Translations under genes and position numbers: made by a program
Notes under the pieces: model-generated
Databases searched by the model: none
What the model saw: only the letters and a program-made list of their open reading frames with translations
Told to the model about the DNA's origin: nothing
Source of the DNA: a virus
IMG/VR virus record: IMGVR_UViG_3300009124_000025
Span: 1 to 50,811 of that record
Strand: one strand, 5' to 3'
DNA: 50,811 nt
In this document: in pieces, positions 1-50,811 of the stretch
Position numbering within the stretch: the first letter of the stretch is position 1
Layout of the letters: each line of letters opens with the position of its first letter

Positions 1-150
1 GGCAAGCAGGTCCAGCAGGGCATGTGGGACCAGATGCTGCGGATCGAGCGCGAGATCGCGTCGCTCAAGGTCAAGTGTGGGGTCTGGGGCCTGTGCGGTG
101 GCCTGATCCCTGTCGTTACCGCGCTACTCACCAACAGAATCGGCCTGTGA
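1..150 (+). CDS. 3' fragment (49 codons) of the 82-aa coiled-coil / C-terminal TM protein; full copy at 46199..46447
   Basis: In frame with 46199..46447 at offset 46,297. Ends ...KVKCGVWGLCGGLIPVVTALLTNRIGL, a hydrophobic tail. Confidence 0.5.
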   Translation, partial: GKQVQQGMWDQMLRIEREIASLKVKCGVWGLCGGLIPVVTALLTNRIGL

Positions 151-311
151 CCCAATCAACGTTAATTCTGTCCATCGTGTGCATCGTGGCGGGCACCGTC
201 TTGGCCGCGTTGCTAGACGACACGCACGTGCCCCTGGTTCTAATCGGGGCCGGGGTTACGGCGTTGTCTGCTTCGACCTACAACATCAACCGGCAAAACA
301 ACAAGAAGTGA
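147..311 (+). CDS. 54-aa two-TM small membrane protein (class II holin-like topology)
   Basis: GTG start overlaps the upstream TGA (GTGA). VTQSTLILSIVCIVAGTVLAALLDDTHVPLVLIGAGVTALSASTYNINRQNNKK has two hydrophobic helices and a basic tail. Below or merged in the ORF track (part of 24..311). Confidence 0.5.
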   Translation: MTQSTLILSIVCIVAGTVLAALLDDTHVPLVLIGAGVTALSASTYNINRQNNKK

Positions 312-724
312 CTGTTCTGCGGCGCGTCCAAAAGCTGCTAGAGCCCGGCGAGTTTGAGCATCTTGCTCAAGTCGCTGAGTGGCTACGCCGACCTTTGCTG
401 GGCGTTGTCGTTGACGAAGTTCGACGACAACACGGTCGCTACAAAATTGACGGCAAACACCGGGTCAACCGAACGGTTGAGCTACTTCGGCTAGATGACG
501 TAGACCCCAAGCCGGGACCGGCAGATCGTTTAATCCAAACCGAAGACGCGGACCGTGTGCTGTCGCAAGTTCGAGCTATGCCGGACGCGCGCCGCGCCGT
601 TGTTGAACTTCGGATCCAGGGCCTTTCGCAGAAAGAGATCGCGCGGCAACTTGGCTGCACGGTTTGGAACGTTGACTACCACATGACGTTGGCGCGTCGA
701 GAATTGGAGAAGACCTATGGCTAA
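308..724 (+). CDS. Sigma-70 region-4 / ECF-sigma-like HTH transcription factor (138 aa)
   Basis: GTG start overlaps the upstream stop (GTGA). C-terminus MPDARRAVVELRIQGLSQKEIARQLGCTVWNVDYHMTLARRELEK fits the sigma70_r4_2/LuxR-type HTH pattern. The longer track ORF 179..724 has an Arg-rich shadow-like N-terminus. Confidence 0.65.
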   Translation: MTVLRRVQKLLEPGEFEHLAQVAEWLRRPLLGVVVDEVRRQHGRYKIDGKHRVNRTVELLRLDDVDPKPGPADRLIQTEDADRVLSQVRAMPDARRAVVELRIQGLSQKEIARQLGCTVWNVDYHMTLARRELEKTYG

Positions 725-824
725 GAAGATGTCAAAAGCAGCGAAGAAGCCGATGCCCATGAAGAAGGCTGCGGGCAAGAAGGCGAAGATGGCGAAGAAG
801 GGCAAGAAGAAGGGTGGTTACTAA
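717..824 (+). CDS. 35-aa lysine-rich basic microprotein (MAKKMSKAAKKPMPMKKAAGKKAKMAKKGKKKGGY)
   Basis: ATG lies inside the last codons of the sigma-like gene (TATGGCTAA). 15 of 35 residues are Lys, in a GC-rich genome. The next gene starts 2 nt after its TAA. Too short for the ORF track. Confidence 0.4.
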   Translation: MAKKMSKAAKKPMPMKKAAGKKAKMAKKGKKKGGY

Positions 825-826
825 GG

Positions 827-1045
827 GTGGCCAAGCATTGCTTGCTGTTTCTTGCAGCGTCGGCCTGCGTGCCGCCGCACCCCTACACCGTGGCAGACCG
901 CGCGACGTTCGACGCGTTGGCCCCGGACTACACCGACTACGTTCGGCGAGACGACCAACTCAACCAAGCTCAACGCGAGTTGAAGCTGTTGACCGTCGAA
1001 ACTTGGCGTCTGCGTTTGGAGGCTGCTGAAGAAGCCAACCGATGA
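827..1045 (+). CDS. Small lipoprotein candidate with C-terminal coiled coil (72 aa); o-spanin-like at best
   Basis: N-terminus (V)AKHCLLFLAASAC-VPPHPY has a hydrophobic core plus a lipobox-like A-S-A-C. C-terminus QLNQAQRELKLLTVETWRLRLEAAEEANR looks helical. Confidence 0.55.
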   Translation: MAKHCLLFLAASACVPPHPYTVADRATFDALAPDYTDYVRRDDQLNQAQRELKLLTVETWRLRLEAAEEANR

Positions 1046-1368
1046 CTGAAAAAATCGCAACGTGCAGACACGGACACGAGTTGTCGGACGACAACGTCTA
1101 CGCATACCTAGACGCCAAAGGTCGGACCTACAGGAAGTGTCGAACGTGCACGTTGCGACGCTTGGGCGAACGGCGGCGGGCTGAAAGCTCGTTGCTTAAA
1201 GTCATGAAGCAGCCATCACCCAGAACTGCACGCGACGAAGCACTAGAGATGATTCGCGTCAATCGGTTGTCTCACTTGCAAGAACAACTGGAACGCGAAA
1301 CGCGTCCTTGGCTTCGTCACGACATCGAATCTCAAATCCTAAAACTTCGACATGGCCGCTCTTCCTGA
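1042..1368 (+). CDS. Zn-ribbon / HNH-derived zinc-finger protein (108 aa)
   Basis: ATGA overlap with the upstream gene. Motif C-RHGH-x...N-x-Y...G-RTYRK-C-RT-C is a CxxGH...CxxC pattern seen in HNH-like Zn fingers. Confidence 0.6.
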   Translation: MTEKIATCRHGHELSDDNVYAYLDAKGRTYRKCRTCTLRRLGERRRAESSLLKVMKQPSPRTARDEALEMIRVNRLSHLQEQLERETRPWLRHDIESQILKLRHGRSS

Positions 1369-1618
1369 CCCTCACGTCCTCATCGAACGGCTTAAGGCCG
1401 CAGTCGTAGACCCCCAAAACAAGCTCATTGTGGCGAGTCTGGCCGAGCAATCTGTTCGGATTGCGGGCGTAGCGTTAACTGATCCGGCCGCGGCCGAGCG
1501 CGAAATGCGCTTTGTGCGCGCCGCGACGGCCAACCTGGGCGCGGCAGAAGCAGCCAAGGTGCAGGGCGAAATCGTGGATTGGATCAGCCGGATCATCAGA
1601 GTGGCTATTCTCGGATGA
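1352..1618 (+). CDS. Hypothetical protein (88 aa)
   Basis: ATG ORF in the co-directional operon. G/C-rich third positions. No motif recognised. Confidence 0.5.
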   Translation: MAALPDPHVLIERLKAAVVDPQNKLIVASLAEQSVRIAGVALTDPAAAEREMRFVRAATANLGAAEAAKVQGEIVDWISRIIRVAILG

Positions 1619-1929
1619 TCACGGTCAGCGAGTTGTGGCAGGTCGTTCTTGACACCACCGAAGCGTCTATCGCGCAGAAATACCTGCTTCCTGCGGAGAT
1701 GTATGACGCACACCGGGACACCGTTCTGGCCCTCAACACGGCGCTGGAACCCGCGACTCCGGACGAAATCGACAAGCTTCGGTCGTTGATCGTGTCGAGG
1801 GGCGCACCCAGGGAAGACGCGACCCAGCTAACCGCTCTCCGGCGCGCTGGGTTCTTCGCCTTGAGCCAGATGAACGGACGGCATGGTCTCCAGCCTTTAG
1901 ACGTCCCGCCTGCCCGGTCAGACATCTAG
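1615..1929 (+). CDS. Hypothetical protein (104 aa)
   Basis: ATG at 1615 forms an ATGA overlap with the upstream stop. Same frame as track ORF 1579..1929. Confidence 0.55.
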   Translation: MITVSELWQVVLDTTEASIAQKYLLPAEMYDAHRDTVLALNTALEPATPDEIDKLRSLIVSRGAPREDATQLTALRRAGFFALSQMNGRHGLQPLDVPPARSDI

Positions 1930-1939
1930 GGGCACATAA
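1927..1939 (+). promoter_or_regulatory. Conserved 13-mer TAGGGGCACATAA overlapping a stop codon (copy 1 of 2 in the unique genome)
   Basis: Identical 13-mer at 41509..41521. Both begin with the TAG stop of the upstream gene and lie 29-30 nt before the next start. Confidence 0.4.
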
Positions 1940-1968
1940 GGCTGATTGCGCGGCGTAGGTTTCGCGCA

Positions 1969-2211
1969 ATGGACCGATCTGACGAACCGCCGATTGAGGA
2001 GGTAACCCGGTGGATGCTCATGCAACCACAGGGTCGAGCCTTCCTACGTCATCTGGCGGCTTCGACCGGGTTCACCTCAGAGGTGTTCAACAAGCAAACG
2101 TCTGAGATGGCGTTCGCTGCCGGGAAGCGTTCGGTCTTCGTTGATCTGGTTCCGAGGCTGCGTGACGCAGACCCGGTCCAGTTCGCCAAGTTCATTGGAG
2201 AGATTCTGTGA
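1969..2211 (+). CDS. Small head-module protein (80 aa), possibly Bbp19-like
   Basis: Sits just upstream of scaffold/MCP. The block EMAFAAGKRSVFVDLVPRL...PVQFAKFIGE resembles my memory of the Bbp19 family. Unverified. Confidence 0.5.
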   Translation: MDRSDEPPIEEVTRWMLMQPQGRAFLRHLAASTGFTSEVFNKQTSEMAFAAGKRSVFVDLVPRLRDADPVQFAKFIGEIL

Positions 2212-2888
2212 CCGACACGACCAACGAAGTCACAAATGAGGGCGGGGAAGCCGAAGCCACTCAGGCGACGGCCGAGCCGCAAAACGAGCAACCCACTCAG
2301 ACCGCGGAGTCCAGCACGGAGCAGTCGACCAAGTCGACCACGGAGCAGGAGCCGCAAGACGGTGGTGCTGACCAGTCCACGGTTTCGGACACGCAAGTGT
2401 CAGAGGTCAAGTTCGACGTCCCCGAGACGATGAACCTCCCTGACTCTGCGATCGCAGCGTTGACCGAAGCCGCGCAAAGCCAAGGCGTCACAGGCGAGCA
2501 AGCGCAAGCGTTGCTCGATGCGCTGGCCCCAAAGCTGTCCGAAGCTAACGCTTCGGTAGTGGAGGCGACCAAGCAAGAGTGGGCGCAGGCTGTCGCGAAC
2601 GACGCCGAACTCGGGGGCGACAAGCTCAACGAGAACATGGCGATCGCGGACAAGGCCGTCGAGACCTTCGGTGACGAAGGGCTGCGGGAGTTGCTGAACG
2701 ACGGAGACCTGCCGCTGGGGAAGGAGCCGAGGCTCTTCCGCATGCTGGTGCGTGTCGGTCGCGCGATCTCGGAGGCGACGATGGTCAACGGTGGGATCAC
2801 CGCTGGTTCGTCCAAGCCTATCCAGGGAGACGTTTTCACCGACACAAGTCGGGCGGCTTCCATCATGTATCCAAGCAACAACAACTGA
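2208..2888 (+). CDS. Scaffolding protein candidate (226 aa)
   Basis: GTGA overlap with the upstream gene. Acidic E/Q/T-rich N-terminus and a helical A/E/L-rich body. Immediately precedes the major capsid gene. Confidence 0.65.
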   Translation: MTDTTNEVTNEGGEAEATQATAEPQNEQPTQTAESSTEQSTKSTTEQEPQDGGADQSTVSDTQVSEVKFDVPETMNLPDSAIAALTEAAQSQGVTGEQAQALLDALAPKLSEANASVVEATKQEWAQAVANDAELGGDKLNENMAIADKAVETFGDEGLRELLNDGDLPLGKEPRLFRMLVRVGRAISEATMVNGGITAGSSKPIQGDVFTDTSRAASIMYPSNNN

Positions 2889-2896
2889 TCTGATCC

Positions 2897-3931
2897 ATGG
2901 CTGCTCTCAGCACCAGCAACCTGACTCTCGCCGATTGGGCGAAGATGTTCGACCCGGACGGCAAGCTGGCCGTCGTCACCAACGTTCTGTCTCAGACCAA
3001 CGAAATCCTCGAAGACTGCGTCTTCAAGGAAGCGAACGGTAAGACCCACCACCGCGTCACCATCGCGACCGGCCTTCCGGCGGTCTACTGGCGCCAGATC
3101 AACCAGGGCATCCCGCCGACCAAGGCGTCGACTGCTCAGGTTGACGAAGGCATCGGCATGCTCGAAGCCCGCAGCGAGACGGACTGCGTGCTGGCCAAGC
3201 TCAGCGGCGACGTCAACAAGTTCCGCTTTAGCCAGTCCCGCATGCACCTTGAGTCGATGGGCCAGACTCAGGCGAAGACGATGTTCCGCGGCGATCCCGG
3301 CACCGAGCCCGCCAGCTACCTTGGCCTGCAAGGGCGCTACAGCGTTCTCTCGGGCGCGGCGAACTCGCAGAACGTGATCAACGGCGGCGGCGCTGCTGGC
3401 TCGGACCAGACGTCGATCTACCTCGTGGGTTGGGGCGACGAGACGGTCTACTGCACCTTCCCGGAAGGTTCGCAGGCTGGCCTCGTGCACCAAGACCTCG
3501 GTGAGCAAACCGTCTACGGCCAGGGCGGCGTCAACGCCAACCGGATGCAGGCTTACGCCGACCTCTACACGTGGCACCACGGCCTCGTCGTTCAGGACTG
3601 GCGCTACGCGGTTCGCATCTGCAACCTGAAGAAGACGGAGCTTGAGGATCTGGACGGGGCGCAAGCCCTCACCACCTACAACAACCTGCTCCACACCATG
3701 ACGACGGCGCTCTACAAGCTGCCGAACATCAACATGGTGCGCCCGGCGTTCTACGTGAACCGTCTGGTCCACAGCGCGCTGTCGCGTCTGGCGATGGAGA
3801 AGTTCGCGTCCGTCCTCAAGTTCGAAGAGGGCATTAACCAGTTCGGCAACACCCGCCGCTACCTGTCGTTCAGCGGCGTCCCGATCCGCCTGTGCGACAC
3901 CCTCTACAACAACGAAACCCGCCTCACCTAA
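2897..3931 (+). CDS. Major capsid protein, HK97 fold (344 aa)
   Basis: N-terminal block LTLADWAKMFDPDGKLAVVTNVLSQTNEILEDCVFKEANGKTHHRVTIATGLPAVYWRQINQGIPPTKAST-QVDEGIGMLEARSE is a pattern I recognise from podovirus/siphovirus HK97-type MCPs. Position after the scaffold supports it. Confidence 0.9.
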   Translation: MAALSTSNLTLADWAKMFDPDGKLAVVTNVLSQTNEILEDCVFKEANGKTHHRVTIATGLPAVYWRQINQGIPPTKASTAQVDEGIGMLEARSETDCVLAKLSGDVNKFRFSQSRMHLESMGQTQAKTMFRGDPGTEPASYLGLQGRYSVLSGAANSQNVINGGGAAGSDQTSIYLVGWGDETVYCTFPEGSQAGLVHQDLGEQTVYGQGGVNANRMQAYADLYTWHHGLVVQDWRYAVRICNLKKTELEDLDGAQALTTYNNLLHTMTTALYKLPNINMVRPAFYVNRLVHSALSRLAMEKFASVLKFEEGINQFGNTRRYLSFSGVPIRLCDTLYNNETRLT

Positions 3932-3946
3932 TAGGGGGACCGACAC

Positions 3947-4477
3947 ATGATTGCTGACAAGAACCTGGAGCTTGCCACTGCGTGGGCTCCGCGGCCCCCG
4001 GTGGGCTCGACGTTTACGCTGGCCACCACGGTGGACCTGAACGGGGTCGCGCTGTCTCGGATGACTGATCCGACTGACGGCGACGCGACGATCAACGAGA
4101 ACGAAAACCTTGCGCGAGACATTTCGCAGGGTGAACCCTTGTTCATCGTGTTCACCGTCAACGCGGTGGGCGGCGCGTCGACTAACTGCGAACTTCGGGT
4201 CGCGGTTTCCGACAACGACGACGGGTCGTCGGGCACCACGATTTGCCGGACCCCCGACTTCAACCCGCAGAGCGGCATTGCTGTTGGAGATCAAATTGCT
4301 CTCCAAGTCAGCAACCCGCTCAAGCTGGCGAAGCAGCGTTACCTCACGGTTCAGATCAAGAACAACGCGGGAGGCACGATGACGAACATCGACCTGCAAG
4401 TTCATCTGGTCCACGGCGACCCGACCGGCCCGCAGGTCTACTACCCGACCGCGTTCATCTCGCCGGACGGCTTCTAG
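3947..4477 (+). CDS. Capsid decoration/cement-like protein (176 aa), Bbp16-like candidate
   Basis: Directly follows the MCP. Blocks DISQGEPLFIVFTVNA and QRYLTVQIKNNAGGTMTNIDLQVHLV resemble the jelly-roll cement protein family of BPP-1-type phages (from memory). Confidence 0.55.
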   Translation: MIADKNLELATAWAPRPPVGSTFTLATTVDLNGVALSRMTDPTDGDATINENENLARDISQGEPLFIVFTVNAVGGASTNCELRVAVSDNDDGSSGTTICRTPDFNPQSGIAVGDQIALQVSNPLKLAKQRYLTVQIKNNAGGTMTNIDLQVHLVHGDPTGPQVYYPTAFISPDGF

Positions 4478-4488
4478 GAGGCATCGTT

Positions 4489-5091
4489 ATGATCCTCGAC
4501 AACGCAGGACTGTTCTCCGAGCAGCAAGCGATTACATCGCTTGCTGCCGGTAGCACGGTCTACTCCGACAACTGGATGGACTTCGGTGTCGAAACCGAAC
4601 GCAACGGACAGACGGGGACGTGGTATCGCGATTGGGCCAACGGCAAGACGCTCTACGTCAACATGCTGGTGACCACGTCGTTTACCACGACGGACAACGG
4701 CAGCCCCGCCGGTGTGACCGGGGGGACCGGGCTGGAGGTCGAACTGTTCGGCTTTCCAACTGGAGGCACTCCAGTCATCAACAACCTGAGCACGACCGTC
4801 GCTCGTTCGACGAGCATCATGGGCGCCATGATCAACCCCGCAGTTGGGTCGATCCCGGACGCTCTGACGGCCGGATCCAAGCTGTCGTTCGCGCTGAGCC
4901 CTCTTGGGGGTTTGACGCACAACACGCTGGTAACGGGTATGCGATACCTGCGAGCGGCCTACAAGGCGGTTGGCGGTTCGGGCGCTATTACGGGCGCCGT
5001 GTCTCTGCAACTTGCAGCGACCCCGGAGACGACCACGTCGCTGGGCAACGTGATCACCAACACCTACCCGGCAACAGTCGACTTGGCCTAA
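4489..5091 (+). CDS. Second decoration/cement-like paralog (200 aa)
   Basis: ATG preceded by AGGAGG (4476-4481). LFSEQQAITSLAAGSTVYSDNWMDFG and MRYLRAAYKAVGGSGAITGAVSLQL parallel the blocks of the preceding gene. The track ORF 4243..5091 has a shadow N-terminus. Confidence 0.55.
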   Translation: MILDNAGLFSEQQAITSLAAGSTVYSDNWMDFGVETERNGQTGTWYRDWANGKTLYVNMLVTTSFTTTDNGSPAGVTGGTGLEVELFGFPTGGTPVINNLSTTVARSTSIMGAMINPAVGSIPDALTAGSKLSFALSPLGGLTHNTLVTGMRYLRAAYKAVGGSGAITGAVSLQLAATPETTTSLGNVITNTYPATVDLA

Positions 5092-5103
5092 CGGTCATCA
5101 ATT

Positions 5104-5130
5104 AAGCGGCGCGCTTCGTGCGCGCCGCTT
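5104..5130 (+). terminator. GC-rich hairpin after the capsid module (AAGCGGCGCGC-ttcgt-GCGCGCCGCTT)
   Basis: Perfect 11-bp inverted repeat with a 5-nt loop, followed by a T-containing tract (CTGCTCTC). Lies in the 47-nt gap before the next gene. Confidence 0.5.
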
Positions 5131-5138
5131 CTGCTCTC

Positions 5139-8111
5139 ATGGCGACACGAAAGTTCATTCTGTCTATCGGCCAGTCGCAGGGGGCGGCGGTCAGCGAGCG
5201 GGCCAAGAACGAAGATCAGATGCCGACCACCGCGGTTCGCAACCCCGGTGTGTTCCCCAGCGCTACGATCTATTCGCGCTCGTTTACCCGCGACACGTTC
5301 GCGATGCCGGGGTCATGGCCTGACGGCTACCAGACCCTTAACCTGAAAGGTCGAGCAACAGCCGCGATCCGCAGGTTCACGCTGTTCAACCCGACGTCGA
5401 CCTTCTTCGAGATGCGTAACGTCGGCGGGACAGTTGGGGCCAATGACTACACGTGGCTCTACACGACCACCTACCCGGGCTACGCGCGGGCCGTCGACAC
5501 GCAGACGTCGACCAGCCGCGTTCGTGTTGACTTGTCGTGCGCGTTCCAAGAAGCACCCTACGGGAAGTATTTGACCCGACTGAGCACCGGGGAGCGCTTG
5601 CAGATCGCAACCGGCTCGTGGTGGTCTGCTACGACTCCTGGTCGGATTACGCTGAACTCAGCGACTCCGCTCGACCCGCCTCTGCAAACCGGCGAGGTCT
5701 TCCAGCTTGAGTTAGAAGTAGGGACGGCGGCCGGGGTGGCCACGAGCACGACGACCAAGATCGCGCCCAACGTTCGGTTCGGCGGGTTCCACGATGTCGG
5801 CAGCCAATACGAAGTGGCGTCGTCTGCCTCGCTGTCGGGCCAAGTGACGCTGGACGGGCACGACGTGGCCGCTTACCCGATCACGTGGAGCGCGCTGACG
5901 ACGGGCCAACCCGTGCAGTTCACAGCCACCAACCGATACTACCGTCCGGGCATGCGGCTCCGGTTCTCGTCGGCGGGCACGCACCCCGACATCACGGCCG
6001 CGACCATTGACTACTACGTGGTCGCCGCGGTCGACAGCGGAACTGAAACCACGGTGTCTTTGTCGACGTCGCGGAACGGGGACACGCTCACGTCGGCGGC
6101 GGGCGGCACGCCTAGCGGGTCGTGGACCGCGTCGGTCTTGCCGCAGCACATCAACTCGACGATGGCGGGCATGCGGATCCGGTTTACGTCCGGAACGCTG
6201 AACGGCTTGTCCTACCCGCTAACGGACAACACGCTGGAGTCGAACGGCAACCTAACGCTTAGAACCGGGGAGAGCATGGGCGCGACCCCCGCGGAAGCGG
6301 ACACGTTTGTCATCGAGCCTATGCCGGTAGGCGGCGAGGTTCCTGCTTGGGACGAGTGGGGTTTCTTCTTGCCGGAATGCCGAATGGACGGTCCGGCCGC
6401 GAACACCAACTTGTCGGCGATCGCAGTTACATTGCCAGCGGTGTCGTCGGGGACCGCGGTGACGATGACCGCCACGATCGGTCAACTCTACGAAGGGGCT
6501 CGGATTCGCATCTACGACAGCTACAACCTAATCACGGCTGCGGCTGTCAACTCGGTTCCGGTAACCGGGAGCATCACGGGGGCGGGTCAACTGCTGTTCG
6601 TCAAGAACTACAACTACGCCTCCGGTTCGTTCAACGTCTCGACCACTTACGGGGGAGACTCAGTAGACGACGCGACTATTGTTTCAGGAATTACCCTAGT
6701 CGCGTGGCTGGACGAGCACCCAGATCGGGGCAACCCGATGCCGCCCGGGTTCAACTACGACAACGTCGACCCTATTCCGAAGGACTACAACCCCTACTAC
6801 GGGTCCTCGACGACTCAATTCCCGAACGAGTTCGGGGCTAGTTTCACGACGTCTCTAGCTCTGCGGATGCACCAGCACATCGGGGAAGAGGTTTACCTCG
6901 TCCACGCCAATATCCCCGCTACGTCGCTTGCTCGGCGAGAAGCCTACGACGGAGATTTGCTTCTAGCCAGCAGCTTCGCGCACGGGTGGTTTGACAAGGC
7001 TGCTCAGTTGGACTGGTCGCCGAACAGCGAAGCTGACAACTGCTTCGCCATGATGAAGAAGAAGTTGATCGCGGCGAAGCGAGCCGCGGAAGCCGCGGGC
7101 GACACGCTGGAATGCTTGGGCGTTTGGAACCTGCAAGGAGAGGCTGACGCTTCGAGCGTGACGCACGCAAACGCTTACGAAGACAACCTTCGAGCGTTTG
7201 TCCGGGAAGTCCGGGAACTGCTGGTCGATCAAGGCATGTGGTCGGGGTCGGCCTCCTACATCCCCTGGTGGCAGCCTCTGATCCCGACCGGAGCGGGCTA
7301 CGTTGATTGGGGCAACACAGACTACGCCACGACCAACACGGTCAACACGGCCATCTCCAACCTTGCGGACGAAGACACGTTCTTCACGACCCGAACGCTC
7401 AGCGACGCCACGATCGGCTTCGACGGGATCCACTACCGCGGCGACTACTTGTTCACGTTGGGCGAGTATGCGTTTACTGACTGGCTGGCCGTAGCGGCTG
7501 GCGAGTCGGCTCGAACTCGGGTCGACATCAGTAACCAAGCCCTGAAGAACTTGGGCGAGACCAAGCCCATCACGTCGCTGACTGAGGACACCGCCGCCGC
7601 GCGCCTGTGCAACCGCTACTACGACGTCGCGCTTCAGTCGATGCTCGAATCGTTCCCGTGGCCTTTTGCTACGGAGACCAAGAAGTTGACCGCGAACGCG
7701 ACCAACGCGCGGTCCGGCATCGACTGGCAGTATGCCTACACCTTGCCGGTCAACTTCTTGTCCGTCGTCACCATCGGCCCGGACGTGGCGGGCGCGAACG
7801 TGATCGGCGAAGCCGACTTCGACATCGAAGGTTCGGTGCTCTACTGCAACTTGGACGACATCGTTCTGCGCTACACGGTGAAGGCTCCGGACCCGAGCAA
7901 GTATTCGCAACACTTCACCAACGCGCTGGCGTCCAAGCTGGCTGCGGAGATCGCGCCCGGACTCATGCAAGGCGAAACCGGCGTTCAGATGGCCGGGCAG
8001 ATGGAGCAGCGAGCCGTCTACTTTGTCGGGCTGGCGCAGCAGTTCTCCGCGCTGCGGGAGCGCAACACGGACAACAACGCACGAGTTCACCCTTTTGACA
8101 ACCCGTTGTAA
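5139..8111 (+). CDS. Tail tubular protein A / adaptor (T7 gp11-like C-terminal domain) with a large N-terminal extension bearing SGNH/SASA-type esterase motifs (990 aa)
   Basis: C-terminus ISNQALKNLGETKPITSLTEDTAAARLCNRYYDVALQSMLESFPWPFA...YAYTLPVNFL fits the gp11/Tube pattern. Esterase-like blocks are FILSIGQSQG, GVWNLQGEAD and DGIHY. ATG at 5139 is preferred because the GTG at 5118 lies inside the hairpin. Confidence 0.7.
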   Translation: MATRKFILSIGQSQGAAVSERAKNEDQMPTTAVRNPGVFPSATIYSRSFTRDTFAMPGSWPDGYQTLNLKGRATAAIRRFTLFNPTSTFFEMRNVGGTVGANDYTWLYTTTYPGYARAVDTQTSTSRVRVDLSCAFQEAPYGKYLTRLSTGERLQIATGSWWSATTPGRITLNSATPLDPPLQTGEVFQLELEVGTAAGVATSTTTKIAPNVRFGGFHDVGSQYEVASSASLSGQVTLDGHDVAAYPITWSALTTGQPVQFTATNRYYRPGMRLRFSSAGTHPDITAATIDYYVVAAVDSGTETTVSLSTSRNGDTLTSAAGGTPSGSWTASVLPQHINSTMAGMRIRFTSGTLNGLSYPLTDNTLESNGNLTLRTGESMGATPAEADTFVIEPMPVGGEVPAWDEWGFFLPECRMDGPAANTNLSAIAVTLPAVSSGTAVTMTATIGQLYEGARIRIYDSYNLITAAAVNSVPVTGSITGAGQLLFVKNYNYASGSFNVSTTYGGDSVDDATIVSGITLVAWLDEHPDRGNPMPPGFNYDNVDPIPKDYNPYYGSSTTQFPNEFGASFTTSLALRMHQHIGEEVYLVHANIPATSLARREAYDGDLLLASSFAHGWFDKAAQLDWSPNSEADNCFAMMKKKLIAAKRAAEAAGDTLECLGVWNLQGEADASSVTHANAYEDNLRAFVREVRELLVDQGMWSGSASYIPWWQPLIPTGAGYVDWGNTDYATTNTVNTAISNLADEDTFFTTRTLSDATIGFDGIHYRGDYLFTLGEYAFTDWLAVAAGESARTRVDISNQALKNLGETKPITSLTEDTAAARLCNRYYDVALQSMLESFPWPFATETKKLTANATNARSGIDWQYAYTLPVNFLSVVTIGPDVAGANVIGEADFDIEGSVLYCNLDDIVLRYTVKAPDPSKYSQHFTNALASKLAAEIAPGLMQGETGVQMAGQMEQRAVYFVGLAQQFSALRERNTDNNARVHPFDNPL

Positions 8112-11100
8112 TGGCTGTCGCTAAGCTGCAAACGTCGTTCAACTCCGGCGAGATCAGCCCGGAGTTGTTTGCTCGCCCAGAGCTTCAGTTGCACAAGATG
8201 GGCGCGGCTACCCTGAAGAATTGGGTAGCTAAGACAAGCGGAGCCGCGCAACTCCGGCCCGGGTTTGAGCACGTCGACTCTTTGCCGGGCAAGACGCGCA
8301 TGATCCCGTTCCGCTTAGACGGCAACGACATGGTCATCGCCATGCGCGCGGGCAAGTTCACGTTCTACGAAAACGGACTCCCCGTGTCTGTTGCTGGGGG
8401 CGTCAACGACGTGTTTAAGATCAGCGATCAAGCTAGCCCGGGTTCGATTGACCTAGGAACCAACACGCTAACTTTCGACCGCAGCCACGATTTCCAAGAC
8501 CTAGAGACGGTGGTTGTCGAGTCGTCCGACGTGATGCCGGGCAGCGTGGCCACCGTCTTCGACTACGAAGCGCGCCCGCAGGGTCCTCGCGGTCTGCAAC
8601 TCAAGTATCTAAGCAACGACCCGATTTCTATTACGTCTACGGGTTCAGGTGAGTTGTATGCGTGGAAGAAAGATCAACTGCCACGCGACTACCAAATCCC
8701 GATCCCGCTAGCCGACACCGGGGGTGGTGGCTCCCCTTCCATCTTGGCGGAAGACGCAGATCGCAGCATCGTGCGGCTAACTAATCCACACGGCTTCCGA
8801 AAGGGCGACCAGTTTTACTGGACAAAAGATGCGACCGGTTCGTCGCCCGCAACTCAAAACCCAGGGTTTTCGTTTATCAGCTACGACGACCGAAAGTTTG
8901 AAGTCAGCGCGGTGTCCTTTGACGCGCTTGGCGCATCGTCGGCGTCTACCGCTAACGACTTCGTAGGCGTCCAACCCCGGTGGGGCATTAACATCTACCG
9001 GACGGACACGGCGGGCAACCGACCTTTTGCCAACACGGTTTACGCGACGCGCTGGTATTTGAAGGGGACTGTTCTTTACTTGAGGGCAAGTTACGGAAGC
9101 CCTGATTTTTCCGCAGGCGACTACATCGTCGCGACGCAAGACGTATCTGCGTCCCTTAGCGGACCCACAATTGCAGATGGGTGGGCGCTTAAGACTGACT
9201 CGGAACCGTGGTTGGGGTTAGACAACGACTACGCTGAAGACGACCTGTTCGAGATCACCTATGCGCAAACTGAAAAGAAGATTCGGTTGGCGCACCGTGA
9301 TTACCCGACGTTGGAGTTGTCGCGGTTAGACGACGGAACTTGGACCAGCCAGACACTGTTCAACGAGCAAGTCAATTTTACCGCTTCTGTTTCCGCTACC
9401 CCAGGCGCTCAGATCGGAATCGCGGCAGCGTATGATGTTAGCGGCACGTCTGCCATACGGTTTAGGTTGACTCAAGATGCAGGGCTCGGGCCAGGAGATC
9501 TTCTCTACATCAGCGGTGTCCCCAACCTGACAAACGGGTTTTATGTTTGCGGCCCCGTTGTGAATAACGGGGTCGACATCGTGTCAATTGTCAACTTGAG
9601 CGGAGCCTTGACGGGTCCGTCAAGCAACTCGAACGCAGGGACTATTATTGTCGCGGACTCGACAGCAAAGGCGAATCAACGCTACATCGTCACGGCGGTA
9701 GACGACAAAGGCCAAGAGTTTAACCGGTCGACCATTACCACTTCTGTCTTTAACCTGCTGCAAAACGCAGAAGCGTTCAACACGATTAGTTGGACGGCTC
9801 AAGAAGGGGCTAGCGCCTACCGAATCTACAAAGAAGAAGACGGCATTGAACTGTTTGGCTTTATCGCTGAGACCGGGGCCGTCACGTTTGACGACCGCAA
9901 CATCGAGCCAGACTTTGGTCGATTAGCCCCTGAGCTAGACACAACGCTAGTAACCGACCCGCCCGCCGCGGTCGCATTCTACGACCAACGCGGCGTGTTC
10001 GGAGGAACAAACCGAGACCCGCAAAAGCTGTTGCTGTCTTCGGTGGGCCGAGACTCAGATCTGGTGTCGCGTTTGATCCCGCTAGACGACGACCGGATCT
10101 CGTTGCAGATCGCCAGTCGAGAAGGGCAAACTATTCGGCACATCGTCCCGGTGTCTGAGTTGCTTATTTTCACCGACACGTGCGAGTGGGCGCTGACAAC
10201 TAAGAACACCGACACGCTCACCCCATCTAGCGCCACGATCCGCTTGCAGACAACTGTCGGGTCTAACTACGTTCGGCCGCAGGTCCTGAACAATTCGGTG
10301 CTGTTCTGCTCTAAGAGCGACCACGTGCACCGGATGAGTTACCAAATGCAGGAAAACGGCTTTGGTGGTTTGGACTTGTCGACCAAGGCGGGGCACTTGT
10401 TTGATGACTACGTGTTGACCGATTCGGCCAGTCAAACGTCCAGACTTCCGGTCGCGTGGTATGTCAACAGCGCCGGGTGGCTGCTCGGCTTGACCTACTC
10501 GCAGGAAGAAAAGGTGTCCGGTTGGCACCGACATCACTTGGCGAAAGGCATGAAAGCCACGTCGGTGGCTGTTGCCACGGAAGGGGCCGAAGACCGGTTA
10601 TACATGTCGGCGGAAGACGCAGACGGAAACCACGTCTTGCTGCGCTGGGGCATCGTGAACATCACCGGGGTGATGGACACGGTGCACTTGGACAACGCTC
10701 GACGGACCAAGCGTTCCGAAGAAAGCGCCGCAACGTTGACGATCACCGGGTCTAACGCACCGGGGTCAGACGTTCGCGTCACTGCGTCCGCTCCGGCGTT
10801 CGATCCAGACTGCGTCGGCGAGCAGTTGTTCGTCACCGACTTGGGCCTGATCGGGCGCATCAAGACGCGGACGTCTAGGACCGAAATCGTTGTCACGCTT
10901 ATCGACAAGGGTTCGTTTAAGGCTAGCAGCACCACGTCGACTTCGTGGGGCGTGACGGTATCCCATGAGCGAGTCCCGCATCTGTCGGGTTCGGTTGATG
11001 CGCTTTTGCAGAAGCCGGACGGGACCGTCAAGCTAACCACGGTTGACGTGGTCGACGGCGTGGCCCGACTCCCGTATCCGTGCCAAGCCGTCCACTTGGG

Positions 11101-11407
11101 CCACAAGTTCGACAACGAACTTCGAACGCTTCCCGCATCGCTTCAGATCGAAGCAGCAGGCATCGGTCGGCTTAAGTCGGTCGACCGGGTCGACGTTCAA
11201 CTGTTCGAGACGGCCGGGTTGTCGGTGGGTCCGGACGCGGACACGCAGTCGGCTATTTCGCCAGAGTCTTTAACACTCACGTCTGAACTAAAGACGGAAA
11301 CGGTAGAAGCTACGTGGAGCCCTGACGGGCAAGTGTCTTTTGTTCAGAAGATGGCAGTTCCCGCAACGGTGGCGGGCGTCACGCTCAACGTCAATCTTGG
11401 AGGGTAA
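8111..11407 (+). CDS. Tail tubular protein B / nozzle (T7 gp12-like position), 1098 aa
   Basis: TAATG overlap with the gp11-like gene. N-terminus MAVAKLQTSFNSGEISPELFARPELQLHKMGAATLKNW...LRPG parallels the gp12-type N-terminal pattern. Size and synteny agree. Confidence 0.7.
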   Translation: MAVAKLQTSFNSGEISPELFARPELQLHKMGAATLKNWVAKTSGAAQLRPGFEHVDSLPGKTRMIPFRLDGNDMVIAMRAGKFTFYENGLPVSVAGGVNDVFKISDQASPGSIDLGTNTLTFDRSHDFQDLETVVVESSDVMPGSVATVFDYEARPQGPRGLQLKYLSNDPISITSTGSGELYAWKKDQLPRDYQIPIPLADTGGGGSPSILAEDADRSIVRLTNPHGFRKGDQFYWTKDATGSSPATQNPGFSFISYDDRKFEVSAVSFDALGASSASTANDFVGVQPRWGINIYRTDTAGNRPFANTVYATRWYLKGTVLYLRASYGSPDFSAGDYIVATQDVSASLSGPTIADGWALKTDSEPWLGLDNDYAEDDLFEITYAQTEKKIRLAHRDYPTLELSRLDDGTWTSQTLFNEQVNFTASVSATPGAQIGIAAAYDVSGTSAIRFRLTQDAGLGPGDLLYISGVPNLTNGFYVCGPVVNNGVDIVSIVNLSGALTGPSSNSNAGTIIVADSTAKANQRYIVTAVDDKGQEFNRSTITTSVFNLLQNAEAFNTISWTAQEGASAYRIYKEEDGIELFGFIAETGAVTFDDRNIEPDFGRLAPELDTTLVTDPPAAVAFYDQRGVFGGTNRDPQKLLLSSVGRDSDLVSRLIPLDDDRISLQIASREGQTIRHIVPVSELLIFTDTCEWALTTKNTDTLTPSSATIRLQTTVGSNYVRPQVLNNSVLFCSKSDHVHRMSYQMQENGFGGLDLSTKAGHLFDDYVLTDSASQTSRLPVAWYVNSAGWLLGLTYSQEEKVSGWHRHHLAKGMKATSVAVATEGAEDRLYMSAEDADGNHVLLRWGIVNITGVMDTVHLDNARRTKRSEESAATLTITGSNAPGSDVRVTASAPAFDPDCVGEQLFVTDLGLIGRIKTRTSRTEIVVTLIDKGSFKASSTTSTSWGVTVSHERVPHLSGSVDALLQKPDGTVKLTTVDVVDGVARLPYPCQAVHLGHKFDNELRTLPASLQIEAAGIGRLKSVDRVDVQLFETAGLSVGPDADTQSAISPESLTLTSELKTETVEATWSPDGQVSFVQKMAVPATVAGVTLNVNLGG

Positions 11408-11409
11408 CC

Positions 11410-12063
11410 ATGGCCACCGGTTACATGTTTGACAAGTCTTTCACCGCGGCGATGGACGCGGCCAAGCAGCGGCAAGCGTTCATCAACAACCTAAGTGATT
11501 TCAGTTTTGCGATGTCGATCGGCGGCGCGGTGTCGTCTGCGATCGGGGCTTACTACCAGTTGGTTAACCAGAAGAACCAACTCAAGTCGCAAGCTTTGTC
11601 GATGGAGTTCGCGAGCCAAACCGCGGAGTTGAACGCCAACCTTGCCGAGCAGCAAGTCGCTCGCATTCGAGAGTCTGCGGAAAACGAAATCGGCCGCAGC
11701 AACATGGAATACGCGCAGCAAAAAGGCGCGGCTCGCGCGTCAGCCGGAGGGCGAGGAGTCGTCGTAGACCAAGGTTCTTCCGCAGAGCAGCAGCGAGCCA
11801 TCGACTTGGTTAAGCACATCGACGCGTTGACCATCACGTTGAACGCGGAAGGCCAGATGTCTGATGTGATGATGGAGGCCGCAAACCAGCGAGCCAGCGC
11901 TGCGCTCAGTCGCGTGTCGGCGAAGAACATCAGCAAGACCGCAAAATCGCTGTCTCCTGAAGGTGCGTTTTTGGCTACTGCGGTCGGCGGCGCGGGCAAG
12001 GTAGCGTCCATGTATTACGACCAGTTCGCGTCTCGCAACCGCAGGTTTGGGGGCATCCTTTAG
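11410..12063 (+). CDS. Internal virion / ejection protein (gp14-position), 217 aa
   Basis: Synteny after the nozzle. Has a hydrophobic segment (FSFAMSIGGAVSSAIGAYY), an A/Q-rich helical body and a GGAGKVASMYY C-terminus. Confidence 0.55.
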   Translation: MATGYMFDKSFTAAMDAAKQRQAFINNLSDFSFAMSIGGAVSSAIGAYYQLVNQKNQLKSQALSMEFASQTAELNANLAEQQVARIRESAENEIGRSNMEYAQQKGAARASAGGRGVVVDQGSSAEQQRAIDLVKHIDALTITLNAEGQMSDVMMEAANQRASAALSRVSAKNISKTAKSLSPEGAFLATAVGGAGKVASMYYDQFASRNRRFGGIL

Positions 12064-14543
12064 TGGTTACACCGCGACAATCGTTGCGCGTTTCCGGCGG
12101 GGCGCGGGCTCAGCAGCAGCGCGGCGTCACCCCGTTCCAAGCGTCTAACGAAGCGTCCCTAGTAGGCGACGCCATGCTGACGGCGGGGGTGCAGGGCTTC
12201 CAGCTATCCAAGGCGATGCAGGAAGACTTGGACCAAGCGAACACAAGGATGGCCATCACGCGGTTGTCTGAGCTTCTCAACACGACCGAAGCGGAGTTTG
12301 ATCAAGTCGGCGGGGCTGACGCTGCTGAGGTCTTTACGAAAACTCAGGCCAAGTTGCAGGAGGGCAGGTCCGAGCTTGAGAAGTCGTTGACGTCAAGTCG
12401 TCAACGTCAAGCGTTTGGCCTCGCCGCTGACGCCCGGATGAACGCTGCGTTGACCCGCATGTCGTCTACCCGGGCGAAAAAACTGAAGGACTACAACATC
12501 GCGGCCACGACCGCGACCGTGCAAGAAGCGATTACGAACCGAGTCAACGCGTTCTTAAAAGGCGACGTCCGCGGTTGGATTGCGCACTCGGCTGAGATGA
12601 CGCAGACCATGGACCATCTCGCTCAGCTAACTCAGATCCCGCCAGAAGCTGCCGCGGTGGCGAAAGAGCAGGCTGAGTCAGAAATCCACGCCAACATCAT
12701 GGACGGCTTGCTCAACCAGGGTAAGACGTCGCGCGCTCGCGGGTTCTTGGAAGAGCACGGAGAGATGATCCAAGACCCGGTTAAGCGCACCGGGTTGGAG
12801 AAACGGTTGCAGGCCGCGGAAGACGACGAGGTCGCAGAGCGGGTGATCGACGACATCCGACGAGAGCATCCGACCAGCATCGTTGATCAGCGTCGAGCGC
12901 TTCGAAGCATGAAGCTGTCGGAGGGTGCCCGAAAGAAAGCGCTCGCCAGTCTTCGCTACATGTTCAGCGAAGACCGCGACGAGCGCGAGCGGGAGCGTGC
13001 TGAAGCGCTAGAAGACGCGGAAAACCTAGTCAAACTTGGGCGCCCGCTCCCCGAATCGTTGTCGTCTCGTCTCCGAGATTTGGGGGTGCTAGAGAAGTTT
13101 CAGGCCGCAAACTTCAGGGCGAACAAGCCGCACCCGCGGGAGACGAACGAAGCAGGCAAGTTGCTGATGCTCAAGTTCATCGCGCAACCGTCCACGATGT
13201 TGGAGTTCGGGACCCCAGAAGCGCTGCTCAACGCGGTTCGATTCTCGATGTCGGACGCAGACTTGAAGCAACTTGCGGGCATGTGGGACCAAGCCGTAAA
13301 CCGGCAACTCAACGCCAACGAAATCGTCAAGCGCTACACAGCGGGCAAAGGATCGAGCGCAGGAACCCGGTCCCCGGGGGTTAGCGACGGCATCGCTAAG
13401 TTTGACGGGCTCAAGGCTGACCGCGCGCAGATGCTGTTAAACCAGCTTCGGCACTCGTATCCGGATTCCTACGGTCAAAATCTGGCTCAACCCAAAGACT
13501 TGACCTCCGAGCTTGCGACGGAGTTCTACACGTTGCTCCCGCAAGTCGACGCTGCGGCTAACCGAATTGCGAAGACAGAACAACGCAACCCGAACGAACA
13601 CGAAATCTACCAGCGAGCGATTGATGAAGTCTTAGCGTTGCGCACTTCTAGCGGCCGACCTTACGCGGGACTTGGCCCGGTCGATCGAGAAGCCGCAGAG
13701 CTAGTTATGCCGGACGGGGGGAGGTTCACCCCAGAAATGATGCTGGCCCCCGGTGAGACCGACCCCGCGCTGGCCAAACGTCGACTAGAAAACGCGTTTG
13801 AACAGATCCGCCTTTCTACGGCGCAAAGCTTGCTGAAGCGACAAGACCCTCTGAAGGAATGGGACACGTTGACGCAGGTAGAACGCGACGCGTATGTGCA
13901 AACCGCGGAAGACTTAGTGACGGACTCGATGGCCTACGAAGTGGTTTACGAAGCCCGAAAGCGACTTAACGAACTGCAAGGCACAGCGCGCGAGACGCTG
14001 GATGAATACGACGTTATCAGCGAAGAACTTGAGCGGGCGTCTTCGTTGGGCATGGACGCTCTGAGCCCTGAGCTTAAAGAACGCTCCGCAGGCATCCGTC
14101 TAGGCGAAGGTTTGTGGTCTGCTTGGACGCAGCAGGAGGAGACGCGTCGGTTCGATCAGATGGGCGCGACAGACGTGGAAGTGTTCGTCGAGACGTGGCC
14201 TCGGTTCTACGAGTTGTATGGTTCCCAACTCGCAGCGGTGGGCGGGGCTGGCCCCGGCGTCGGCGTCAACCAGATGTTTGGGCCAGGGCCGACAAACGCA
14301 AACAACGCTAGCGCTGCGGAGGCGCAAATGCGTAACGCCATGGTCAAGATCTTGTTCGGGAACGCGAACCCGTCTGAGCAACAAGCTATTTCGAACGCGG
14401 CGCGAATTGGTGACCGGCCGCAAGGACCGTCGCAACGGCAATTTGTCGACGCTATGCGTTCTCGGTTTGGCATTGAGGACGAAGTTGGAACTCCAGAGTT
14501 CTACATCCAGTTTGGTGAGATCGCTAAGAGGTTCCGCAGGTGA
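12063..14543 (+). CDS. Internal virion / ejection protein (gp15-position), 826 aa
   Basis: TAGTG overlap with the upstream gene. Long helical, charged sequence. Synteny agrees. No enzymatic motif recognised. Confidence 0.55.
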   Translation: MVTPRQSLRVSGGARAQQQRGVTPFQASNEASLVGDAMLTAGVQGFQLSKAMQEDLDQANTRMAITRLSELLNTTEAEFDQVGGADAAEVFTKTQAKLQEGRSELEKSLTSSRQRQAFGLAADARMNAALTRMSSTRAKKLKDYNIAATTATVQEAITNRVNAFLKGDVRGWIAHSAEMTQTMDHLAQLTQIPPEAAAVAKEQAESEIHANIMDGLLNQGKTSRARGFLEEHGEMIQDPVKRTGLEKRLQAAEDDEVAERVIDDIRREHPTSIVDQRRALRSMKLSEGARKKALASLRYMFSEDRDERERERAEALEDAENLVKLGRPLPESLSSRLRDLGVLEKFQAANFRANKPHPRETNEAGKLLMLKFIAQPSTMLEFGTPEALLNAVRFSMSDADLKQLAGMWDQAVNRQLNANEIVKRYTAGKGSSAGTRSPGVSDGIAKFDGLKADRAQMLLNQLRHSYPDSYGQNLAQPKDLTSELATEFYTLLPQVDAAANRIAKTEQRNPNEHEIYQRAIDEVLALRTSSGRPYAGLGPVDREAAELVMPDGGRFTPEMMLAPGETDPALAKRRLENAFEQIRLSTAQSLLKRQDPLKEWDTLTQVERDAYVQTAEDLVTDSMAYEVVYEARKRLNELQGTARETLDEYDVISEELERASSLGMDALSPELKERSAGIRLGEGLWSAWTQQEETRRFDQMGATDVEVFVETWPRFYELYGSQLAAVGGAGPGVGVNQMFGPGPTNANNASAAEAQMRNAMVKILFGNANPSEQQAISNAARIGDRPQGPSQRQFVDAMRSRFGIEDEVGTPEFYIQFGEIAKRFRR

Positions 14544-17500
14544 CCGGACAAGACATCCCCCCGTCAATCTATGACGAGATCCTGAACCGCCACCACAACG
14601 AACGCAGCCTGCGCAGGGCTGCGAACGTTGCCGCCGGGCTGGCGGACAAGCGAGACCCGAGCGAGATCGGGGAAGCCTTGCAGATGGCGCGCAAGTTCAA
14701 GTCCCCGTTGGTTCCGGGTCTTGAAGCGTTGCACCAAGCCAAGGTGAAAGAAGCCGCGCAGGGGGTGAAGCCGCGCAGCTTCGCCGAGCGCTTCCCGGCT
14801 TTGTCGCGTCGGTTGGAGAACCCGGACATCGACTTCACGTCGATGACCCGCGACGACATGGGCAACCTGACGGAGACGGAGAATTGGTATAGCTGGCTTG
14901 GGCGTTCGTTCGACGGCAGCTTCACCGAGACGATGGCTAAGGGTCTGCGGCTCGCTGGTATCCCTATCCAAGAAGAGTCCAAGATTGACCGAGAGAAGCG
15001 GAGACAGATCGCGCAGATTCGGGGTGAGCGCGACACGGGGGCTGTAGCCTGGGGGCAGGACGCGATCGAAGTCGTCAAGTCTCTCGCCGCGGTTGTCGGC
15101 GGCGGCCTCGTCGGCGGGTTGGTGGGCGGCCCGCCTGGGGCCGCGGTCGGAGCAACGTCGGTTGGTTACGTGCTTAACTCCGGCGACGTCTACGGAGCCT
15201 TGCAAGACGCGGGGTTCACGCCGGAACAGTCAGCAGGCTACGCGCGCGGGTGGGGCGCCGTGATGGCTGGAATCGACGCGGCGTCCGCGGGCCTAGCGTC
15301 AAACGCGTTCAGTAAGACAATTGGCAAGCGTTTGCTCGGCGATTTGCTCAGCAAGAAGCTGACAGTTGAAGCTAAGCAAGAGTTGTTGCTGGCCGGGATC
15401 AAAGAGCACTTGATCGGGTGGAGCACAGAAACGATCACAGAAGTCGTGCAGCAGGGCGCGTCGATCGCGGCCCGGTATCAGGCACACCTCAAATACCGAG
15501 AAGGCGAAGCGTTTGACGTCGACATCAAGGGCGAACTCTTCGACACGTTCGTGCACACAGCCCGCGGCATGGCTGTCGTCTCGGGTGCCGGGGCCACCGT
15601 TCGAGCTATACGAGACCAGCGCCGGGCCGCGAACGCCAAGTTGACCGCGGAAGCGCACCAGCGGATGGAGACGCTGGAAGCCAACAGCAAACTCCGGCAG
15701 CGAGACCCGGAGTCCCGAGAAGAGTTCAACAACGACGCAGCCCCGGACAGCATCAAGACGGCCTACATCCGAGCCGACAAGTTTCTTGAGCAAGTCGAAG
15801 CTGCGGAGAAGAACGACCCGGACTTCAGGGAAAAGCTAGAGAACAGCCATCCTGGCTTGCTGGCGAAAGCGCAGGAAGCTTCGCAATCTGGCGGCAACGT
15901 AGAGGTCCCGGTCGGGCAGTGGTCAACGTTGGCGCTGGGCGACTTCGGCCGGAACTTGATGCCGCACACGGTCTACCACCAAGACGCAGACACGCAGTTC
16001 GAGCGCGGAGAGATCGACAAGATCGGCGCAGGCTACGAGCCTTTGATGGCTGAAGCGGCCAAGCGAGCCGAGACTGACTCCGAGTTCGCCAAGCTGATCG
16101 AAGGGATCTACGACTACTTCTACGAGCGCGGCGGCGTCGACCAACCCAACATTACTCGGGACCAGCGCGCGGCAAACGCGTCGTTGTCTCGGGCGATCAT
16201 CATGTCGCTCGCTAGAGACGAAGGAATTGAACTGGCCGAGTATTGGCAGAAATACGGCCCGAGCATCGCCGGGTCGATGCAGTCGTCTACCGAGGTGTCG
16301 CAGCAAGCTCTGCCCGAGCTAGTAACGTCGATCTCGGCTGAGGAAGAAGCAACTACCGAGAACACAAACCCGACAACCCAGATCGGGAGCGTCACCGTCC
16401 AAGCCGTTCGCAAGAACGTCTACCGATGGCACGAACTCGGGATCTCCGGAACCTTGTCGGTCAACGACAAGGGCGACGTCCAGATCGACACCATCGACGA
16501 CATGGTCGACGTGAAGTCACTTGGCCGAGTTCTACAAGAACTGTCCAAGCAGTTTGACCGGATCGGTGTCGCGGGTCCGTTGGTTGCAGCCGCAAAAGAA
16601 GGGTTGCAGAAGGTTGGCGTTGACCCCGATGCGGCCACGCAAACGTCTGGCGAAGACTTAGACGCGCTGCTCAAGAACTGGGACACCGTCAACAGGAGCC
16701 GACGATCTGATGAATGGTTTGACGGCGCAAATGTAAACGAGGAGTCGCGCTCAGGCTTCCAAGATGCTTTGCAGGAGGGAGGTGACCGACTCCAGTCTCA
16801 CGGCATGAGTAAGGAGTCAACTTTGACCGGGGCTGTTAGGAACCTGCTCAACATGCTTGGGCAGGGTTTGGACCCTGCGCGACGTGGCGGGAAACTAGAC
16901 ACCGCGCCTCTGGTCACAGGAGAGCAGGGGTCTGGCGCAGGGATCGGAACTGCCAGCGGGACATCTTACAAAGACGGCCCGTTCATTCTGGTTGCTCGCG
17001 AAGGACAGGGGCTGTCCGGCAACCTTGATGGGCTGGGGGCTATTCTCGTCAACGAGACTAACGCCGAAATCGTTGAGGCTCTTCGGCAACAGGTGCAGGC
17101 GATCCGGCCCGACGTAGTAGTTGAGTCTTACGCCAATGCTGGGTCAGCGGTTCGTCAAGTAATCCAAGGTCCGTCTGCTCGCTCCGATTCTGATGTTGTC
17201 CGGCAAGACGAGATCGAAGACGAAAGTCAAATCGTCGTCGAATCGACGGACGAGCAGCGTCGCGACCGGGTCTACCAGACGCCGCAATTTAAACAGTGGT
17301 TCAGAGACTCCAAGGTTGTTGACGACGAGGGCAAGCCGCTCATCGTCTACCACGGAACTACCAAGAACTACGGCGGGACGTTTGAGACAGGAACCTTGTC
17401 GGTGGAGAGCGACCTCGGCGCGGGCTTCTACTTTTCTAGCAGCACTTCCGACGTCAACTGGAACTACGCGAACCCGCTGGGTGCAGACGTTCAAAACCGA

Positions 17501-20500
17501 ATTGGTCGTCGTCAAGAACAGCTAATGGATCAAGACGTCGAAGAGTCGGAAGCAGGCGCTATCGCTCTCGAAGAGAACTTGCAGAACAAGGGCCGCATCA
17601 CCCCTGTTCTTTTGTCTATCCAAAACCCTGTCATTCTGGGCGGCGACCAAGCGACACGGTTTACTTACGAGATGGAGGTAGACGAGGACGGCGACCCGAC
17701 CGGAGAAGAGTCTGGAACGCTTCTCGATCTGATCGACGCGCTCTACGAAATTGATCTCGGAATCGGCGACGCAGGCGTGCTGCCCGAAATAGCCGCGCGC
17801 ATCATGCAACTCGCGGACGACGGCAGCGTCTCAGCCAACGACGTCATCGAGTTGCTAAGAAACGAGTTCCAAGACGAGATCGACGAAGACGGTAACCTTA
17901 TAGCCTACGACATACCTCGCCGGGTGTTTGCGGAGATGGGGTTCGATGGGTTCATCGACCACACCGTCCAACAAAAGTTCCCGACGATGGAGATCCCGGA
18001 CGGCACGACGCACTACGTCGCGTTTAAGCCGACGCAGATCAAGTCGGTCAACAACGAGGGCGGGTTCTCAGTTCGCGACCCCGACATCTTGTCGCAGGAC
18101 GAGATCGTTGACGAAGCATCGCCGGAACAGTTCCGCGACTTCGTTATCCAGTCAGAGCAATTCCAACGCTTCTTCGGCGACTCCAAGGTTGTCGACGAAT
18201 CAGGCAAGCCGTTGATTCTCTACCGGGGGCTCCGCTCAGTGAAGGGGCTTAGCCGGGGTGGGGCTACGGAACGAGGCCGCGCAACGATGTCGTTCACCGA
18301 CAACGCGGACGTGGCCGGGGTTTACTCGGGCATTGACAGCAGCGGAGAAGTTCCGCGCGCGAACCGCGGGCTTTTTCAAACCCCGGTCAGCAGTTTGACC
18401 CCGGTGTTCGTCCGCATGGTCAACCCGCTGGACCTTACGAAACTCGGTGCGACCGTCTCGTTGTGGGACGTGATCGAGGGCATGAACTGGAGCTTCGACG
18501 TCGAATACGGAGACCCCAACCAAGACAAACAAATCGGCTACGAAGACGTCGCCAGCGCAATTGAGGGGCTGGACGACATGGCGTTCAACACGAACGCGTT
18601 TTTCCGTCTCCCCAGCAGCGCCCAAATGTATGCCCCCGGAGGCATCAGATCGTTCCAAGAGTTAGGTGACCTGATCCGTGATCTCGGTGCCCAAGAACCC
18701 GAGTCGATTGAATTGTTTTTGATGGAGACGGAGATCGACGCCTTTGTTCTGGGCGACGATGCGGGGTTCGTCTCGCTCATGCAGCAAGCTGGGTTTGACG
18801 GATTAATCCATAGCGACCCGTTTGTTGGAACCGGAATGATGTCGGACGACGCGTCCAACGCTTTGGTAAGGGTCCCGGGGTCATTCGGAGACGACACCAT
18901 CCACACCACGTGGAGACCGTTCTCGACCAATCAGGTCAAGTCGGTAAACAACCAGGGCACGTTCGACCGGAGCGTTGACGACATCCTGCTGCAAGACGAA
19001 GAACCGCCGAAGCCAGACGAGGTCTTGGCTTGGGGCGGTGCTGCCGGAGACCTAGCGCGCAAGAATCAGTTCAAGCGCAGGCGCGACTACAAGATGGCGA
19101 TCCACACGCTCCCCGAGTCGGACGCGGTTCGCGCCATGTCGCCGGAAGAGCGCACCGCGCACATCCAGAAGGTAGGGGTCCGCGATGCCTTGTTCGCGCT
19201 AGAGCACAGCCCGAACGCGGTCGGTTGGTATGACAAGAAGATCCAAGCCGCGGTCAAGACGCTAGCCGTCCTACACCCGGAGATCTTGACCAAGAAGCAG
19301 AAGCGACTCCAGTTCATGTGGGCGCTAGCGGTCACGTCCAACGGACTGAAGGTTGATGACAACTTCAACTTGGCGGGAGAGGTCTTTCAAAGCGCGGGTA
19401 AGCACTTCCCGACCGACGTCGGGCGCGGCGACGCGGCCAACCAAATCAACCTCGGGCTCAAGCTCTACAACACGCTGGTAGACAAGTGGGGTGTAGACAA
19501 GCTCGCCGCGTTCATGCTGACGCCGACGACGCCGAAGCAGTTGCAAATCCTGTTCGAAGCGGAAGGCATCGAGCACGAAATCAGCGGCTCCGAACTAATC
19601 ACCCAAGAAGTCTACGGGGCCTACGTTCTTGGCCCGAAGATCGGCAACGGGTTCTTCATGAACCTGCACGGAGAGTTGAACCAACTGACGATGGACCGGT
19701 GGTTCATGCGGACGTGGGGCCGGTGGACGGGTTCGCTGTTCAAGTTCAACGAGGAGTTGGCAGCGAAGCAGATGTCATCCTTCCGGTCTGCGCTGATGAG
19801 GCTGACCAAGTCGAAGAACTGGAGCGTGATCCGAGACGACGTCAACGCGCTCTACGGCTTCGACATCTTCAACACGCCGCTCGAAGAAGTGGCTCGGCGA
19901 ACCCAGCGGCTAGCGACGAAGAAGGAGACCCGCGACACGTGGTTCTCGATGAGCCCGGAGATGAACGATCTCCGCAAAGCGGGTAACCGAGTAGCAACCG
20001 GCTTGGACGGACAAGTCGAAATCCCGGCAAACGGATCTATTCGAGCAGACATTCGGAAGCACTTGACCAGCATCCTGGCCGAGATCCAAGCGATGCCGGA
20101 ATACGTCAACTTGTCGATGGCCGACTTGCAAGCTGCGCTCTGGTATGCCGAGAAACGGCACTACGAGCAGGCAACCGAAGGCAGCGACACCGTTGACGCT
20201 TACGACGACGACGAAGCTCCGGACTACGAGAACGCCGCCCGAGACTACGTGATGTCGCGAGGCGACTATCGCGGCACAATCGAAGCCGCGGTAGCGGAAC
20301 CAGACATCGCGTTGCGGCTGGCAGACCGCGCGTTCATCGAACCGTCAATCTTGGCCCCAGCCGGTCTGCCAGAATCGCAACAAGCCGAGATGCTCGGAGA
20401 CGCCGCTGCTCGAATCACCGCGCTGAAAGCTGAAGAAGACGTCGAGTTCACGTGGAAGCACGTCCCGGTGTCGAAGAACTACGAGAACCGGTTTTTCCAT

Positions 20501-23500
20501 TTCCACGCAAAAGATCAGCTAAACACGTCAAAGCGCAAATACGAAGAACCCCAAGTCATGGCGCACGCCGTCTACGTGCCGGGGAAGAGCTACCGAAACC
20601 TTTGGTCAAACGTTCCGTCTGCTCAAGAAACCTACCTCGTAGAACTCAAAACGAAGGCCAGGACTTTGATCACTTTCCAGCAAGTGAGCGAAGCCCGCCC
20701 CGCGCCCGACGCGCTGTCTAGCCGCTTGTTTGCATTGTTTCTGGCGAAGCACGTTGACTCGACAGACAATCAGCCGGGCCAGAAAACGTTTGGGGCGTTC
20801 CCGCAAGCCGTGTTCGGCGTGGACGACAACGGGGAACTGTTGGGCACAAACGACAGCCAACCTTACACCCCCGGCGATGACGAGTTTGACTGGACGGTAG
20901 ACTACCAGATCATGCTAGCGGCTCGGCGAGCCGGGGTTCGCTACATGCGTCTCTCAGACAAGCGCGAAATAGACGCAGCCTTGGCCGCGGGCGCGATTCC
21001 TGTCAACTACACGAAAGCCCAAAGGGGGGCTCCTGTCAGCAGCGGTAACACCGCGTCACGGATGGCGGAAGGGAAAGCCGGAGCAGGCTACGACGTCTAC
21101 GGGTTTGTGTTCGGCAAGCCGGGTGTGTCCCCGATCAAGTCTTACGACGACTTGATGACGAACAGTTCGTCGCTGACGGTGAACCCAGATTCGGCCACTC
21201 AGCGACGTCAACTCGACGAGATGGCAGACGGCGCGCAAGTCAAAATGTGGCCGCGTCGCAACCTGATAGCCGTTCACACCATGAACGAAGACAAGCTCCT
21301 GAGCGCGTTCGACGCGGATTTGGACGGCTTGACTGCCCCGAGCATTGCGGTTTCGCAAGCCACAACAGGGCACAGGTGGCGCGGTTCTGTCCAAATCGTG
21401 CTCAAAAACTCGGCCGTGCTCAACGACGGCCAAATCTACGACTCAGACGTTTGGTCGCAGCGTTACAGAGAGCCCGCCGTCGTTACCGATTACGCGATCA
21501 CGGCAGAGACGGTGCGTCTCGTTGCCGAAAGGTTGCTCACTAAACGACACCAAGAGTCGGGGGCTCCGCTTGTTGACATCGAAACAGCGCTAGACATGGC
21601 GGCGTCGATGGCTGACTCGTATTTCGGGAACACGTTGCCGGGTGCTCGCGACTTCTTCGACGCGTCGCAGCAAACGTTGCGCGACATCCTCGCAGGCAAA
21701 CTAGGTGTGCCTCAACTCGCAATGGCTCCAGGCGAAACGACTATTAGGCGAGTAGTCCGACTGTTCGAAGCCGCAGGGATTGGCGAGTTGTTTTTTGGGC
21801 CGTTGACCAATCTGTTTGAGTATGAGTCGGGATCCATGAAGACAGTTGGTCGGCTCATCTACCGCCCGGTGAGCACCACGACAACGATGGCTAACCCGAA
21901 GCCGAGCGAAGTCATTAAAGTGGCGCGGCTCATGAGAACTTTGGCTTCCATACAAGCTGGAGTCAACATTGAGACTCTGATCAACGGGCACACATACCGA
22001 GTCCGTGAAGCTGAGTTCCTGGGTGAAGACCCTCTAAAAGTCGAGCCTGAGCACAACCTGCCGCGGAACACCTCGGCAACGCAAGAAGCTGAAGACGGGA
22101 TCAAGCAAGCAATTCTTGACGAGCTTGAGAAAAACCCAGCGCTGCTTACCACGCTTAAGGAACACCTAGCGTGGATTCGCGAGACTGTCCTGGGGCCTGA
22201 TGGCACCGCAATTGCGGCGCAGGGGCTCGGGTCGACGGCGATGCCTGGAGGCATCGCAATTTCGGTAACAGACCCAACGATTAGCACAGATGCGCGCAAA
22301 GCCGGGGTGTGGTCGAGAGCGCTTCAGCCTTACCTTGAAAACATTAGTCAGCAAGACGGCGAAACTGAGGCGCAATTTACGGTCCGGGCTTTGGCGCAAG
22401 CCCTTCAAGGTATCGCCGAAATAGACAAATCGACCGGGGTCAAACAGGCACTGTTTACTCACGGAGAGGCCAAACAAGTTCAACAAGCCATAGAAGACTT
22501 GGCGGGCCAAAGACGAATACTCAAAGACACAGGAGAGGACGTCACCAGCGACGCACTTCTCCGCATCTTCCAAAACAGTCTTACCGACCCCATGGACGCT
22601 CGGGGTCAAGAATCCGTATTCAGCATTGACTTGCCGCAGCTTCGGACTGCGATGGGTCGACAATTGTCGGCCGACACCATTAACGAAGTCGCTCAGTCTA
22701 GGCGCGCAGTTGTCGTTGACCGCAAAAATCAACAGGTCGCGCACGACCGAACGCGGGTGCTGGAAGGTGAGTTCCTTTCGTCAGGTAAAGGCCCCAAAGC
22801 ATTCGCGGGGGCACCCGGGAAGCCTCTGTTTTACGGCTCGGCTATTTTCAGCTTGATGCTGGACGAACGTTTAGGCGCCAACTACGACGCCGCAATCACG
22901 GTGCTAGACTTGCGTCGAGTTACGGTTGCCCTCTCAAACGAGAACAACCCGACAGACAAAGACAAAACCATCAGACGGTTTCTTGACACGAACACGGTGC
23001 TCAAAACGCGTCTCCAGATGGGGGTTGGGGATAGCGTGGATCGAGTGATTATGGACATCCAACGCTTGTGCGCCGCGCTTAACGTCCTGTCCCCGGACGA
23101 AAACTTGCCGGGGCAAACCCCGGCAAGTCAGGCTAGATTCGCCAAAAACCCTGACCTCACCCCGGAGCAAGCGCAGCTATATGTCGACTTCCTCAACTCG
23201 CTGCGGCGAGCGGGAGAGGAATACTACGAAGCCAAGCCCATCAAGACGGTCACCTGGGACGACATGGGGGTAGTGCTTATCGGGGACTGGCTCGGAGACG
23301 ACGTTAAAAAGAAGCTGGAGGCGGAACTAAAGAAGCGCAAAGTTCGAACCATGCGCCGGACCAACCTCGAAGGTAGCTCGCTGCATGGTGCTTTGCAGAA
23401 GTTGCCCAAGTCTGCGCGACTTGACAAAGACATCTTGTTCCAAACGGAAGAAGGTGAGTTGGAAAGCGGGTCGACGTCGGGCCGCGGTGGCCCCCGAGGC

Positions 23501-26500
23501 GGCTACAGCCGCAAGCTCAACTCCATCTTCCTGAACGAAAGCGCTGACGCATCCACGTTGATGCACGAGATGGCGCACTTCTACTTGGACGAGCTAACCC
23601 GCATCGCGGAAGAGCAAGGCCCGGATTCGGAGGCATACCGCAAACTGCAAACCTTGGTGCAGTGGATGGGCATGCCGTCAGTCGATCACTGGATGGCGCT
23701 AAGCCGGGACCAAAAGCGAACCGGGCACGAGGCGTTCGCGCATTCTTTTGAGCGGTTCCTTTACGACGGGGTGTCGCCGAACACCGCGATGGAGAAGGCG
23801 TTCCGCGGATTCCGCAAGTGGATGATCGCCATCTACCACGACGTCGAGACCCGGCTGAACAAGCAATACCAGAAGACAAGTGGTGGGGAAGACCTGCCCG
23901 CGCTGACTCCGGACGTGCGCGAAGTCTTCGGTGCCATGCTGGGCGTCGAGGCGGAAGCGAACTCGTCGGTCGAGGCTGCGGACTTCGAGTCGTTGTTCCA
24001 GACGGAAGAAGAGTGGGTCAAACTAGGCGGAACTCCGGAGGAGTATCGGCGACTGCAAGAGATGCACCGGGAAGCGGACGAGAAGATGCTCGACGACTTG
24101 ACCCGTGCTCGCTTGCGCGCGATGGCCTACGCGGGCAACTCGCAGGACGCTGAGCGCAGAAAGCTGCAACGCCAATATCGAGAAGCCCGAGCCGCGCTCA
24201 AGCCGGGGATCGAAGCCTCGGTCCGCAACTCGGTGACCGAACGCGCTCGCTCGTGGCTGCGCAACGGCCTGCACCTGGACGAGAACGGCGAAGTCATTTC
24301 GACGATGGGCCGGGTCACGACCAACAAGCTGAACCGGGGGACGGTCAAGGAGATGGTCGACGCGCGAACGTTTAAGCGCCTCGACGAGATGGGCGTGCTC
24401 AACGATGAGGGCGCTGACCCCTCGGTCGTGGCCTCGATGTTCGGGGTCGACTCCGGCGAGACCCTGCTCGACGCGGTCGCCAACGACCCGCCGATGGAGC
24501 AAGCCGTAGAACGCCGTCTGAAGGCCGAAATGCGGCGCAAGCACCCTGAGTTGACCGACCCGAAGTTGATCAAGGAGCAGATCGCTGAGGCCGTCCACAA
24601 CAAGGTCCGGCACCAGATCATCGCGCGGGAGTTGCAATACTTGGCCCGGGAAGACCGGTCGCACCAATTGTTGTGGAAGGCGGCCAAGCAGGTCGCGTTT
24701 AAGCAACTGGCCCTCACCCCGGTGCAGAACATCTTGCCGTCGCGCTACTCCGTCTCGGCCCGCAAAGCGCGCAACGCGGCCCGCCAAGCCCTGAAGGAAG
24801 GCAACCGGGACAAGGCGATGCAGGCCAAGCGGCAAGAGATGCTGGCCGAAGCCTTGGTGGCCGCAGCGACTGAGGTCCGTAAGGAAGTCCAGAAGTTCGA
24901 GAAGCTGGCCGCGGTCGCGCGCAAGTCGGACAAGAAGTTGCGCAAGACGCGCGACATGAACTACGTCGAGGTGATGCGCGCAGCGCTAGCGTTTGTCGAC
25001 GCTGGCGAGAAGGGCGTGTCGCCGCAGCAGGCCCTCAGCAACATCAGGCAATACGCGCCCGAAGTCCTGACGAACGTGCAGAAGCACTTGGAAGGACTGC
25101 AAACCATGATGTCGGAGCTTGGCATGCTCAAGCCGACCGACCGAGTGAAGCGCTACATGAAGCTGCCGCTTGACAAGTTCCGGCTAGTGGCCGGAACCGT
25201 CGAGATGCTGGACGGGGTCAGCAAGGCTTCGCACTCCATCACGCTGGAGGGCAAGAGGGTCAACCGCGAGCAGACCGTGAAGGACGCGTCAGACCAACTC
25301 GACCTGATGTATCAGGACGAGGTCGATCGCGAAGAAAGCGGGTCGCCGAACACATGGGACAACCTTGTCGACCGGGTTCGATCCTACAAGCATGCGCTTA
25401 CTCGTCCGGAGCACTTGTTCCGCGAGATCGGCGGCGTGTTCCCGCAGTTGTTCGCGCGCATGAAGGACGCCGCGCTCAGCTACCGACGCATGGCTCGGGT
25501 CCTCACCGACGAATACGCGAAGGACTTGAAGGGGCTGAACCTGCGCGAAGACCGGCGGAAGATCCGAAGCGAAGAACTTAAGTTCGTCTTCGGCCGCGGC
25601 TCGGTGCCAGCAAAGGTCGAGATCCTCGGGATGCTGCTGCACTTCTACAGCCACGGGGCCGACAGCCAAGGCATCAGCAACCGCGACAAGCTGTTGGCTA
25701 GTGAGGGTTGGACCGAAGACGGGGTGAACAAGTTCGTCAACGCCATGGTCAAGCAGAAGATCTTGACCGCCGAGGACTTCGACTTCATCCGCAAGGTCTA
25801 CGCGCGGAACGAGAAACTGATCCCGCAGATCCAACGCGCGCACTTCAAGCGGCTTGGCTACTACATGGAACTGCTGAAGGTGGAGGAACAAGACACGCCC
25901 TTCGGCCCGGTGAAGGGATACATCCCGGCCAGCCCGGATCGCCGACGCGTCGGCCGAACGATGAAGTTTGACGAAGACAACATCGCGGAGATGCACGGCA
26001 ACATGCCGATGCGCAACGACGGCTTCACCAAGAGCCGCAGCGAAAAGGTCGCGATGAAACTGGACTTCAACCTGGGCGGGTTGACCCGGCACTACGCGCA
26101 AGTCGCCAACTTCGTGCACATGCAACCGGCTTACGCAGACGTGGCCAGCATCCTGCTGCACCCGCAACTGCAAGCCAAGATGGAGGAGAAGTTCGGGCGC
26201 ACGTTCAACAACGCGGTGATCGACTCGTGGCTGAAGGCGGCCACGAACCAGACCACCGAGCCCGCGATGAACATGATCGAGAAGGTTGTCGACGGCATGA
26301 GCCGCAGCGCGAAGACCGCTGTCATGGCCGTCAACATCCCGGTCGCGCTCATGAACCTCACCGGGTTCGGGCCGATCCTGCGGGAAGTCAAGCCGAGCTA
26401 CTTCATGCGCGCGGCGTTCCGTTACATCACCGAGATGCCGACCGTCGTCCGCGAAGTCCGCAAGTTCAAGTCGATGGACGAACGCATCGGCAAGCAGATG

Positions 26501-27325
26501 TTCGAGGCGGAAGCGATGACGAAGGAGATCGTCCTCGGAACGTCGCCGTCCGCTAAGATCCGCAAGTTCGGTCGCTTTGTGTCGCGCAACGCCTACCTGC
26601 TGCACGTAATCACGCAGCACCCGGTAGACGTGATTGGCTTCTTGGCCAGCTATTCGCAAGCGCTGGACGAGGGCAAGACGCGGAAGCAAGCGGAGCGGAT
26701 CGCTACGTCGCTGATCGACCGCACGCAGATGGCCAACGCCCCGGAAGACCTGACGCAATTCGAAGCGGGCGGCCCGCTCATGAAGGCGGTGTTCCCGTTC
26801 CGCGGGTGGGCTATCAACTTCACGAACCACGCGATCCGCAGTCTGAGGGCCGACGTGCGGAACAACGAGACCACGGTCGAGAAGGCAACTGCGTTGCTGA
26901 TGACCTACACGATGACGATCCTGATGCCGTCGTTTGGTGCGTTCATCATCGGGGCTTGGCTTCGAGACTTCGGCGAGGGGGACGACGAAAACGAAGTGTT
27001 CACGTTCGGCAACTTCGTCAAGTCGCAAGTCGACACCGTGCTCGGCGGTCTGCCGGTCTTCGGCGACATCGCGCGCGTCGGCATGGCGAACCTGGATGAT
27101 GAGACTTGGAACAACCGCATGCCTAGCTTGCCGTTCGCCAAGCTGAGCGAACGGCTCGGCAAGGGCGCCGCGTTGTTCGCCGACGACGACCCGTCGTATA
27201 AGGACATGGCCGATTTCGCTGGCGCGATGGCGGCTGCGCTGGGCGCAGGCATCGCCGACCCGGTCATCAAGCGCCTCGGGCTCGCGCTGGACGACGACGG
27301 CGGAAGTTATCTCCTCGGACGCTAG
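14540..27325 (+). CDS. Giant 4,261-aa polyvalent internal virion/ejection protein (gp16-position) with two ART-like modules, a HEXXH zincin motif and terminal membrane helices
   Basis: Uninterrupted 12,786-nt ORF with a GTGA overlap to the upstream gene. Gly-zipper VVGGGLVGGLVGGPPGAAVG (~15.09-15.18 kb). ART-like modules at 17276-18070 and 18161-18967. HEMAH at 23564-23578. Hydrophobic helices near 26.3, 26.9 and 27.2 kb. Confidence 0.9.
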   Translation: MTGQDIPPSIYDEILNRHHNERSLRRAANVAAGLADKRDPSEIGEALQMARKFKSPLVPGLEALHQAKVKEAAQGVKPRSFAERFPALSRRLENPDIDFTSMTRDDMGNLTETENWYSWLGRSFDGSFTETMAKGLRLAGIPIQEESKIDREKRRQIAQIRGERDTGAVAWGQDAIEVVKSLAAVVGGGLVGGLVGGPPGAAVGATSVGYVLNSGDVYGALQDAGFTPEQSAGYARGWGAVMAGIDAASAGLASNAFSKTIGKRLLGDLLSKKLTVEAKQELLLAGIKEHLIGWSTETITEVVQQGASIAARYQAHLKYREGEAFDVDIKGELFDTFVHTARGMAVVSGAGATVRAIRDQRRAANAKLTAEAHQRMETLEANSKLRQRDPESREEFNNDAAPDSIKTAYIRADKFLEQVEAAEKNDPDFREKLENSHPGLLAKAQEASQSGGNVEVPVGQWSTLALGDFGRNLMPHTVYHQDADTQFERGEIDKIGAGYEPLMAEAAKRAETDSEFAKLIEGIYDYFYERGGVDQPNITRDQRAANASLSRAIIMSLARDEGIELAEYWQKYGPSIAGSMQSSTEVSQQALPELVTSISAEEEATTENTNPTTQIGSVTVQAVRKNVYRWHELGISGTLSVNDKGDVQIDTIDDMVDVKSLGRVLQELSKQFDRIGVAGPLVAAAKEGLQKVGVDPDAATQTSGEDLDALLKNWDTVNRSRRSDEWFDGANVNEESRSGFQDALQEGGDRLQSHGMSKESTLTGAVRNLLNMLGQGLDPARRGGKLDTAPLVTGEQGSGAGIGTASGTSYKDGPFILVAREGQGLSGNLDGLGAILVNETNAEIVEALRQQVQAIRPDVVVESYANAGSAVRQVIQGPSARSDSDVVRQDEIEDESQIVVESTDEQRRDRVYQTPQFKQWFRDSKVVDDEGKPLIVYHGTTKNYGGTFETGTLSVESDLGAGFYFSSSTSDVNWNYANPLGADVQNRIGRRQEQLMDQDVEESEAGAIALEENLQNKGRITPVLLSIQNPVILGGDQATRFTYEMEVDEDGDPTGEESGTLLDLIDALYEIDLGIGDAGVLPEIAARIMQLADDGSVSANDVIELLRNEFQDEIDEDGNLIAYDIPRRVFAEMGFDGFIDHTVQQKFPTMEIPDGTTHYVAFKPTQIKSVNNEGGFSVRDPDILSQDEIVDEASPEQFRDFVIQSEQFQRFFGDSKVVDESGKPLILYRGLRSVKGLSRGGATERGRATMSFTDNADVAGVYSGIDSSGEVPRANRGLFQTPVSSLTPVFVRMVNPLDLTKLGATVSLWDVIEGMNWSFDVEYGDPNQDKQIGYEDVASAIEGLDDMAFNTNAFFRLPSSAQMYAPGGIRSFQELGDLIRDLGAQEPESIELFLMETEIDAFVLGDDAGFVSLMQQAGFDGLIHSDPFVGTGMMSDDASNALVRVPGSFGDDTIHTTWRPFSTNQVKSVNNQGTFDRSVDDILLQDEEPPKPDEVLAWGGAAGDLARKNQFKRRRDYKMAIHTLPESDAVRAMSPEERTAHIQKVGVRDALFALEHSPNAVGWYDKKIQAAVKTLAVLHPEILTKKQKRLQFMWALAVTSNGLKVDDNFNLAGEVFQSAGKHFPTDVGRGDAANQINLGLKLYNTLVDKWGVDKLAAFMLTPTTPKQLQILFEAEGIEHEISGSELITQEVYGAYVLGPKIGNGFFMNLHGELNQLTMDRWFMRTWGRWTGSLFKFNEELAAKQMSSFRSALMRLTKSKNWSVIRDDVNALYGFDIFNTPLEEVARRTQRLATKKETRDTWFSMSPEMNDLRKAGNRVATGLDGQVEIPANGSIRADIRKHLTSILAEIQAMPEYVNLSMADLQAALWYAEKRHYEQATEGSDTVDAYDDDEAPDYENAARDYVMSRGDYRGTIEAAVAEPDIALRLADRAFIEPSILAPAGLPESQQAEMLGDAAARITALKAEEDVEFTWKHVPVSKNYENRFFHFHAKDQLNTSKRKYEEPQVMAHAVYVPGKSYRNLWSNVPSAQETYLVELKTKARTLITFQQVSEARPAPDALSSRLFALFLAKHVDSTDNQPGQKTFGAFPQAVFGVDDNGELLGTNDSQPYTPGDDEFDWTVDYQIMLAARRAGVRYMRLSDKREIDAALAAGAIPVNYTKAQRGAPVSSGNTASRMAEGKAGAGYDVYGFVFGKPGVSPIKSYDDLMTNSSSLTVNPDSATQRRQLDEMADGAQVKMWPRRNLIAVHTMNEDKLLSAFDADLDGLTAPSIAVSQATTGHRWRGSVQIVLKNSAVLNDGQIYDSDVWSQRYREPAVVTDYAITAETVRLVAERLLTKRHQESGAPLVDIETALDMAASMADSYFGNTLPGARDFFDASQQTLRDILAGKLGVPQLAMAPGETTIRRVVRLFEAAGIGELFFGPLTNLFEYESGSMKTVGRLIYRPVSTTTTMANPKPSEVIKVARLMRTLASIQAGVNIETLINGHTYRVREAEFLGEDPLKVEPEHNLPRNTSATQEAEDGIKQAILDELEKNPALLTTLKEHLAWIRETVLGPDGTAIAAQGLGSTAMPGGIAISVTDPTISTDARKAGVWSRALQPYLENISQQDGETEAQFTVRALAQALQGIAEIDKSTGVKQALFTHGEAKQVQQAIEDLAGQRRILKDTGEDVTSDALLRIFQNSLTDPMDARGQESVFSIDLPQLRTAMGRQLSADTINEVAQSRRAVVVDRKNQQVAHDRTRVLEGEFLSSGKGPKAFAGAPGKPLFYGSAIFSLMLDERLGANYDAAITVLDLRRVTVALSNENNPTDKDKTIRRFLDTNTVLKTRLQMGVGDSVDRVIMDIQRLCAALNVLSPDENLPGQTPASQARFAKNPDLTPEQAQLYVDFLNSLRRAGEEYYEAKPIKTVTWDDMGVVLIGDWLGDDVKKKLEAELKKRKVRTMRRTNLEGSSLHGALQKLPKSARLDKDILFQTEEGELESGSTSGRGGPRGGYSRKLNSIFLNESADASTLMHEMAHFYLDELTRIAEEQGPDSEAYRKLQTLVQWMGMPSVDHWMALSRDQKRTGHEAFAHSFERFLYDGVSPNTAMEKAFRGFRKWMIAIYHDVETRLNKQYQKTSGGEDLPALTPDVREVFGAMLGVEAEANSSVEAADFESLFQTEEEWVKLGGTPEEYRRLQEMHREADEKMLDDLTRARLRAMAYAGNSQDAERRKLQRQYREARAALKPGIEASVRNSVTERARSWLRNGLHLDENGEVISTMGRVTTNKLNRGTVKEMVDARTFKRLDEMGVLNDEGADPSVVASMFGVDSGETLLDAVANDPPMEQAVERRLKAEMRRKHPELTDPKLIKEQIAEAVHNKVRHQIIARELQYLAREDRSHQLLWKAAKQVAFKQLALTPVQNILPSRYSVSARKARNAARQALKEGNRDKAMQAKRQEMLAEALVAAATEVRKEVQKFEKLAAVARKSDKKLRKTRDMNYVEVMRAALAFVDAGEKGVSPQQALSNIRQYAPEVLTNVQKHLEGLQTMMSELGMLKPTDRVKRYMKLPLDKFRLVAGTVEMLDGVSKASHSITLEGKRVNREQTVKDASDQLDLMYQDEVDREESGSPNTWDNLVDRVRSYKHALTRPEHLFREIGGVFPQLFARMKDAALSYRRMARVLTDEYAKDLKGLNLREDRRKIRSEELKFVFGRGSVPAKVEILGMLLHFYSHGADSQGISNRDKLLASEGWTEDGVNKFVNAMVKQKILTAEDFDFIRKVYARNEKLIPQIQRAHFKRLGYYMELLKVEEQDTPFGPVKGYIPASPDRRRVGRTMKFDEDNIAEMHGNMPMRNDGFTKSRSEKVAMKLDFNLGGLTRHYAQVANFVHMQPAYADVASILLHPQLQAKMEEKFGRTFNNAVIDSWLKAATNQTTEPAMNMIEKVVDGMSRSAKTAVMAVNIPVALMNLTGFGPILREVKPSYFMRAAFRYITEMPTVVREVRKFKSMDERIGKQMFEAEAMTKEIVLGTSPSAKIRKFGRFVSRNAYLLHVITQHPVDVIGFLASYSQALDEGKTRKQAERIATSLIDRTQMANAPEDLTQFEAGGPLMKAVFPFRGWAINFTNHAIRSLRADVRNNETTVEKATALLMTYTMTILMPSFGAFIIGAWLRDFGEGDDENEVFTFGNFVKSQVDTVLGGLPVFGDIARVGMANLDDETWNNRMPSLPFAKLSERLGKGAALFADDDPSYKDMADFAGAMAAALGAGIADPVIKRLGLALDDDGGSYLLGR

Positions 27326-27335
27326 TCGTCCGAGG
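27313..27335. terminator. Bidirectional hairpin at the convergent junction of the two transcription blocks
   Basis: CCTCGGACG-ctagt-CGTCCGAGG is a 9-bp perfect inverted repeat. The loop contains the stops of both converging genes (TAG 27323-27325 on plus; CTA 27322-27324 on minus). Confidence 0.5.
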
Positions 27336-27528
27336 GGACGGTGCGCGGGAACGCGAGGTTCCGCTGCTCGCCGCAGAAATCGTCAGCCGCGACGATCGGC
27401 CAAGCGATCACCACGTCTTCGTCGTTTGTCGCCGAGAGCGGGACCGGGGGATACCTACGGCACACCCCGGTGTCGTCGTCTCTGTTAGTCGCAGGCCAAA
27501 AGAACCTGCACGAGACGCAGCGGTTCAC
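27322..27528 (-). CDS. Cys-rich small protein (68 aa), putative Zn-binding
   Basis: GTG start overlaps the TGA of the upstream HTH gene. VNRCVSCRFFWP...GVCRRYPP...WPIVAADDFCGEQ matches a C-x2-C...C...C-G-E pattern recurrent in small phage/plasmid proteins. The longer track ORF 27322..27681 has a shadow N-terminus. Confidence 0.55.
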   Translation of the reverse strand: MNRCVSCRFFWPATNRDDDTGVCRRYPPVPLSATNDEDVVIAWPIVAADDFCGEQRNLAFPRTVPSDD

Positions 27529-27773
27529 GCGTATGCCTCTTCTTGCGACGTTTGGAGCGCGCGACGAACACGACGCACCGAGACGTCCAGCCCTTCTGCG
27601 ATAGCCTCCATCGTCTCCTCCGGAACCTCGCCGAAGTTGCCAGACATCAGCATGTAGAGCCAAGCCCGGCTGCACCCGCACGCGTCGGCGACCGAGCGCA
27701 TCGGGGTCAGCCGACCGTCAGTTTGACTGCGCTGTTTAAGAACAAGAGATCGGAACGTTTCAGTTTTGGGCAT
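27525..27773 (-). CDS. XRE/Cro-type HTH transcriptional regulator (82 aa)
   Basis: TPMRSVADACGCSRAWLYMLMSGNFGEVPEETMEAIAEGLDVS fits the HTH_3-type helix-turn-helix pattern. Confidence 0.7.
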   Translation of the reverse strand: MPKTETFRSLVLKQRSQTDGRLTPMRSVADACGCSRAWLYMLMSGNFGEVPEETMEAIAEGLDVSVRRVRRALQTSQEEAYA

Positions 27774-27775
27774 GT

Positions 27776-29794
27776 CTATCCTTGGAAGTAGTTGGAGCGA
27801 TAGCCGCTAGCGGCTAGCGGAAGCCCGCTAGCCCACTTCGGCTTGCACGTGATCAAGTTGCAGAACTCGTCGACGTCGCCGCAACCGGCGTCGACTTCTG
27901 CAATGAGTGAATCGTGGCAGTGGAGGACTGTCAAGTAAGTCGGGTTGTCGGCAAGCCGAAGCAACGCGTGCGCCAACACGTCCCTGGCTACCGCTTGCGT
28001 CACGTTCTCGGCCAGCTTGCCGCGGTAGGTAGTGGTCTCGTGCATGGCCCCCTTGCCGGGAGCCCAATAGTAGATCGTCGGAACGGACTCTTCGCTTGAC
28101 TCGACTTCGCCCTTCTTCGTGAACCACGTAAACGTTTGCTCGGCTTGCCGAACGTCTGGCTTCCAGTAGCTGAGCTTGCGTCCAGACGGCAACTCAATCA
28201 GAACCCGGTCCTTGCCGCGACGAACGACGCACCGGCCAGCGGGGGCACCGGCTCCGGGCTCGGCCGCGACCATCTCCATGAACGCGGTTTCGAGATCCGC
28301 CCAGAACTTGACGATGGCTTCGTTGTTGTCGCGCCAGCCCCGGTGGACCTTGTAAGCCATCTCGTTCGACAACTCGATCCCGTAGCCCTTCGCCGCTTCT
28401 TGGAACTTGATCGCGCCCATGCCGTAGCCCAGCCCGAGCCGCTGCACCTTACCTAGCTGGCGGTCGGTGCTGCCTACAGCGGCTGCGTCCTCGACGTAGA
28501 TGTCGCGGCCAGACTCGAACACGTCCAGCGTCTCGGTGTCGAACGCTAGCCACGGCAGAACTCGCGCCTCGATGGCCGAGTAGTCGGCCCCAATGAGTTC
28601 CTTGCCGGGCGGCGCCACAATCATGCCGCGCAGGCTGGTCGACAACGCTTCGGTGACGTTCTCTTCGACCGCTTCCAACGTCCGAAGATCTCGAACCCGG
28701 ATCAGGTCTCGAACTAGCTCAGTGTGCTCGCGGCCCCTGCGATCCTTGGGCATGTTGTGCAGTTGCAAGCCCTTGGCCGTCCACCGCCCGGTGTGCGCGC
28801 CGTGGTAGCGAAGCTGCCACGTAAGCCGACCTGCTCGGTCCAGCCGCTGCCCAACGTTGTTCACCTTCGACAAGGACGTCAGACGGCTGTCTAAGAGCCG
28901 ATCTCGCAGCAAGCCTAGTAGATCAGGGTGCAGGTCGTGCGGGCTGCTCAGGAGCGTTGTGACGGCCTCACGGTCCAACGACTCGCTGAGCCGTCCGTTG
29001 GCCCGTCGTCGCAGCGGGACCTCGACCCCGTGCGCCTTGGCGAAATCGAGCAGAGCCCGGCCACGCGGCGCGTCCGTCTCGAAGTTGGTCCGCTCTTGAG
29101 TTCGACGCCGAACTGCAACCTTCACCCCGGCCAACATGTCGACGACTCCGTCGCAGAAATCGACGTCGACGTAGACGCCGCGCTCGTTAATCCGCTGGTC
29201 TTCCAGCCACACCGCGCGCTCCGTAGGAGACAGCATCGGCAGCCGGTTGAACACAGACGCGGTGGCCAGGACGTCGGCGTCGCAATAGTCCATCAGGCGC
29301 ACGAGTTCGCCGTCTGTCGGGTCGAACTTGCGGCCCCGGTGCGTGTGGTCCCCCTCCTCGTCAAGCTGGCACAGCTTGCGCATGAGGCGAGCACCCTCCA
29401 TGTCTTTGCCCTCTTCGACCAGGGCCTCGGCGAGCGTCTCCAACGACTGCGGCATGTTCGAAGCCGCGGCTAGAGCCATGGTGTCGGTCCACTGCTCCAG
29501 CACCGGGGGCCGCAGCATCGGGATCAACTTCGCCTTGAAGATCTCGTGCTCGAACGAGACGTTGTGCGCGACGAGCGGGCGTCGCTCGGCGAACCACTTG
29601 ACCAAGACGCCGGGGACTGGTTCGCCCGCCATCCAGCCAACGGTCCACACGTCTTTGGTATCCGTGTTCAGGAAGCCGAAGACCGCGCAGAGAACCCGGG
29701 TCGTCGGGTGCTGCGCGTAGGCTCGACTACCTAGCTTGATGTCAGCGAAGGACGCGGTTTCGACGTCCACGACGCAGTAGTCGGCGTGCTTCAT
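27776..29794 (-). CDS. Family A DNA polymerase with N-terminal 3'-5' exonuclease (672 aa)
   Basis: Exo I VVDVETAS, Exo II AHNVSFEHEIF, Exo III YCDADVLAT. Pol motif A GADYSAIEARV, motif B RQLGKVQRLGLGYGMG, motif C LHCHDSLIAEV. Confidence 0.95.
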   Translation of the reverse strand: MKHADYCVVDVETASFADIKLGSRAYAQHPTTRVLCAVFGFLNTDTKDVWTVGWMAGEPVPGVLVKWFAERRPLVAHNVSFEHEIFKAKLIPMLRPPVLEQWTDTMALAAASNMPQSLETLAEALVEEGKDMEGARLMRKLCQLDEEGDHTHRGRKFDPTDGELVRLMDYCDADVLATASVFNRLPMLSPTERAVWLEDQRINERGVYVDVDFCDGVVDMLAGVKVAVRRRTQERTNFETDAPRGRALLDFAKAHGVEVPLRRRANGRLSESLDREAVTTLLSSPHDLHPDLLGLLRDRLLDSRLTSLSKVNNVGQRLDRAGRLTWQLRYHGAHTGRWTAKGLQLHNMPKDRRGREHTELVRDLIRVRDLRTLEAVEENVTEALSTSLRGMIVAPPGKELIGADYSAIEARVLPWLAFDTETLDVFESGRDIYVEDAAAVGSTDRQLGKVQRLGLGYGMGAIKFQEAAKGYGIELSNEMAYKVHRGWRDNNEAIVKFWADLETAFMEMVAAEPGAGAPAGRCVVRRGKDRVLIELPSGRKLSYWKPDVRQAEQTFTWFTKKGEVESSEESVPTIYYWAPGKGAMHETTTYRGKLAENVTQAVARDVLAHALLRLADNPTYLTVLHCHDSLIAEVDAGCGDVDEFCNLITCKPKWASGLPLAASGYRSNYFQG

Positions 29795-29805
29795 GGCAGA
29801 AAAAT

Positions 29806-29920
29806 GGGGGCTCCGAACCGCCGGTCAACGGTGCCCGCAACACGCGGGCCGAAGCTGTCAGTATGCCGCAGTGTCGGTCAGAACACGGGAGGGGTGGCGC
29901 GGCGCTTCTACGGAGCCCCC
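29806..29920 (-). promoter_or_regulatory. Structured intergenic element between ssb-like and polymerase genes
   Basis: 10-bp inverted repeat GGGGGCTCCG (29806-15) / CGGAGCCCCC (29911-20) encloses an inner hairpin GCCCGC-aacac-GCGGGC (29833-49). On the minus strand the closing arm is followed by ATTTTTCTGCC-ATG of the polymerase. Confidence 0.4.
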
Positions 29921-29928
29921 GGTGTAAC

Positions 29929-30516
29929 CTACTCGAAGCCCCCCATGACGTCGTCGTCGAGGCCACCGGTCGGGACCGACCAGACCTTCTTCGGGTCACG
30001 CGGGGTCGTCGTGCCGCCGGACGACAGACGCTCGTCCTCGCGGACGATCATCACGTGGTTGAGCCCGAAGCTGATGCCGGACCGGCCCGACTTGTTCCAC
30101 GAGAACGCGTTGACGTTCAGCCGGACGTGGTAGCCGTCCTTCAGCGCGTTCGGGTCGATCACGTCGTTGACGTTCTCGTCGACCACGCCCGGCTTGGTGT
30201 TCTTGCTCCAAGCCATCAGGAAGACGTAGTCCTCCGGGTTGTCGAGGTTGTCGAACCGCGTGGCCAGACCGTCGCGCTCGCGGCGGTCGTCGTCGGCCTT
30301 GCAGTTCTTGATCGGGTTGGCCCGCTTGAGGTCGATGTTCTCGCCCTCGGCCGCGGCCTTAACTGCGGCCATCAGCTTGGCCACGTCCGGGCTCGACTTC
30401 TCGAACACGGCGATGAGTTCGTAGCGGCTGGTGCCGTCGAACTTGTTCTTCTTCGGAGCGAACACGGACGGCCACATGACGCGGCACGTGCCTTCGGTAG
30501 TAACGATTGCAGACAT
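29929..30516 (-). CDS. Single-stranded DNA-binding protein, T7 gp2.5 / DUF2815-like (195 aa)
   Basis: The pattern CRVMWPSVFAPKK...SRYELIAVFEK...GYHVRLNVNAFSW...GISFGLNHVMIV and the acidic tail GGLDDDVMGGFE are typical of DUF2815/gp2.5-type SSBs. Sits between the DUF2800 nuclease and PolA as in the known module. Confidence 0.75.
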   Translation of the reverse strand: MSAIVTTEGTCRVMWPSVFAPKKNKFDGTSRYELIAVFEKSSPDVAKLMAAVKAAAEGENIDLKRANPIKNCKADDDRRERDGLATRFDNLDNPEDYVFLMAWSKNTKPGVVDENVNDVIDPNALKDGYHVRLNVNAFSWNKSGRSGISFGLNHVMIVREDERLSSGGTTTPRDPKKVWSVPTGGLDDDVMGGFE

Positions 30517-30530
30517 TGTTGGTTCTGGGT

Positions 30531-31661
30531 TCAGGGGTTCGGGGTGAAGTCCGCGGACGGGGGAAGAGCCGGACGCTTGTCCGACTCCGGCACTAGATCG
30601 ACGCCGCGGACTGGACGTTCGATCAGCGCACTAAGGTTGACCTTGCGGTTGAGTTTTGCAACCCGCTTCTCGATTTGGCTGGGCGACGCCAGCTTGCGCT
30701 CGGTGAACGGGTCGACCCCGTTCATCGACAGTTGCGACTCGGCCTCGGCGTCGTTCTTCCAGGCTCGGTTGCCGAGCTTCTGCACCAGCTTGTAGCCGGG
30801 CACCGGTAGACCGCGCTCGGCTCGCTGCTGAAGCGTCGTCTTGACGGCGTCGAGGAACTCGCGCACGCGCTCGCTGTTGGCGTGCAGCTTGAGCAAGTCC
30901 TGCGTGTCGAGCACGGTCGGGTTGACCTCCTCGAACGCAGCCTTCGCCGCGACCTGCGTCTCCGCTTGCCGGGCCGGGCACCCGGTGACCGCGCGGCAAA
31001 ACTTGCAGTGGTCACCGGGGACCAGCGAGTTGCTGCCTGAGTTGATCAGACGGACCTGACGGGCAAGGTCTTCGCCTGCGACCTCAAGCTGCTCCGGCGT
31101 CATCGACGCTTCGCGCCACGCCGGACCAGACCGGGCTCGCGGCTGGTAGATGTGCATGTCGATCCGTTCGATCAAGCCGCCGCGGATCGGTCCGATCTCC
31201 TTCAGCGCGCCGAGCGCGTAGCACATCAGTTGCTTGTTGCCCTTGGCTTCGACGGCCTCCCCGGCTCCATACTTGAAGTCGACGACGACCAGCGTGCGGC
31301 CGTCCTGGCTGAGCAGGATCAGGTCAGCGGTGCCGTAGATCTCGTCGGTGTATTCGACGCCTGTTTCGACGAGCGGCTCGCCGCCGAACAGCAACAGCAT
31401 CGACTCGACAAAGTCGATGTATTCGTCCACGTAGCGAGCAAGCTCCTCGGTCACCTCGAACTCGCCGTCGTCCGACTTGGTGCGCAGGTAGCTGAAAGCG
31501 CTCTTGCCCTTGGTGAGACACCGGGCCGCGATGTCGTGCGCGAACGAACCTTCGCGCGCGTAGCTGCTGCTCTGGTCGGGGAACTGCTGTTGCAGAACCA
31601 CCGAGCCGTGGCACACCGACCAGCGGTGTGCCGAGCTTGGTGAGAAGCGGGCGTGGGTCAC
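30531..31661 (-). CDS. PD-(D/E)XK exonuclease, Cas4-like DUF2800 family (376 aa)
   Basis: GTG start overlaps the upstream TGA. N-terminus VTHARFSPSSAHRWSVCHGS...SSYAREGSFAHDI and C-terminal Cys cluster CKFCRAVTGC suggest 4-Cys Fe-S ligands. The track ORF 30531..32018 N-terminal 119 aa is an out-of-frame reading of the upstream gene. Confidence 0.8.
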   Translation of the reverse strand: MTHARFSPSSAHRWSVCHGSVVLQQQFPDQSSSYAREGSFAHDIAARCLTKGKSAFSYLRTKSDDGEFEVTEELARYVDEYIDFVESMLLLFGGEPLVETGVEYTDEIYGTADLILLSQDGRTLVVVDFKYGAGEAVEAKGNKQLMCYALGALKEIGPIRGGLIERIDMHIYQPRARSGPAWREASMTPEQLEVAGEDLARQVRLINSGSNSLVPGDHCKFCRAVTGCPARQAETQVAAKAAFEEVNPTVLDTQDLLKLHANSERVREFLDAVKTTLQQRAERGLPVPGYKLVQKLGNRAWKNDAEAESQLSMNGVDPFTERKLASPSQIEKRVAKLNRKVNLSALIERPVRGVDLVPESDKRPALPPSADFTPNP

Positions 31662-32080
31662 GCCTCCACCTCGTGCGTCAGGCGGCCGAGAACTGCGCTG
31701 TAATCGCTCTTCTTGAGTTCGGGCAGCTTGGAGGCGCCGAAGTCTTCGAGGACCCTGGAGACGCGGCTGTTGCGCTTCAGGTGGATCAGCTTGCGCACGA
31801 CGGCGCGGATGTCGTCGAGCGTGACCTCGGGCTCGGGCTCGGGCTCGGGCGTCGGCTCGGGCTCGGGCGTCGGCTCGGGCTCGGGCGTCGGCGCGTTCGC
31901 CTCGGCGTGCCGGGCCTCCTTGGTGTCGGCCGACTTGGTCTTCTTGGCCGCGCGCTTGCGTGGCTTCTTGACGGGCTCGGCCTCGGCCTCGGGCTCGGTG
32001 GTCAGGGACGCAAGCCAAGCTTGCAGGGACGGGAGATGCTCAGGCTTGAGCGTGAGCGTGATGGTCAGGTCAGTAGACAT
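31658..32080 (-). CDS. Hypothetical two-domain protein with a basic patch and (PEPEPT)n linker (140 aa)
   Basis: ATG at 32080 (MSTDLTITLTL...). Contains KKPRKRAAKKTK, then PTPEPEPTPEPEPTPEPEPEPE, then a C-terminal helical domain TLDDIRAVVRKLIHLKRNSRVSRVLEDFGASKLPEL. Confidence 0.6.
   Translation of the reverse strand: MSTDLTITLTLKPEHLPSLQAWLASLTTEPEAEAEPVKKPRKRAAKKTKSADTKEARHAEANAPTPEPEPTPEPEPTPEPEPEPEVTLDDIRAVVRKLIHLKRNSRVSRVLEDFGASKLPELKKSDYSAVLGRLTHEVEA
31827..31892. repeat. Tandem hexamer/18-mer repeat (TCGGGC TCGGGC GTCGGC)x3 plus two extra TCGGGC units
   Basis: Read directly from the sequence. Encodes the Pro-Glu-Pro-Thr linker of 31658..32080 on the minus strand. Confidence 0.85.
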
Positions 32081-32163
32081 GTGATCAGGTAGATGATGGT
32101 CCAGAATACAACAGCGACCAGAGCCCACACAATGGCGGCCTCCGGTCGCTCGTCGTGGCTCAC
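32065..32163 (-). CDS. 32-aa single-TM microprotein (VSHDERPEAAIVWALVAVVFWTIIYLITCLLT)
   Basis: GTG start overlaps the TGA of the upstream gene. Its 3' end overlaps the ATG of the downstream gene by 16 nt. Has one clear hydrophobic helix. Confidence 0.4.
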   Translation of the reverse strand: MSHDERPEAAIVWALVAVVFWTIIYLITCLLT

Positions 32164-32579
32164 GCCGACGTGCCGTTCAGCTTGTCGCTGTTGCGGCGTC
32201 CGATGGTGCGCGGGTCGTCGCTGGTGTCCTGGCTCTCCAGCGGCCCGCGCTGGTTGCACCACAAGACGGACATGCCCGCGTCCTCGGCGATCAGCGCGTG
32301 CACCGTGCCGCTGCGCACGGTGACCGGGACGACCTCGCCGCCCTCGTAGCCGCGCGCCTTGTCGATGATGGCCTTGAGGTCGGGGAACTCCAACTGGTCG
32401 GTGATCTCCTTGAACGCGCGGAGCAACAGCTTGCCTGCGTCCTTGGTGACGCGGCGCGGGTAGCTGAAGTTCTTCTGCACGTTGGCGGGCTTGTAGTTGG
32501 AAGACCGCAGGCCCTTGACCTGGGCTTCGAGCTTGGTGACGCGCTCTTCAAGCGAGCGCAGGAGTTGAACGTTGTTCAT
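32160..32579 (-). CDS. Hypothetical protein with N-terminal coiled coil (139 aa)
   Basis: ATG at 32579 (MNNVQLLRSLEERVTKLEAQVKGL...). The longer track ORF to 32639 adds a poor N-terminus. No motif recognised. Confidence 0.55.
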   Translation of the reverse strand: MNNVQLLRSLEERVTKLEAQVKGLRSSNYKPANVQKNFSYPRRVTKDAGKLLLRAFKEITDQLEFPDLKAIIDKARGYEGGEVVPVTVRSGTVHALIAEDAGMSVLWCNQRGPLESQDTSDDPRTIGRRNSDKLNGTSA

Positions 32580-32735
32580 GGTTCTCTCGGGTTCAAACGG
32601 AAGTAAGGGGGGAACGAAAAGGCGGTGGTTGCTCAACATGATGTCGATCGGCTGGAATCTCAGAGCGAACGCTCAGGCCCACAACCACCGCGGCTAGACT
32701 CGGGAAGTTCTCGAAGGCCGCCCGAGCCCGGCGCA

Positions 32736-33362
32736 CTATGCGATGGGGCTGGGGACCTCGTGGTTCTTGGGGTAGGGACGCTTGCCGTAGAGACGGTTGC
32801 GGGTGTCGATGACCGACAGCGTGAGGCGCGTCTGCGCACGCCTACCGATCCGGTCCGACCAATCGGACCACACCGGCATCGGGTCGAGCCGCTTGGCCCG
32901 GACGTCGACCGCGCGCTGGCTGATCTGCTCAGCGATGGGGTAGACCGCGACGACACGGCCGCGGCGCTTCTTGGCCTTGCTGGTCGGGACCTTCTTGCCG
33001 GTCAGGCCGCACACGGCCTTGTTGCCGCGCACGACGATCCAGTGGTTGGCCGCGATGACGAGGTAGGTCCAGGTGCGCTGGCTGGCCGTCCGGCCGCGCA
33101 GCCACTGCGCAAGCGTCGGCTTGCCCTCGACGTGGCTGGGCGCCAGCATGACGTAGCCCAGGTGCCGCAGCGCGCGGCGCACCTCGTCGGGGGTGCTGCC
33201 GCGAACCTCGCAGTTGGGCATGCGCGACTGGTCGAACAGCATCCAGGCGTTGGCGCACTGGCGGCTGCGCCCGGTGATCGCGCTGATGGCAGCAGGGCCG
33301 CACCAGCCCGGCTTGGCGCCGCGGTAGAGGTCAGGGTTGGAGGTGATGTCGTGGAGGTTCAT
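32736..33362 (-). CDS. Papain-fold cysteine peptidase candidate (C39-like) with a basic C-terminal half (208 aa)
   Basis: GWCGPAAISAITG gives a candidate catalytic Cys in the C-G-P-A-A context typical of C39-like peptidases. IAANHWIVVRG gives a candidate His. C-terminus is KKVPTSKAKKRRGR... Confidence 0.55.
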   Translation of the reverse strand: MNLHDITSNPDLYRGAKPGWCGPAAISAITGRSRQCANAWMLFDQSRMPNCEVRGSTPDEVRRALRHLGYVMLAPSHVEGKPTLAQWLRGRTASQRTWTYLVIAANHWIVVRGNKAVCGLTGKKVPTSKAKKRRGRVVAVYPIAEQISQRAVDVRAKRLDPMPVWSDWSDRIGRRAQTRLTLSVIDTRNRLYGKRPYPKNHEVPSPIA

Positions 33363-33385
33363 GGGTTCTCGTTGGTTAACTGGAA

Positions 33386-33406
33386 AGCCCCGCTCGGGGC
33401 GGGGCT
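33386..33406 (-). terminator. GC hairpin AGCCCCGC-tcggg-GCGGGGCT between the DUF932-like and peptidase genes
   Basis: 8-bp perfect stem. On the minus strand it is followed by TTTCCAGTT. Lies directly after the candidate -10 box, so it could be a terminator or a 5'-UTR structure. Confidence 0.4.
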
Positions 33407-33407
33407 C

Positions 33408-33436
33408 ACTGTATCACACGGCTCGACGTATGTCAA
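33408..33436 (-). promoter_or_regulatory. Sigma70-type promoter candidate TTGACA-17 nt-TACAGT (minus strand)
   Basis: Minus-strand TTGACA occupies 33436-33431. The spacer is 17 nt and TACAGT occupies 33413-33408. Lies in the 94-nt gap upstream of 32736..33362. Confidence 0.4.
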
Positions 33437-33456
33437 GCCCCTCTTGACGAGCCGCC

Positions 33457-34359
33457 CTACAGGGCGGCGGCGGCTTCGGCGCGGGCGATCAGGTCGGCCA
33501 GGATCGTGCGGTTGAGGTCGGCGCCCGCGCCCGCGACGTTCTGGACCTCGCGGCTGCCGTCGCGGCCACGGTGGTGGCTGATCCAGTTGGTCGCCGCTTG
33601 GTAGGCGCCCCACAGCGAGCCCGGGTCAGCACCGGCGCCGGTGTGGTAGAGCCGCTCGACGTGGTCGGCTTGGTTCTGGGCGCGCGTCGTGCGCTCAGAG
33701 GCCTCGTCGCGCGGGAACCACTCGTCGAGGATGGCCTGGAAGCCGCGGTCGTTGAGCGGCGTGTCGGCCAGCTTCTGAAGCTGCTCGATCTGCGTCTCGA
33801 AGCCGTCCATCTCGCGGCGGATGGCGATCACCATCTGCTGGAAGCGGTCGGTGATCGACTTGGTGTGGCGCATCTTGCTGCGCGAGAGCGCTTCGGCGCG
33901 GACCATGCCGTTGGTGCAGACCAGCACGAGGTCTTCCGACGTCGTGATCATGTTGCGGCGGCCGATGAAGTTGTCGAGCACGACGATGCGGTGCTCGACG
34001 ACCTCGCCGACGTTGCGCTGGGTCTTGACCTCGCCGACGCGGCCGGTGCGCGCCTTGATCATCAGGTCGGCCCCGCCGTTCCACGACTGGCAGCGCAAGT
34101 TCTTGGGCTGGACGTAGCCGCGCTCCAGCAGTTCCTCGAACACGCCGACCGTGACGGACGGCTGCACAATGGTCTGCGCGCTGCCGACGAGGCCGATGGC
34201 CTGCTGGGTCTTGCTGTTCCAGGCGACGCGGCCGATCGTGTCGGGGACGATGCGGATGCCGTTGTCGCCCTGGCTGGGCTCGGCGACGCGGAAGGCGGGG
34301 GTGCCGAAGTTGACGTCGTAGCGGGCGGCGGCGAAGAGATCGTTGTTCGAGTTGGTCAT
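33457..34359 (-). CDS. DUF932 / phage-plasmid TIGR03299-like protein (300 aa from ATG 34359; a TTG at 34398 would give 313 aa)
   Basis: Blocks IGLVGSAQTIVQP, RIVVLDNFIGRRNM, LVLVCTNGMV and KMRHTKS follow the DUF932 pattern as I recall it. The start is uncertain. Confidence 0.55.
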   Translation of the reverse strand: MTNSNNDLFAAARYDVNFGTPAFRVAEPSQGDNGIRIVPDTIGRVAWNSKTQQAIGLVGSAQTIVQPSVTVGVFEELLERGYVQPKNLRCQSWNGGADLMIKARTGRVGEVKTQRNVGEVVEHRIVVLDNFIGRRNMITTSEDLVLVCTNGMVRAEALSRSKMRHTKSITDRFQQMVIAIRREMDGFETQIEQLQKLADTPLNDRGFQAILDEWFPRDEASERTTRAQNQADHVERLYHTGAGADPGSLWGAYQAATNWISHHRGRDGSREVQNVAGAGADLNRTILADLIARAEAAAAL

Positions 34360-34417
34360 GAGTCTAGTGGAGTCAGGTGTTTCGGCCCTGCGGGTCAACT
34401 GACCGGGCCATCATCAG

Positions 34418-34436
34418 CACGCCGTCTTACGGCGTG
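34418..34436 (-). terminator. Hairpin CACGCCG-tctta-CGGCGTG after the 120-aa gene
   Basis: 7-bp perfect stem 9 nt downstream (minus strand) of the stop at 34445. No U-tract. Confidence 0.3.
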
Positions 34437-34444
34437 GACACCTC

Positions 34445-34807
34445 CTAGAAGATGCGGTAGCTGCTGAGCCCCTCGGAGTCAAGCAGTTCGTCGATGACAC
34501 GGAGTTCGCCGACCGCCTCGTAGGAGGCCTTGACGTAGAACTGCACGTCGTTGATGCGCATCGCGTCGCCGCCGTCGATGACGCCGCTCCACCAGTCGCG
34601 GAAGCATTCTTCCGTGTTCTTGGCGCTTTGAACCCACTTCTTCAGGTGGACGACCGCCGGGGTCATGATCATGTAGTTCGTGCACCGCTGGCGCCGCATG
34701 GCCGACAGGGTGTCCTCGGCGCGGGCAAGGGCACCCTTGAAGTGGTTGATGGTTTCGGCGAGGAGCCAAGTGAGTTCGGACTGAGCGGGGTTGGTCGAGG
34801 TGGTCAT
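34445..34807 (-). CDS. Hypothetical protein (120 aa)
   Basis: ATG ORF, first gene after the repeat-rich gap 34808-34957. No motif recognised. Confidence 0.55.
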   Translation of the reverse strand: MTTSTNPAQSELTWLLAETINHFKGALARAEDTLSAMRRQRCTNYMIMTPAVVHLKKWVQSAKNTEECFRDWWSGVIDGGDAMRINDVQFYVKASYEAVGELRVIDELLDSEGLSSYRIF

Positions 34808-34871
34808 GGTTTCGAGTTGGTTGTTGTTGAGTGAAAGCGGGGACTGCCCGCACGACCGTTCTAATCCTTCG

Positions 34872-34933
34872 GCAGACTAGACACAAGTCTAGTGCCTCGA
34901 AAAAATGATCGAGTTGACACAAGTCTAGTCTGC
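34872..34933. promoter_or_regulatory. Operator-like cluster of ACTAGAC/GTCTAGT half-sites in an AT-enriched gap
   Basis: GCAGACTAGAC-acaa-GTCTAGT (34872-34893) is a palindrome. GAC-acaa-GTCTAGTCTGC lies at 34916-34933. The outer 11-mers are reverse complements. A6 and T6 runs are nearby. Confidence 0.45.
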
Positions 34934-34957
34934 TCGCGGAGTTACGCGCGCAATTTT

Positions 34958-35062
34958 TTATTCGAATGCCTGGGCCAAGGCCACCAGCAGGGGCAGGCCG
35001 AGGATCAAAACGGCGAGCGCGAAGCAGGCCGCGGCCGTGTCGCGGCGTTCTTGTGTGGTCAT
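34958..35062 (-). CDS. 34-aa single-TM microprotein (MTTQERRDTAAACFALAVLILGLPLLVALAQAFE)
   Basis: ATG overlaps the TGA of the SNF2 helicase gene (ATGA). Has one hydrophobic helix and a TAA stop at 34958-60. Too short for the ORF track. Confidence 0.4.
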   Translation of the reverse strand: MTTQERRDTAAACFALAVLILGLPLLVALAQAFE

Positions 35063-36369
35063 GCTAGGGTCTCCTGAACTGCGGCGGCCTTGCGGAGCAA
35101 GACACGCGTCACCAACTCGTCAACTGTCCCGTCCGCGAACACGTGGCGAACACGCGCGCGGCGCTTCTGCCCGATGCGGTGGATGCGCTTCGCGGCCTGA
35201 GCCATCTCGCCCGGCGACCAACTCTGCTCGGCGAACAGCAGGTCGTTGCTCGCGGTCAGCGTGATGCCGGTCGACGCGGCCTGCAACTGGCAGAGGATCA
35301 CCTTGTGCTCGGGCATGGTCTGGAAGTCGGTCACGATCAGCGGGCGTTCGTGCGACGGGGTCGAGCCTTCGATGCGCAGCCTGCAATTGAGCGCAGACTG
35401 CAACGCGTCGCCGACTTCCCGGTGGTGGTAGAACACCACCTTCTTCGGGTTCGGCTCCGACTCGATCTCGGTCGCGAGCAGCGCCGCGATCGGCCTGACC
35501 TTGGCCAAGCCGCACCAGCGTCGGAACCGAGACATGCCTGCGTCTTCGAGCAGCAAGCGCATGCGCTCGTCGTCGCTGCTGGCCGTCCACTGGTCGTGCA
35601 AGATCGTGTCGAGGTTCGCGACTTCGGGCGTGAGCGGCGCGTAGACCGCGAAGCTTTCGTGCCGCAACTCAGGCAGGTCGAGAACCTGCTCAGTCTTGCG
35701 ACGCAGGAACAGGTCAGACATGCGCCGCTTCAACTCGGCCACGTTCTTGGTGCCGACGATGCGGAACCCGTCGCCGTAGTCGCTCGGCGCGAGTTCGTGG
35801 TAGCGAGCGCGGAACGCATGGAACGGCTCGGGGAACTGGCGTTGGTGGTAGCCCTTCAACCACGTGAACAGGTCGACGGGCCAGTTCGGCATCGGGGTGC
35901 CAGTCAGGTTCCACGCGTGCATCGGGTTGAGGTCGGCGACCATCCCGTAGAACGCGCGCGTCATCGCGGCCGTCCTGGTCCGCATGTAGTGCGCCTCGTC
36001 GAGAATGACGATGCCGGGGGCGACCCTGGTGATCTCTTCGACCACGCGTGCGCTGCGCATCAACGCGTGCGTCGTAATGTAGATGAGCGGGTCGCCGCGG
36101 AGCCGCGCGCCGCTCGCCGACTTGACCTGCACGTCGAGGTCGCGCAGCCACGGCAGCACGGTCATGCTCTCTTTCCTCCAGTTGTGCGCTACCGACGCTG
36201 GTGCGACAACCAGCGCAGGTCGACGCAGGTCGACGGAACGCCAGACCTGATCGAGCGCGAGCAACGCGGACGTCGTCTTGCCGAGACCCTGCTCGTCGAA
36301 CAGGGCCGCTCGGTCGCGTTCGGACAGGAACGCAGCCGCGCGAACTTGGTGCGGGTAGGGGTTTCTCAT
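35059..36369 (-). CDS. SNF2-family helicase/ATPase (436 aa)
   Basis: Motif I DEQGLGKTTSAL, motif II ILDEAHYMRT, C-terminal motifs STGITLTASNDLLFAEQSWSP and QAAKRIHRIGQKR. Confidence 0.9.
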   Translation of the reverse strand: MRNPYPHQVRAAAFLSERDRAALFDEQGLGKTTSALLALDQVWRSVDLRRPALVVAPASVAHNWRKESMTVLPWLRDLDVQVKSASGARLRGDPLIYITTHALMRSARVVEEITRVAPGIVILDEAHYMRTRTAAMTRAFYGMVADLNPMHAWNLTGTPMPNWPVDLFTWLKGYHQRQFPEPFHAFRARYHELAPSDYGDGFRIVGTKNVAELKRRMSDLFLRRKTEQVLDLPELRHESFAVYAPLTPEVANLDTILHDQWTASSDDERMRLLLEDAGMSRFRRWCGLAKVRPIAALLATEIESEPNPKKVVFYHHREVGDALQSALNCRLRIEGSTPSHERPLIVTDFQTMPEHKVILCQLQAASTGITLTASNDLLFAEQSWSPGEMAQAAKRIHRIGQKRRARVRHVFADGTVDELVTRVLLRKAAAVQETLA

Positions 36370-36375
36370 GCCGCC

Positions 36376-36405
36376 AAGCTAGGTCAAGAAATGGGCAGGT
36401 GTCAA
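36376..36405 (-). promoter_or_regulatory. Candidate promoter TTGACA-18 nt-TAGCTT ending 6 nt before the SNF2 ATG (possible leaderless mRNA)
   Basis: Minus-strand TTGACA at 36405-36400 and TAGCTT at 36381-36376. The ATG at 36369 has no Shine-Dalgarno upstream. Confidence 0.3.
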
Positions 36406-36514
36406 GGCTGGCGTCCCGACCGCTTCTCGGGGTAAAAGAAACGGCCCGCCCGGGCAGTAGTCGCCCGGACGGACCGCCATGAGAACCCGTTCGAATGCAC
36501 AGCGAGGATAGACG

Positions 36515-38491
36515 ATGGAGAGAGAGCCGCAAGTCCCGATGACCCTGATGATGAACTTCAGCCGGTGGATCGTGGCCGACGAGATGGGCAAGCCGATCCC
36601 TGGAACAGCATCGGCAGACAGCACCCTGTGGATGAACTACGACAGCGCGTTCGCGCGGCTGGCGTCTGGCGAGGCCGCCGACATCGGCATCGCGTTCACC
36701 GGGCGAGCAGAGCGCGACGGCAAATACCTGCTCGCGGTCGACCTCGACAGCGCGCTGGACGATAGCGGCAACCTGCGGCCGTGGGCGGCAGAAGCCCTGG
36801 AACTGCTGCCGGTCAGCTACACCGAGCGCAGCCCGAGCGGGCGCGGCCTGCACGTGCTGCTGTGGTCGCGCAAGGGGCACTATGAGCACGGCAAGCGATA
36901 CATCGCGGACGCCAAACTGAGCACCGACAAGAAAGAGCCGCAGATGCAGGTCTTCGGCGGTATTGACGGGGCCAACTACATGCGGATCACGGGGGACGTA
37001 TGGGAACAGCGCTTCAACTTGGCCGAGGTCGACAACATCGACGCGTTCGTGTCCGCGTTCCCGACCAAGAAAGCCACGAAGATGGCGGAGGAGGTCAGCA
37101 CCCCGTGGACGAACACGACCATCGACAAGCCCGAGCTATCGAAGCGCGTCGACCAGCAGCTTGGCGAGCAGCATCGCATGGGGCTGGACTGCGGCGACTA
37201 CACGTCGCCGAGCGAAGCCTACTTCAAGCTGATGCTGGTCGCGCTGCGCGCCGCGGGCGGGGACGGCGAGCTTGTGCTCGACTGGCTGCTCGACCCGGAA
37301 CATACGGGTTGCTGGGCGTCCGGGTCAGTTGAGGGGTCTGCGGACCCAGGCAAGTATGCAAAGGCTGCCTGGGTAGAGAACCGAGTCCGCAAGGCTTCCG
37401 GCGTCACCAACGAGACGCGCCCGGAGTGGACCGCGGTTCAGCCCGCGGAGCAGGAGCAGGAAGACGTGCCGATGTTCATGCGGCCCCGGCAGTTCCGCCG
37501 AGTGTTCTCCGCGCCGGTCCCGTTCATGGTCGAGAACCTGATCCCGTCGCAGGGCGTCGTGCAGATCTACGGGCAGCCGGGACACGGCAAGAGTTGCTGG
37601 GCTCTCGGTCTGGCCTACGCGGTCGCGTCCGACGCGCAGTCGTTCTTCGGCTACGAGGTCCAGGTCCACGGGCCAGCCCTGGTCTTGGTCGGCGAAGACC
37701 CGCACGGGGTCGCGAACCGGACGCAGGCCCAAGAGGTTCTCTGCGAGATCGACGACGACCCGCAAGTCTACCTGAGTCGAGAGCCGATCCCGCTAACCGG
37801 GGACGTGCAGGAACTGGCGCGCGCGGTGTCGGAGATCCAACCCAAGCTGGTCGTGGTCGACACGCAGATCGCCAACGCAGGCGACGTGGACGAGAACGAC
37901 ACGACCCAGATGAAGCGGCTGATGGTCACGTGCGAGAGCCTAGCTCAGCACGCCAACTGCGTGGTCCTGCTGGTCCACCACATGGCGAAGAGGGGCGAAG
38001 GTGCGCGCGGGAGCAGCGTGCAGATGGGCGCCGTCGTGGCTGACTTCCGAGCCGTGCGCGACGGGTCAGGCGAGGGCGCGGTCTACCGGCTGGAGCCGGG
38101 CAAGGCGAAGAATTGGGCCGCGGAGCGACCGATCCGGACGCAGATCGTCGGCGTCGAGATCGGGGAACTCAGCAACGGCAACCCGCACACTGCGCCTGCT
38201 CTCGATTACCGGGCCGACCCGTGGTCCCCGCCCGAGGGTGAGGACGAGTCCGCGACCAACGTCGGGGACCTGTCGTCGGACCTCCAGATGATCACGGTCG
38301 AGAACGGCGCCCTGCCCCGTGCAAGGGTGGTCGAGTTGCTGGCCGAGGCCGGGTGGTCGATGACGGTGCGCCAGCTACGAAATCACGAGAACTCGTTGCA
38401 GGAGCAGGGCTTACGTATTGTGACCACGAGAGGGGCAAATGGAGGGACTCAGTATCTGCCCGCGGAAAGTGACTTGCCCGAGGGCAATTAA
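36515..38491 (+). CDS. Bifunctional primase-polymerase (prim-pol) fused to a RepA/DnaB-like AAA_25 helicase (658 aa)
   Basis: Prim-pol motifs LLAVDLDSALD and ERSPSGRGLHVLLW. Walker A YGQPGHGKSCWAL, Walker B KLVVVDTQ, then VVLLVHHMAK. AGGA lies 8 nt upstream of the ATG. Confidence 0.9.
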   Translation: MEREPQVPMTLMMNFSRWIVADEMGKPIPGTASADSTLWMNYDSAFARLASGEAADIGIAFTGRAERDGKYLLAVDLDSALDDSGNLRPWAAEALELLPVSYTERSPSGRGLHVLLWSRKGHYEHGKRYIADAKLSTDKKEPQMQVFGGIDGANYMRITGDVWEQRFNLAEVDNIDAFVSAFPTKKATKMAEEVSTPWTNTTIDKPELSKRVDQQLGEQHRMGLDCGDYTSPSEAYFKLMLVALRAAGGDGELVLDWLLDPEHTGCWASGSVEGSADPGKYAKAAWVENRVRKASGVTNETRPEWTAVQPAEQEQEDVPMFMRPRQFRRVFSAPVPFMVENLIPSQGVVQIYGQPGHGKSCWALGLAYAVASDAQSFFGYEVQVHGPALVLVGEDPHGVANRTQAQEVLCEIDDDPQVYLSREPIPLTGDVQELARAVSEIQPKLVVVDTQIANAGDVDENDTTQMKRLMVTCESLAQHANCVVLLVHHMAKRGEGARGSSVQMGAVVADFRAVRDGSGEGAVYRLEPGKAKNWAAERPIRTQIVGVEIGELSNGNPHTAPALDYRADPWSPPEGEDESATNVGDLSSDLQMITVENGALPRARVVELLAEAGWSMTVRQLRNHENSLQEQGLRIVTTRGANGGTQYLPAESDLPEGN

Positions 38492-38613
38492 TCGAGTCAC
38501 TTTTGCAACGGGTTGTGGGGCAACGGGTTAAATGTGCAGGCGGTTGTGACTTGCCCGTTGGCGAGCCTCTACCGAAGAAAGTGACTTGCCCCCCGGCCCC
38601 CCGTAGGGGGGCC
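38466..38613. repeat. Iteron-like repeat cluster: GTGACTTGCCC x3 direct, AAAGTGACT inverted copy, GCAACGGGTT x2, GC hairpin
   Basis: GTGACTTGCCC at 38469-79, 38546-56 and 38581-91. AGTCACTTT at 38495-503. GCAACGGGTT at 38505-14 and 38520-29. GGCCCCCC-gta-GGGGGGCC at 38595-613. Confidence 0.6.
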
Positions 38614-38642
38614 AGGGAGGGCACTTTCGAGGGCTGAACTGA

Positions 38643-38999
38643 ATGGTGAATAGCAGACAGAAGGGCGCACGAGGGGAGCGCGAGTTCGCATCGGTGCTTC
38701 GAGAGGAGGGTTGGCTTGGTGCGATGCGCGGCCAGCAGCGGTCCGGGTGCGAGCAGGCTGACGTGGTCGGTGGTCCCGCTGGTGTGCATTGGGAGGTGAA
38801 GCGCGTGGAGCGTCTCACGCTCGCCAGGGCGGTCGAACAGGCGAGGAGGGACGCCGGGCCGGGGGAGGTGCCGATCGTGGCTCACAGACGCTCTCAGGAG
38901 CCCTGGATGGCCACGCTGGACCTTCGGGTGCTGCTGAGGTTGCTTGCGTGGGCTGAAGCCGCCGGGGTAGGCTTTGGCCCCGGTGAAGCGCAGCCGTGA
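38643..38999 (+). CDS. PD-(D/E)XK nuclease, Holliday-junction-resolvase-like (118 aa)
   Basis: NSRQKGARGEREFASVLREEGW ... ADVVGG...VHWEVKR follows the G-x-x-x-E-R-E then D...E-x-K arrangement of Hjc/archaeal-type resolvases. Confidence 0.6.
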   Translation: MVNSRQKGARGEREFASVLREEGWLGAMRGQQRSGCEQADVVGGPAGVHWEVKRVERLTLARAVEQARRDAGPGEVPIVAHRRSQEPWMATLDLRVLLRLLAWAEAAGVGFGPGEAQP

Positions 39000-39210
39000 T
39001 AGCGGGCGGCCGATTGGCGACGACCATCATCGGACGAAGATCTCGGACCAAATCGTTCGGGAGATGCGAGACCGCTACGAGCGGGAGCGCTGGACCATGG
39101 AGCGCGTTCGGGTTGAGTTCAGCGTAGTGCTGGGCCGCGATTTGTCGTTTCACACGGTTCGAGCCATTCTGCGCTACACTCGGCGCAACGTGCAGCAGAG
39201 GTTTGAATGA
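38974..39210 (+). CDS. Small HTH DNA-binding protein upstream of TerS (78 aa; GTG at 38983 is an alternative start)
   Basis: HHRTKISDQIVREMRDRYERERWTMERVRVEFSVVLGRDLSFHTVRAILRYTRR resembles short phage HTH proteins that precede terminase genes. The start is uncertain (TTG). Confidence 0.5.
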   Translation: MAPVKRSRDSGRPIGDDHHRTKISDQIVREMRDRYERERWTMERVRVEFSVVLGRDLSFHTVRAILRYTRRNVQQRFE

Positions 39211-39626
39211 GATACAGCGACGACGAGAAGCGCGCGATGTTGGCCGAGCTTGTGGATTGGATCAGCGAAGGGCGCACATTGCGCGCATTCGCGCGGGATC
39301 GTGGTGTGAGCTACGGTGCGCTCTACAACTGGCTGAACGCTGATGATGAGATACGTGAACGCATCGCGCGCGCGCGCGAGGCTGGCTACGAGGTGCTCGC
39401 CGAGGAATGCCTCGGCATCGCGGACGAGACGCCCGCGGACAGCGACGAGGTGCAGCTATCGAAGCTGCGCATCTGGACGCGCACGCAACTGCTCGCGAAG
39501 TGGTCCCCGGTGCGCTACGGCGACAAGCAGCACGTGACGCACGCCAACGACAAAGACCAGCCGATCACGATCATCACGGGCGTGCCGCAGCCGAGCGACA
39601 ACGTGGACATCTCGGAGTTCGAGTGA
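39207..39626 (+). CDS. terS: Terminase small subunit (139 aa)
   Basis: ATGA overlap with the upstream gene. WISEGRTLRAFARDRGVSYGALYNWL (HTH) ... ECLGIADE ... SKLRIWTRTQLLAKWSPVRYGDK matches the TerS pattern I know from Proteobacteria phages. Confidence 0.75.
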   Translation: MRYSDDEKRAMLAELVDWISEGRTLRAFARDRGVSYGALYNWLNADDEIRERIARAREAGYEVLAEECLGIADETPADSDEVQLSKLRIWTRTQLLAKWSPVRYGDKQHVTHANDKDQPITIITGVPQPSDNVDISEFE

Positions 39627-40180
39627 TGGCTCGCCACACGCATTGGGCGGTCGCGGCTGGCGTGGCCGCGCTCACGCTGCCCGCGCTGCTGCTCGAAGCC
39701 CCGCCGCCGCCCAAGCCGCCGATTGCGCAGATCAGGCTGCGGTGGCCGACCAGCTTCGCAGACGTCGATGGCGGGCTCCCCGGCGTGTATGATTGGCAGC
39801 ATCGCCCCGTGGTTGGCACGCGCACCGGCATCAAGTGGACGACCAATTGGGCGCCGCCGCGGCCGAACGTGAACACGGCGCTACTGGTCACGCTGCGCGA
39901 GCCGCCACAAGCGCAGCCGATCCCGGGCGGCCGCGGCGGCATGCTGCAAGTCCCGCCCGACATCGTGCTCACGCCGCGCAGGCCGCGCGAGGTCGAGAAC
40001 GACGGCACGCTTGCGGTGCAGTTCGACCAAGACGAGGACGGCGTGATCGCGTTGTGGGTCAACTGGCCGCGCGCGTGGCTCGGTCTGCGCGTGTGGTGCC
40101 AACTGCTCGTCGAGGACGCACGCGTGCCCGCAGGCTGCGTCCCGACGCCCATGGTCGAGATGGTGATCGGCACGCCCTGA
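39626..40180 (+). CDS. Signal-peptide (secreted/periplasmic) protein inserted between TerS and TerL (184 aa)
   Basis: TGATG overlaps at both ends. N-terminus MARHTHWAVAAGVAALTLPALLLEAPPPP. Strong G/C third-codon bias in this frame. No family recognised. Confidence 0.55.
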   Translation: MARHTHWAVAAGVAALTLPALLLEAPPPPKPPIAQIRLRWPTSFADVDGGLPGVYDWQHRPVVGTRTGIKWTTNWAPPRPNVNTALLVTLREPPQAQPIPGGRGGMLQVPPDIVLTPRRPREVENDGTLAVQFDQDEDGVIALWVNWPRAWLGLRVWCQLLVEDARVPAGCVPTPMVEMVIGTP

Positions 40181-41511
40181 TGCGCATCGACTTCCGCTAC
40201 ACGCCGCGCAACTGGCAGCGCGACTTCCACGTCAACCGCACGCACAACACCGTGCTGGCCGTGCACCGCCGAGCGGGCAAGACGAAGGCCGCGGTGTGCG
40301 ACTTGCTCGACGCAGCCGTGCGCTTCGACCTCGACCGAGGCATGTTCGGCTACGTCGCGCCGCTGCGCACGCAGGCCAAGGCGATCGCATGGGCTGAACT
40401 CAAGGCGACGTGCGCGGACCTGATCATCGCAGGCAAGGCCGTGGTGCAGGAGAGTGAGCTAGCCGTGCGCTTGTGGAACGACGCGACAATCCGGCTGTTC
40501 GGCGCAGATGACCCGGACAGCTTGCGCGGCTACCGATGGGATCGCGTGGTGCTCGACGAGGTCGCGCAGATGAAGCCGGACGTATGGCCCGAGGTCATCA
40601 TGCCTGCGTGCCAGGACCGCAACGCGCCTGCCCTGTTCATCGGCACGCCCAAGGGCGTGGACGCGTTCAGCGAGTTGTTCTACTCGGGCATGAACGACAC
40701 GACCGGCAAGTGGTCGGCGCGCAAGTGGACGGTGCACGACACGGGCGTGTTCGAGCCGAGCCACATCGAGGAGATCAAGTCCTCGATGAGCGAGAAGGCG
40801 TTCGCGCGTGAGTTCCTGTGCGACTTCGACGCAGGAGCCGAAGACCAACTGATCACGCAGACCGACGTGCAGCAGGCTGCGCTGCGCCCGGCTACTGCAC
40901 GTGATGCTGTCGGCGCCCCGGTCGTGCTCGGCGTCGACCCGGCTCGGTTCGGCGACGACCGCACGGTGATCATGCGCAGGCAGGGCGCGGTCGCGTTTCC
41001 GCCGATCGTCATGCGCGACGCAGACAACATGCGCGTGGCCGACGTCGTGGTGCAACAGAAGGAGCTACACGGGGCCGACGCCATCTTCGTCGACATCGGG
41101 CAAGGCGCGGGCGTGGTCGACCGCCTGCGTCAGCTACGGCACACGGTGATCGAGGTCCCGTTCGGCGGCAACGCCAACGACCCCGTGCTCTATCTTAACC
41201 GACGCGCCGAGATGTGGGCGCTTATGCGCGACTGGCTGCGCTCAGGCGGCGCGATCCCGGACGACCTCGGGCTCAAGCAGGAGCTATGCGCCCCGACCTA
41301 CTCGTTCGACAACAAAGGCCGGATCAAGCTGGAGTCGAAGGACGACATCCGCAAACGGCTGCCCGAGATGAGCCCGGACAAGGCAGACGCGCTAGCTCTG
41401 ACGTTTGCAGCCCCGGTGGCGGCCCCGACGCACCTGAGTGAATTGCAGAAGCGATACCCGCACGTGCCGCAGCCCGACGCAGGGGAGCCCGAGCGCTGGT
41501 CCCCCTGGTAG
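40180..41511 (+). CDS. terL: Terminase large subunit (443 aa)
   Basis: Walker A HRRAGKTKA, Walker B VVLDEVAQM, coupling motif FIGTPKG, nuclease-domain start VVLGVDPARFGDDRTV. The track ORF 39793..41511 has a shadow N-terminus. Confidence 0.9.
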   Translation: MRIDFRYTPRNWQRDFHVNRTHNTVLAVHRRAGKTKAAVCDLLDAAVRFDLDRGMFGYVAPLRTQAKAIAWAELKATCADLIIAGKAVVQESELAVRLWNDATIRLFGADDPDSLRGYRWDRVVLDEVAQMKPDVWPEVIMPACQDRNAPALFIGTPKGVDAFSELFYSGMNDTTGKWSARKWTVHDTGVFEPSHIEEIKSSMSEKAFAREFLCDFDAGAEDQLITQTDVQQAALRPATARDAVGAPVVLGVDPARFGDDRTVIMRRQGAVAFPPIVMRDADNMRVADVVVQQKELHGADAIFVDIGQGAGVVDRLRQLRHTVIEVPFGGNANDPVLYLNRRAEMWALMRDWLRSGGAIPDDLGLKQELCAPTYSFDNKGRIKLESKDDIRKRLPEMSPDKADALALTFAAPVAAPTHLSELQKRYPHVPQPDAGEPERWSPW

Positions 41512-41521
41512 GGGCACATAA
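41509..41521 (+). promoter_or_regulatory. Conserved 13-mer TAGGGGCACATAA overlapping the TerL stop codon (copy 2)
   Basis: Identical to 1927..1939. The next start (GTG 41552) lies 30 nt downstream. Confidence 0.4.
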
Positions 41522-41551
41522 CTTGACCGGCGTTGTCGATCATGCGCCGCT

Positions 41552-42019
41552 GTGTCGACACCCACAATCACGATCAGCGACATCACGTTGGAGCAATTGC
41601 AGGCGCACGCCGGTGCGTTGCTTCAACAGCACTATGAGGAGCTATCGGTTGACACCGATGCTTGGGCGCTAGATCCGGATTGGGACAACCTCAAGAAGCT
41701 GGAGTCGAGCGGACTGACGCACACGGTCGGCGCGTTCGTTGACGACGAGATGGTGGGCTACGTCGGCAGCCTGTTCGTCCCGCGCCACTTGCACTACCCG
41801 TTCAGCTACGTGCAGAACGACGTGTTGTTCGTGACCAAGGAGCACAGGTCGACCAGCATCGGTGGCCGGTTGATGCACACGGTGCGTCAGTGGGCTCGCG
41901 AGAACGGCGCGGCCCAGATCTTCTGGCACGCGAAGGAGGGCACGCAGTTGCACCGGCAACTTGACCGCGTCGGCAGCCGCTACAAGCTGCGCGACATCAT
42001 CTACTCGGAGAACATCTGA
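41552..42019 (+). CDS. GNAT-family N-acetyltransferase (155 aa)
   Basis: VLFVTKEHRSTSIGGRLMHTVRQWARENGA has the acetyl-CoA-binding R/Q-x-x-G-x-G/A-type motif in a beta-strand/helix context. GTG start. Confidence 0.7.
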   Translation: MSTPTITISDITLEQLQAHAGALLQQHYEELSVDTDAWALDPDWDNLKKLESSGLTHTVGAFVDDEMVGYVGSLFVPRHLHYPFSYVQNDVLFVTKEHRSTSIGGRLMHTVRQWARENGAAQIFWHAKEGTQLHRQLDRVGSRYKLRDIIYSENI

Positions 42020-42324
42020 TGGCTATTACAGGAGCGGTCGCCGCAGTGATCGGCGGGGCCTACGGGATCTACGCGGGCGAGCGCGGGGCTGAAGAGGGGC
42101 GCAAAGGTAGAAGACGCCAAGCGCAAGCCCAGCGGCAAGCCATGGGCCAGAAAACGGCGACGGCGGCTCGATCTCGTGGTCGAGAAGCGCAATCCCGTAT
42201 CGGCAAGCAGTTGGCCATCGCGAACCAAGCTCGCGTAGGCCGGAGGCCCGGATCTATGCCGAGCCCTGGGTCGGCTAACAACCCTGGTGCTAACACGGCT
42301 CCCGGCATGGACACGTTCGGGTAA
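42019..42324 (+). CDS. Small Gly-zipper/basic protein (101 aa)
   Basis: TGATG overlap with the upstream gene. Starts MAITGAVAAVIGGAYGIYAG, then an Arg/Gln-rich tail. Real coding status is moderately uncertain. Confidence 0.45.
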   Translation: MAITGAVAAVIGGAYGIYAGERGAEEGRKGRRRQAQAQRQAMGQKTATAARSRGREAQSRIGKQLAIANQARVGRRPGSMPSPGSANNPGANTAPGMDTFG

Positions 42325-42329
42325 TCGCC

Positions 42330-44039
42330 ATGCAAATGGAAAAGCGACCAAGCGGCGACACGGTCAACAAGACGCACGAATGGATGCTTCAGCGTCTGCA
42401 CGAGCGGCATGAGCGGCTCAAGGCCGCCTACACCGACCACCGCCAAGCCCACCAGGAGATCGTCAAGCAGTTCTGCCCGTGGCGTGGCCGCTTCTTCCGG
42501 AAAACGCGCATCAACAAGCCGGTCACGGAGTCGAACGAGATCTACGACTCGACGGGCTTCCGCGCTCTGCGCGGGATGGGCGCGTTCCTCATGGGCGGTG
42601 GCAGCAGCCCTGCGCGCAACTGGTTCAGGCTGACGTGCCCCGACCCGAACCTCGCCGAGTTGCACTCGGTGCGCGAGTTCTACTCGGAGAGCGCACGCCG
42701 CATGCGGTTCGTGCTGTCTCGCAGCAACGCCTACCAAGCCCTGCACAACATCTACGAGGAGATCTGCGCGTTCGGGACCGCGTGCGCGCTGATCGAGCGC
42801 GACTACAACGATGTTGTCCGCATTCACGTGCAGACGGCGGGTCAGTATTACCTCGCCACCGACCCGAACGGCGACGTGAACACCGTCTACCGCGAGTTCG
42901 AGATGAGCGTCGCGCAACTGATCGAGGAGTTCGGCATTGACCGCATGACTCCGGAGATCAAGACGCTGGCGCAGAACGGGCAGTTCGAAAAGCACTTCAC
43001 GGTGATCCACGCAGTCGAGCCGCGCAGCGATCGGCAACTCGACAAGCTCGACCAACTCAACATGCCGTTCCGCTCGGTCTACTTCTTTCGAGGTGAGCGG
43101 CGTGACGTGCAGACGCGGGGCATCCTGCGCGAAGGCGGTTACCGAACGTTCCCCTATTTCGTGCCGCGGTGGTCAGTAGCTGACCGCAACGCGTGGGGGT
43201 TCGGCCCGTGCCACGAAGCTCTGCCGCACGCGAAGAGGTTGCAGAACATGCAACTGTCGCTGTCGAGAGCAGCCGCGTTCATGGCGGAGCCCCCGATGCA
43301 GGGTCCGGCGTCGCTAAGCGGCAAAGAGGTCAAGCTGCGCCCGGGCGCCTACACGCCGGTCCCCGGTGCAGGCGCACAGAAGATCGAGCCGTTGTTCGAC
43401 CCAGGTCGAGCAGACATCAACGCGCTGGCTGCTCTGTCGCAGGACACGCAGGCTCAAGTCCAGCGTGCGCTATACAACGACCTCTTCCTGCTCATCATGA
43501 ACTCGCGCCGAGCCAAGACGGCGACCGAGGTCGACGAGATGCACGAGGAGAAGATGCTGATGCTCGGCCCTGCGCTTGAGCGTCTGCACAACGAACTGCT
43601 GCGCCCGTTCATCGAGAAGCTGTTCGGGTTCATGGACGAAGCCAACCTGTTGCCGCCGATCCCGAGCGAACTGCAACAGACCCCGTTGCAGGTCGAGTTC
43701 GTGTCCATGCTTCAGCAGCTTCAGCAAGCCAGCGGCGTGGTGACGATGGAGCGCTTCCTGACGATGATTGGGTCCGGGGCTCAGATCTTCCCCGACATGC
43801 TCGACGTCGTCGATCCGGACACCGTCGCTCGCGATTACGCCGAGATGCTGGCCATCGAGCCTGACAACCTGCGAGATCCGGATGAAGTCGCTCAGTTGCG
43901 CCAAGCTCGCAACGAGTTGAACGCAGCGATCCAGCAGGCTGAGGCGCAAGCTGTCGAGGCCAAGACGGCGCGCGACTTGGCCGCCGCCAACAAGGACTCG
44001 CCGCAGTTATCGCAGCAGTTCATGGGCTATGGTCTCTAG
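42330..44039 (+). CDS. Portal protein (head-to-tail connector, T7 gp8/PF12236-like), 569 aa
   Basis: IYDSTGFRALRGMGAFLMGGGSSPARNWFRL ... SNAYQALHNIYEEICAFGTA ... fits the podovirus connector family pattern. Size and position after TerL agree. Confidence 0.85.
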   Translation: MQMEKRPSGDTVNKTHEWMLQRLHERHERLKAAYTDHRQAHQEIVKQFCPWRGRFFRKTRINKPVTESNEIYDSTGFRALRGMGAFLMGGGSSPARNWFRLTCPDPNLAELHSVREFYSESARRMRFVLSRSNAYQALHNIYEEICAFGTACALIERDYNDVVRIHVQTAGQYYLATDPNGDVNTVYREFEMSVAQLIEEFGIDRMTPEIKTLAQNGQFEKHFTVIHAVEPRSDRQLDKLDQLNMPFRSVYFFRGERRDVQTRGILREGGYRTFPYFVPRWSVADRNAWGFGPCHEALPHAKRLQNMQLSLSRAAAFMAEPPMQGPASLSGKEVKLRPGAYTPVPGAGAQKIEPLFDPGRADINALAALSQDTQAQVQRALYNDLFLLIMNSRRAKTATEVDEMHEEKMLMLGPALERLHNELLRPFIEKLFGFMDEANLLPPIPSELQQTPLQVEFVSMLQQLQQASGVVTMERFLTMIGSGAQIFPDMLDVVDPDTVARDYAEMLAIEPDNLRDPDEVAQLRQARNELNAAIQQAEAQAVEAKTARDLAAANKDSPQLSQQFMGYGL

Positions 44040-45792
44040 GCAAAAGATTCAGCGCGCGATCGCTGACGGAATCCTCTATCGGCGATTGCGCAACCAAACC
44101 CCGCACACGATCGGGGACTTGAACGACGTCGACCTGGACACCGACGCGCCTGAAGACAACCAGAGTCTGATCTGGAACGGCACGCAGTGGGTCCCCGGGT
44201 CTGGCGCAGGCACCGTGCAGATCGAGGTGCAGAACCCGGGCGCGGACTTGCTGAAGGGGACGCCGGTCTACGTGTCGGGGACACACGGTCCGAGCGGCAA
44301 ACCGCAGGTCGCGCCCGCGCGGGCAAACTCCGCGTCAACGATGCCAGCGATCGGGCTAACGCTGACTGCCATCACGGGCGGGGAGGAAGGCTACGTGGTG
44401 GCCGCGGGTTCGCTGCTCCAATTCGACACGGACACGCCTGCGTGGGATGCAGGCGACGCGCTTTACATCAGCCCGACGTCTGCGGGCTCCATGACGAACA
44501 CGAGGCCGACCGGGGAAACCGAACTCGTGCAGAAGGTCGCGTTGGTGTCGCGCCGCGGTGGCAGCACGCAAGGCAGCGTTATCGTCATGGGTGCAGGCCG
44601 GACGAACGACACGCCGAACGACAGCTACTCGGGACGCTACGACAGCGAGGCGAGCACGCAGCGCACAGCGGGCAGCGTCAGCCCGCTCACATGCGAGGTC
44701 TACTACACTGCGCGTCCTGACGGCGACGGCTACGCGGAGGGCGAGGAGACCGCGACGCCTCCGAGCGGTGCGCGCATCGTGCGGCGGCTCTATTACTCCG
44801 ACAAGTTCAACGCGGACCCGACCGTCAGCGCGGACTGGACTGCCTACACGACGCAGCCAGCAGACGGCACGACCTTCGCCGCTGCGAAGGCTTCGCTACT
44901 CGCGGGCCTCAACGACACGGACGCGACCGCGAACACGCGGGGCACGCTGCCAGTCAGCCTCAAGATGGAATACGAGGCGGTGGTCGATCGCATCCTGAAC
45001 GACTACCCAGGCGCGACAGCAGCCTACGGCGTCCGGCTGCTGGACAAGAACTACTCTGGCCCGTGCATGAGGATCAGGAAGGGCAACACGAGCCCGGCCG
45101 AGACGACCGACATCTACTTCGACACGGACGGCAACTTGGACGAGGACGCCATCGCGAGCCACTGCGGCACGGAGAACGGCGCAGTCGAGATCTGGTATGA
45201 CCAGTCCGGCAACGGCTACCACCAAGTTCAGGAGACCGAGTCGATGCAGCCGTTCATCTTCGACGGCGCGACTGACACGGTGGTGAAGATCAACGGCAAG
45301 CCGTCCATCATCTTCACCGGAGGAGGCCAGCTTCAGAACGTCACGCACAGCAGCGTGACCGTCAACCTGATGCCGACGTTCAACAGCACGAGCCCCACGC
45401 CCGGCTACACGTTCGGCGTCATGGGCACGTCGGGCCTTGGCACCTACACCAACTTCATGATGGGCACGACCACTGGCTCGGTCTACATGGGCTTCTGCAC
45501 TGCCTCAGGTTCCGGCATTACAGAGCAGAACGCGTCGGTGACCTACTGGATCAACCAGAACGAGCAGATCAGCCCGACGCGCAACGGCATGTATACGGCG
45601 ATGGGCAGTCAGGGTGTCGCCACGATGGAGTGGACGAGCACGACGCTCGCCAACATGCGCTGGTATATCAACTACAACTACTTCTTCGTCGCCAGCCTGC
45701 GCGTGCAGGAATACCTGATCTACTACGCCGACAAGTCGTCGGACCAGTCAGGTATCGAGAACGCCATGAACGACTACTACTCGGTCTACTGA
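44029..45792 (+). CDS. Tail fibre / receptor-binding protein candidate (587 aa)
   Basis: N-terminus IGDLNDVDLDTDAPEDNQSLIWNGTQWVP is a common fibre N-terminal motif. C-terminal block AAYGVRLLDKNYSGPCMRIRK...DIYFDTDGNLD...WYDQSGNGYHQVQ...QPFIF is recurrent in phage host-recognition proteins (from memory). Confidence 0.6.
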   Translation: MVSRQKIQRAIADGILYRRLRNQTPHTIGDLNDVDLDTDAPEDNQSLIWNGTQWVPGSGAGTVQIEVQNPGADLLKGTPVYVSGTHGPSGKPQVAPARANSASTMPAIGLTLTAITGGEEGYVVAAGSLLQFDTDTPAWDAGDALYISPTSAGSMTNTRPTGETELVQKVALVSRRGGSTQGSVIVMGAGRTNDTPNDSYSGRYDSEASTQRTAGSVSPLTCEVYYTARPDGDGYAEGEETATPPSGARIVRRLYYSDKFNADPTVSADWTAYTTQPADGTTFAAAKASLLAGLNDTDATANTRGTLPVSLKMEYEAVVDRILNDYPGATAAYGVRLLDKNYSGPCMRIRKGNTSPAETTDIYFDTDGNLDEDAIASHCGTENGAVEIWYDQSGNGYHQVQETESMQPFIFDGATDTVVKINGKPSIIFTGGGQLQNVTHSSVTVNLMPTFNSTSPTPGYTFGVMGTSGLGTYTNFMMGTTTGSVYMGFCTASGSGITEQNASVTYWINQNEQISPTRNGMYTAMGSQGVATMEWTSTTLANMRWYINYNYFFVASLRVQEYLIYYADKSSDQSGIENAMNDYYSVY

Positions 45793-46196
45793 TGGCGCTC
45801 ATCTACCTGCCCGTCGTTCCACGGCTTGGCCTGACGAGTCATGAGCGCGGCCTCGCGATCAGCCGCGAACTGTTCAACCTGGGCACGCCGAAGCATCTGC
45901 ACGCGCCAGATCAGGCGACCACCATGCTGCTGGAGGTGCGGCAGAACGACAGCGACCCAGACCAGTGGGCGCTGATCGGTGACGAGAACCACACGATCCT
46001 GGTGCACCCGGAACGCGACGTGACAGCGCTCGTAGCTCTGTTTCCGCAGCTTTCGGAAGAAGAGCGCAGCCAGTTGACCTACTACATCGCCACCAACAGC
46101 AGCGTCTTGTTTAGCAACCTGCTGCCCTCGGACTCCACACAACTGACCCAGCAGCAGGCCGAGGCTCTTGGCTGGTTCATCAACCAACCCACGTAG
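45792..46196 (+). CDS. Hypothetical protein (134 aa), possibly a fibre accessory/assembly factor by position
   Basis: TGATG overlap with the fibre-like gene. Same frame as track ORF 45630..46196. No motif recognised. Confidence 0.45.
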   Translation: MALIYLPVVPRLGLTSHERGLAISRELFNLGTPKHLHAPDQATTMLLEVRQNDSDPDQWALIGDENHTILVHPERDVTALVALFPQLSEEERSQLTYYIATNSSVLFSNLLPSDSTQLTQQQAEALGWFINQPT

Positions 46197-46198
46197 GC

Positions 46199-46447
46199 AT
46201 GAGCGACGACACAGGCAACGGCTGGAGCGAATACAAGAAGCTGGTGATGACGGAGATCGACCGGCTAGCCCGAGAGATCCGGCACGAGCGCAACAACGGC
46301 AAGCAGGTCCAGCAGGGCATGTGGGACCAGATGCTGCGGATCGAGCGCGAGATCGCGTCGCTCAAGGTCAAGTGTGGGGTCTGGGGCCTGTGCGGTGGCC
46401 TGATCCCTGTCGTTACCGCGCTACTCACCAACAGAATCGGCCTGTGA
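46199..46447 (+). CDS. 82-aa coiled-coil protein with C-terminal TM anchor (lysis/holin-associated candidate)
   Basis: MSDDTGNGWSEYKKLVMTEIDRLAREIRHERNNGKQVQQGMWDQMLRIEREIASLKVKCGVWGLCGGLIPVVTALLTNRIGL has a helical charged N-terminus and a hydrophobic tail. Confidence 0.55.
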   Translation: MSDDTGNGWSEYKKLVMTEIDRLAREIRHERNNGKQVQQGMWDQMLRIEREIASLKVKCGVWGLCGGLIPVVTALLTNRIGL

Positions 46448-46608
46448 CCCAATCAACGTTAATTCTGTCCATCGTGTGCATCGTGGCGGGCACCGTCTTG
46501 GCCGCGTTGCTAGACGACACGCACGTGCCCCTGGTTCTAATCGGGGCCGGGGTTACGGCGTTGTCTGCTTCGACCTACAACATCAACCGGCAAAACAACA
46601 AGAAGTGA
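46444..46608 (+). CDS. 54-aa two-TM small membrane protein (second copy of 147..311)
   Basis: Identical sequence at offset +46,297. Confidence 0.5.
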   Translation: MTQSTLILSIVCIVAGTVLAALLDDTHVPLVLIGAGVTALSASTYNINRQNNKK

Positions 46609-47021
46609 CTGTTCTGCGGCGCGTCCAAAAGCTGCTAGAGCCCGGCGAGTTTGAGCATCTTGCTCAAGTCGCTGAGTGGCTACGCCGACCTTTGCTGGGC
46701 GTTGTCGTTGACGAAGTTCGACGACAACACGGTCGCTACAAAATTGACGGCAAACACCGGGTCAACCGAACGGTTGAGCTACTTCGGCTAGATGACGTAG
46801 ACCCCAAGCCGGGACCGGCAGATCGTTTAATCCAAACCGAAGACGCGGACCGTGTGCTGTCGCAAGTTCGAGCTATGCCGGACGCGCGCCGCGCCGTTGT
46901 TGAACTTCGGATCCAGGGCCTTTCGCAGAAAGAGATCGCGCGGCAACTTGGCTGCACGGTTTGGAACGTTGACTACCACATGACGTTGGCGCGTCGAGAA
47001 TTGGAGAAGACCTATGGCTAA
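46605..47021 (+). CDS. Sigma-70 region-4 / ECF-sigma-like protein (second copy of 308..724)
   Basis: Identical sequence at offset +46,297. Confidence 0.65.
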   Translation: MTVLRRVQKLLEPGEFEHLAQVAEWLRRPLLGVVVDEVRRQHGRYKIDGKHRVNRTVELLRLDDVDPKPGPADRLIQTEDADRVLSQVRAMPDARRAVVELRIQGLSQKEIARQLGCTVWNVDYHMTLARRELEKTYG

Positions 47022-47121
47022 GAAGATGTCAAAAGCAGCGAAGAAGCCGATGCCCATGAAGAAGGCTGCGGGCAAGAAGGCGAAGATGGCGAAGAAGGGC
47101 AAGAAGAAGGGTGGTTACTAA
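47014..47121 (+). CDS. 35-aa lysine-rich microprotein (second copy of 717..824)
   Basis: Identical sequence at offset +46,297. Confidence 0.4.
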   Translation: MAKKMSKAAKKPMPMKKAAGKKAKMAKKGKKKGGY

Positions 47122-47123
47122 GG

Positions 47124-47342
47124 GTGGCCAAGCATTGCTTGCTGTTTCTTGCAGCGTCGGCCTGCGTGCCGCCGCACCCCTACACCGTGGCAGACCGCGC
47201 GACGTTCGACGCGTTGGCCCCGGACTACACCGACTACGTTCGGCGAGACGACCAACTCAACCAAGCTCAACGCGAGTTGAAGCTGTTGACCGTCGAAACT
47301 TGGCGTCTGCGTTTGGAGGCTGCTGAAGAAGCCAACCGATGA
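47124..47342 (+). CDS. Small lipoprotein candidate (second copy of 827..1045)
   Basis: Identical sequence at offset +46,297. Confidence 0.55.
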   Translation: MAKHCLLFLAASACVPPHPYTVADRATFDALAPDYTDYVRRDDQLNQAQRELKLLTVETWRLRLEAAEEANR

Positions 47343-47665
47343 CTGAAAAAATCGCAACGTGCAGACACGGACACGAGTTGTCGGACGACAACGTCTACGC
47401 ATACCTAGACGCCAAAGGTCGGACCTACAGGAAGTGTCGAACGTGCACGTTGCGACGCTTGGGCGAACGGCGGCGGGCTGAAAGCTCGTTGCTTAAAGTC
47501 ATGAAGCAGCCATCACCCAGAACTGCACGCGACGAAGCACTAGAGATGATTCGCGTCAATCGGTTGTCTCACTTGCAAGAACAACTGGAACGCGAAACGC
47601 GTCCTTGGCTTCGTCACGACATCGAATCTCAAATCCTAAAACTTCGACATGGCCGCTCTTCCTGA
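47339..47665 (+). CDS. Zn-ribbon / HNH-derived zinc-finger protein (second copy of 1042..1368)
   Basis: Identical sequence at offset +46,297. Confidence 0.6.
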   Translation: MTEKIATCRHGHELSDDNVYAYLDAKGRTYRKCRTCTLRRLGERRRAESSLLKVMKQPSPRTARDEALEMIRVNRLSHLQEQLERETRPWLRHDIESQILKLRHGRSS

Positions 47666-47915
47666 CCCTCACGTCCTCATCGAACGGCTTAAGGCCGCAG
47701 TCGTAGACCCCCAAAACAAGCTCATTGTGGCGAGTCTGGCCGAGCAATCTGTTCGGATTGCGGGCGTAGCGTTAACTGATCCGGCCGCGGCCGAGCGCGA
47801 AATGCGCTTTGTGCGCGCCGCGACGGCCAACCTGGGCGCGGCAGAAGCAGCCAAGGTGCAGGGCGAAATCGTGGATTGGATCAGCCGGATCATCAGAGTG
47901 GCTATTCTCGGATGA
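47649..47915 (+). CDS. Hypothetical protein (second copy of 1352..1618)
   Basis: Identical sequence at offset +46,297. Confidence 0.5.
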   Translation: MAALPDPHVLIERLKAAVVDPQNKLIVASLAEQSVRIAGVALTDPAAAEREMRFVRAATANLGAAEAAKVQGEIVDWISRIIRVAILG

Positions 47916-48226
47916 TCACGGTCAGCGAGTTGTGGCAGGTCGTTCTTGACACCACCGAAGCGTCTATCGCGCAGAAATACCTGCTTCCTGCGGAGATGTA
48001 TGACGCACACCGGGACACCGTTCTGGCCCTCAACACGGCGCTGGAACCCGCGACTCCGGACGAAATCGACAAGCTTCGGTCGTTGATCGTGTCGAGGGGC
48101 GCACCCAGGGAAGACGCGACCCAGCTAACCGCTCTCCGGCGCGCTGGGTTCTTCGCCTTGAGCCAGATGAACGGACGGCATGGTCTCCAGCCTTTAGACG
48201 TCCCGCCTGCCCGGTCAGACATCTAG
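47912..48226 (+). CDS. Hypothetical protein (second copy of 1615..1929)
   Basis: Identical sequence at offset +46,297. Confidence 0.55.
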   Translation: MITVSELWQVVLDTTEASIAQKYLLPAEMYDAHRDTVLALNTALEPATPDEIDKLRSLIVSRGAPREDATQLTALRRAGFFALSQMNGRHGLQPLDVPPARSDI

Positions 48227-48236
48227 GGGCACATAA
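48224..48236 (+). promoter_or_regulatory. 13-mer TAGGGGCACATAA (second copy of 1927..1939 owing to the wrap-around)
   Basis: Identical sequence at offset +46,297. Confidence 0.4.
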
Positions 48237-48265
48237 GGCTGATTGCGCGGCGTAGGTTTCGCGCA

Positions 48266-48508
48266 ATGGACCGATCTGACGAACCGCCGATTGAGGAGGT
48301 AACCCGGTGGATGCTCATGCAACCACAGGGTCGAGCCTTCCTACGTCATCTGGCGGCTTCGACCGGGTTCACCTCAGAGGTGTTCAACAAGCAAACGTCT
48401 GAGATGGCGTTCGCTGCCGGGAAGCGTTCGGTCTTCGTTGATCTGGTTCCGAGGCTGCGTGACGCAGACCCGGTCCAGTTCGCCAAGTTCATTGGAGAGA
48501 TTCTGTGA
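48266..48508 (+). CDS. Small head-module protein, possibly Bbp19-like (second copy of 1969..2211)
   Basis: Identical sequence at offset +46,297. Confidence 0.5.
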   Translation: MDRSDEPPIEEVTRWMLMQPQGRAFLRHLAASTGFTSEVFNKQTSEMAFAAGKRSVFVDLVPRLRDADPVQFAKFIGEIL

Positions 48509-49185
48509 CCGACACGACCAACGAAGTCACAAATGAGGGCGGGGAAGCCGAAGCCACTCAGGCGACGGCCGAGCCGCAAAACGAGCAACCCACTCAGACC
48601 GCGGAGTCCAGCACGGAGCAGTCGACCAAGTCGACCACGGAGCAGGAGCCGCAAGACGGTGGTGCTGACCAGTCCACGGTTTCGGACACGCAAGTGTCAG
48701 AGGTCAAGTTCGACGTCCCCGAGACGATGAACCTCCCTGACTCTGCGATCGCAGCGTTGACCGAAGCCGCGCAAAGCCAAGGCGTCACAGGCGAGCAAGC
48801 GCAAGCGTTGCTCGATGCGCTGGCCCCAAAGCTGTCCGAAGCTAACGCTTCGGTAGTGGAGGCGACCAAGCAAGAGTGGGCGCAGGCTGTCGCGAACGAC
48901 GCCGAACTCGGGGGCGACAAGCTCAACGAGAACATGGCGATCGCGGACAAGGCCGTCGAGACCTTCGGTGACGAAGGGCTGCGGGAGTTGCTGAACGACG
49001 GAGACCTGCCGCTGGGGAAGGAGCCGAGGCTCTTCCGCATGCTGGTGCGTGTCGGTCGCGCGATCTCGGAGGCGACGATGGTCAACGGTGGGATCACCGC
49101 TGGTTCGTCCAAGCCTATCCAGGGAGACGTTTTCACCGACACAAGTCGGGCGGCTTCCATCATGTATCCAAGCAACAACAACTGA
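48505..49185 (+). CDS. Scaffolding protein candidate (second copy of 2208..2888)
   Basis: Identical sequence at offset +46,297. Confidence 0.65.
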   Translation: MTDTTNEVTNEGGEAEATQATAEPQNEQPTQTAESSTEQSTKSTTEQEPQDGGADQSTVSDTQVSEVKFDVPETMNLPDSAIAALTEAAQSQGVTGEQAQALLDALAPKLSEANASVVEATKQEWAQAVANDAELGGDKLNENMAIADKAVETFGDEGLRELLNDGDLPLGKEPRLFRMLVRVGRAISEATMVNGGITAGSSKPIQGDVFTDTSRAASIMYPSNNN

Positions 49186-49193
49186 TCTGATCC

Positions 49194-50228
49194 ATGGCTG
49201 CTCTCAGCACCAGCAACCTGACTCTCGCCGATTGGGCGAAGATGTTCGACCCGGACGGCAAGCTGGCCGTCGTCACCAACGTTCTGTCTCAGACCAACGA
49301 AATCCTCGAAGACTGCGTCTTCAAGGAAGCGAACGGTAAGACCCACCACCGCGTCACCATCGCGACCGGCCTTCCGGCGGTCTACTGGCGCCAGATCAAC
49401 CAGGGCATCCCGCCGACCAAGGCGTCGACTGCTCAGGTTGACGAAGGCATCGGCATGCTCGAAGCCCGCAGCGAGACGGACTGCGTGCTGGCCAAGCTCA
49501 GCGGCGACGTCAACAAGTTCCGCTTTAGCCAGTCCCGCATGCACCTTGAGTCGATGGGCCAGACTCAGGCGAAGACGATGTTCCGCGGCGATCCCGGCAC
49601 CGAGCCCGCCAGCTACCTTGGCCTGCAAGGGCGCTACAGCGTTCTCTCGGGCGCGGCGAACTCGCAGAACGTGATCAACGGCGGCGGCGCTGCTGGCTCG
49701 GACCAGACGTCGATCTACCTCGTGGGTTGGGGCGACGAGACGGTCTACTGCACCTTCCCGGAAGGTTCGCAGGCTGGCCTCGTGCACCAAGACCTCGGTG
49801 AGCAAACCGTCTACGGCCAGGGCGGCGTCAACGCCAACCGGATGCAGGCTTACGCCGACCTCTACACGTGGCACCACGGCCTCGTCGTTCAGGACTGGCG
49901 CTACGCGGTTCGCATCTGCAACCTGAAGAAGACGGAGCTTGAGGATCTGGACGGGGCGCAAGCCCTCACCACCTACAACAACCTGCTCCACACCATGACG
50001 ACGGCGCTCTACAAGCTGCCGAACATCAACATGGTGCGCCCGGCGTTCTACGTGAACCGTCTGGTCCACAGCGCGCTGTCGCGTCTGGCGATGGAGAAGT
50101 TCGCGTCCGTCCTCAAGTTCGAAGAGGGCATTAACCAGTTCGGCAACACCCGCCGCTACCTGTCGTTCAGCGGCGTCCCGATCCGCCTGTGCGACACCCT
50201 CTACAACAACGAAACCCGCCTCACCTAA
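49194..50228 (+). CDS. Major capsid protein (second copy of 2897..3931)
   Basis: Identical sequence at offset +46,297. Confidence 0.9.
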   Translation: MAALSTSNLTLADWAKMFDPDGKLAVVTNVLSQTNEILEDCVFKEANGKTHHRVTIATGLPAVYWRQINQGIPPTKASTAQVDEGIGMLEARSETDCVLAKLSGDVNKFRFSQSRMHLESMGQTQAKTMFRGDPGTEPASYLGLQGRYSVLSGAANSQNVINGGGAAGSDQTSIYLVGWGDETVYCTFPEGSQAGLVHQDLGEQTVYGQGGVNANRMQAYADLYTWHHGLVVQDWRYAVRICNLKKTELEDLDGAQALTTYNNLLHTMTTALYKLPNINMVRPAFYVNRLVHSALSRLAMEKFASVLKFEEGINQFGNTRRYLSFSGVPIRLCDTLYNNETRLT

Positions 50229-50243
50229 TAGGGGGACCGACAC

Positions 50244-50774
50244 ATGATTGCTGACAAGAACCTGGAGCTTGCCACTGCGTGGGCTCCGCGGCCCCCGGTG
50301 GGCTCGACGTTTACGCTGGCCACCACGGTGGACCTGAACGGGGTCGCGCTGTCTCGGATGACTGATCCGACTGACGGCGACGCGACGATCAACGAGAACG
50401 AAAACCTTGCGCGAGACATTTCGCAGGGTGAACCCTTGTTCATCGTGTTCACCGTCAACGCGGTGGGCGGCGCGTCGACTAACTGCGAACTTCGGGTCGC
50501 GGTTTCCGACAACGACGACGGGTCGTCGGGCACCACGATTTGCCGGACCCCCGACTTCAACCCGCAGAGCGGCATTGCTGTTGGAGATCAAATTGCTCTC
50601 CAAGTCAGCAACCCGCTCAAGCTGGCGAAGCAGCGTTACCTCACGGTTCAGATCAAGAACAACGCGGGAGGCACGATGACGAACATCGACCTGCAAGTTC
50701 ATCTGGTCCACGGCGACCCGACCGGCCCGCAGGTCTACTACCCGACCGCGTTCATCTCGCCGGACGGCTTCTAG
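50244..50774 (+). CDS. Decoration/cement-like protein (second copy of 3947..4477)
   Basis: Identical sequence at offset +46,297. Confidence 0.55.
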   Translation: MIADKNLELATAWAPRPPVGSTFTLATTVDLNGVALSRMTDPTDGDATINENENLARDISQGEPLFIVFTVNAVGGASTNCELRVAVSDNDDGSSGTTICRTPDFNPQSGIAVGDQIALQVSNPLKLAKQRYLTVQIKNNAGGTMTNIDLQVHLVHGDPTGPQVYYPTAFISPDGF

Positions 50775-50785
50775 GAGGCATCGTT

Positions 50786-50811
50786 ATGATCCTCGACAAC
50801 GCAGGACTGTT
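50786..50811 (+). CDS. First 26 nt of the second decoration-like paralog (truncated by the window end; full copy at 4489..5091)
   Basis: ATG at 50786 after AGGAGG. Identical to 4489-4514. Confidence 0.5.

Follow-up and report, generated by a model that had tools for sequence, protein, structure and literature searches.

A single open reading frame (ORF) in the window (the whole stretch of 50,811 nucleotides that was analyzed) encodes a giant protein of 4,261 aa (471 kDa, pI 5.3; positions 14540..27325, stop codon included, on the + strand like every other feature described here). With a probability of roughly three in four, we read this protein as a polyvalent ejection protein at the gp16/IVP-D position of a BPP-1/epsilon15-like podophage, built from a conserved delivery chassis and swappable enzyme cargo. 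The window ends with an exact repeat of its initial 4,514 bases, so that the circularly permuted podophage genome has a unit length of 46,297 bp, of which the ORF takes up 12,786 bp, or 27.6%. This small 46-kb podophage thus devotes more than a quarter of its genome to one protein, most of which is interchangeable cargo. From synteny, the depletion of cysteine, and analogues for which virion proteomics is available, we infer that the giant protein is packaged in the virion and delivered with the DNA. The activities of its enzymes are predicted. Polyvalent and internal virion proteins are an already published kind (Iyer 2017; Hardies 2016), of which the giant protein is an unusually large example, and the existing picture is extended by it rather than altered.

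Gene neighborhood and conserved ends

The giant gene lies between the tail and internal-protein genes and the replication module. Synteny is fixed by two genes (5118..11407), one of which is tail tubular A-like (997 aa) and the other nozzle/tail tubular B-like (1,098 aa), and a homologue of the Bbp16 cement protein is also part of it. These genes are followed by two upstream partners, a gp14-type internal virion protein of 217 aa (11410..12063; phrog_418) and an 826-aa protein at the gp15 position (12063..14543), and then by the giant gene. The sequence-only reading had proposed a T7-type gene order here, and in agreement with this the gene two upstream of the giant gene matches Pfam T7_gp14 above threshold (32.9 bits; cut-off, 27). 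The giant gene directly follows gp14-like and gp15-position genes in BPP-1, DC33, ctQRb9, Jess A, and L019 as well, and L019 is collinear with the present genome, its flanking genes being 34-58% identical. The 826-aa protein showed no BLASTP similarity to Bbp11, and its resemblance to the product of the syntenic ctQRb9 gene is confined to the N-terminal ~220 aa.

Local BLASTP comparison with DC33, ctQRb9, Bbp10, and Jess A, with 190 relatives, and with the L019 counterpart (P0042) divides the giant protein into three parts: an N-terminal region of ~576 aa, a variable cargo of ~2,400 aa, and a C-terminal region of ~1,250-1,280 aa. Both ends are homologous to BPP-1 Bbp10 and to more than 7,000 database cluster representatives; the ~2,400-aa middle differs between relatives. 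The N-terminal region (aa 1-576; 14540..16267) is common to all syntenic relatives, with 54.5% identity between aa 34-576 and P0042 aa 1-541 and further BLASTP matches in ctQRb9, Jess A gp39, Bbp10, and DC33. Its LPD22-like segment (aa 34-118; 14639..14893) scores 21.8 bits against Pfam LPD22, under the cut-off of 28.6, and the aligned N termini of Bbp10 and DC33 score 88.5 and 80.9 bits; the 13 longest relatives that were scanned, P0042 among them, all exceed the cut-off. The Gly-zipper stretch that had been placed at the start of the protein is present, but it lies some way into the N-terminal region, at aa 178-213. The hydrophobic segment that contains it (aa 168-213; 15041..15178; Kyte-Doolittle peak, 1.74) is a candidate membrane-insertion element, and a Gly-rich hydrophobic stretch is kept in the family consensus.

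At the other end, the conserved helical core (aa 3121-4261; 23900..27322) was modeled by AlphaFold2 with a pLDDT of 83.6. Hydrophobic windows delimit three C-terminal helices within it (aa 3928-3946, 4119-4137, and 4225-4250, together spanning aa 3928-4250; 26321-27289), bearing out the earlier description of hydrophobic helices at this end. phrog_9880 matches aa 2981-4216 (E=2.9e-197), and tblastn with the giant protein likewise retrieved Bbp10 and its relatives. The core family comprises 7,095 cluster representatives in which the core is always C-terminal, and among 139 family members of 1,869-4,390 aa the giant protein is the second longest. The sequence-only reading had been unable to assign the domain string to any described protein; it can now be placed as an expanded member of the large LPD22/zincin/Bbp10-core family. 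In a viral structure library, the core model found 92 matches, and the same core carries the labels MuF-C, nuclease, type I restriction-enzyme, and GNAT there. "Core-only" proteins of ~1,250-1,320 aa were considered as an ancestral, gp16-sized form and then dropped; they are probably truncated calls, since in one of them (P0139) the start lies 55 nt away from the end of the contig.

The giant protein contains 1 Cys where 38.7 are expected (P=5e-16), and the depletion covers its whole length, including all cargo modules. The same is seen in its upstream partners (0/217 in the gp14-like protein and 0/826 in the 826-aa protein), in T7 gp15 (0/747) and gp16 (0/1,318), and in the BPP-1, DC33, and Jess A counterparts of the giant protein (0-1 Cys each). 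Together with synteny, the recognizable modules, and the homology of both ends to Bbp10, this composition supports the earlier reading of a polyvalent, ejected internal virion protein. If Cys depletion proves general, it could help to flag ejected proteins in metagenomes.

The interchangeable cargo

P0042 is ~900 aa shorter than the giant protein and lacks its pair of ADP-ribosyltransferase (ART) modules, and the size gap corresponds to a discrete ~900-aa block that carries both ARTs. The family is therefore naturally suited to work on how delivered effectors exchange cassettes. GC3 is mosaic along the gene, at 0.80-0.90 in the core versus 0.58-0.67 in the orphan inserts, and the Pfam cargo pool across relatives includes PBECR1, ART, PBECR5, DUF7178, LPD23, and ParB_N.

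The cargo opens with orphan segment A (aa 577-904; 16268..17251), a stretch without a family and of low GC3 (0.63-0.67) that is aligned by only 1-4 of the 190 retrieved relatives and is missing from the closest one, P0042. Two ART modules follow, as had been noticed earlier, matching Pfam ART-PolyVal (PF18760) in two stretches at 69.7 bits against a cut-off of 31.2. In the first (aa 905-1190; 17252..18109; Pfam match, aa 928-1175), which has an internal insert, a MAFFT-based alignment shows an intact H-Y-D triad (VYHGT / GFYFSS / GFDGFID); in the second (aa 1195-1490; 18122..19009), R and S occupy the H and Y positions and the D is kept (LYRGL / TMSFTD / GFDGLIH). Self-BLASTP revealed no internal repeats at E<=1e-3; the giant protein is thus not a repeat protein, and its two ARTs either were duplicated long ago or have separate origins.

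Next comes a recurrent all-alpha module of ~400 aa (module X; aa 1494-1900; 19019..20239) containing the motifs NAVGWYD, LGPKIGNGF, and LTMDRW..RTWGRW.G. The 'NAVGWYDKK...' block had been likened to blocks of large polyvalent proteins, and it does belong to a module that recurs in relatives (32 homologues, 31-45% identity), but Pfam scans of 31 of these homologues gave no family. The AlphaFold2 model of module X is confident (pLDDT, 85.7; pTM, 0.81), and Foldseek found no significant match to it in the PDB; a profile search against PDB sequences returned Huntingtin and TBP only, which we read as low-complexity artifacts. Module X, which recurs, has a confidently predicted fold, and has no known relative, is one by-product of this analysis that may be of use beyond this phage; a second is ~600 aa of orphan cargo without an assignable function, and a third is the Cys depletion described above. 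Module X also occurs free-standing in a phage-like contig; LPD38 genes flank it there, and a Tad3 gene lies ~7 kb away on the opposite strand.

The stretch from aa 1901 to 2375 (20240..21664) also occurs in the closest relative, where P0042 aa 780-1609 match it at 40% identity. Within it, the block beginning 'LIAVHTMNEDKLL...', a second one likened to polyvalent proteins, proved to be a PBECR5-like RNase match (aa 2239-2306; 21254-21457; Pfam PF18814, 32.2 bits; cut-off, 25), limited to positions 13-82 of the 239 in the profile, less than one third of the model. Orphan segment B (aa 2376-2666; 21665..22537) has the lowest GC3 (0.58-0.60), holds the sole Cys, and had no detectable homologue among the 190 relatives or in P0042. 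Neither module X nor the orphan segments matched any Pfam LPD family. A pre-core region found in the closest relatives only (aa 2667-2980; 22538..23479) follows, and its last residues are the junction motif DKDILFQTEE. A word-indexed protein search with aa 2330-2985 gave no match, an absence that such a word-limited search does not prove. NCBIfam searches on ten tiles of the protein gave no meaningful match, and phmmer with the whole protein found none among PDB sequences. Overall, profile searches find enzymatic modules above Pfam cut-offs and not structural repeats only, in line with the earlier expectation. Some of the modules may nevertheless be inactive, because the second ART lacks the H and Y of its family and the PBECR5 match covers so little of the model.

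Putative zincin, junction motif, and alternative readings

The HEXXH motif that had been noted as a zincin signature is HEMAH at aa 3009-3013 (nt 23564-23578), is conserved in relatives, and lies in a putative zincin-like metallopeptidase at the start of the core (aa 2981-3120; 23480..23899), together with E3064 and E3071. The corresponding residues (H29, E30, H33, E84, and E91 of the zincin region) are invariant across 24 diverse relatives, and the region adopts a strand-strand-helix layout in the core model. Its profile matches are all subthreshold (Spartan, E=0.06; Peptidase_M78; DUF6782; MPTase-PolyVal, E=0.12), and the CLCA_X zincin family had aa 700-1000 of Bbp10 among its seeds (PMC3650047). 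A junction motif, (D)P.IL(F/L/S)Q, stands at the end of each ART module and again before the zincin. By a strict pattern, it lies ~35 aa upstream of HExxH in 9% of relatives versus 0.5% of control windows. As a general cleavage site the motif was set aside, and it is kept as a lead only, because so few relatives carry it.

These features bear on a different reading, in which the giant protein is a polyprotein precursor that the zincin cuts before or during assembly, so that only the core or only some fragments are packaged, the cargo being either discarded or active in the cell that makes the virions. An invariant zincin exactly at the cargo/core boundary would suit such a precursor, as would a junction motif at a conserved position before HExxH that is repeated after each ART, and Iyer et al. 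discuss prepackaging processing, inferred for P1 DdrB. However, the Cys depletion of every cargo module is hard to explain if the cargo stays in the producing cell, where late ARTs and RNases would also be of little obvious use, and N4 gp50 and plasmid polyvalent proteins are transferred full length (PMC5512222). We therefore regard a precursor as quite improbable.

Under the preferred reading of an ejected polyvalent protein, a few copies would be packaged in the capsid via the conserved core and, on infection, would leave unfolded through the portal and tail channel, ahead of or alongside the DNA. The Gly-zipper of the N-terminal region and the hydrophobic helices of the C terminus would insert in the inner membrane, as has been modeled for T7 gp16 with its two transmembrane regions, leaving the cargo and the helical core on the side of the cytoplasm. 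There, the ARTs would modify host proteins with NAD+ and the BECR-fold module would cut RNA, actions that might blunt defense or redirect host machinery ahead of phage gene expression, and the zincin may cleave the giant polypeptide, freeing modules. A bolder version can be formulated in which the chassis is general to BPP-1/epsilon15-like podophages, cassettes enter at the junction motif, the zincin cuts there after ejection to free the effectors, module X and the two orphan segments are new anti-defense enzymes, and strict Cys absence is a signature of tail-travelling proteins; taken as a whole, we consider it rather unlikely.

The database records of Jess A gp39, OANV1 gp16, and Bbp10 read "lysis protein" or "lysin containing a beta/gamma crystallin motif," and T7 gp16 has a transglycosylase, which might suggest a lysis or cell-wall-degrading virion protein whose site of action is the envelope and not the cytoplasm. 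We consider such a role very unlikely: the labels were apparently inherited from the Bbp10 record, the recognizable modules (NAD+-dependent ARTs and a BECR RNase) have cytoplasmic substrates, and searches of Pfam, NCBIfam, and PHROGs with the whole protein or with tiles found no lytic transglycosylase or other muralytic domain and no crystallin domain. It is extremely unlikely that the protein is instead a DarB-type antirestriction protein comparable to the ~4,500-aa proteins of Bcep22-like phages. The size, virion-module position, and genome share are similar (JC1 gp69: 4,515 aa, 22.1%), but no helicase or methyltransferase domain was detected in the giant protein, and tblastn against 50,697 phage records led to BPP-1-like phages, not Bcep22-like ones.

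The ORF itself is genuine. It starts with GTG and shows no internal stop in the ORF list and translation, a chance outcome with a probability of ~10^-58 for 4,261 stop-free codons at the base composition of the window. The other two forward frames contain 163 and 117 stops, and the GC1>GC2<GC3 coding pattern holds in all 200-codon windows; a signal as uniform as this speaks against both a concealed frameshift and a chimeric assembly. The overlap of the GTG with the TGA of the 826-aa gene (GTGA), like the single uninterrupted ORF, is as first described, and an AAGAGG Shine-Dalgarno sequence lies 7 nt 5' of the start. The protein occurs identically in public data, where it is a database singleton on a single JGI/IMG metagenomic contig of 50,811 bases (megablast of the ORF against the 50,697 phage records gave no match), but with such coding and start signals, and with the collinear relative and hundreds more sharing the N terminus, cargo, and core in one ORF of 2,000-4,390 aa, an assembly chimera or a set of genes fused by sequencing errors is the least probable explanation of all.

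Relation to known ejection and polyvalent proteins

The closest described counterparts are Bbp10 of BPP-1 (2,052 aa) and its equivalents in Rauchvirus-like podophages (Jess A gp39, DC33 gp45, and OANV1 gp16), which occupy the same gene position and share the N-terminal region (LPD22-like in the giant protein), the HExxH-led C-terminal ~1,250 aa, and the near-absence of Cys. Identity in the core is only 22-29%, and the Bbp10 cargo is ~290 aa with PBECR1, compared with ~2,400 aa here (a pair of ARTs, module X, a PBECR5-like module, and the orphan segments). These phages infect Bordetella (BPP-1), Caulobacter (Jess A), Limnohabitans (DC33), and Octadecabacter (OANV1). For the present phage, a single-protein scan of GTDB genomes gave no match, and closer alignment gave distant MAG relatives only. 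In the literature we found no report of a Bbp10-family protein in a virion proteome or as an ejected protein; mass spectrometry of BPP-1 covered two major capsid bands only.

T7 gp16 (IVP-D, 1,318 aa), which forms the part of the T7 ejectosome in the inner membrane and cytoplasm, is likewise encoded by the last gene of a gp14-gp15-gp16 operon. It and the giant protein are both largely alpha-helical, hydrophobic near both ends around a long center, and nearly free of Cys (PMC8954989), and an N-terminal transglycosylase is not universal in the gp16/IVP-D family (PMC8954989). The giant protein is 3.2 times as long and carries enzymes with cytoplasmic targets. The suggestion that it is an expanded gp16 holds for position and length, but homology was not reproduced by our profile or fold searches. 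In a low-power test, hhalign of a 48-sequence core profile against the single sequences of T7 gp16 and epsilon15 gp17 gave E=0.62 and 0.22, and Foldseek of the core model against the PDB gave nothing at E<=1e-3, the 50 best matches listed being without a gp16 entry. gp16 refolds between states, which weakens the fold test. The link to T7 gp16 therefore rests on synteny, composition, and a published HMM chain: Hardies et al. (2016) identified Bbp10 as an IVP-D (T7 gp16) homologue through joined subgroup HMMs, which the link needed, and noted that internal virion proteins host "domains destined for the cytoplasm" (PMC4819975).

The polyvalent-protein concept, zincin processing included, is due to Iyer et al. 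(2017; PMC5512222). Like the proteins described there, the giant protein is encoded among virion genes and unites several effector domains that are unrelated to one another, and the domain types that it matches or resembles (ART-PolyVal, PBECR, LPD22, and zincin peptidase) are all named in that work, the main text of which is without BPP-1, gp16, or internal virion proteins. Very large LPD/effector proteins also occur in the virion modules of other podophage groups, namely phi24B gp47 (2,811 aa) and the DarB-like proteins of Bcep22 and JC1. phi24B gp47 and JC1 gp69 were detected in purified virions, the latter by mass spectrometry (PMC9144972), confirming the earlier statement that Bcep22-type phages have virion proteins of >4,000 aa. 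Their domains (LPD5/LPD1/LPD38/MuF-C in phi24B gp47; DarB-like in JC1) differ from those of the giant protein, and our searches detected no sequence relation to either. T4 Alt is a head-packaged ADP-ribosyltransferase that enters the cell together with the DNA and modifies proteins of the host (PMC5512222), although it is free-standing, belongs to a myovirus, and falls in a different ART clade from the ARTs found here. A further parallel is N4 gp50, the 3,500-aa virion RNA polymerase. In this giant virion protein, an enzyme that acts in the cytoplasm is built into an ejection protein of the IVP-D type (PMC4819975), with zincin domains fused to it (PMC5512222). The N-terminal region of the family gave a weak profile match to gp50 aa 302-409 (E=4e-4, 34.7% probability), and the core profile had no significant match to the whole of gp50, its C terminus included. 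The cargo of gp50 is an RNA polymerase, and that of the giant protein a set of ART and RNase modules.

The giant reading frame and its operon

The giant open reading frame (ORF) lies at 14540-27325 on the forward strand, and its 12,786 nt translate as 4,261 codons without an internal stop. The GTG start shares bases with the TGA that ends the preceding 826-aa gene, and an AAGAGG Shine-Dalgarno sequence lies 7 nt upstream of it. At the base composition of the window a stop-free run of this length has a chance probability of ~10^-58, stops number 163 and 117 in the other forward frames across the ORF, and all of its 200-codon windows show the coding signature GC1>GC2<GC3, which together show that the ORF is real and in one frame throughout. 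Positions 1-4514 match 46298-50811 exactly over 4,514 bases, implying that the contig is a circularly permuted or circular genome with a unit of 46,297 bp. The uninterrupted frame claimed in the sequence-only reading, and its 27.6% share of the unit genome, are thus upheld. Genes in the overlap are listed twice, as with the major head protein (2897 and 49194). Public data contain an identical 4,261-aa protein, a singleton from a JGI/IMG contig. Long antisense ORFs are frequent by chance in high-GC3 coding sequence, and one of 579 aa lies within the core-coding region (25289-27028, reverse strand).

Gene order was annotated with PHROGs and Pfam by scanning ~27 of the larger ORFs from a set with a 100-aa minimum length. 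Head genes (terminase, portal, protease, and major head protein) precede the tail genes, and a homologue of the BPP-1 cement protein Bbp16 separates them from a gene for a 997-aa protein with a tail-tubular-A domain at its end (5118-8111). There follow the genes for a 1,098-aa nozzle (tail tubular B) protein (8111-11407), a 217-aa protein matching T7_gp14 above the Pfam cut-off, and an 826-aa protein at the gp15 position (12063-14543), directly before the giant ORF, after which come DNA polymerase, exonuclease, and helicase genes on the opposite strand, which carries part of the replication module. The predicted T7-type order is therefore recovered, and it matches the arrangement in T7, epsilon15, and BPP-1, where the largest internal virion (ejection) protein comes after gp14- and gp15-type genes.

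Several features of the neighboring genes were also observed. In the 997-aa protein the gp11-like domain is confined to aa ~800-967, and aa 654-702 weakly match SASA (sialate O-acetylesterase). Scanning the ~27 larger ORFs (at least 100 aa) revealed no distinct tail-fibre gene, and the tail tube proteins may therefore carry a fused receptor-binding or depolymerase function. The contig of a collinear relative has the same tail layout (1,010 and 1,095 aa), and a 587-aa "virion structural protein" without an assigned role is encoded at 44029-45792. Pfam detected no muralytic domain in the 826-aa protein, the N terminus of which has a weak PHROG "endolysin" match; the genes at this position in BPP-1 and the uncultured phage ctQRb9 are annotated as transglycosylase and lysozyme; no peptidoglycan hydrolase was found in the internal-protein operon of the window. 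G+C content is 0.64-0.67 in the replication module (27776-38491; polymerase, exonuclease, helicase, and primase) versus 0.56-0.62 in the tail and internal-protein region (5000-27000). Ahead of the head genes (179-724 and 1042-1368) are encoded a small protein whose matches are sigma-factor/HTH-like, plus an HNH endonuclease. The ORFs scanned yielded no phage RNA polymerase, and early transcription is therefore presumably carried out by the host enzyme.

The C-terminal chassis and its relatives

A tblastn search of 50,697 phage records with the C-terminal 1,281 aa of the giant protein identified genes at the same position with 22-29% identity, at >90% coverage in 12 records. These relatives are Bbp10 of Bordetella phage BPP-1 (2,052 aa) and the proteins of Caulobacter phage Jess A and close relatives (2,039 aa), Limnohabitans phage DC33 (3,125 aa), and ctQRb9 (3,209 aa); further matches to the C-terminal part came from Pseudomonas phage AF and others. 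In local BLASTP comparisons the N-terminal ~590 aa is also common to the relatives but the middle is not. This variable part amounts to ~2,400 aa in the giant protein, compared with ~290 aa with PBECR1 in Bbp10, 320 aa in the Jess A protein, and 1,200 aa with a single ART in DC33 and ctQRb9.

The core, which opens with the zincin motif, is covered by phrog_9880 (aa 2981-4216; E=2.9e-197). An exhaustive HMMER search with the core assigned 7,095 cluster representatives to its family at E<=1e-3 and 2,199 at E<=1e-30, and in the relatives so found the core is always C-terminal. Among the best 150, the 139 near-full-length proteins range from 1,869 to 4,390 aa (median, 2,742), and only four reach at least 4,000 aa, the giant protein being the second longest. 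LPD22 is present in all 13 of the longest relatives, the cargo of which includes ART-PolyVal, PBECR5, DUF7178, LPD23, and ParB_N. The core gave a confident AlphaFold2 model (pLDDT 83.6), which had 92 matches in a viral predicted-structure library, all of them C-terminal pieces of long uncultured-phage proteins with labels taken from their cargo (LPD, ART-PolyVal, MuF-C, nuclease, type I restriction enzyme, and N-acetyltransferase). The spread of the family and the variety of these labels indicate that the core is a widely used chassis. The HEXXH zincin motif noticed at the outset proved invariant: H29, E30, H33, E84, and E91 of the core (H3009, E3010, H3013, E3064, and E3071 of the giant protein) are conserved across 24 diverse relatives. 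Profile searches with this region gave metallopeptidase matches that were weak throughout, and the zincin family CLCA_X (Lenart et al.) was seeded with Bbp10 residues 700-1000 (PMC3650047).

The sequence-only reading had placed an ejection protein at the gp16 position, and that the giant protein acts like gp16 there is well supported; the homology to T7 gp16 did not emerge. The core profile had no significant match to T7 gp16 or epsilon15 gp17, and Foldseek found no match for the core model in the PDB, hence none to the T7 gp16 structures, so that strict membership of the T7 gp16 family is not established. The N-terminal region of the family weakly matched N4 gp50 aa 302-409 by profile (E=0.013 or 4e-4; 34.7% probability), and pairwise BLASTP of the same two gave nothing.

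Cargo modules and cassette gain

Cargo boundaries were derived by mapping the giant protein onto 190 retrieved relatives. The cargo begins with orphan A (aa 577-904), which is nearly without homologues, followed by ART1 (aa 905-1190), ART2 (aa 1195-1490), and module X (aa 1494-1900). A PBECR5-containing segment (aa 1901-2375), common to the giant protein and its closest relative, precedes a second orphan, orphan B (aa 2376-2666), and a pre-core segment (aa 2667-2980) common only to the giant protein and its closest relatives. Pfam recovered both suspected ART-like modules as ART-PolyVal (aa 928-1175 and ~1210-1480), together with a PBECR5 match at aa 2239-2306 and a subthreshold LPD22 match at aa 34-118. 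In alignments, ART1 retains the H-Y-D residues of ART-PolyVal (VYHGT, GFYFSS, and GFDGFID), while ART2 has R and S at the H and Y positions (LYRGL and TMSFTD) and retains D. Among plausible ART targets is host RNA polymerase.

Searches for relatives of module X gave 32 homologues (31-45% identity) with sharply conserved motifs, and the AlphaFold2 model of the module is all-helical and confident (pLDDT 85.7; pTM 0.81); the module had no match in Pfam, PDB sequences, or PDB folds. A free-standing module X gene (559 aa) occurs at 8001-9680 of L005, a 71.9-kb phage-like metagenomic contig. Two LPD38-bearing genes follow ~2.7 kb downstream, and ~7 kb away the opposite strand carries a Tad3-domain gene; these surroundings hint at an anti-defence neighborhood.

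The motif D(P/D/K)DIL(S/L/F)Q(D/T)E was observed at 18086-18103, 18983-19000, and 23432-23449 (aa 1183, 1482, and 2965), at the end of both ART modules and again just before the zincin (three copies versus 0.49 in shuffled sequences). In 9% of relatives its strict form precedes HExxH, at a median distance of 35 aa, versus 0.5% of control windows. The motif could mark a boundary between modules or be a processing site.

The contig encoding the closest relative, P0042 (3,364 aa), preserves the gene order of the window, with 34-58% identity between the flanking proteins. Identity of P0042 to the giant protein is 54.5% at the N terminus, 40% across module X and the PBECR5 region, and 45% over aa 2667-4261. 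A 239-aa P0042 linker (low-complexity by eye) is replaced in the giant protein by the 917 aa of aa 577-1493, comprising orphan A and both ARTs, and pairwise alignment found no P0042 counterpart to aa 2376-2666; the pair represents a clean case of cassette gain. GC3 is 0.80-0.90 in the core and 0.87 in the capsid gene but 0.63-0.67 at aa 601-1000 and 0.58-0.60 at aa 2401-2800, overlapping orphans A and B, which suggests their more recent acquisition.

Probable delivery into the host cell

Synteny with the T7, epsilon15, and BPP-1 operons is evidence that the giant protein is ejected, and Bbp10 was listed as the IVP-D (T7 gp16) homologue of BPP-1 by Hardies et al. (2016; PMC4819975). Further evidence comes from cysteine content. 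Against an expectation of 38.7 Cys based on the other genes of the phage, which contain 0.5-1.5%, the giant protein has just 1 (P=5e-16), and counts across the internal-virion operon (11410-27325) are 0/217, 0/826, and 1/4,261. T7 gp15 (0/747) and gp16 (0/1,318) are Cys-free, and the epsilon15, BPP-1, DC33, and Jess A counterparts are essentially so. Depletion spans cargo and chassis alike, as would be expected if the entire polypeptide crosses the tail and the oxidizing periplasm unfolded, and it may serve more generally as a signature of tail-ejected proteins. In a model of T7 gp16 the cytoplasmic part lies between two membrane regions (PMC8954989), a layout paralleled by a Gly-zipper at aa 168-213 and hydrophobic helices at aa 3928-4250, both of which had been anticipated. 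The analogous giant proteins phi24B gp47 and JC1 gp69 (PMC9144972) were detected in purified virions. A mass-spectrometry study of BPP-1 identified two major capsid bands and no others, and we found no virion proteomics of any Bbp10-family member in the literature.

We put at roughly three in four the probability that the giant protein is a packaged and ejected chassis that brings ARTs, an RNase-like module, and uncharacterized modules into the cytoplasm. It would be packaged in the virion with its cargo, the modules would reach the host cytoplasm at DNA entry, and zincin cleavage may then free them. Processing before packaging, which would leave the cargo undelivered, seems unlikely. An envelope-degrading "lysin", as database labels have it, is highly improbable, since no domain evidence for it was found in the giant protein; a DarB-type antirestriction protein is more doubtful still, as neither a helicase nor a methylase was found there, and an artefactual ORF is the least credible.

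With two ART-PolyVal matches, a PBECR5 match, and the zincin motif, the giant protein fits the polyvalent-protein concept invoked earlier. This class has been published (Iyer et al. 2017; PMC5512222), and the Pfam families LPD22, ART-PolyVal, and PBECR5 derive from that work. The idea of cytoplasmic cargo on IVP-D-type proteins is likewise published: Hardies et al. (2016; PMC4819975) described internal virion proteins carrying cytoplasm-bound domains, with the N4 vRNAP sitting inside an IVP-D homologue. The giant protein is a very large addition to the polyvalent class, and peculiar to it are an ART pair with an R-S-D variant, module X, ~600 aa of orphan cargo, and the cassette gain relative to P0042.

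Follow-up and report, generated by a model that had tools for sequence, protein, structure and literature searches.

The DNA analysed was virus record IMGVR_UViG_3300009124_000025, positions 1-50,811, and all coordinates refer to this 50,811-nucleotide window. Positions 1-4514 are identical in sequence to 46298-50811; this and the T7-like gene order indicate that the window spans the entire 46.3-kb genome of a T7-like podophage. The genes leading up to a giant open reading frame (ORF) encode a protease, the major head protein/capsid, tail tubular A and B, and an internal virion protein. The giant ORF occupies the position of a gp16-like internal virion/ejection protein and has the make-up of a polyvalent protein, and gene order and homology suggest that its product is probably packaged in the capsid and ejected into the host. 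The ORF contains the following segments.

14540-27325, plus strand: giant ORF, 4,261 aa, GTG start (ORF list and translation)
15173-15967, plus strand: aa 212-476, an N-terminal "chassis" segment also present in gp39 of Caulobacter phage Jess A (BLASTP, 28% identity, E 1e-12)
17192-17212, plus strand: linker D-V-V-R-Q-D-E, aa 885-891, ~20 residues ahead of module 1
17276-18070, plus strand: module 1, aa 913-1177, a long-insert H-Y-D ART-PolyVal (PF18760, 61.8 bits, E 1.5e-16)
18083-18103, plus strand: linker D-I-L-S-Q-D-E, aa 1182-1188, separating module 1 from module 2
18161-18967, plus strand: module 2, aa 1208-1476, a predicted long-insert R-S-D variant of ART-PolyVal (PF18760, 28.5 bits, E 3e-6, under the cut-off)
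18980-19000, plus strand: linker D-I-L-L-Q-D-E, aa 1481-1487, after module 2
21254-21457, plus strand: PBECR5-like predicted RNase segment, aa 2239-2306 (Pfam PF18814, 32.2 bits vs a cut-off of 25, E 1.3e-7)
23480-27187, plus strand: conserved C-terminal part, aa 2981-4216 (PHROG 9880, E 2.9e-197)

The predicted layout is a conserved N-terminal part, a variable cargo of ~2,100 residues, and a conserved C-terminal part led by an HExxH motif (H-E-M-A-H, aa 3009-3013, nt 23564-23578). A search for a close orthologue of the 4,261-aa protein found none. Gp39 of Jess A and its relatives (genus Rauchvirus), a 2,039-aa protein annotated as a "lysis protein", lies at the same genomic position, and the major capsid proteins of Jess A and the window phage are 47% identical. 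Jess A gp39 matches aa 212-476 and 2981-4179 of the giant protein, with its N-terminal segment and C-terminal ~1,200 aa being homologous (its aa 792-1955 align with the C-terminal part at E 2e-59) and an ART-PolyVal domain lying between them. Unlike the giant protein, however, Jess A gp39 has just one ART, a short H-type, and lacks R-type modules, and the giant protein is twice as long, with ~2,100 aa of additional cargo. The first two cargo domains of the giant protein are two paralogous ART-PolyVal modules. The linker motif beside them occurs in exactly three copies in the giant protein, as determined with a regular expression. The ART of Jess A gp39 is followed by the similar linker D-L-L-A-Q-G-E, and no comparable linker was seen beside the modules of 149 other proteins.

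A previous sequence-only reading had described both modules as ART-PolyVal-type domains of a giant virion-associated protein, and the peptides it quoted, including Y-R-G at 18221-18229 and E-T-E at 18725-18733, are present at those positions. Gene order and Pfam searches agreed with this description: among ART families both modules match PF18760 (ART-PolyVal) only, module 2 scoring below the gathering cut-off of 31.2 bits. Matches to ART-PolyVal at E<=0.01 were obtained for 31 of 32 R-type sequences (module 2 counted), the best at 4e-14. Iyer et al. (2017) described ART-PolyVal as an H-Y-D domain related to the N4-ART/Tox-ART-HYD2 ADP-ribosyltransferases of polyvalent proteins; a protein may contain a single copy or as many as 12, and the domain's predicted role is to enter the host by injection and modify its proteins (PMC5512222). 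Like ART-PolyVal, both modules contain the opening block F-x-x-W-F-x-x-S-K-V-V-D-x-x-G-x-P, the G-[FY]-D-G motif, and the closing block Q-I-K-S-x-x-N-x-G-x-F, and more than one copy is present in a large multi-domain protein whose gene lies among the virion genes. Unlike the 140-position model, both are ~265 aa long; the extra length comes from a helical insert of ~100 aa that separates strand 3 from the G-F-D-G helix.

The two modules are homologous and align over their full length within the one ORF (24% identity, BLASTP E 1e-8). Profiles of the two families aligned over 236 columns (hhalign probability 99.75%, E 2e-27), and the R-type and short H-type profiles aligned with a probability of 99.9% (E 1.7e-33). 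The shared blocks had been taken as signs of an internal duplication. The blocks are real, and the modules are adjacent, nearly equal in length, have the insert at the same place, and are each followed by the same rare linker, D-I-L-x-Q-D-E, features that favour a recent tandem duplication in this gene followed by fast divergence, including His to Arg and Tyr to Ser. We nevertheless consider such an origin very unlikely, since the cross-family HMM scores favour separate subfamilies: module 2 scored 224.7 bits against an R-type HMM from other proteins (module 2 excluded) and 32.5 bits against the module-1 family, and module 1 scored 252.0 bits against a long H-type HMM from other proteins and 46.4 bits against the R-type HMM. 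Moreover, module 2 is 24% identical to module 1 but 35-44% identical to the best full-length R-type sequences among the matches listed, the opening blocks (68% DNA identity) agree at just 12 of 24 third codon positions, and an R-type module also adjoins a long H-type module in two other proteins (P0002 and P0006), in the order opposite to that of the giant protein. The top five BLAST neighbours of R-type modules were R-type in 99.7% of cases. These sequence comparisons indicate that modules 1 and 2 belong to two separate, old ART-PolyVal subfamilies and that the opening and closing blocks are family-wide motifs and no mark of recent duplication.

Module 1 has full-length homologues in Myxococcus phage Mx1 and Tunturiibacter phage Tunturi_5 (33-34% identity), and its AF2 model has a pLDDT of 85.4. 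It was assigned to the H-Y type by the sequence-only reading, an assignment that holds, and it has the published H-Y-D triad at the following residues.

17351-17353, plus strand: H938 (module position 26), strand-1 His of Y-H-G-T, invariant in the module-1 family, within predicted strand 24-28
17429-17431, plus strand: Y964 (position 52), strand-2 Tyr of G-F-Y-F, invariant in the module-1 family, opening predicted strand 52-54
17945-17947, plus strand: D1136 (position 224), Asp of G-F-D-G, invariant, directly ahead of predicted strand 225-228

In short H-type modules, the Asp of G-F-D-G is the sole conserved acid after strand 3.

Module 2 matched 66 sequences over the full length at 27-44% identity among the 150 matches listed of 499. 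Its AF2 model has a pLDDT of 87.6 and a pTM of 0.86, and Foldseek against BFVD returned 45 matches at E<=1e-3, the named ones being mostly ART-PolyVal or polyvalent proteins. Conservation was measured in 67 sequences, comprising module 2 and 66 representatives of 50%-identity clusters.

18224-18226, plus strand: R1229 (module position 22), aligned with the H-type catalytic His, Arg in 63/67, predicted strand 20-25
18278-18280, plus strand: R1247 (position 40), Arg in 57/67, conserved in the R-type clade only
18290-18298, plus strand: S1251-F-T1253 (positions 44-46), Ser aligned with the strand-2 Tyr; S 65/67, F 58/67, T 52/67
18725-18733, plus strand: E-T-E, the earlier E-x-E proposal; position 189 is D in 21, E in 14 and N in 7, and position 191 S in 16, T in 15 and E in 13, of 67
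18737-18757, plus strand: D1400 and D1406 (positions 193 and 199), R-clade motif D-A-[YF]-x-x-x-D; D193 67/67, D199 66/67
18797-18817, plus strand: D1420 (position 213, G-F-D-G), H1424 (217) and D1426 (219); D213 67/67, H217 55/67, D219 66/67
18914-18916, plus strand: R1459 (position 252), in the R-P-F motif of the R-type clade, Arg in 65/67

In HMM and hhalign alignments, the Y-R-G of module 2 was placed on the Y-H-G of the H-type, g-f-Y-f-t lay over T-M-S-F-T (predicted strand 44-45), and D213 aligned with the Asp of G-y-D-G, ahead of predicted strand 214-221. The His/Arg, Tyr/Ser and Asp/Asp pairs thus align between the two module types and sit in matching predicted strands. In the R-type clade, Arg takes the place of His and Ser that of Tyr, and the Asp of G-[FY]-D-G is retained. 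The clade has also added invariant residues of its own (R40, D193, D199, H217, D219 and R252); the D-A-[YF]-x-x-x-D motif is shared with a sister group of ~195-aa R-S domains and is unconserved in the module-1 family.

Module 2 has neither the His nor the Tyr of the published triad, scores under the Pfam cut-off, and belongs to a family in which a few members have Ala, Ser or Val at the Arg position, as might a decayed, catalytically dead H-Y-D copy retained for spacing, scaffolding or binding alone. The near-invariance of the replacing residues R22 and S44, together with that of the polar set R40, D91, D193, D199, D213, H217, D219 and R252, argues against decay, as do the recurrence of the same residue set in the ~195-aa R-S group and the occurrence of R-type domains as stand-alone genes. 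We therefore regard a dead copy as unlikely.

Module 2 had also been read as an R-S-ExE enzyme akin to cholera toxin and Alt. The Arg and the S-x-T of that reading are conserved, but the two Glu residues, E189 and E191, are not, and E-T-E was rejected as the catalytic acid; it is D213 of G-F-D-G that aligns with the family's catalytic Asp. Like the R-S-E enzymes (ARTC-type; cholera toxin, C3, VIP2 and T4 Alt/ModA/ModB), module 2 has an aromatic residue followed by Arg in strand 1 (Y-R-G) and an S-x-[ST] in strand 2 (S-F-T), which in R-S-E enzymes occupy the His and Tyr positions of H-Y-E enzymes. T4 Alt is packaged in the head and injected (PMC5512222), as proposed for the giant protein. In the best local hhalign alignments, Y-R-G fell opposite L-Y-R-G in T4 ModB and L-W-R-G in T4 ModA, but with probabilities of 1.2% and 0.4%, respectively, and no R-S-E Pfam family was matched at E<=1. 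Module 2 has no detectable sequence or profile similarity to the R-S-E enzymes and no conserved [QE]-x-E, and where they have their acid it carries an Asp common to its H-Y-D relatives, with which its family is clearly homologous. True membership of the cholera-toxin/Alt/VIP2 group, acquired separately from module 1, is accordingly considered very unlikely.

We examined R-type modules in other proteins. Among 404 modules, His was coupled with Tyr, Phe, Trp or His in 296 of 310 cases and Arg with Ser or Thr in 57 of 74, and 287 H and 66 R modules had the G-[FY]-D-G Asp. H-type modules also occurred in 13 of 68 R-type-bearing proteins. In one gene array, ART-PolyVal domains are encoded by eight individual genes, of which one is R-type, and one R-type module is located after a Phage_Mu_F head domain. 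Published descriptions of ART-PolyVal that we found cover H-Y-D only, unlike module 2 with its Arg, Ser and clade-specific invariant residues. No description of an R-S-D variant and no biochemical test of any ART-PolyVal domain was found in the literature searched, and the R-S-D branch is apparently undescribed so far.

The modules' predicted link to solved ART structures is weak and statistically non-significant. A short H-type profile matched 13 PDB sequences at E<=10, 11 of them from the ART superfamily: exotoxin A (8; E 0.5-1.8), the "Exotoxin" chain 6edg (1) and RNA 2'-phosphotransferase (2). In the two alignments inspected, the H-type Y-H-G-T lay over the Y-H-G-T of 6edg and of one RNA 2'-phosphotransferase, and the H-type G-F-Y also lay over that of 6edg. 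By Foldseek against the PDB, module 2 had no match at E<=1e-3, and the sole such match of module 1 was a phage ejection protein. Tankyrase/PARP domains made up about half of the top 50 matches of module 2 and recurred weakly for module 1. The H-type motifs are thus like those of diphtheria toxin, exotoxin A and PARP (H-Y-E, ARTD-type), with weak matches (E 0.5-7, TM-score <=0.4); unlike in these enzymes, the third catalytic residue of the modules is predicted to be Asp, not Glu.

A less likely reading is that the modules have the ART fold but an activity other than protein ADP-ribosylation: they might hydrolyse or phosphorolyse NAD+, modify nucleic acids or small molecules, or carry out a Tpt1-like transfer to phosphate, the R-type being the likelier candidate for such a shift. 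The R-type clade is rich in conserved basic residues (R22, R25 in 51/67, R/K26 in 60/67, R40, H217 and R252), as would be fitting for a substrate rich in phosphate. The weak PDB sequence matches include RNA 2'-phosphotransferases, and the Mx1 and Tunturi_5 homologues of module 1 lie within proteins annotated as NUDIX hydrolases. We found no direct counter-argument; Iyer et al. group ART-PolyVal with protein-modifying ARTs (PMC5512222). If such an activity were true, the substrate would differ and the identity of the domains would be unchanged.

The best explanation overall, which we consider probable, is that the giant ORF encodes a polyvalent ejected protein with H-Y-D and R-S-D ART-PolyVal modules from two old subfamilies. 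Packaged in the capsid and ejected into the host cell, the protein would perhaps be cleaved at its recurring D-[IV]-[LV]-x-QDE linkers, and early in infection both modules may then attach ADP-ribose from host NAD+ to molecules of the host. With its rebuilt pocket, module 2 may have a target or acceptor chemistry unlike that of module 1, so that two different host targets, as the sequence-only reading had proposed, are plausible. These results suggest that the giant protein carries a published His-Tyr-Asp ART beside an Arg-Ser-Asp ART from another, widespread branch of the family.

The giant protein (4,261 aa; ORF 14540-27325, + strand) contains two paralogous ART-PolyVal modules that carry different, strongly conserved residues at the three canonical active-site positions. 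The peptides quoted for the two modules in the sequence-only reading are present in the in-frame translation of 17276-18967, inside this one ORF. Both modules belong to the variable cargo of this protein, whose gene occupies the internal-virion-protein position.

17276-18070, + strand: module 1, aa 913-1177
18161-18967, + strand: module 2, aa 1208-1476

The first and last 4,514 bases of the window (1-4514 and 46298-50811) match without a single mismatch, indicating that the window represents one entire phage genome of 46,297 bp, circular or circularly permuted, followed by a wrap-around. PHROG matches revealed a T7-like late-gene order around the giant ORF, which groups with genes for head, tail and internal virion proteins, as is characteristic of polyvalent proteins.

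2208-2888: protease (PHROG match)
2897-3931: major head protein (PHROG match)
5118-8111 and 8111-11407: two tail tubular proteins (PHROG matches)
11410-12063: gp14-like internal virion protein (PHROG match)
Next in order: an 826-aa protein, whose N-terminus weakly matches an endolysin family, and then the giant ORF
Downstream of the giant ORF: DNA polymerase, exonuclease and primase-helicase genes

The capsid protein shares at most 56% identity with that of any deposited phage, its nearest relatives being found in Limnohabitans phage DC33, spring-water viromes and Caulobacter Rauchvirus phages, and megablast detected no nucleotide match to the giant gene among phages. P0001, a representative from the homologue search considered as a close orthologue for a selection test, was discarded, as it is the window protein itself and differs at the start residue alone.

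At the same genomic position, Caulobacter phage Jess A encodes gp39 (2,039 aa; comparison locus L006:7213-13332; annotated as 'lysis protein'), which aligned to aa 212-476 and 2981-4179 of the giant protein, with a single short H-type ART-PolyVal (strand-1 His, no ~100-aa insert) between them. This alignment indicates that the window protein has a chassis conserved at its N- and C-terminal ends and, between these, an enlarged cargo of ~2,100 aa; as far as sequence comparison goes, the chassis is fixed and the cargo exchangeable. The C-terminal part of the giant protein matches PHROG 9880 (E 2.9e-197), and the motif H-E-M-A-H (aa 3009-3013, 23564-23578) opens this conserved region of ~1,250 aa. 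No Pfam peptidase model matched the H-E-M-A-H region; assigned at the motif level, it may be the zincin-like metallopeptidase that polyvalent proteins typically include (Iyer et al. 2017, PMC5512222).

The cargo comprises the two long ART modules (those with the insert), a PBECR5-like RNase segment and remaining sequence without a family. PBECR5 is a predicted barnase/EndoU/colicin-like RNase; its match spans aa 2239-2306 (21254-21457) and profile positions 13-82 of 239, with 32.2 bits, above the Pfam cut-off of 25. No Pfam, PHROG or NCBIfam family matched the cargo around it (aa ~1490-2980, ~1,500 aa). Several unrelated effector domains, two ARTs and PBECR5, are thus joined in one polypeptide of 4,261 aa, the same architecture as that of the polyvalent proteins of Iyer et al. 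2017 (PMC5512222), in which ART domains occur in one or many copies.

The giant protein has exactly three copies of the motif D-[IV]-[LV]-x-Q-D-E, before module 1 (17192-17212), between the modules (18083-18103) and after module 2 (18980-19000), and the motif was not found beside the modules of other polyvalent proteins. When 260,000 aa of such proteins were scanned with a looser pattern, it matched only 4 times, with 0 matches adjoining a module; for comparison, the ART of Jess A gp39 is followed by D-L-L-A-Q-G-E. These linkers may be processing sites.

Pfam searches at E<=1 matched both modules to PF18760 (ART-PolyVal) only, and NCBIfam and PADLOC gave no match for either module. Module 1 alone (61.8 bits) and the whole giant protein (69.7 bits) exceeded the PF18760 gathering score of 31.2 bits, and module 2 alone scored just below it (28.5 bits, E 3e-6). 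Homology of module 2 to ART-PolyVal was established by hhalign to the short H-type profile (probability 99.9%, E 1.7e-33) and by the PF18760 matches of 31 of 32 R-type (strand-1 Arg) sequences at E<=0.01; in whole-protein Pfam scans several R-type modules were still missed or fell under the gathering score. The ART-PolyVal identity that the sequence-only reading gave to both modules was supported.

Modules 1 and 2 aligned end to end with 24% identity (BLASTP E 1e-8), and their family profiles aligned over 236 columns (hhalign probability 99.75%, E 2e-27); the repeat, as judged from these alignments, is real and far beyond chance. The earlier proposal of an internal duplication did not stand in the form of a recent event. 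The opening block, F-x-x-[WF]-F-x-D-S-K-V-V-D-x-x-G-K-P-L-I-x-Y, shows 68% DNA identity between the modules, with third codon positions equal in 12 of 24 codons, which points to constraint at the protein level and not to recent duplication or gene conversion. When the modules were scored against HMMs made from other proteins' modules, with both window modules left out, module 2 gave 224.7 bits against the R-type HMM and 32.5 bits against the long H-type HMM, and module 1 gave 46.4 and 252.0 bits, respectively. The top-5 BLAST neighbours of R-type modules were R-type in 99.7%. These scores and neighbours show that modules 1 and 2 are members of two old subfamilies brought together. The R-type also adjoins the long H-type in two further representative proteins, P0002 and P0006, in reversed order.

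The published active site of ART-PolyVal consists of a His in strand 1, a Tyr in strand 2 and an Asp in strand 5 (Iyer et al. 2017, PMC5512222). Among 40 short H-type modules that the searches returned, the Asp of G-y-D-G was the only conserved acid after strand 3, which indicates that it is the third catalytic position of the family. Module 1 contains H938 (V-Y-H-G-T), Y964 (G-F-Y-F) and D1136 (G-F-D-G), all invariant in the long-insert H-type subfamily, and its assignment to the H-Y type was upheld. Two phages, Myxococcus phage Mx1 and Tunturiibacter phage Tunturi_5, have full-length domains of this subfamily, 33-34% identical, within large proteins. These domains are the nearest deposited relatives of module 1; the proteins that contain them (L001:1117-5556 in Mx1; L002:1-3915 in Tunturi_5) are annotated as NUDIX hydrolases, and their genes adjoin tail or kinase genes; the annotation hints at a pairing of ART and Nudix domains in polyvalent proteins of large phages. 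Both modules contain an acidic, helical insert of ~100 aa between strand 3 and the G-F-D-G helix (module 2 aa ~95-195, 18440-18740), and module 1 alone has an extra two-helix insert after strand 2 (module aa 66-105).

Module 2 carries R1229 and S1251 in place of the His and Tyr and retains the Asp (D1420), and was therefore filed as a variant ART-PolyVal and not as a typical member. A word-index homologue search found no match to module 2 and only five partial matches to module 1, and homologues were found by an exhaustive representative search. The exhaustive HMMER search with module 2 returned 499 proteins at E<=1e-3; 66 of the 150 matches listed were full-length (27-44% identity). Conservation was read from an alignment of 65 of these 66 together with both window modules (67 rows).

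Conservation in the R-type alignment, by position within module 2 (22 = R1229, 44 = S1251, 213 = D1420)
Position 22: R, 63/67
Position 23: G, 67/67
Position 40: R, 57/67
Positions 44-46: S-F-T, 65, 58 and 52 of 67
Position 52: A, 63/67
Position 55: Y, 65/67
Positions 89 and 91: P and D, 65 and 59 of 67
Position 193: D, 67/67
Position 199: D, 66/67
Position 213: D of G-[FY]-D-G, 67/67
Position 217: H, 55/67
Position 219: D, 66/67
Position 252: R of R-P-F, 65/67

The closing K-S-x-x-N-x-G block is likewise conserved in the module 2 family, and a separate alignment of 32 R-type sequences showed the same conservation pattern. Alignments with the short H-type HMM and two hhalign runs placed Y-R-G on Y-H-G, x-S-F-T on x-Y-F-T and G-F-D-G on G-y-D-G. 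In the AlphaFold models, which are confident (module 2, pLDDT 87.6 and pTM 0.86; module 1, pLDDT 85.4 and pTM 0.84), R22 of module 2 and H26 of module 1 (H938) both lie in strand 1, strand 2 begins with S44 in module 2 and with Y52 (Y964) in module 1, and D213 and D224 (D1136) each directly precede the next core strand. The Y-R-G and S-F-T of module 2 fall in predicted strands 20-25 and 44-45.

Module 2 had been read as an R-S-ExE enzyme of the cholera-toxin/Alt-like kind. The Arg (63/67) and the S-x-T (S 65/67, T 52/67) were borne out, but the E-x-E was not: the two Glu of E-T-E (positions 189 and 191) are found in only 14/67 and 13/67. The conserved acids are instead D193, D199, D213 and D219, with the invariant D193 two residues downstream of E-T-E. 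The module 2 family thus resembles the R-S-E clade (cholera toxin, C3, VIP2, Alt, ModA and ModB) in its strand-1 Arg and strand-2 S-x-[ST], but lacks the conserved [QE]-x-E before strand 5. In Pfam at E<=1, ADPrib_exo_Tox, Enterotoxin_a, Pertussis_S1 and ART matched neither module. The R-type profile reached an hhalign probability of 1.2% with T4 ModB, of which only the short Y-R-G region was aligned, and 0.4% with ModA. These results argue against the kinship with cholera-toxin/Alt-like enzymes.

The link to solved structures was examined by profile and model searches. The short H-type profile matched 13 PDB sequences at E<=10, of which 11 are ART-superfamily members (exotoxin A, 8; 'Exotoxin' 6edg; RNA 2'-phosphotransferase, 2), all weakly (E 0.5-1.8). 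Alignments were examined for two of the 11, 6edg and one RNA 2'-phosphotransferase; in both, the profile's Y-H-G-T fell on the chain's own Y-H-G-T, and in 6edg the profile's G-F-Y fell on G-F-Y. These matches are consistent with the published assignment of ART-PolyVal to the H-Y-[EDQ] clade and are not independent proof of it. A PDB sequence search with either module gave nothing meaningful. Foldseek with the module 2 model yielded 45 matches among viral predicted structures at E<=1e-3, most of the named ones being ART-PolyVal or polyvalent proteins, and no PDB match at E<=1e-3. About half of its top 50 PDB matches were tankyrase and PARP catalytic domains (weak; E 0.6-2.4, TM-score 0.2-0.28), which recurred for module 1 (both modules weak; E 0.6-7, TM-score <=0.4).

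The top PDB Foldseek match of both modules was the cyanophage A4 ejection protein gp28 (9k3a_B, from the pre-ejectosome cryo-EM structure; E 8e-4 for module 1, 0.024 for module 2), whose alpha+beta domain was left without an assignment in its structure paper. Pfam gave only an M23 peptidase domain for gp28, and the three ART HMMs built here did not match it. The Foldseek match is probably driven by helical segments, and we do not take it as a sign of an ART in gp28. EF-hands in the acidic insert were also considered and rejected; the calmodulin and designed-helix matches of the R-type profile were weak (E 0.03-0.6; calmodulin-like ones, E 0.04-0.6), and the D193/D199 motif is without the canonical loop.

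To examine the two site types across the family, we took 404 modules of the 150 listed proteins, aligned all of them to a single HMM and read the three site positions.

Site types among 404 modules (counts phylogenetically non-independent)
Strand-1 His, n=310: strand-2 aromatic (Y/F/W/H) 296, Ser/Thr 3; Asp kept 287
Strand-1 Arg, n=74: strand-2 aromatic (Y/F/W/H) 14, Ser/Thr 57; Asp kept 66

Most R-S modules fell into two related groups, the ~260-aa family of module 2 and a ~195-aa group with the motifs F-R-G-E-H-G, L-S-F-G, D-A-[YF]-x-x-x-D and G-F-D-G-A-I-H; R22, S44, D193, D199, D213 and H217 are common to both. A few short modules combine Arg with an aromatic residue (R-Y-D, R-F-D or R-W-D), sporadically (P0087 aa 1192-1350, P0060 aa 1406-1571, P0089 aa 1254-1409, P0028 aa 740-931 and P0051 aa 997-1192), and their nearest neighbours are H-type, indicating that the His-to-Arg change alone arose more than once. 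Such modules may represent a transitional stage between one site type and the other. An H-type module is also carried by 13 of the 68 R-type-bearing proteins, and one R-type module sits after a Phage_Mu_F head domain.

A metagenomic Logan contig (SRR33780561; L003:277-7448) carries an array of eight separate ART-PolyVal genes, including a single R-type gene (P0007). The eight have in common a leader at the N-terminus, P-W-x-D...A-x-N-G, and a tail at the C-terminus, S-A-S-L-T-D, which look like a common targeting or packaging signal. When the surroundings of the stand-alone R-type gene in this contig were inspected for a partner that confers immunity or removes ADP-ribose, no macrodomain or ARH was found.

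The literature searched contains no description of an R-S-D clade in ART-PolyVal, of the coupling rule or of routine pairing with the H-type. Judged from sequence, what appears to be new is the R-S-D clade; giant polyvalent proteins with several ART domains were known already. The two great clades of protein-modifying ARTs are the diphtheria-toxin/PARP-like and the cholera-toxin-like enzymes. We tentatively propose, while considering it rather doubtful, that R-S-D is a coherent clade (the module 2 family and its ~195-aa sister) born inside the H-Y-D ART-PolyVal, that it independently repeats the His-to-Arg and Tyr-to-Ser switch dividing the great ART clades, with apparent intermediates (R-Y-D, R-F-D and R-W-D) extant, and that phages deliberately place both types of module together in a single injected protein or gene array for chemically different acceptors. 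If this is true, ART-PolyVal would be a tractable natural system for the effects of the switch on NAD+ binding and target choice.

The prevailing view is that injected phage ARTs subvert or disable the host within seconds of the start of infection, and T4 Alt is, to our knowledge, the only one studied in detail. By analogy with T4 Alt and the proteins of Iyer et al., the giant protein would be packaged and ejected, and both modules would use host NAD+. The His and Tyr of module 1 would hold NAD+ as in diphtheria-toxin-type enzymes, the Arg and Ser of module 2 would hold it as in cholera-toxin-type enzymes, and the shared Asp would act as the catalytic acid in both. The R-type has further invariant Asp, His and Arg residues of its own, which hint that its pocket or acceptor site was rebuilt and that its target may therefore differ. 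The modules could possibly act on a non-protein substrate or as NADases; the literature searched contains no biochemical assay or experimental work on ART-PolyVal domains. The coupling of His with an aromatic residue and of Arg with Ser, together with the sporadic Arg/aromatic forms, points to concrete mutants for ART site conversion: R1229H and S1251Y in module 2, and the reverse in module 1.

Many polyvalent proteins and gene arrays mix the two active-site types, and the Arg-Ser type lies at or below the Pfam cut-off. Current annotation may therefore under-count effectors and merge what are possibly two chemistries. ART-PolyVal is also a source of new candidate host-modifying enzymes.
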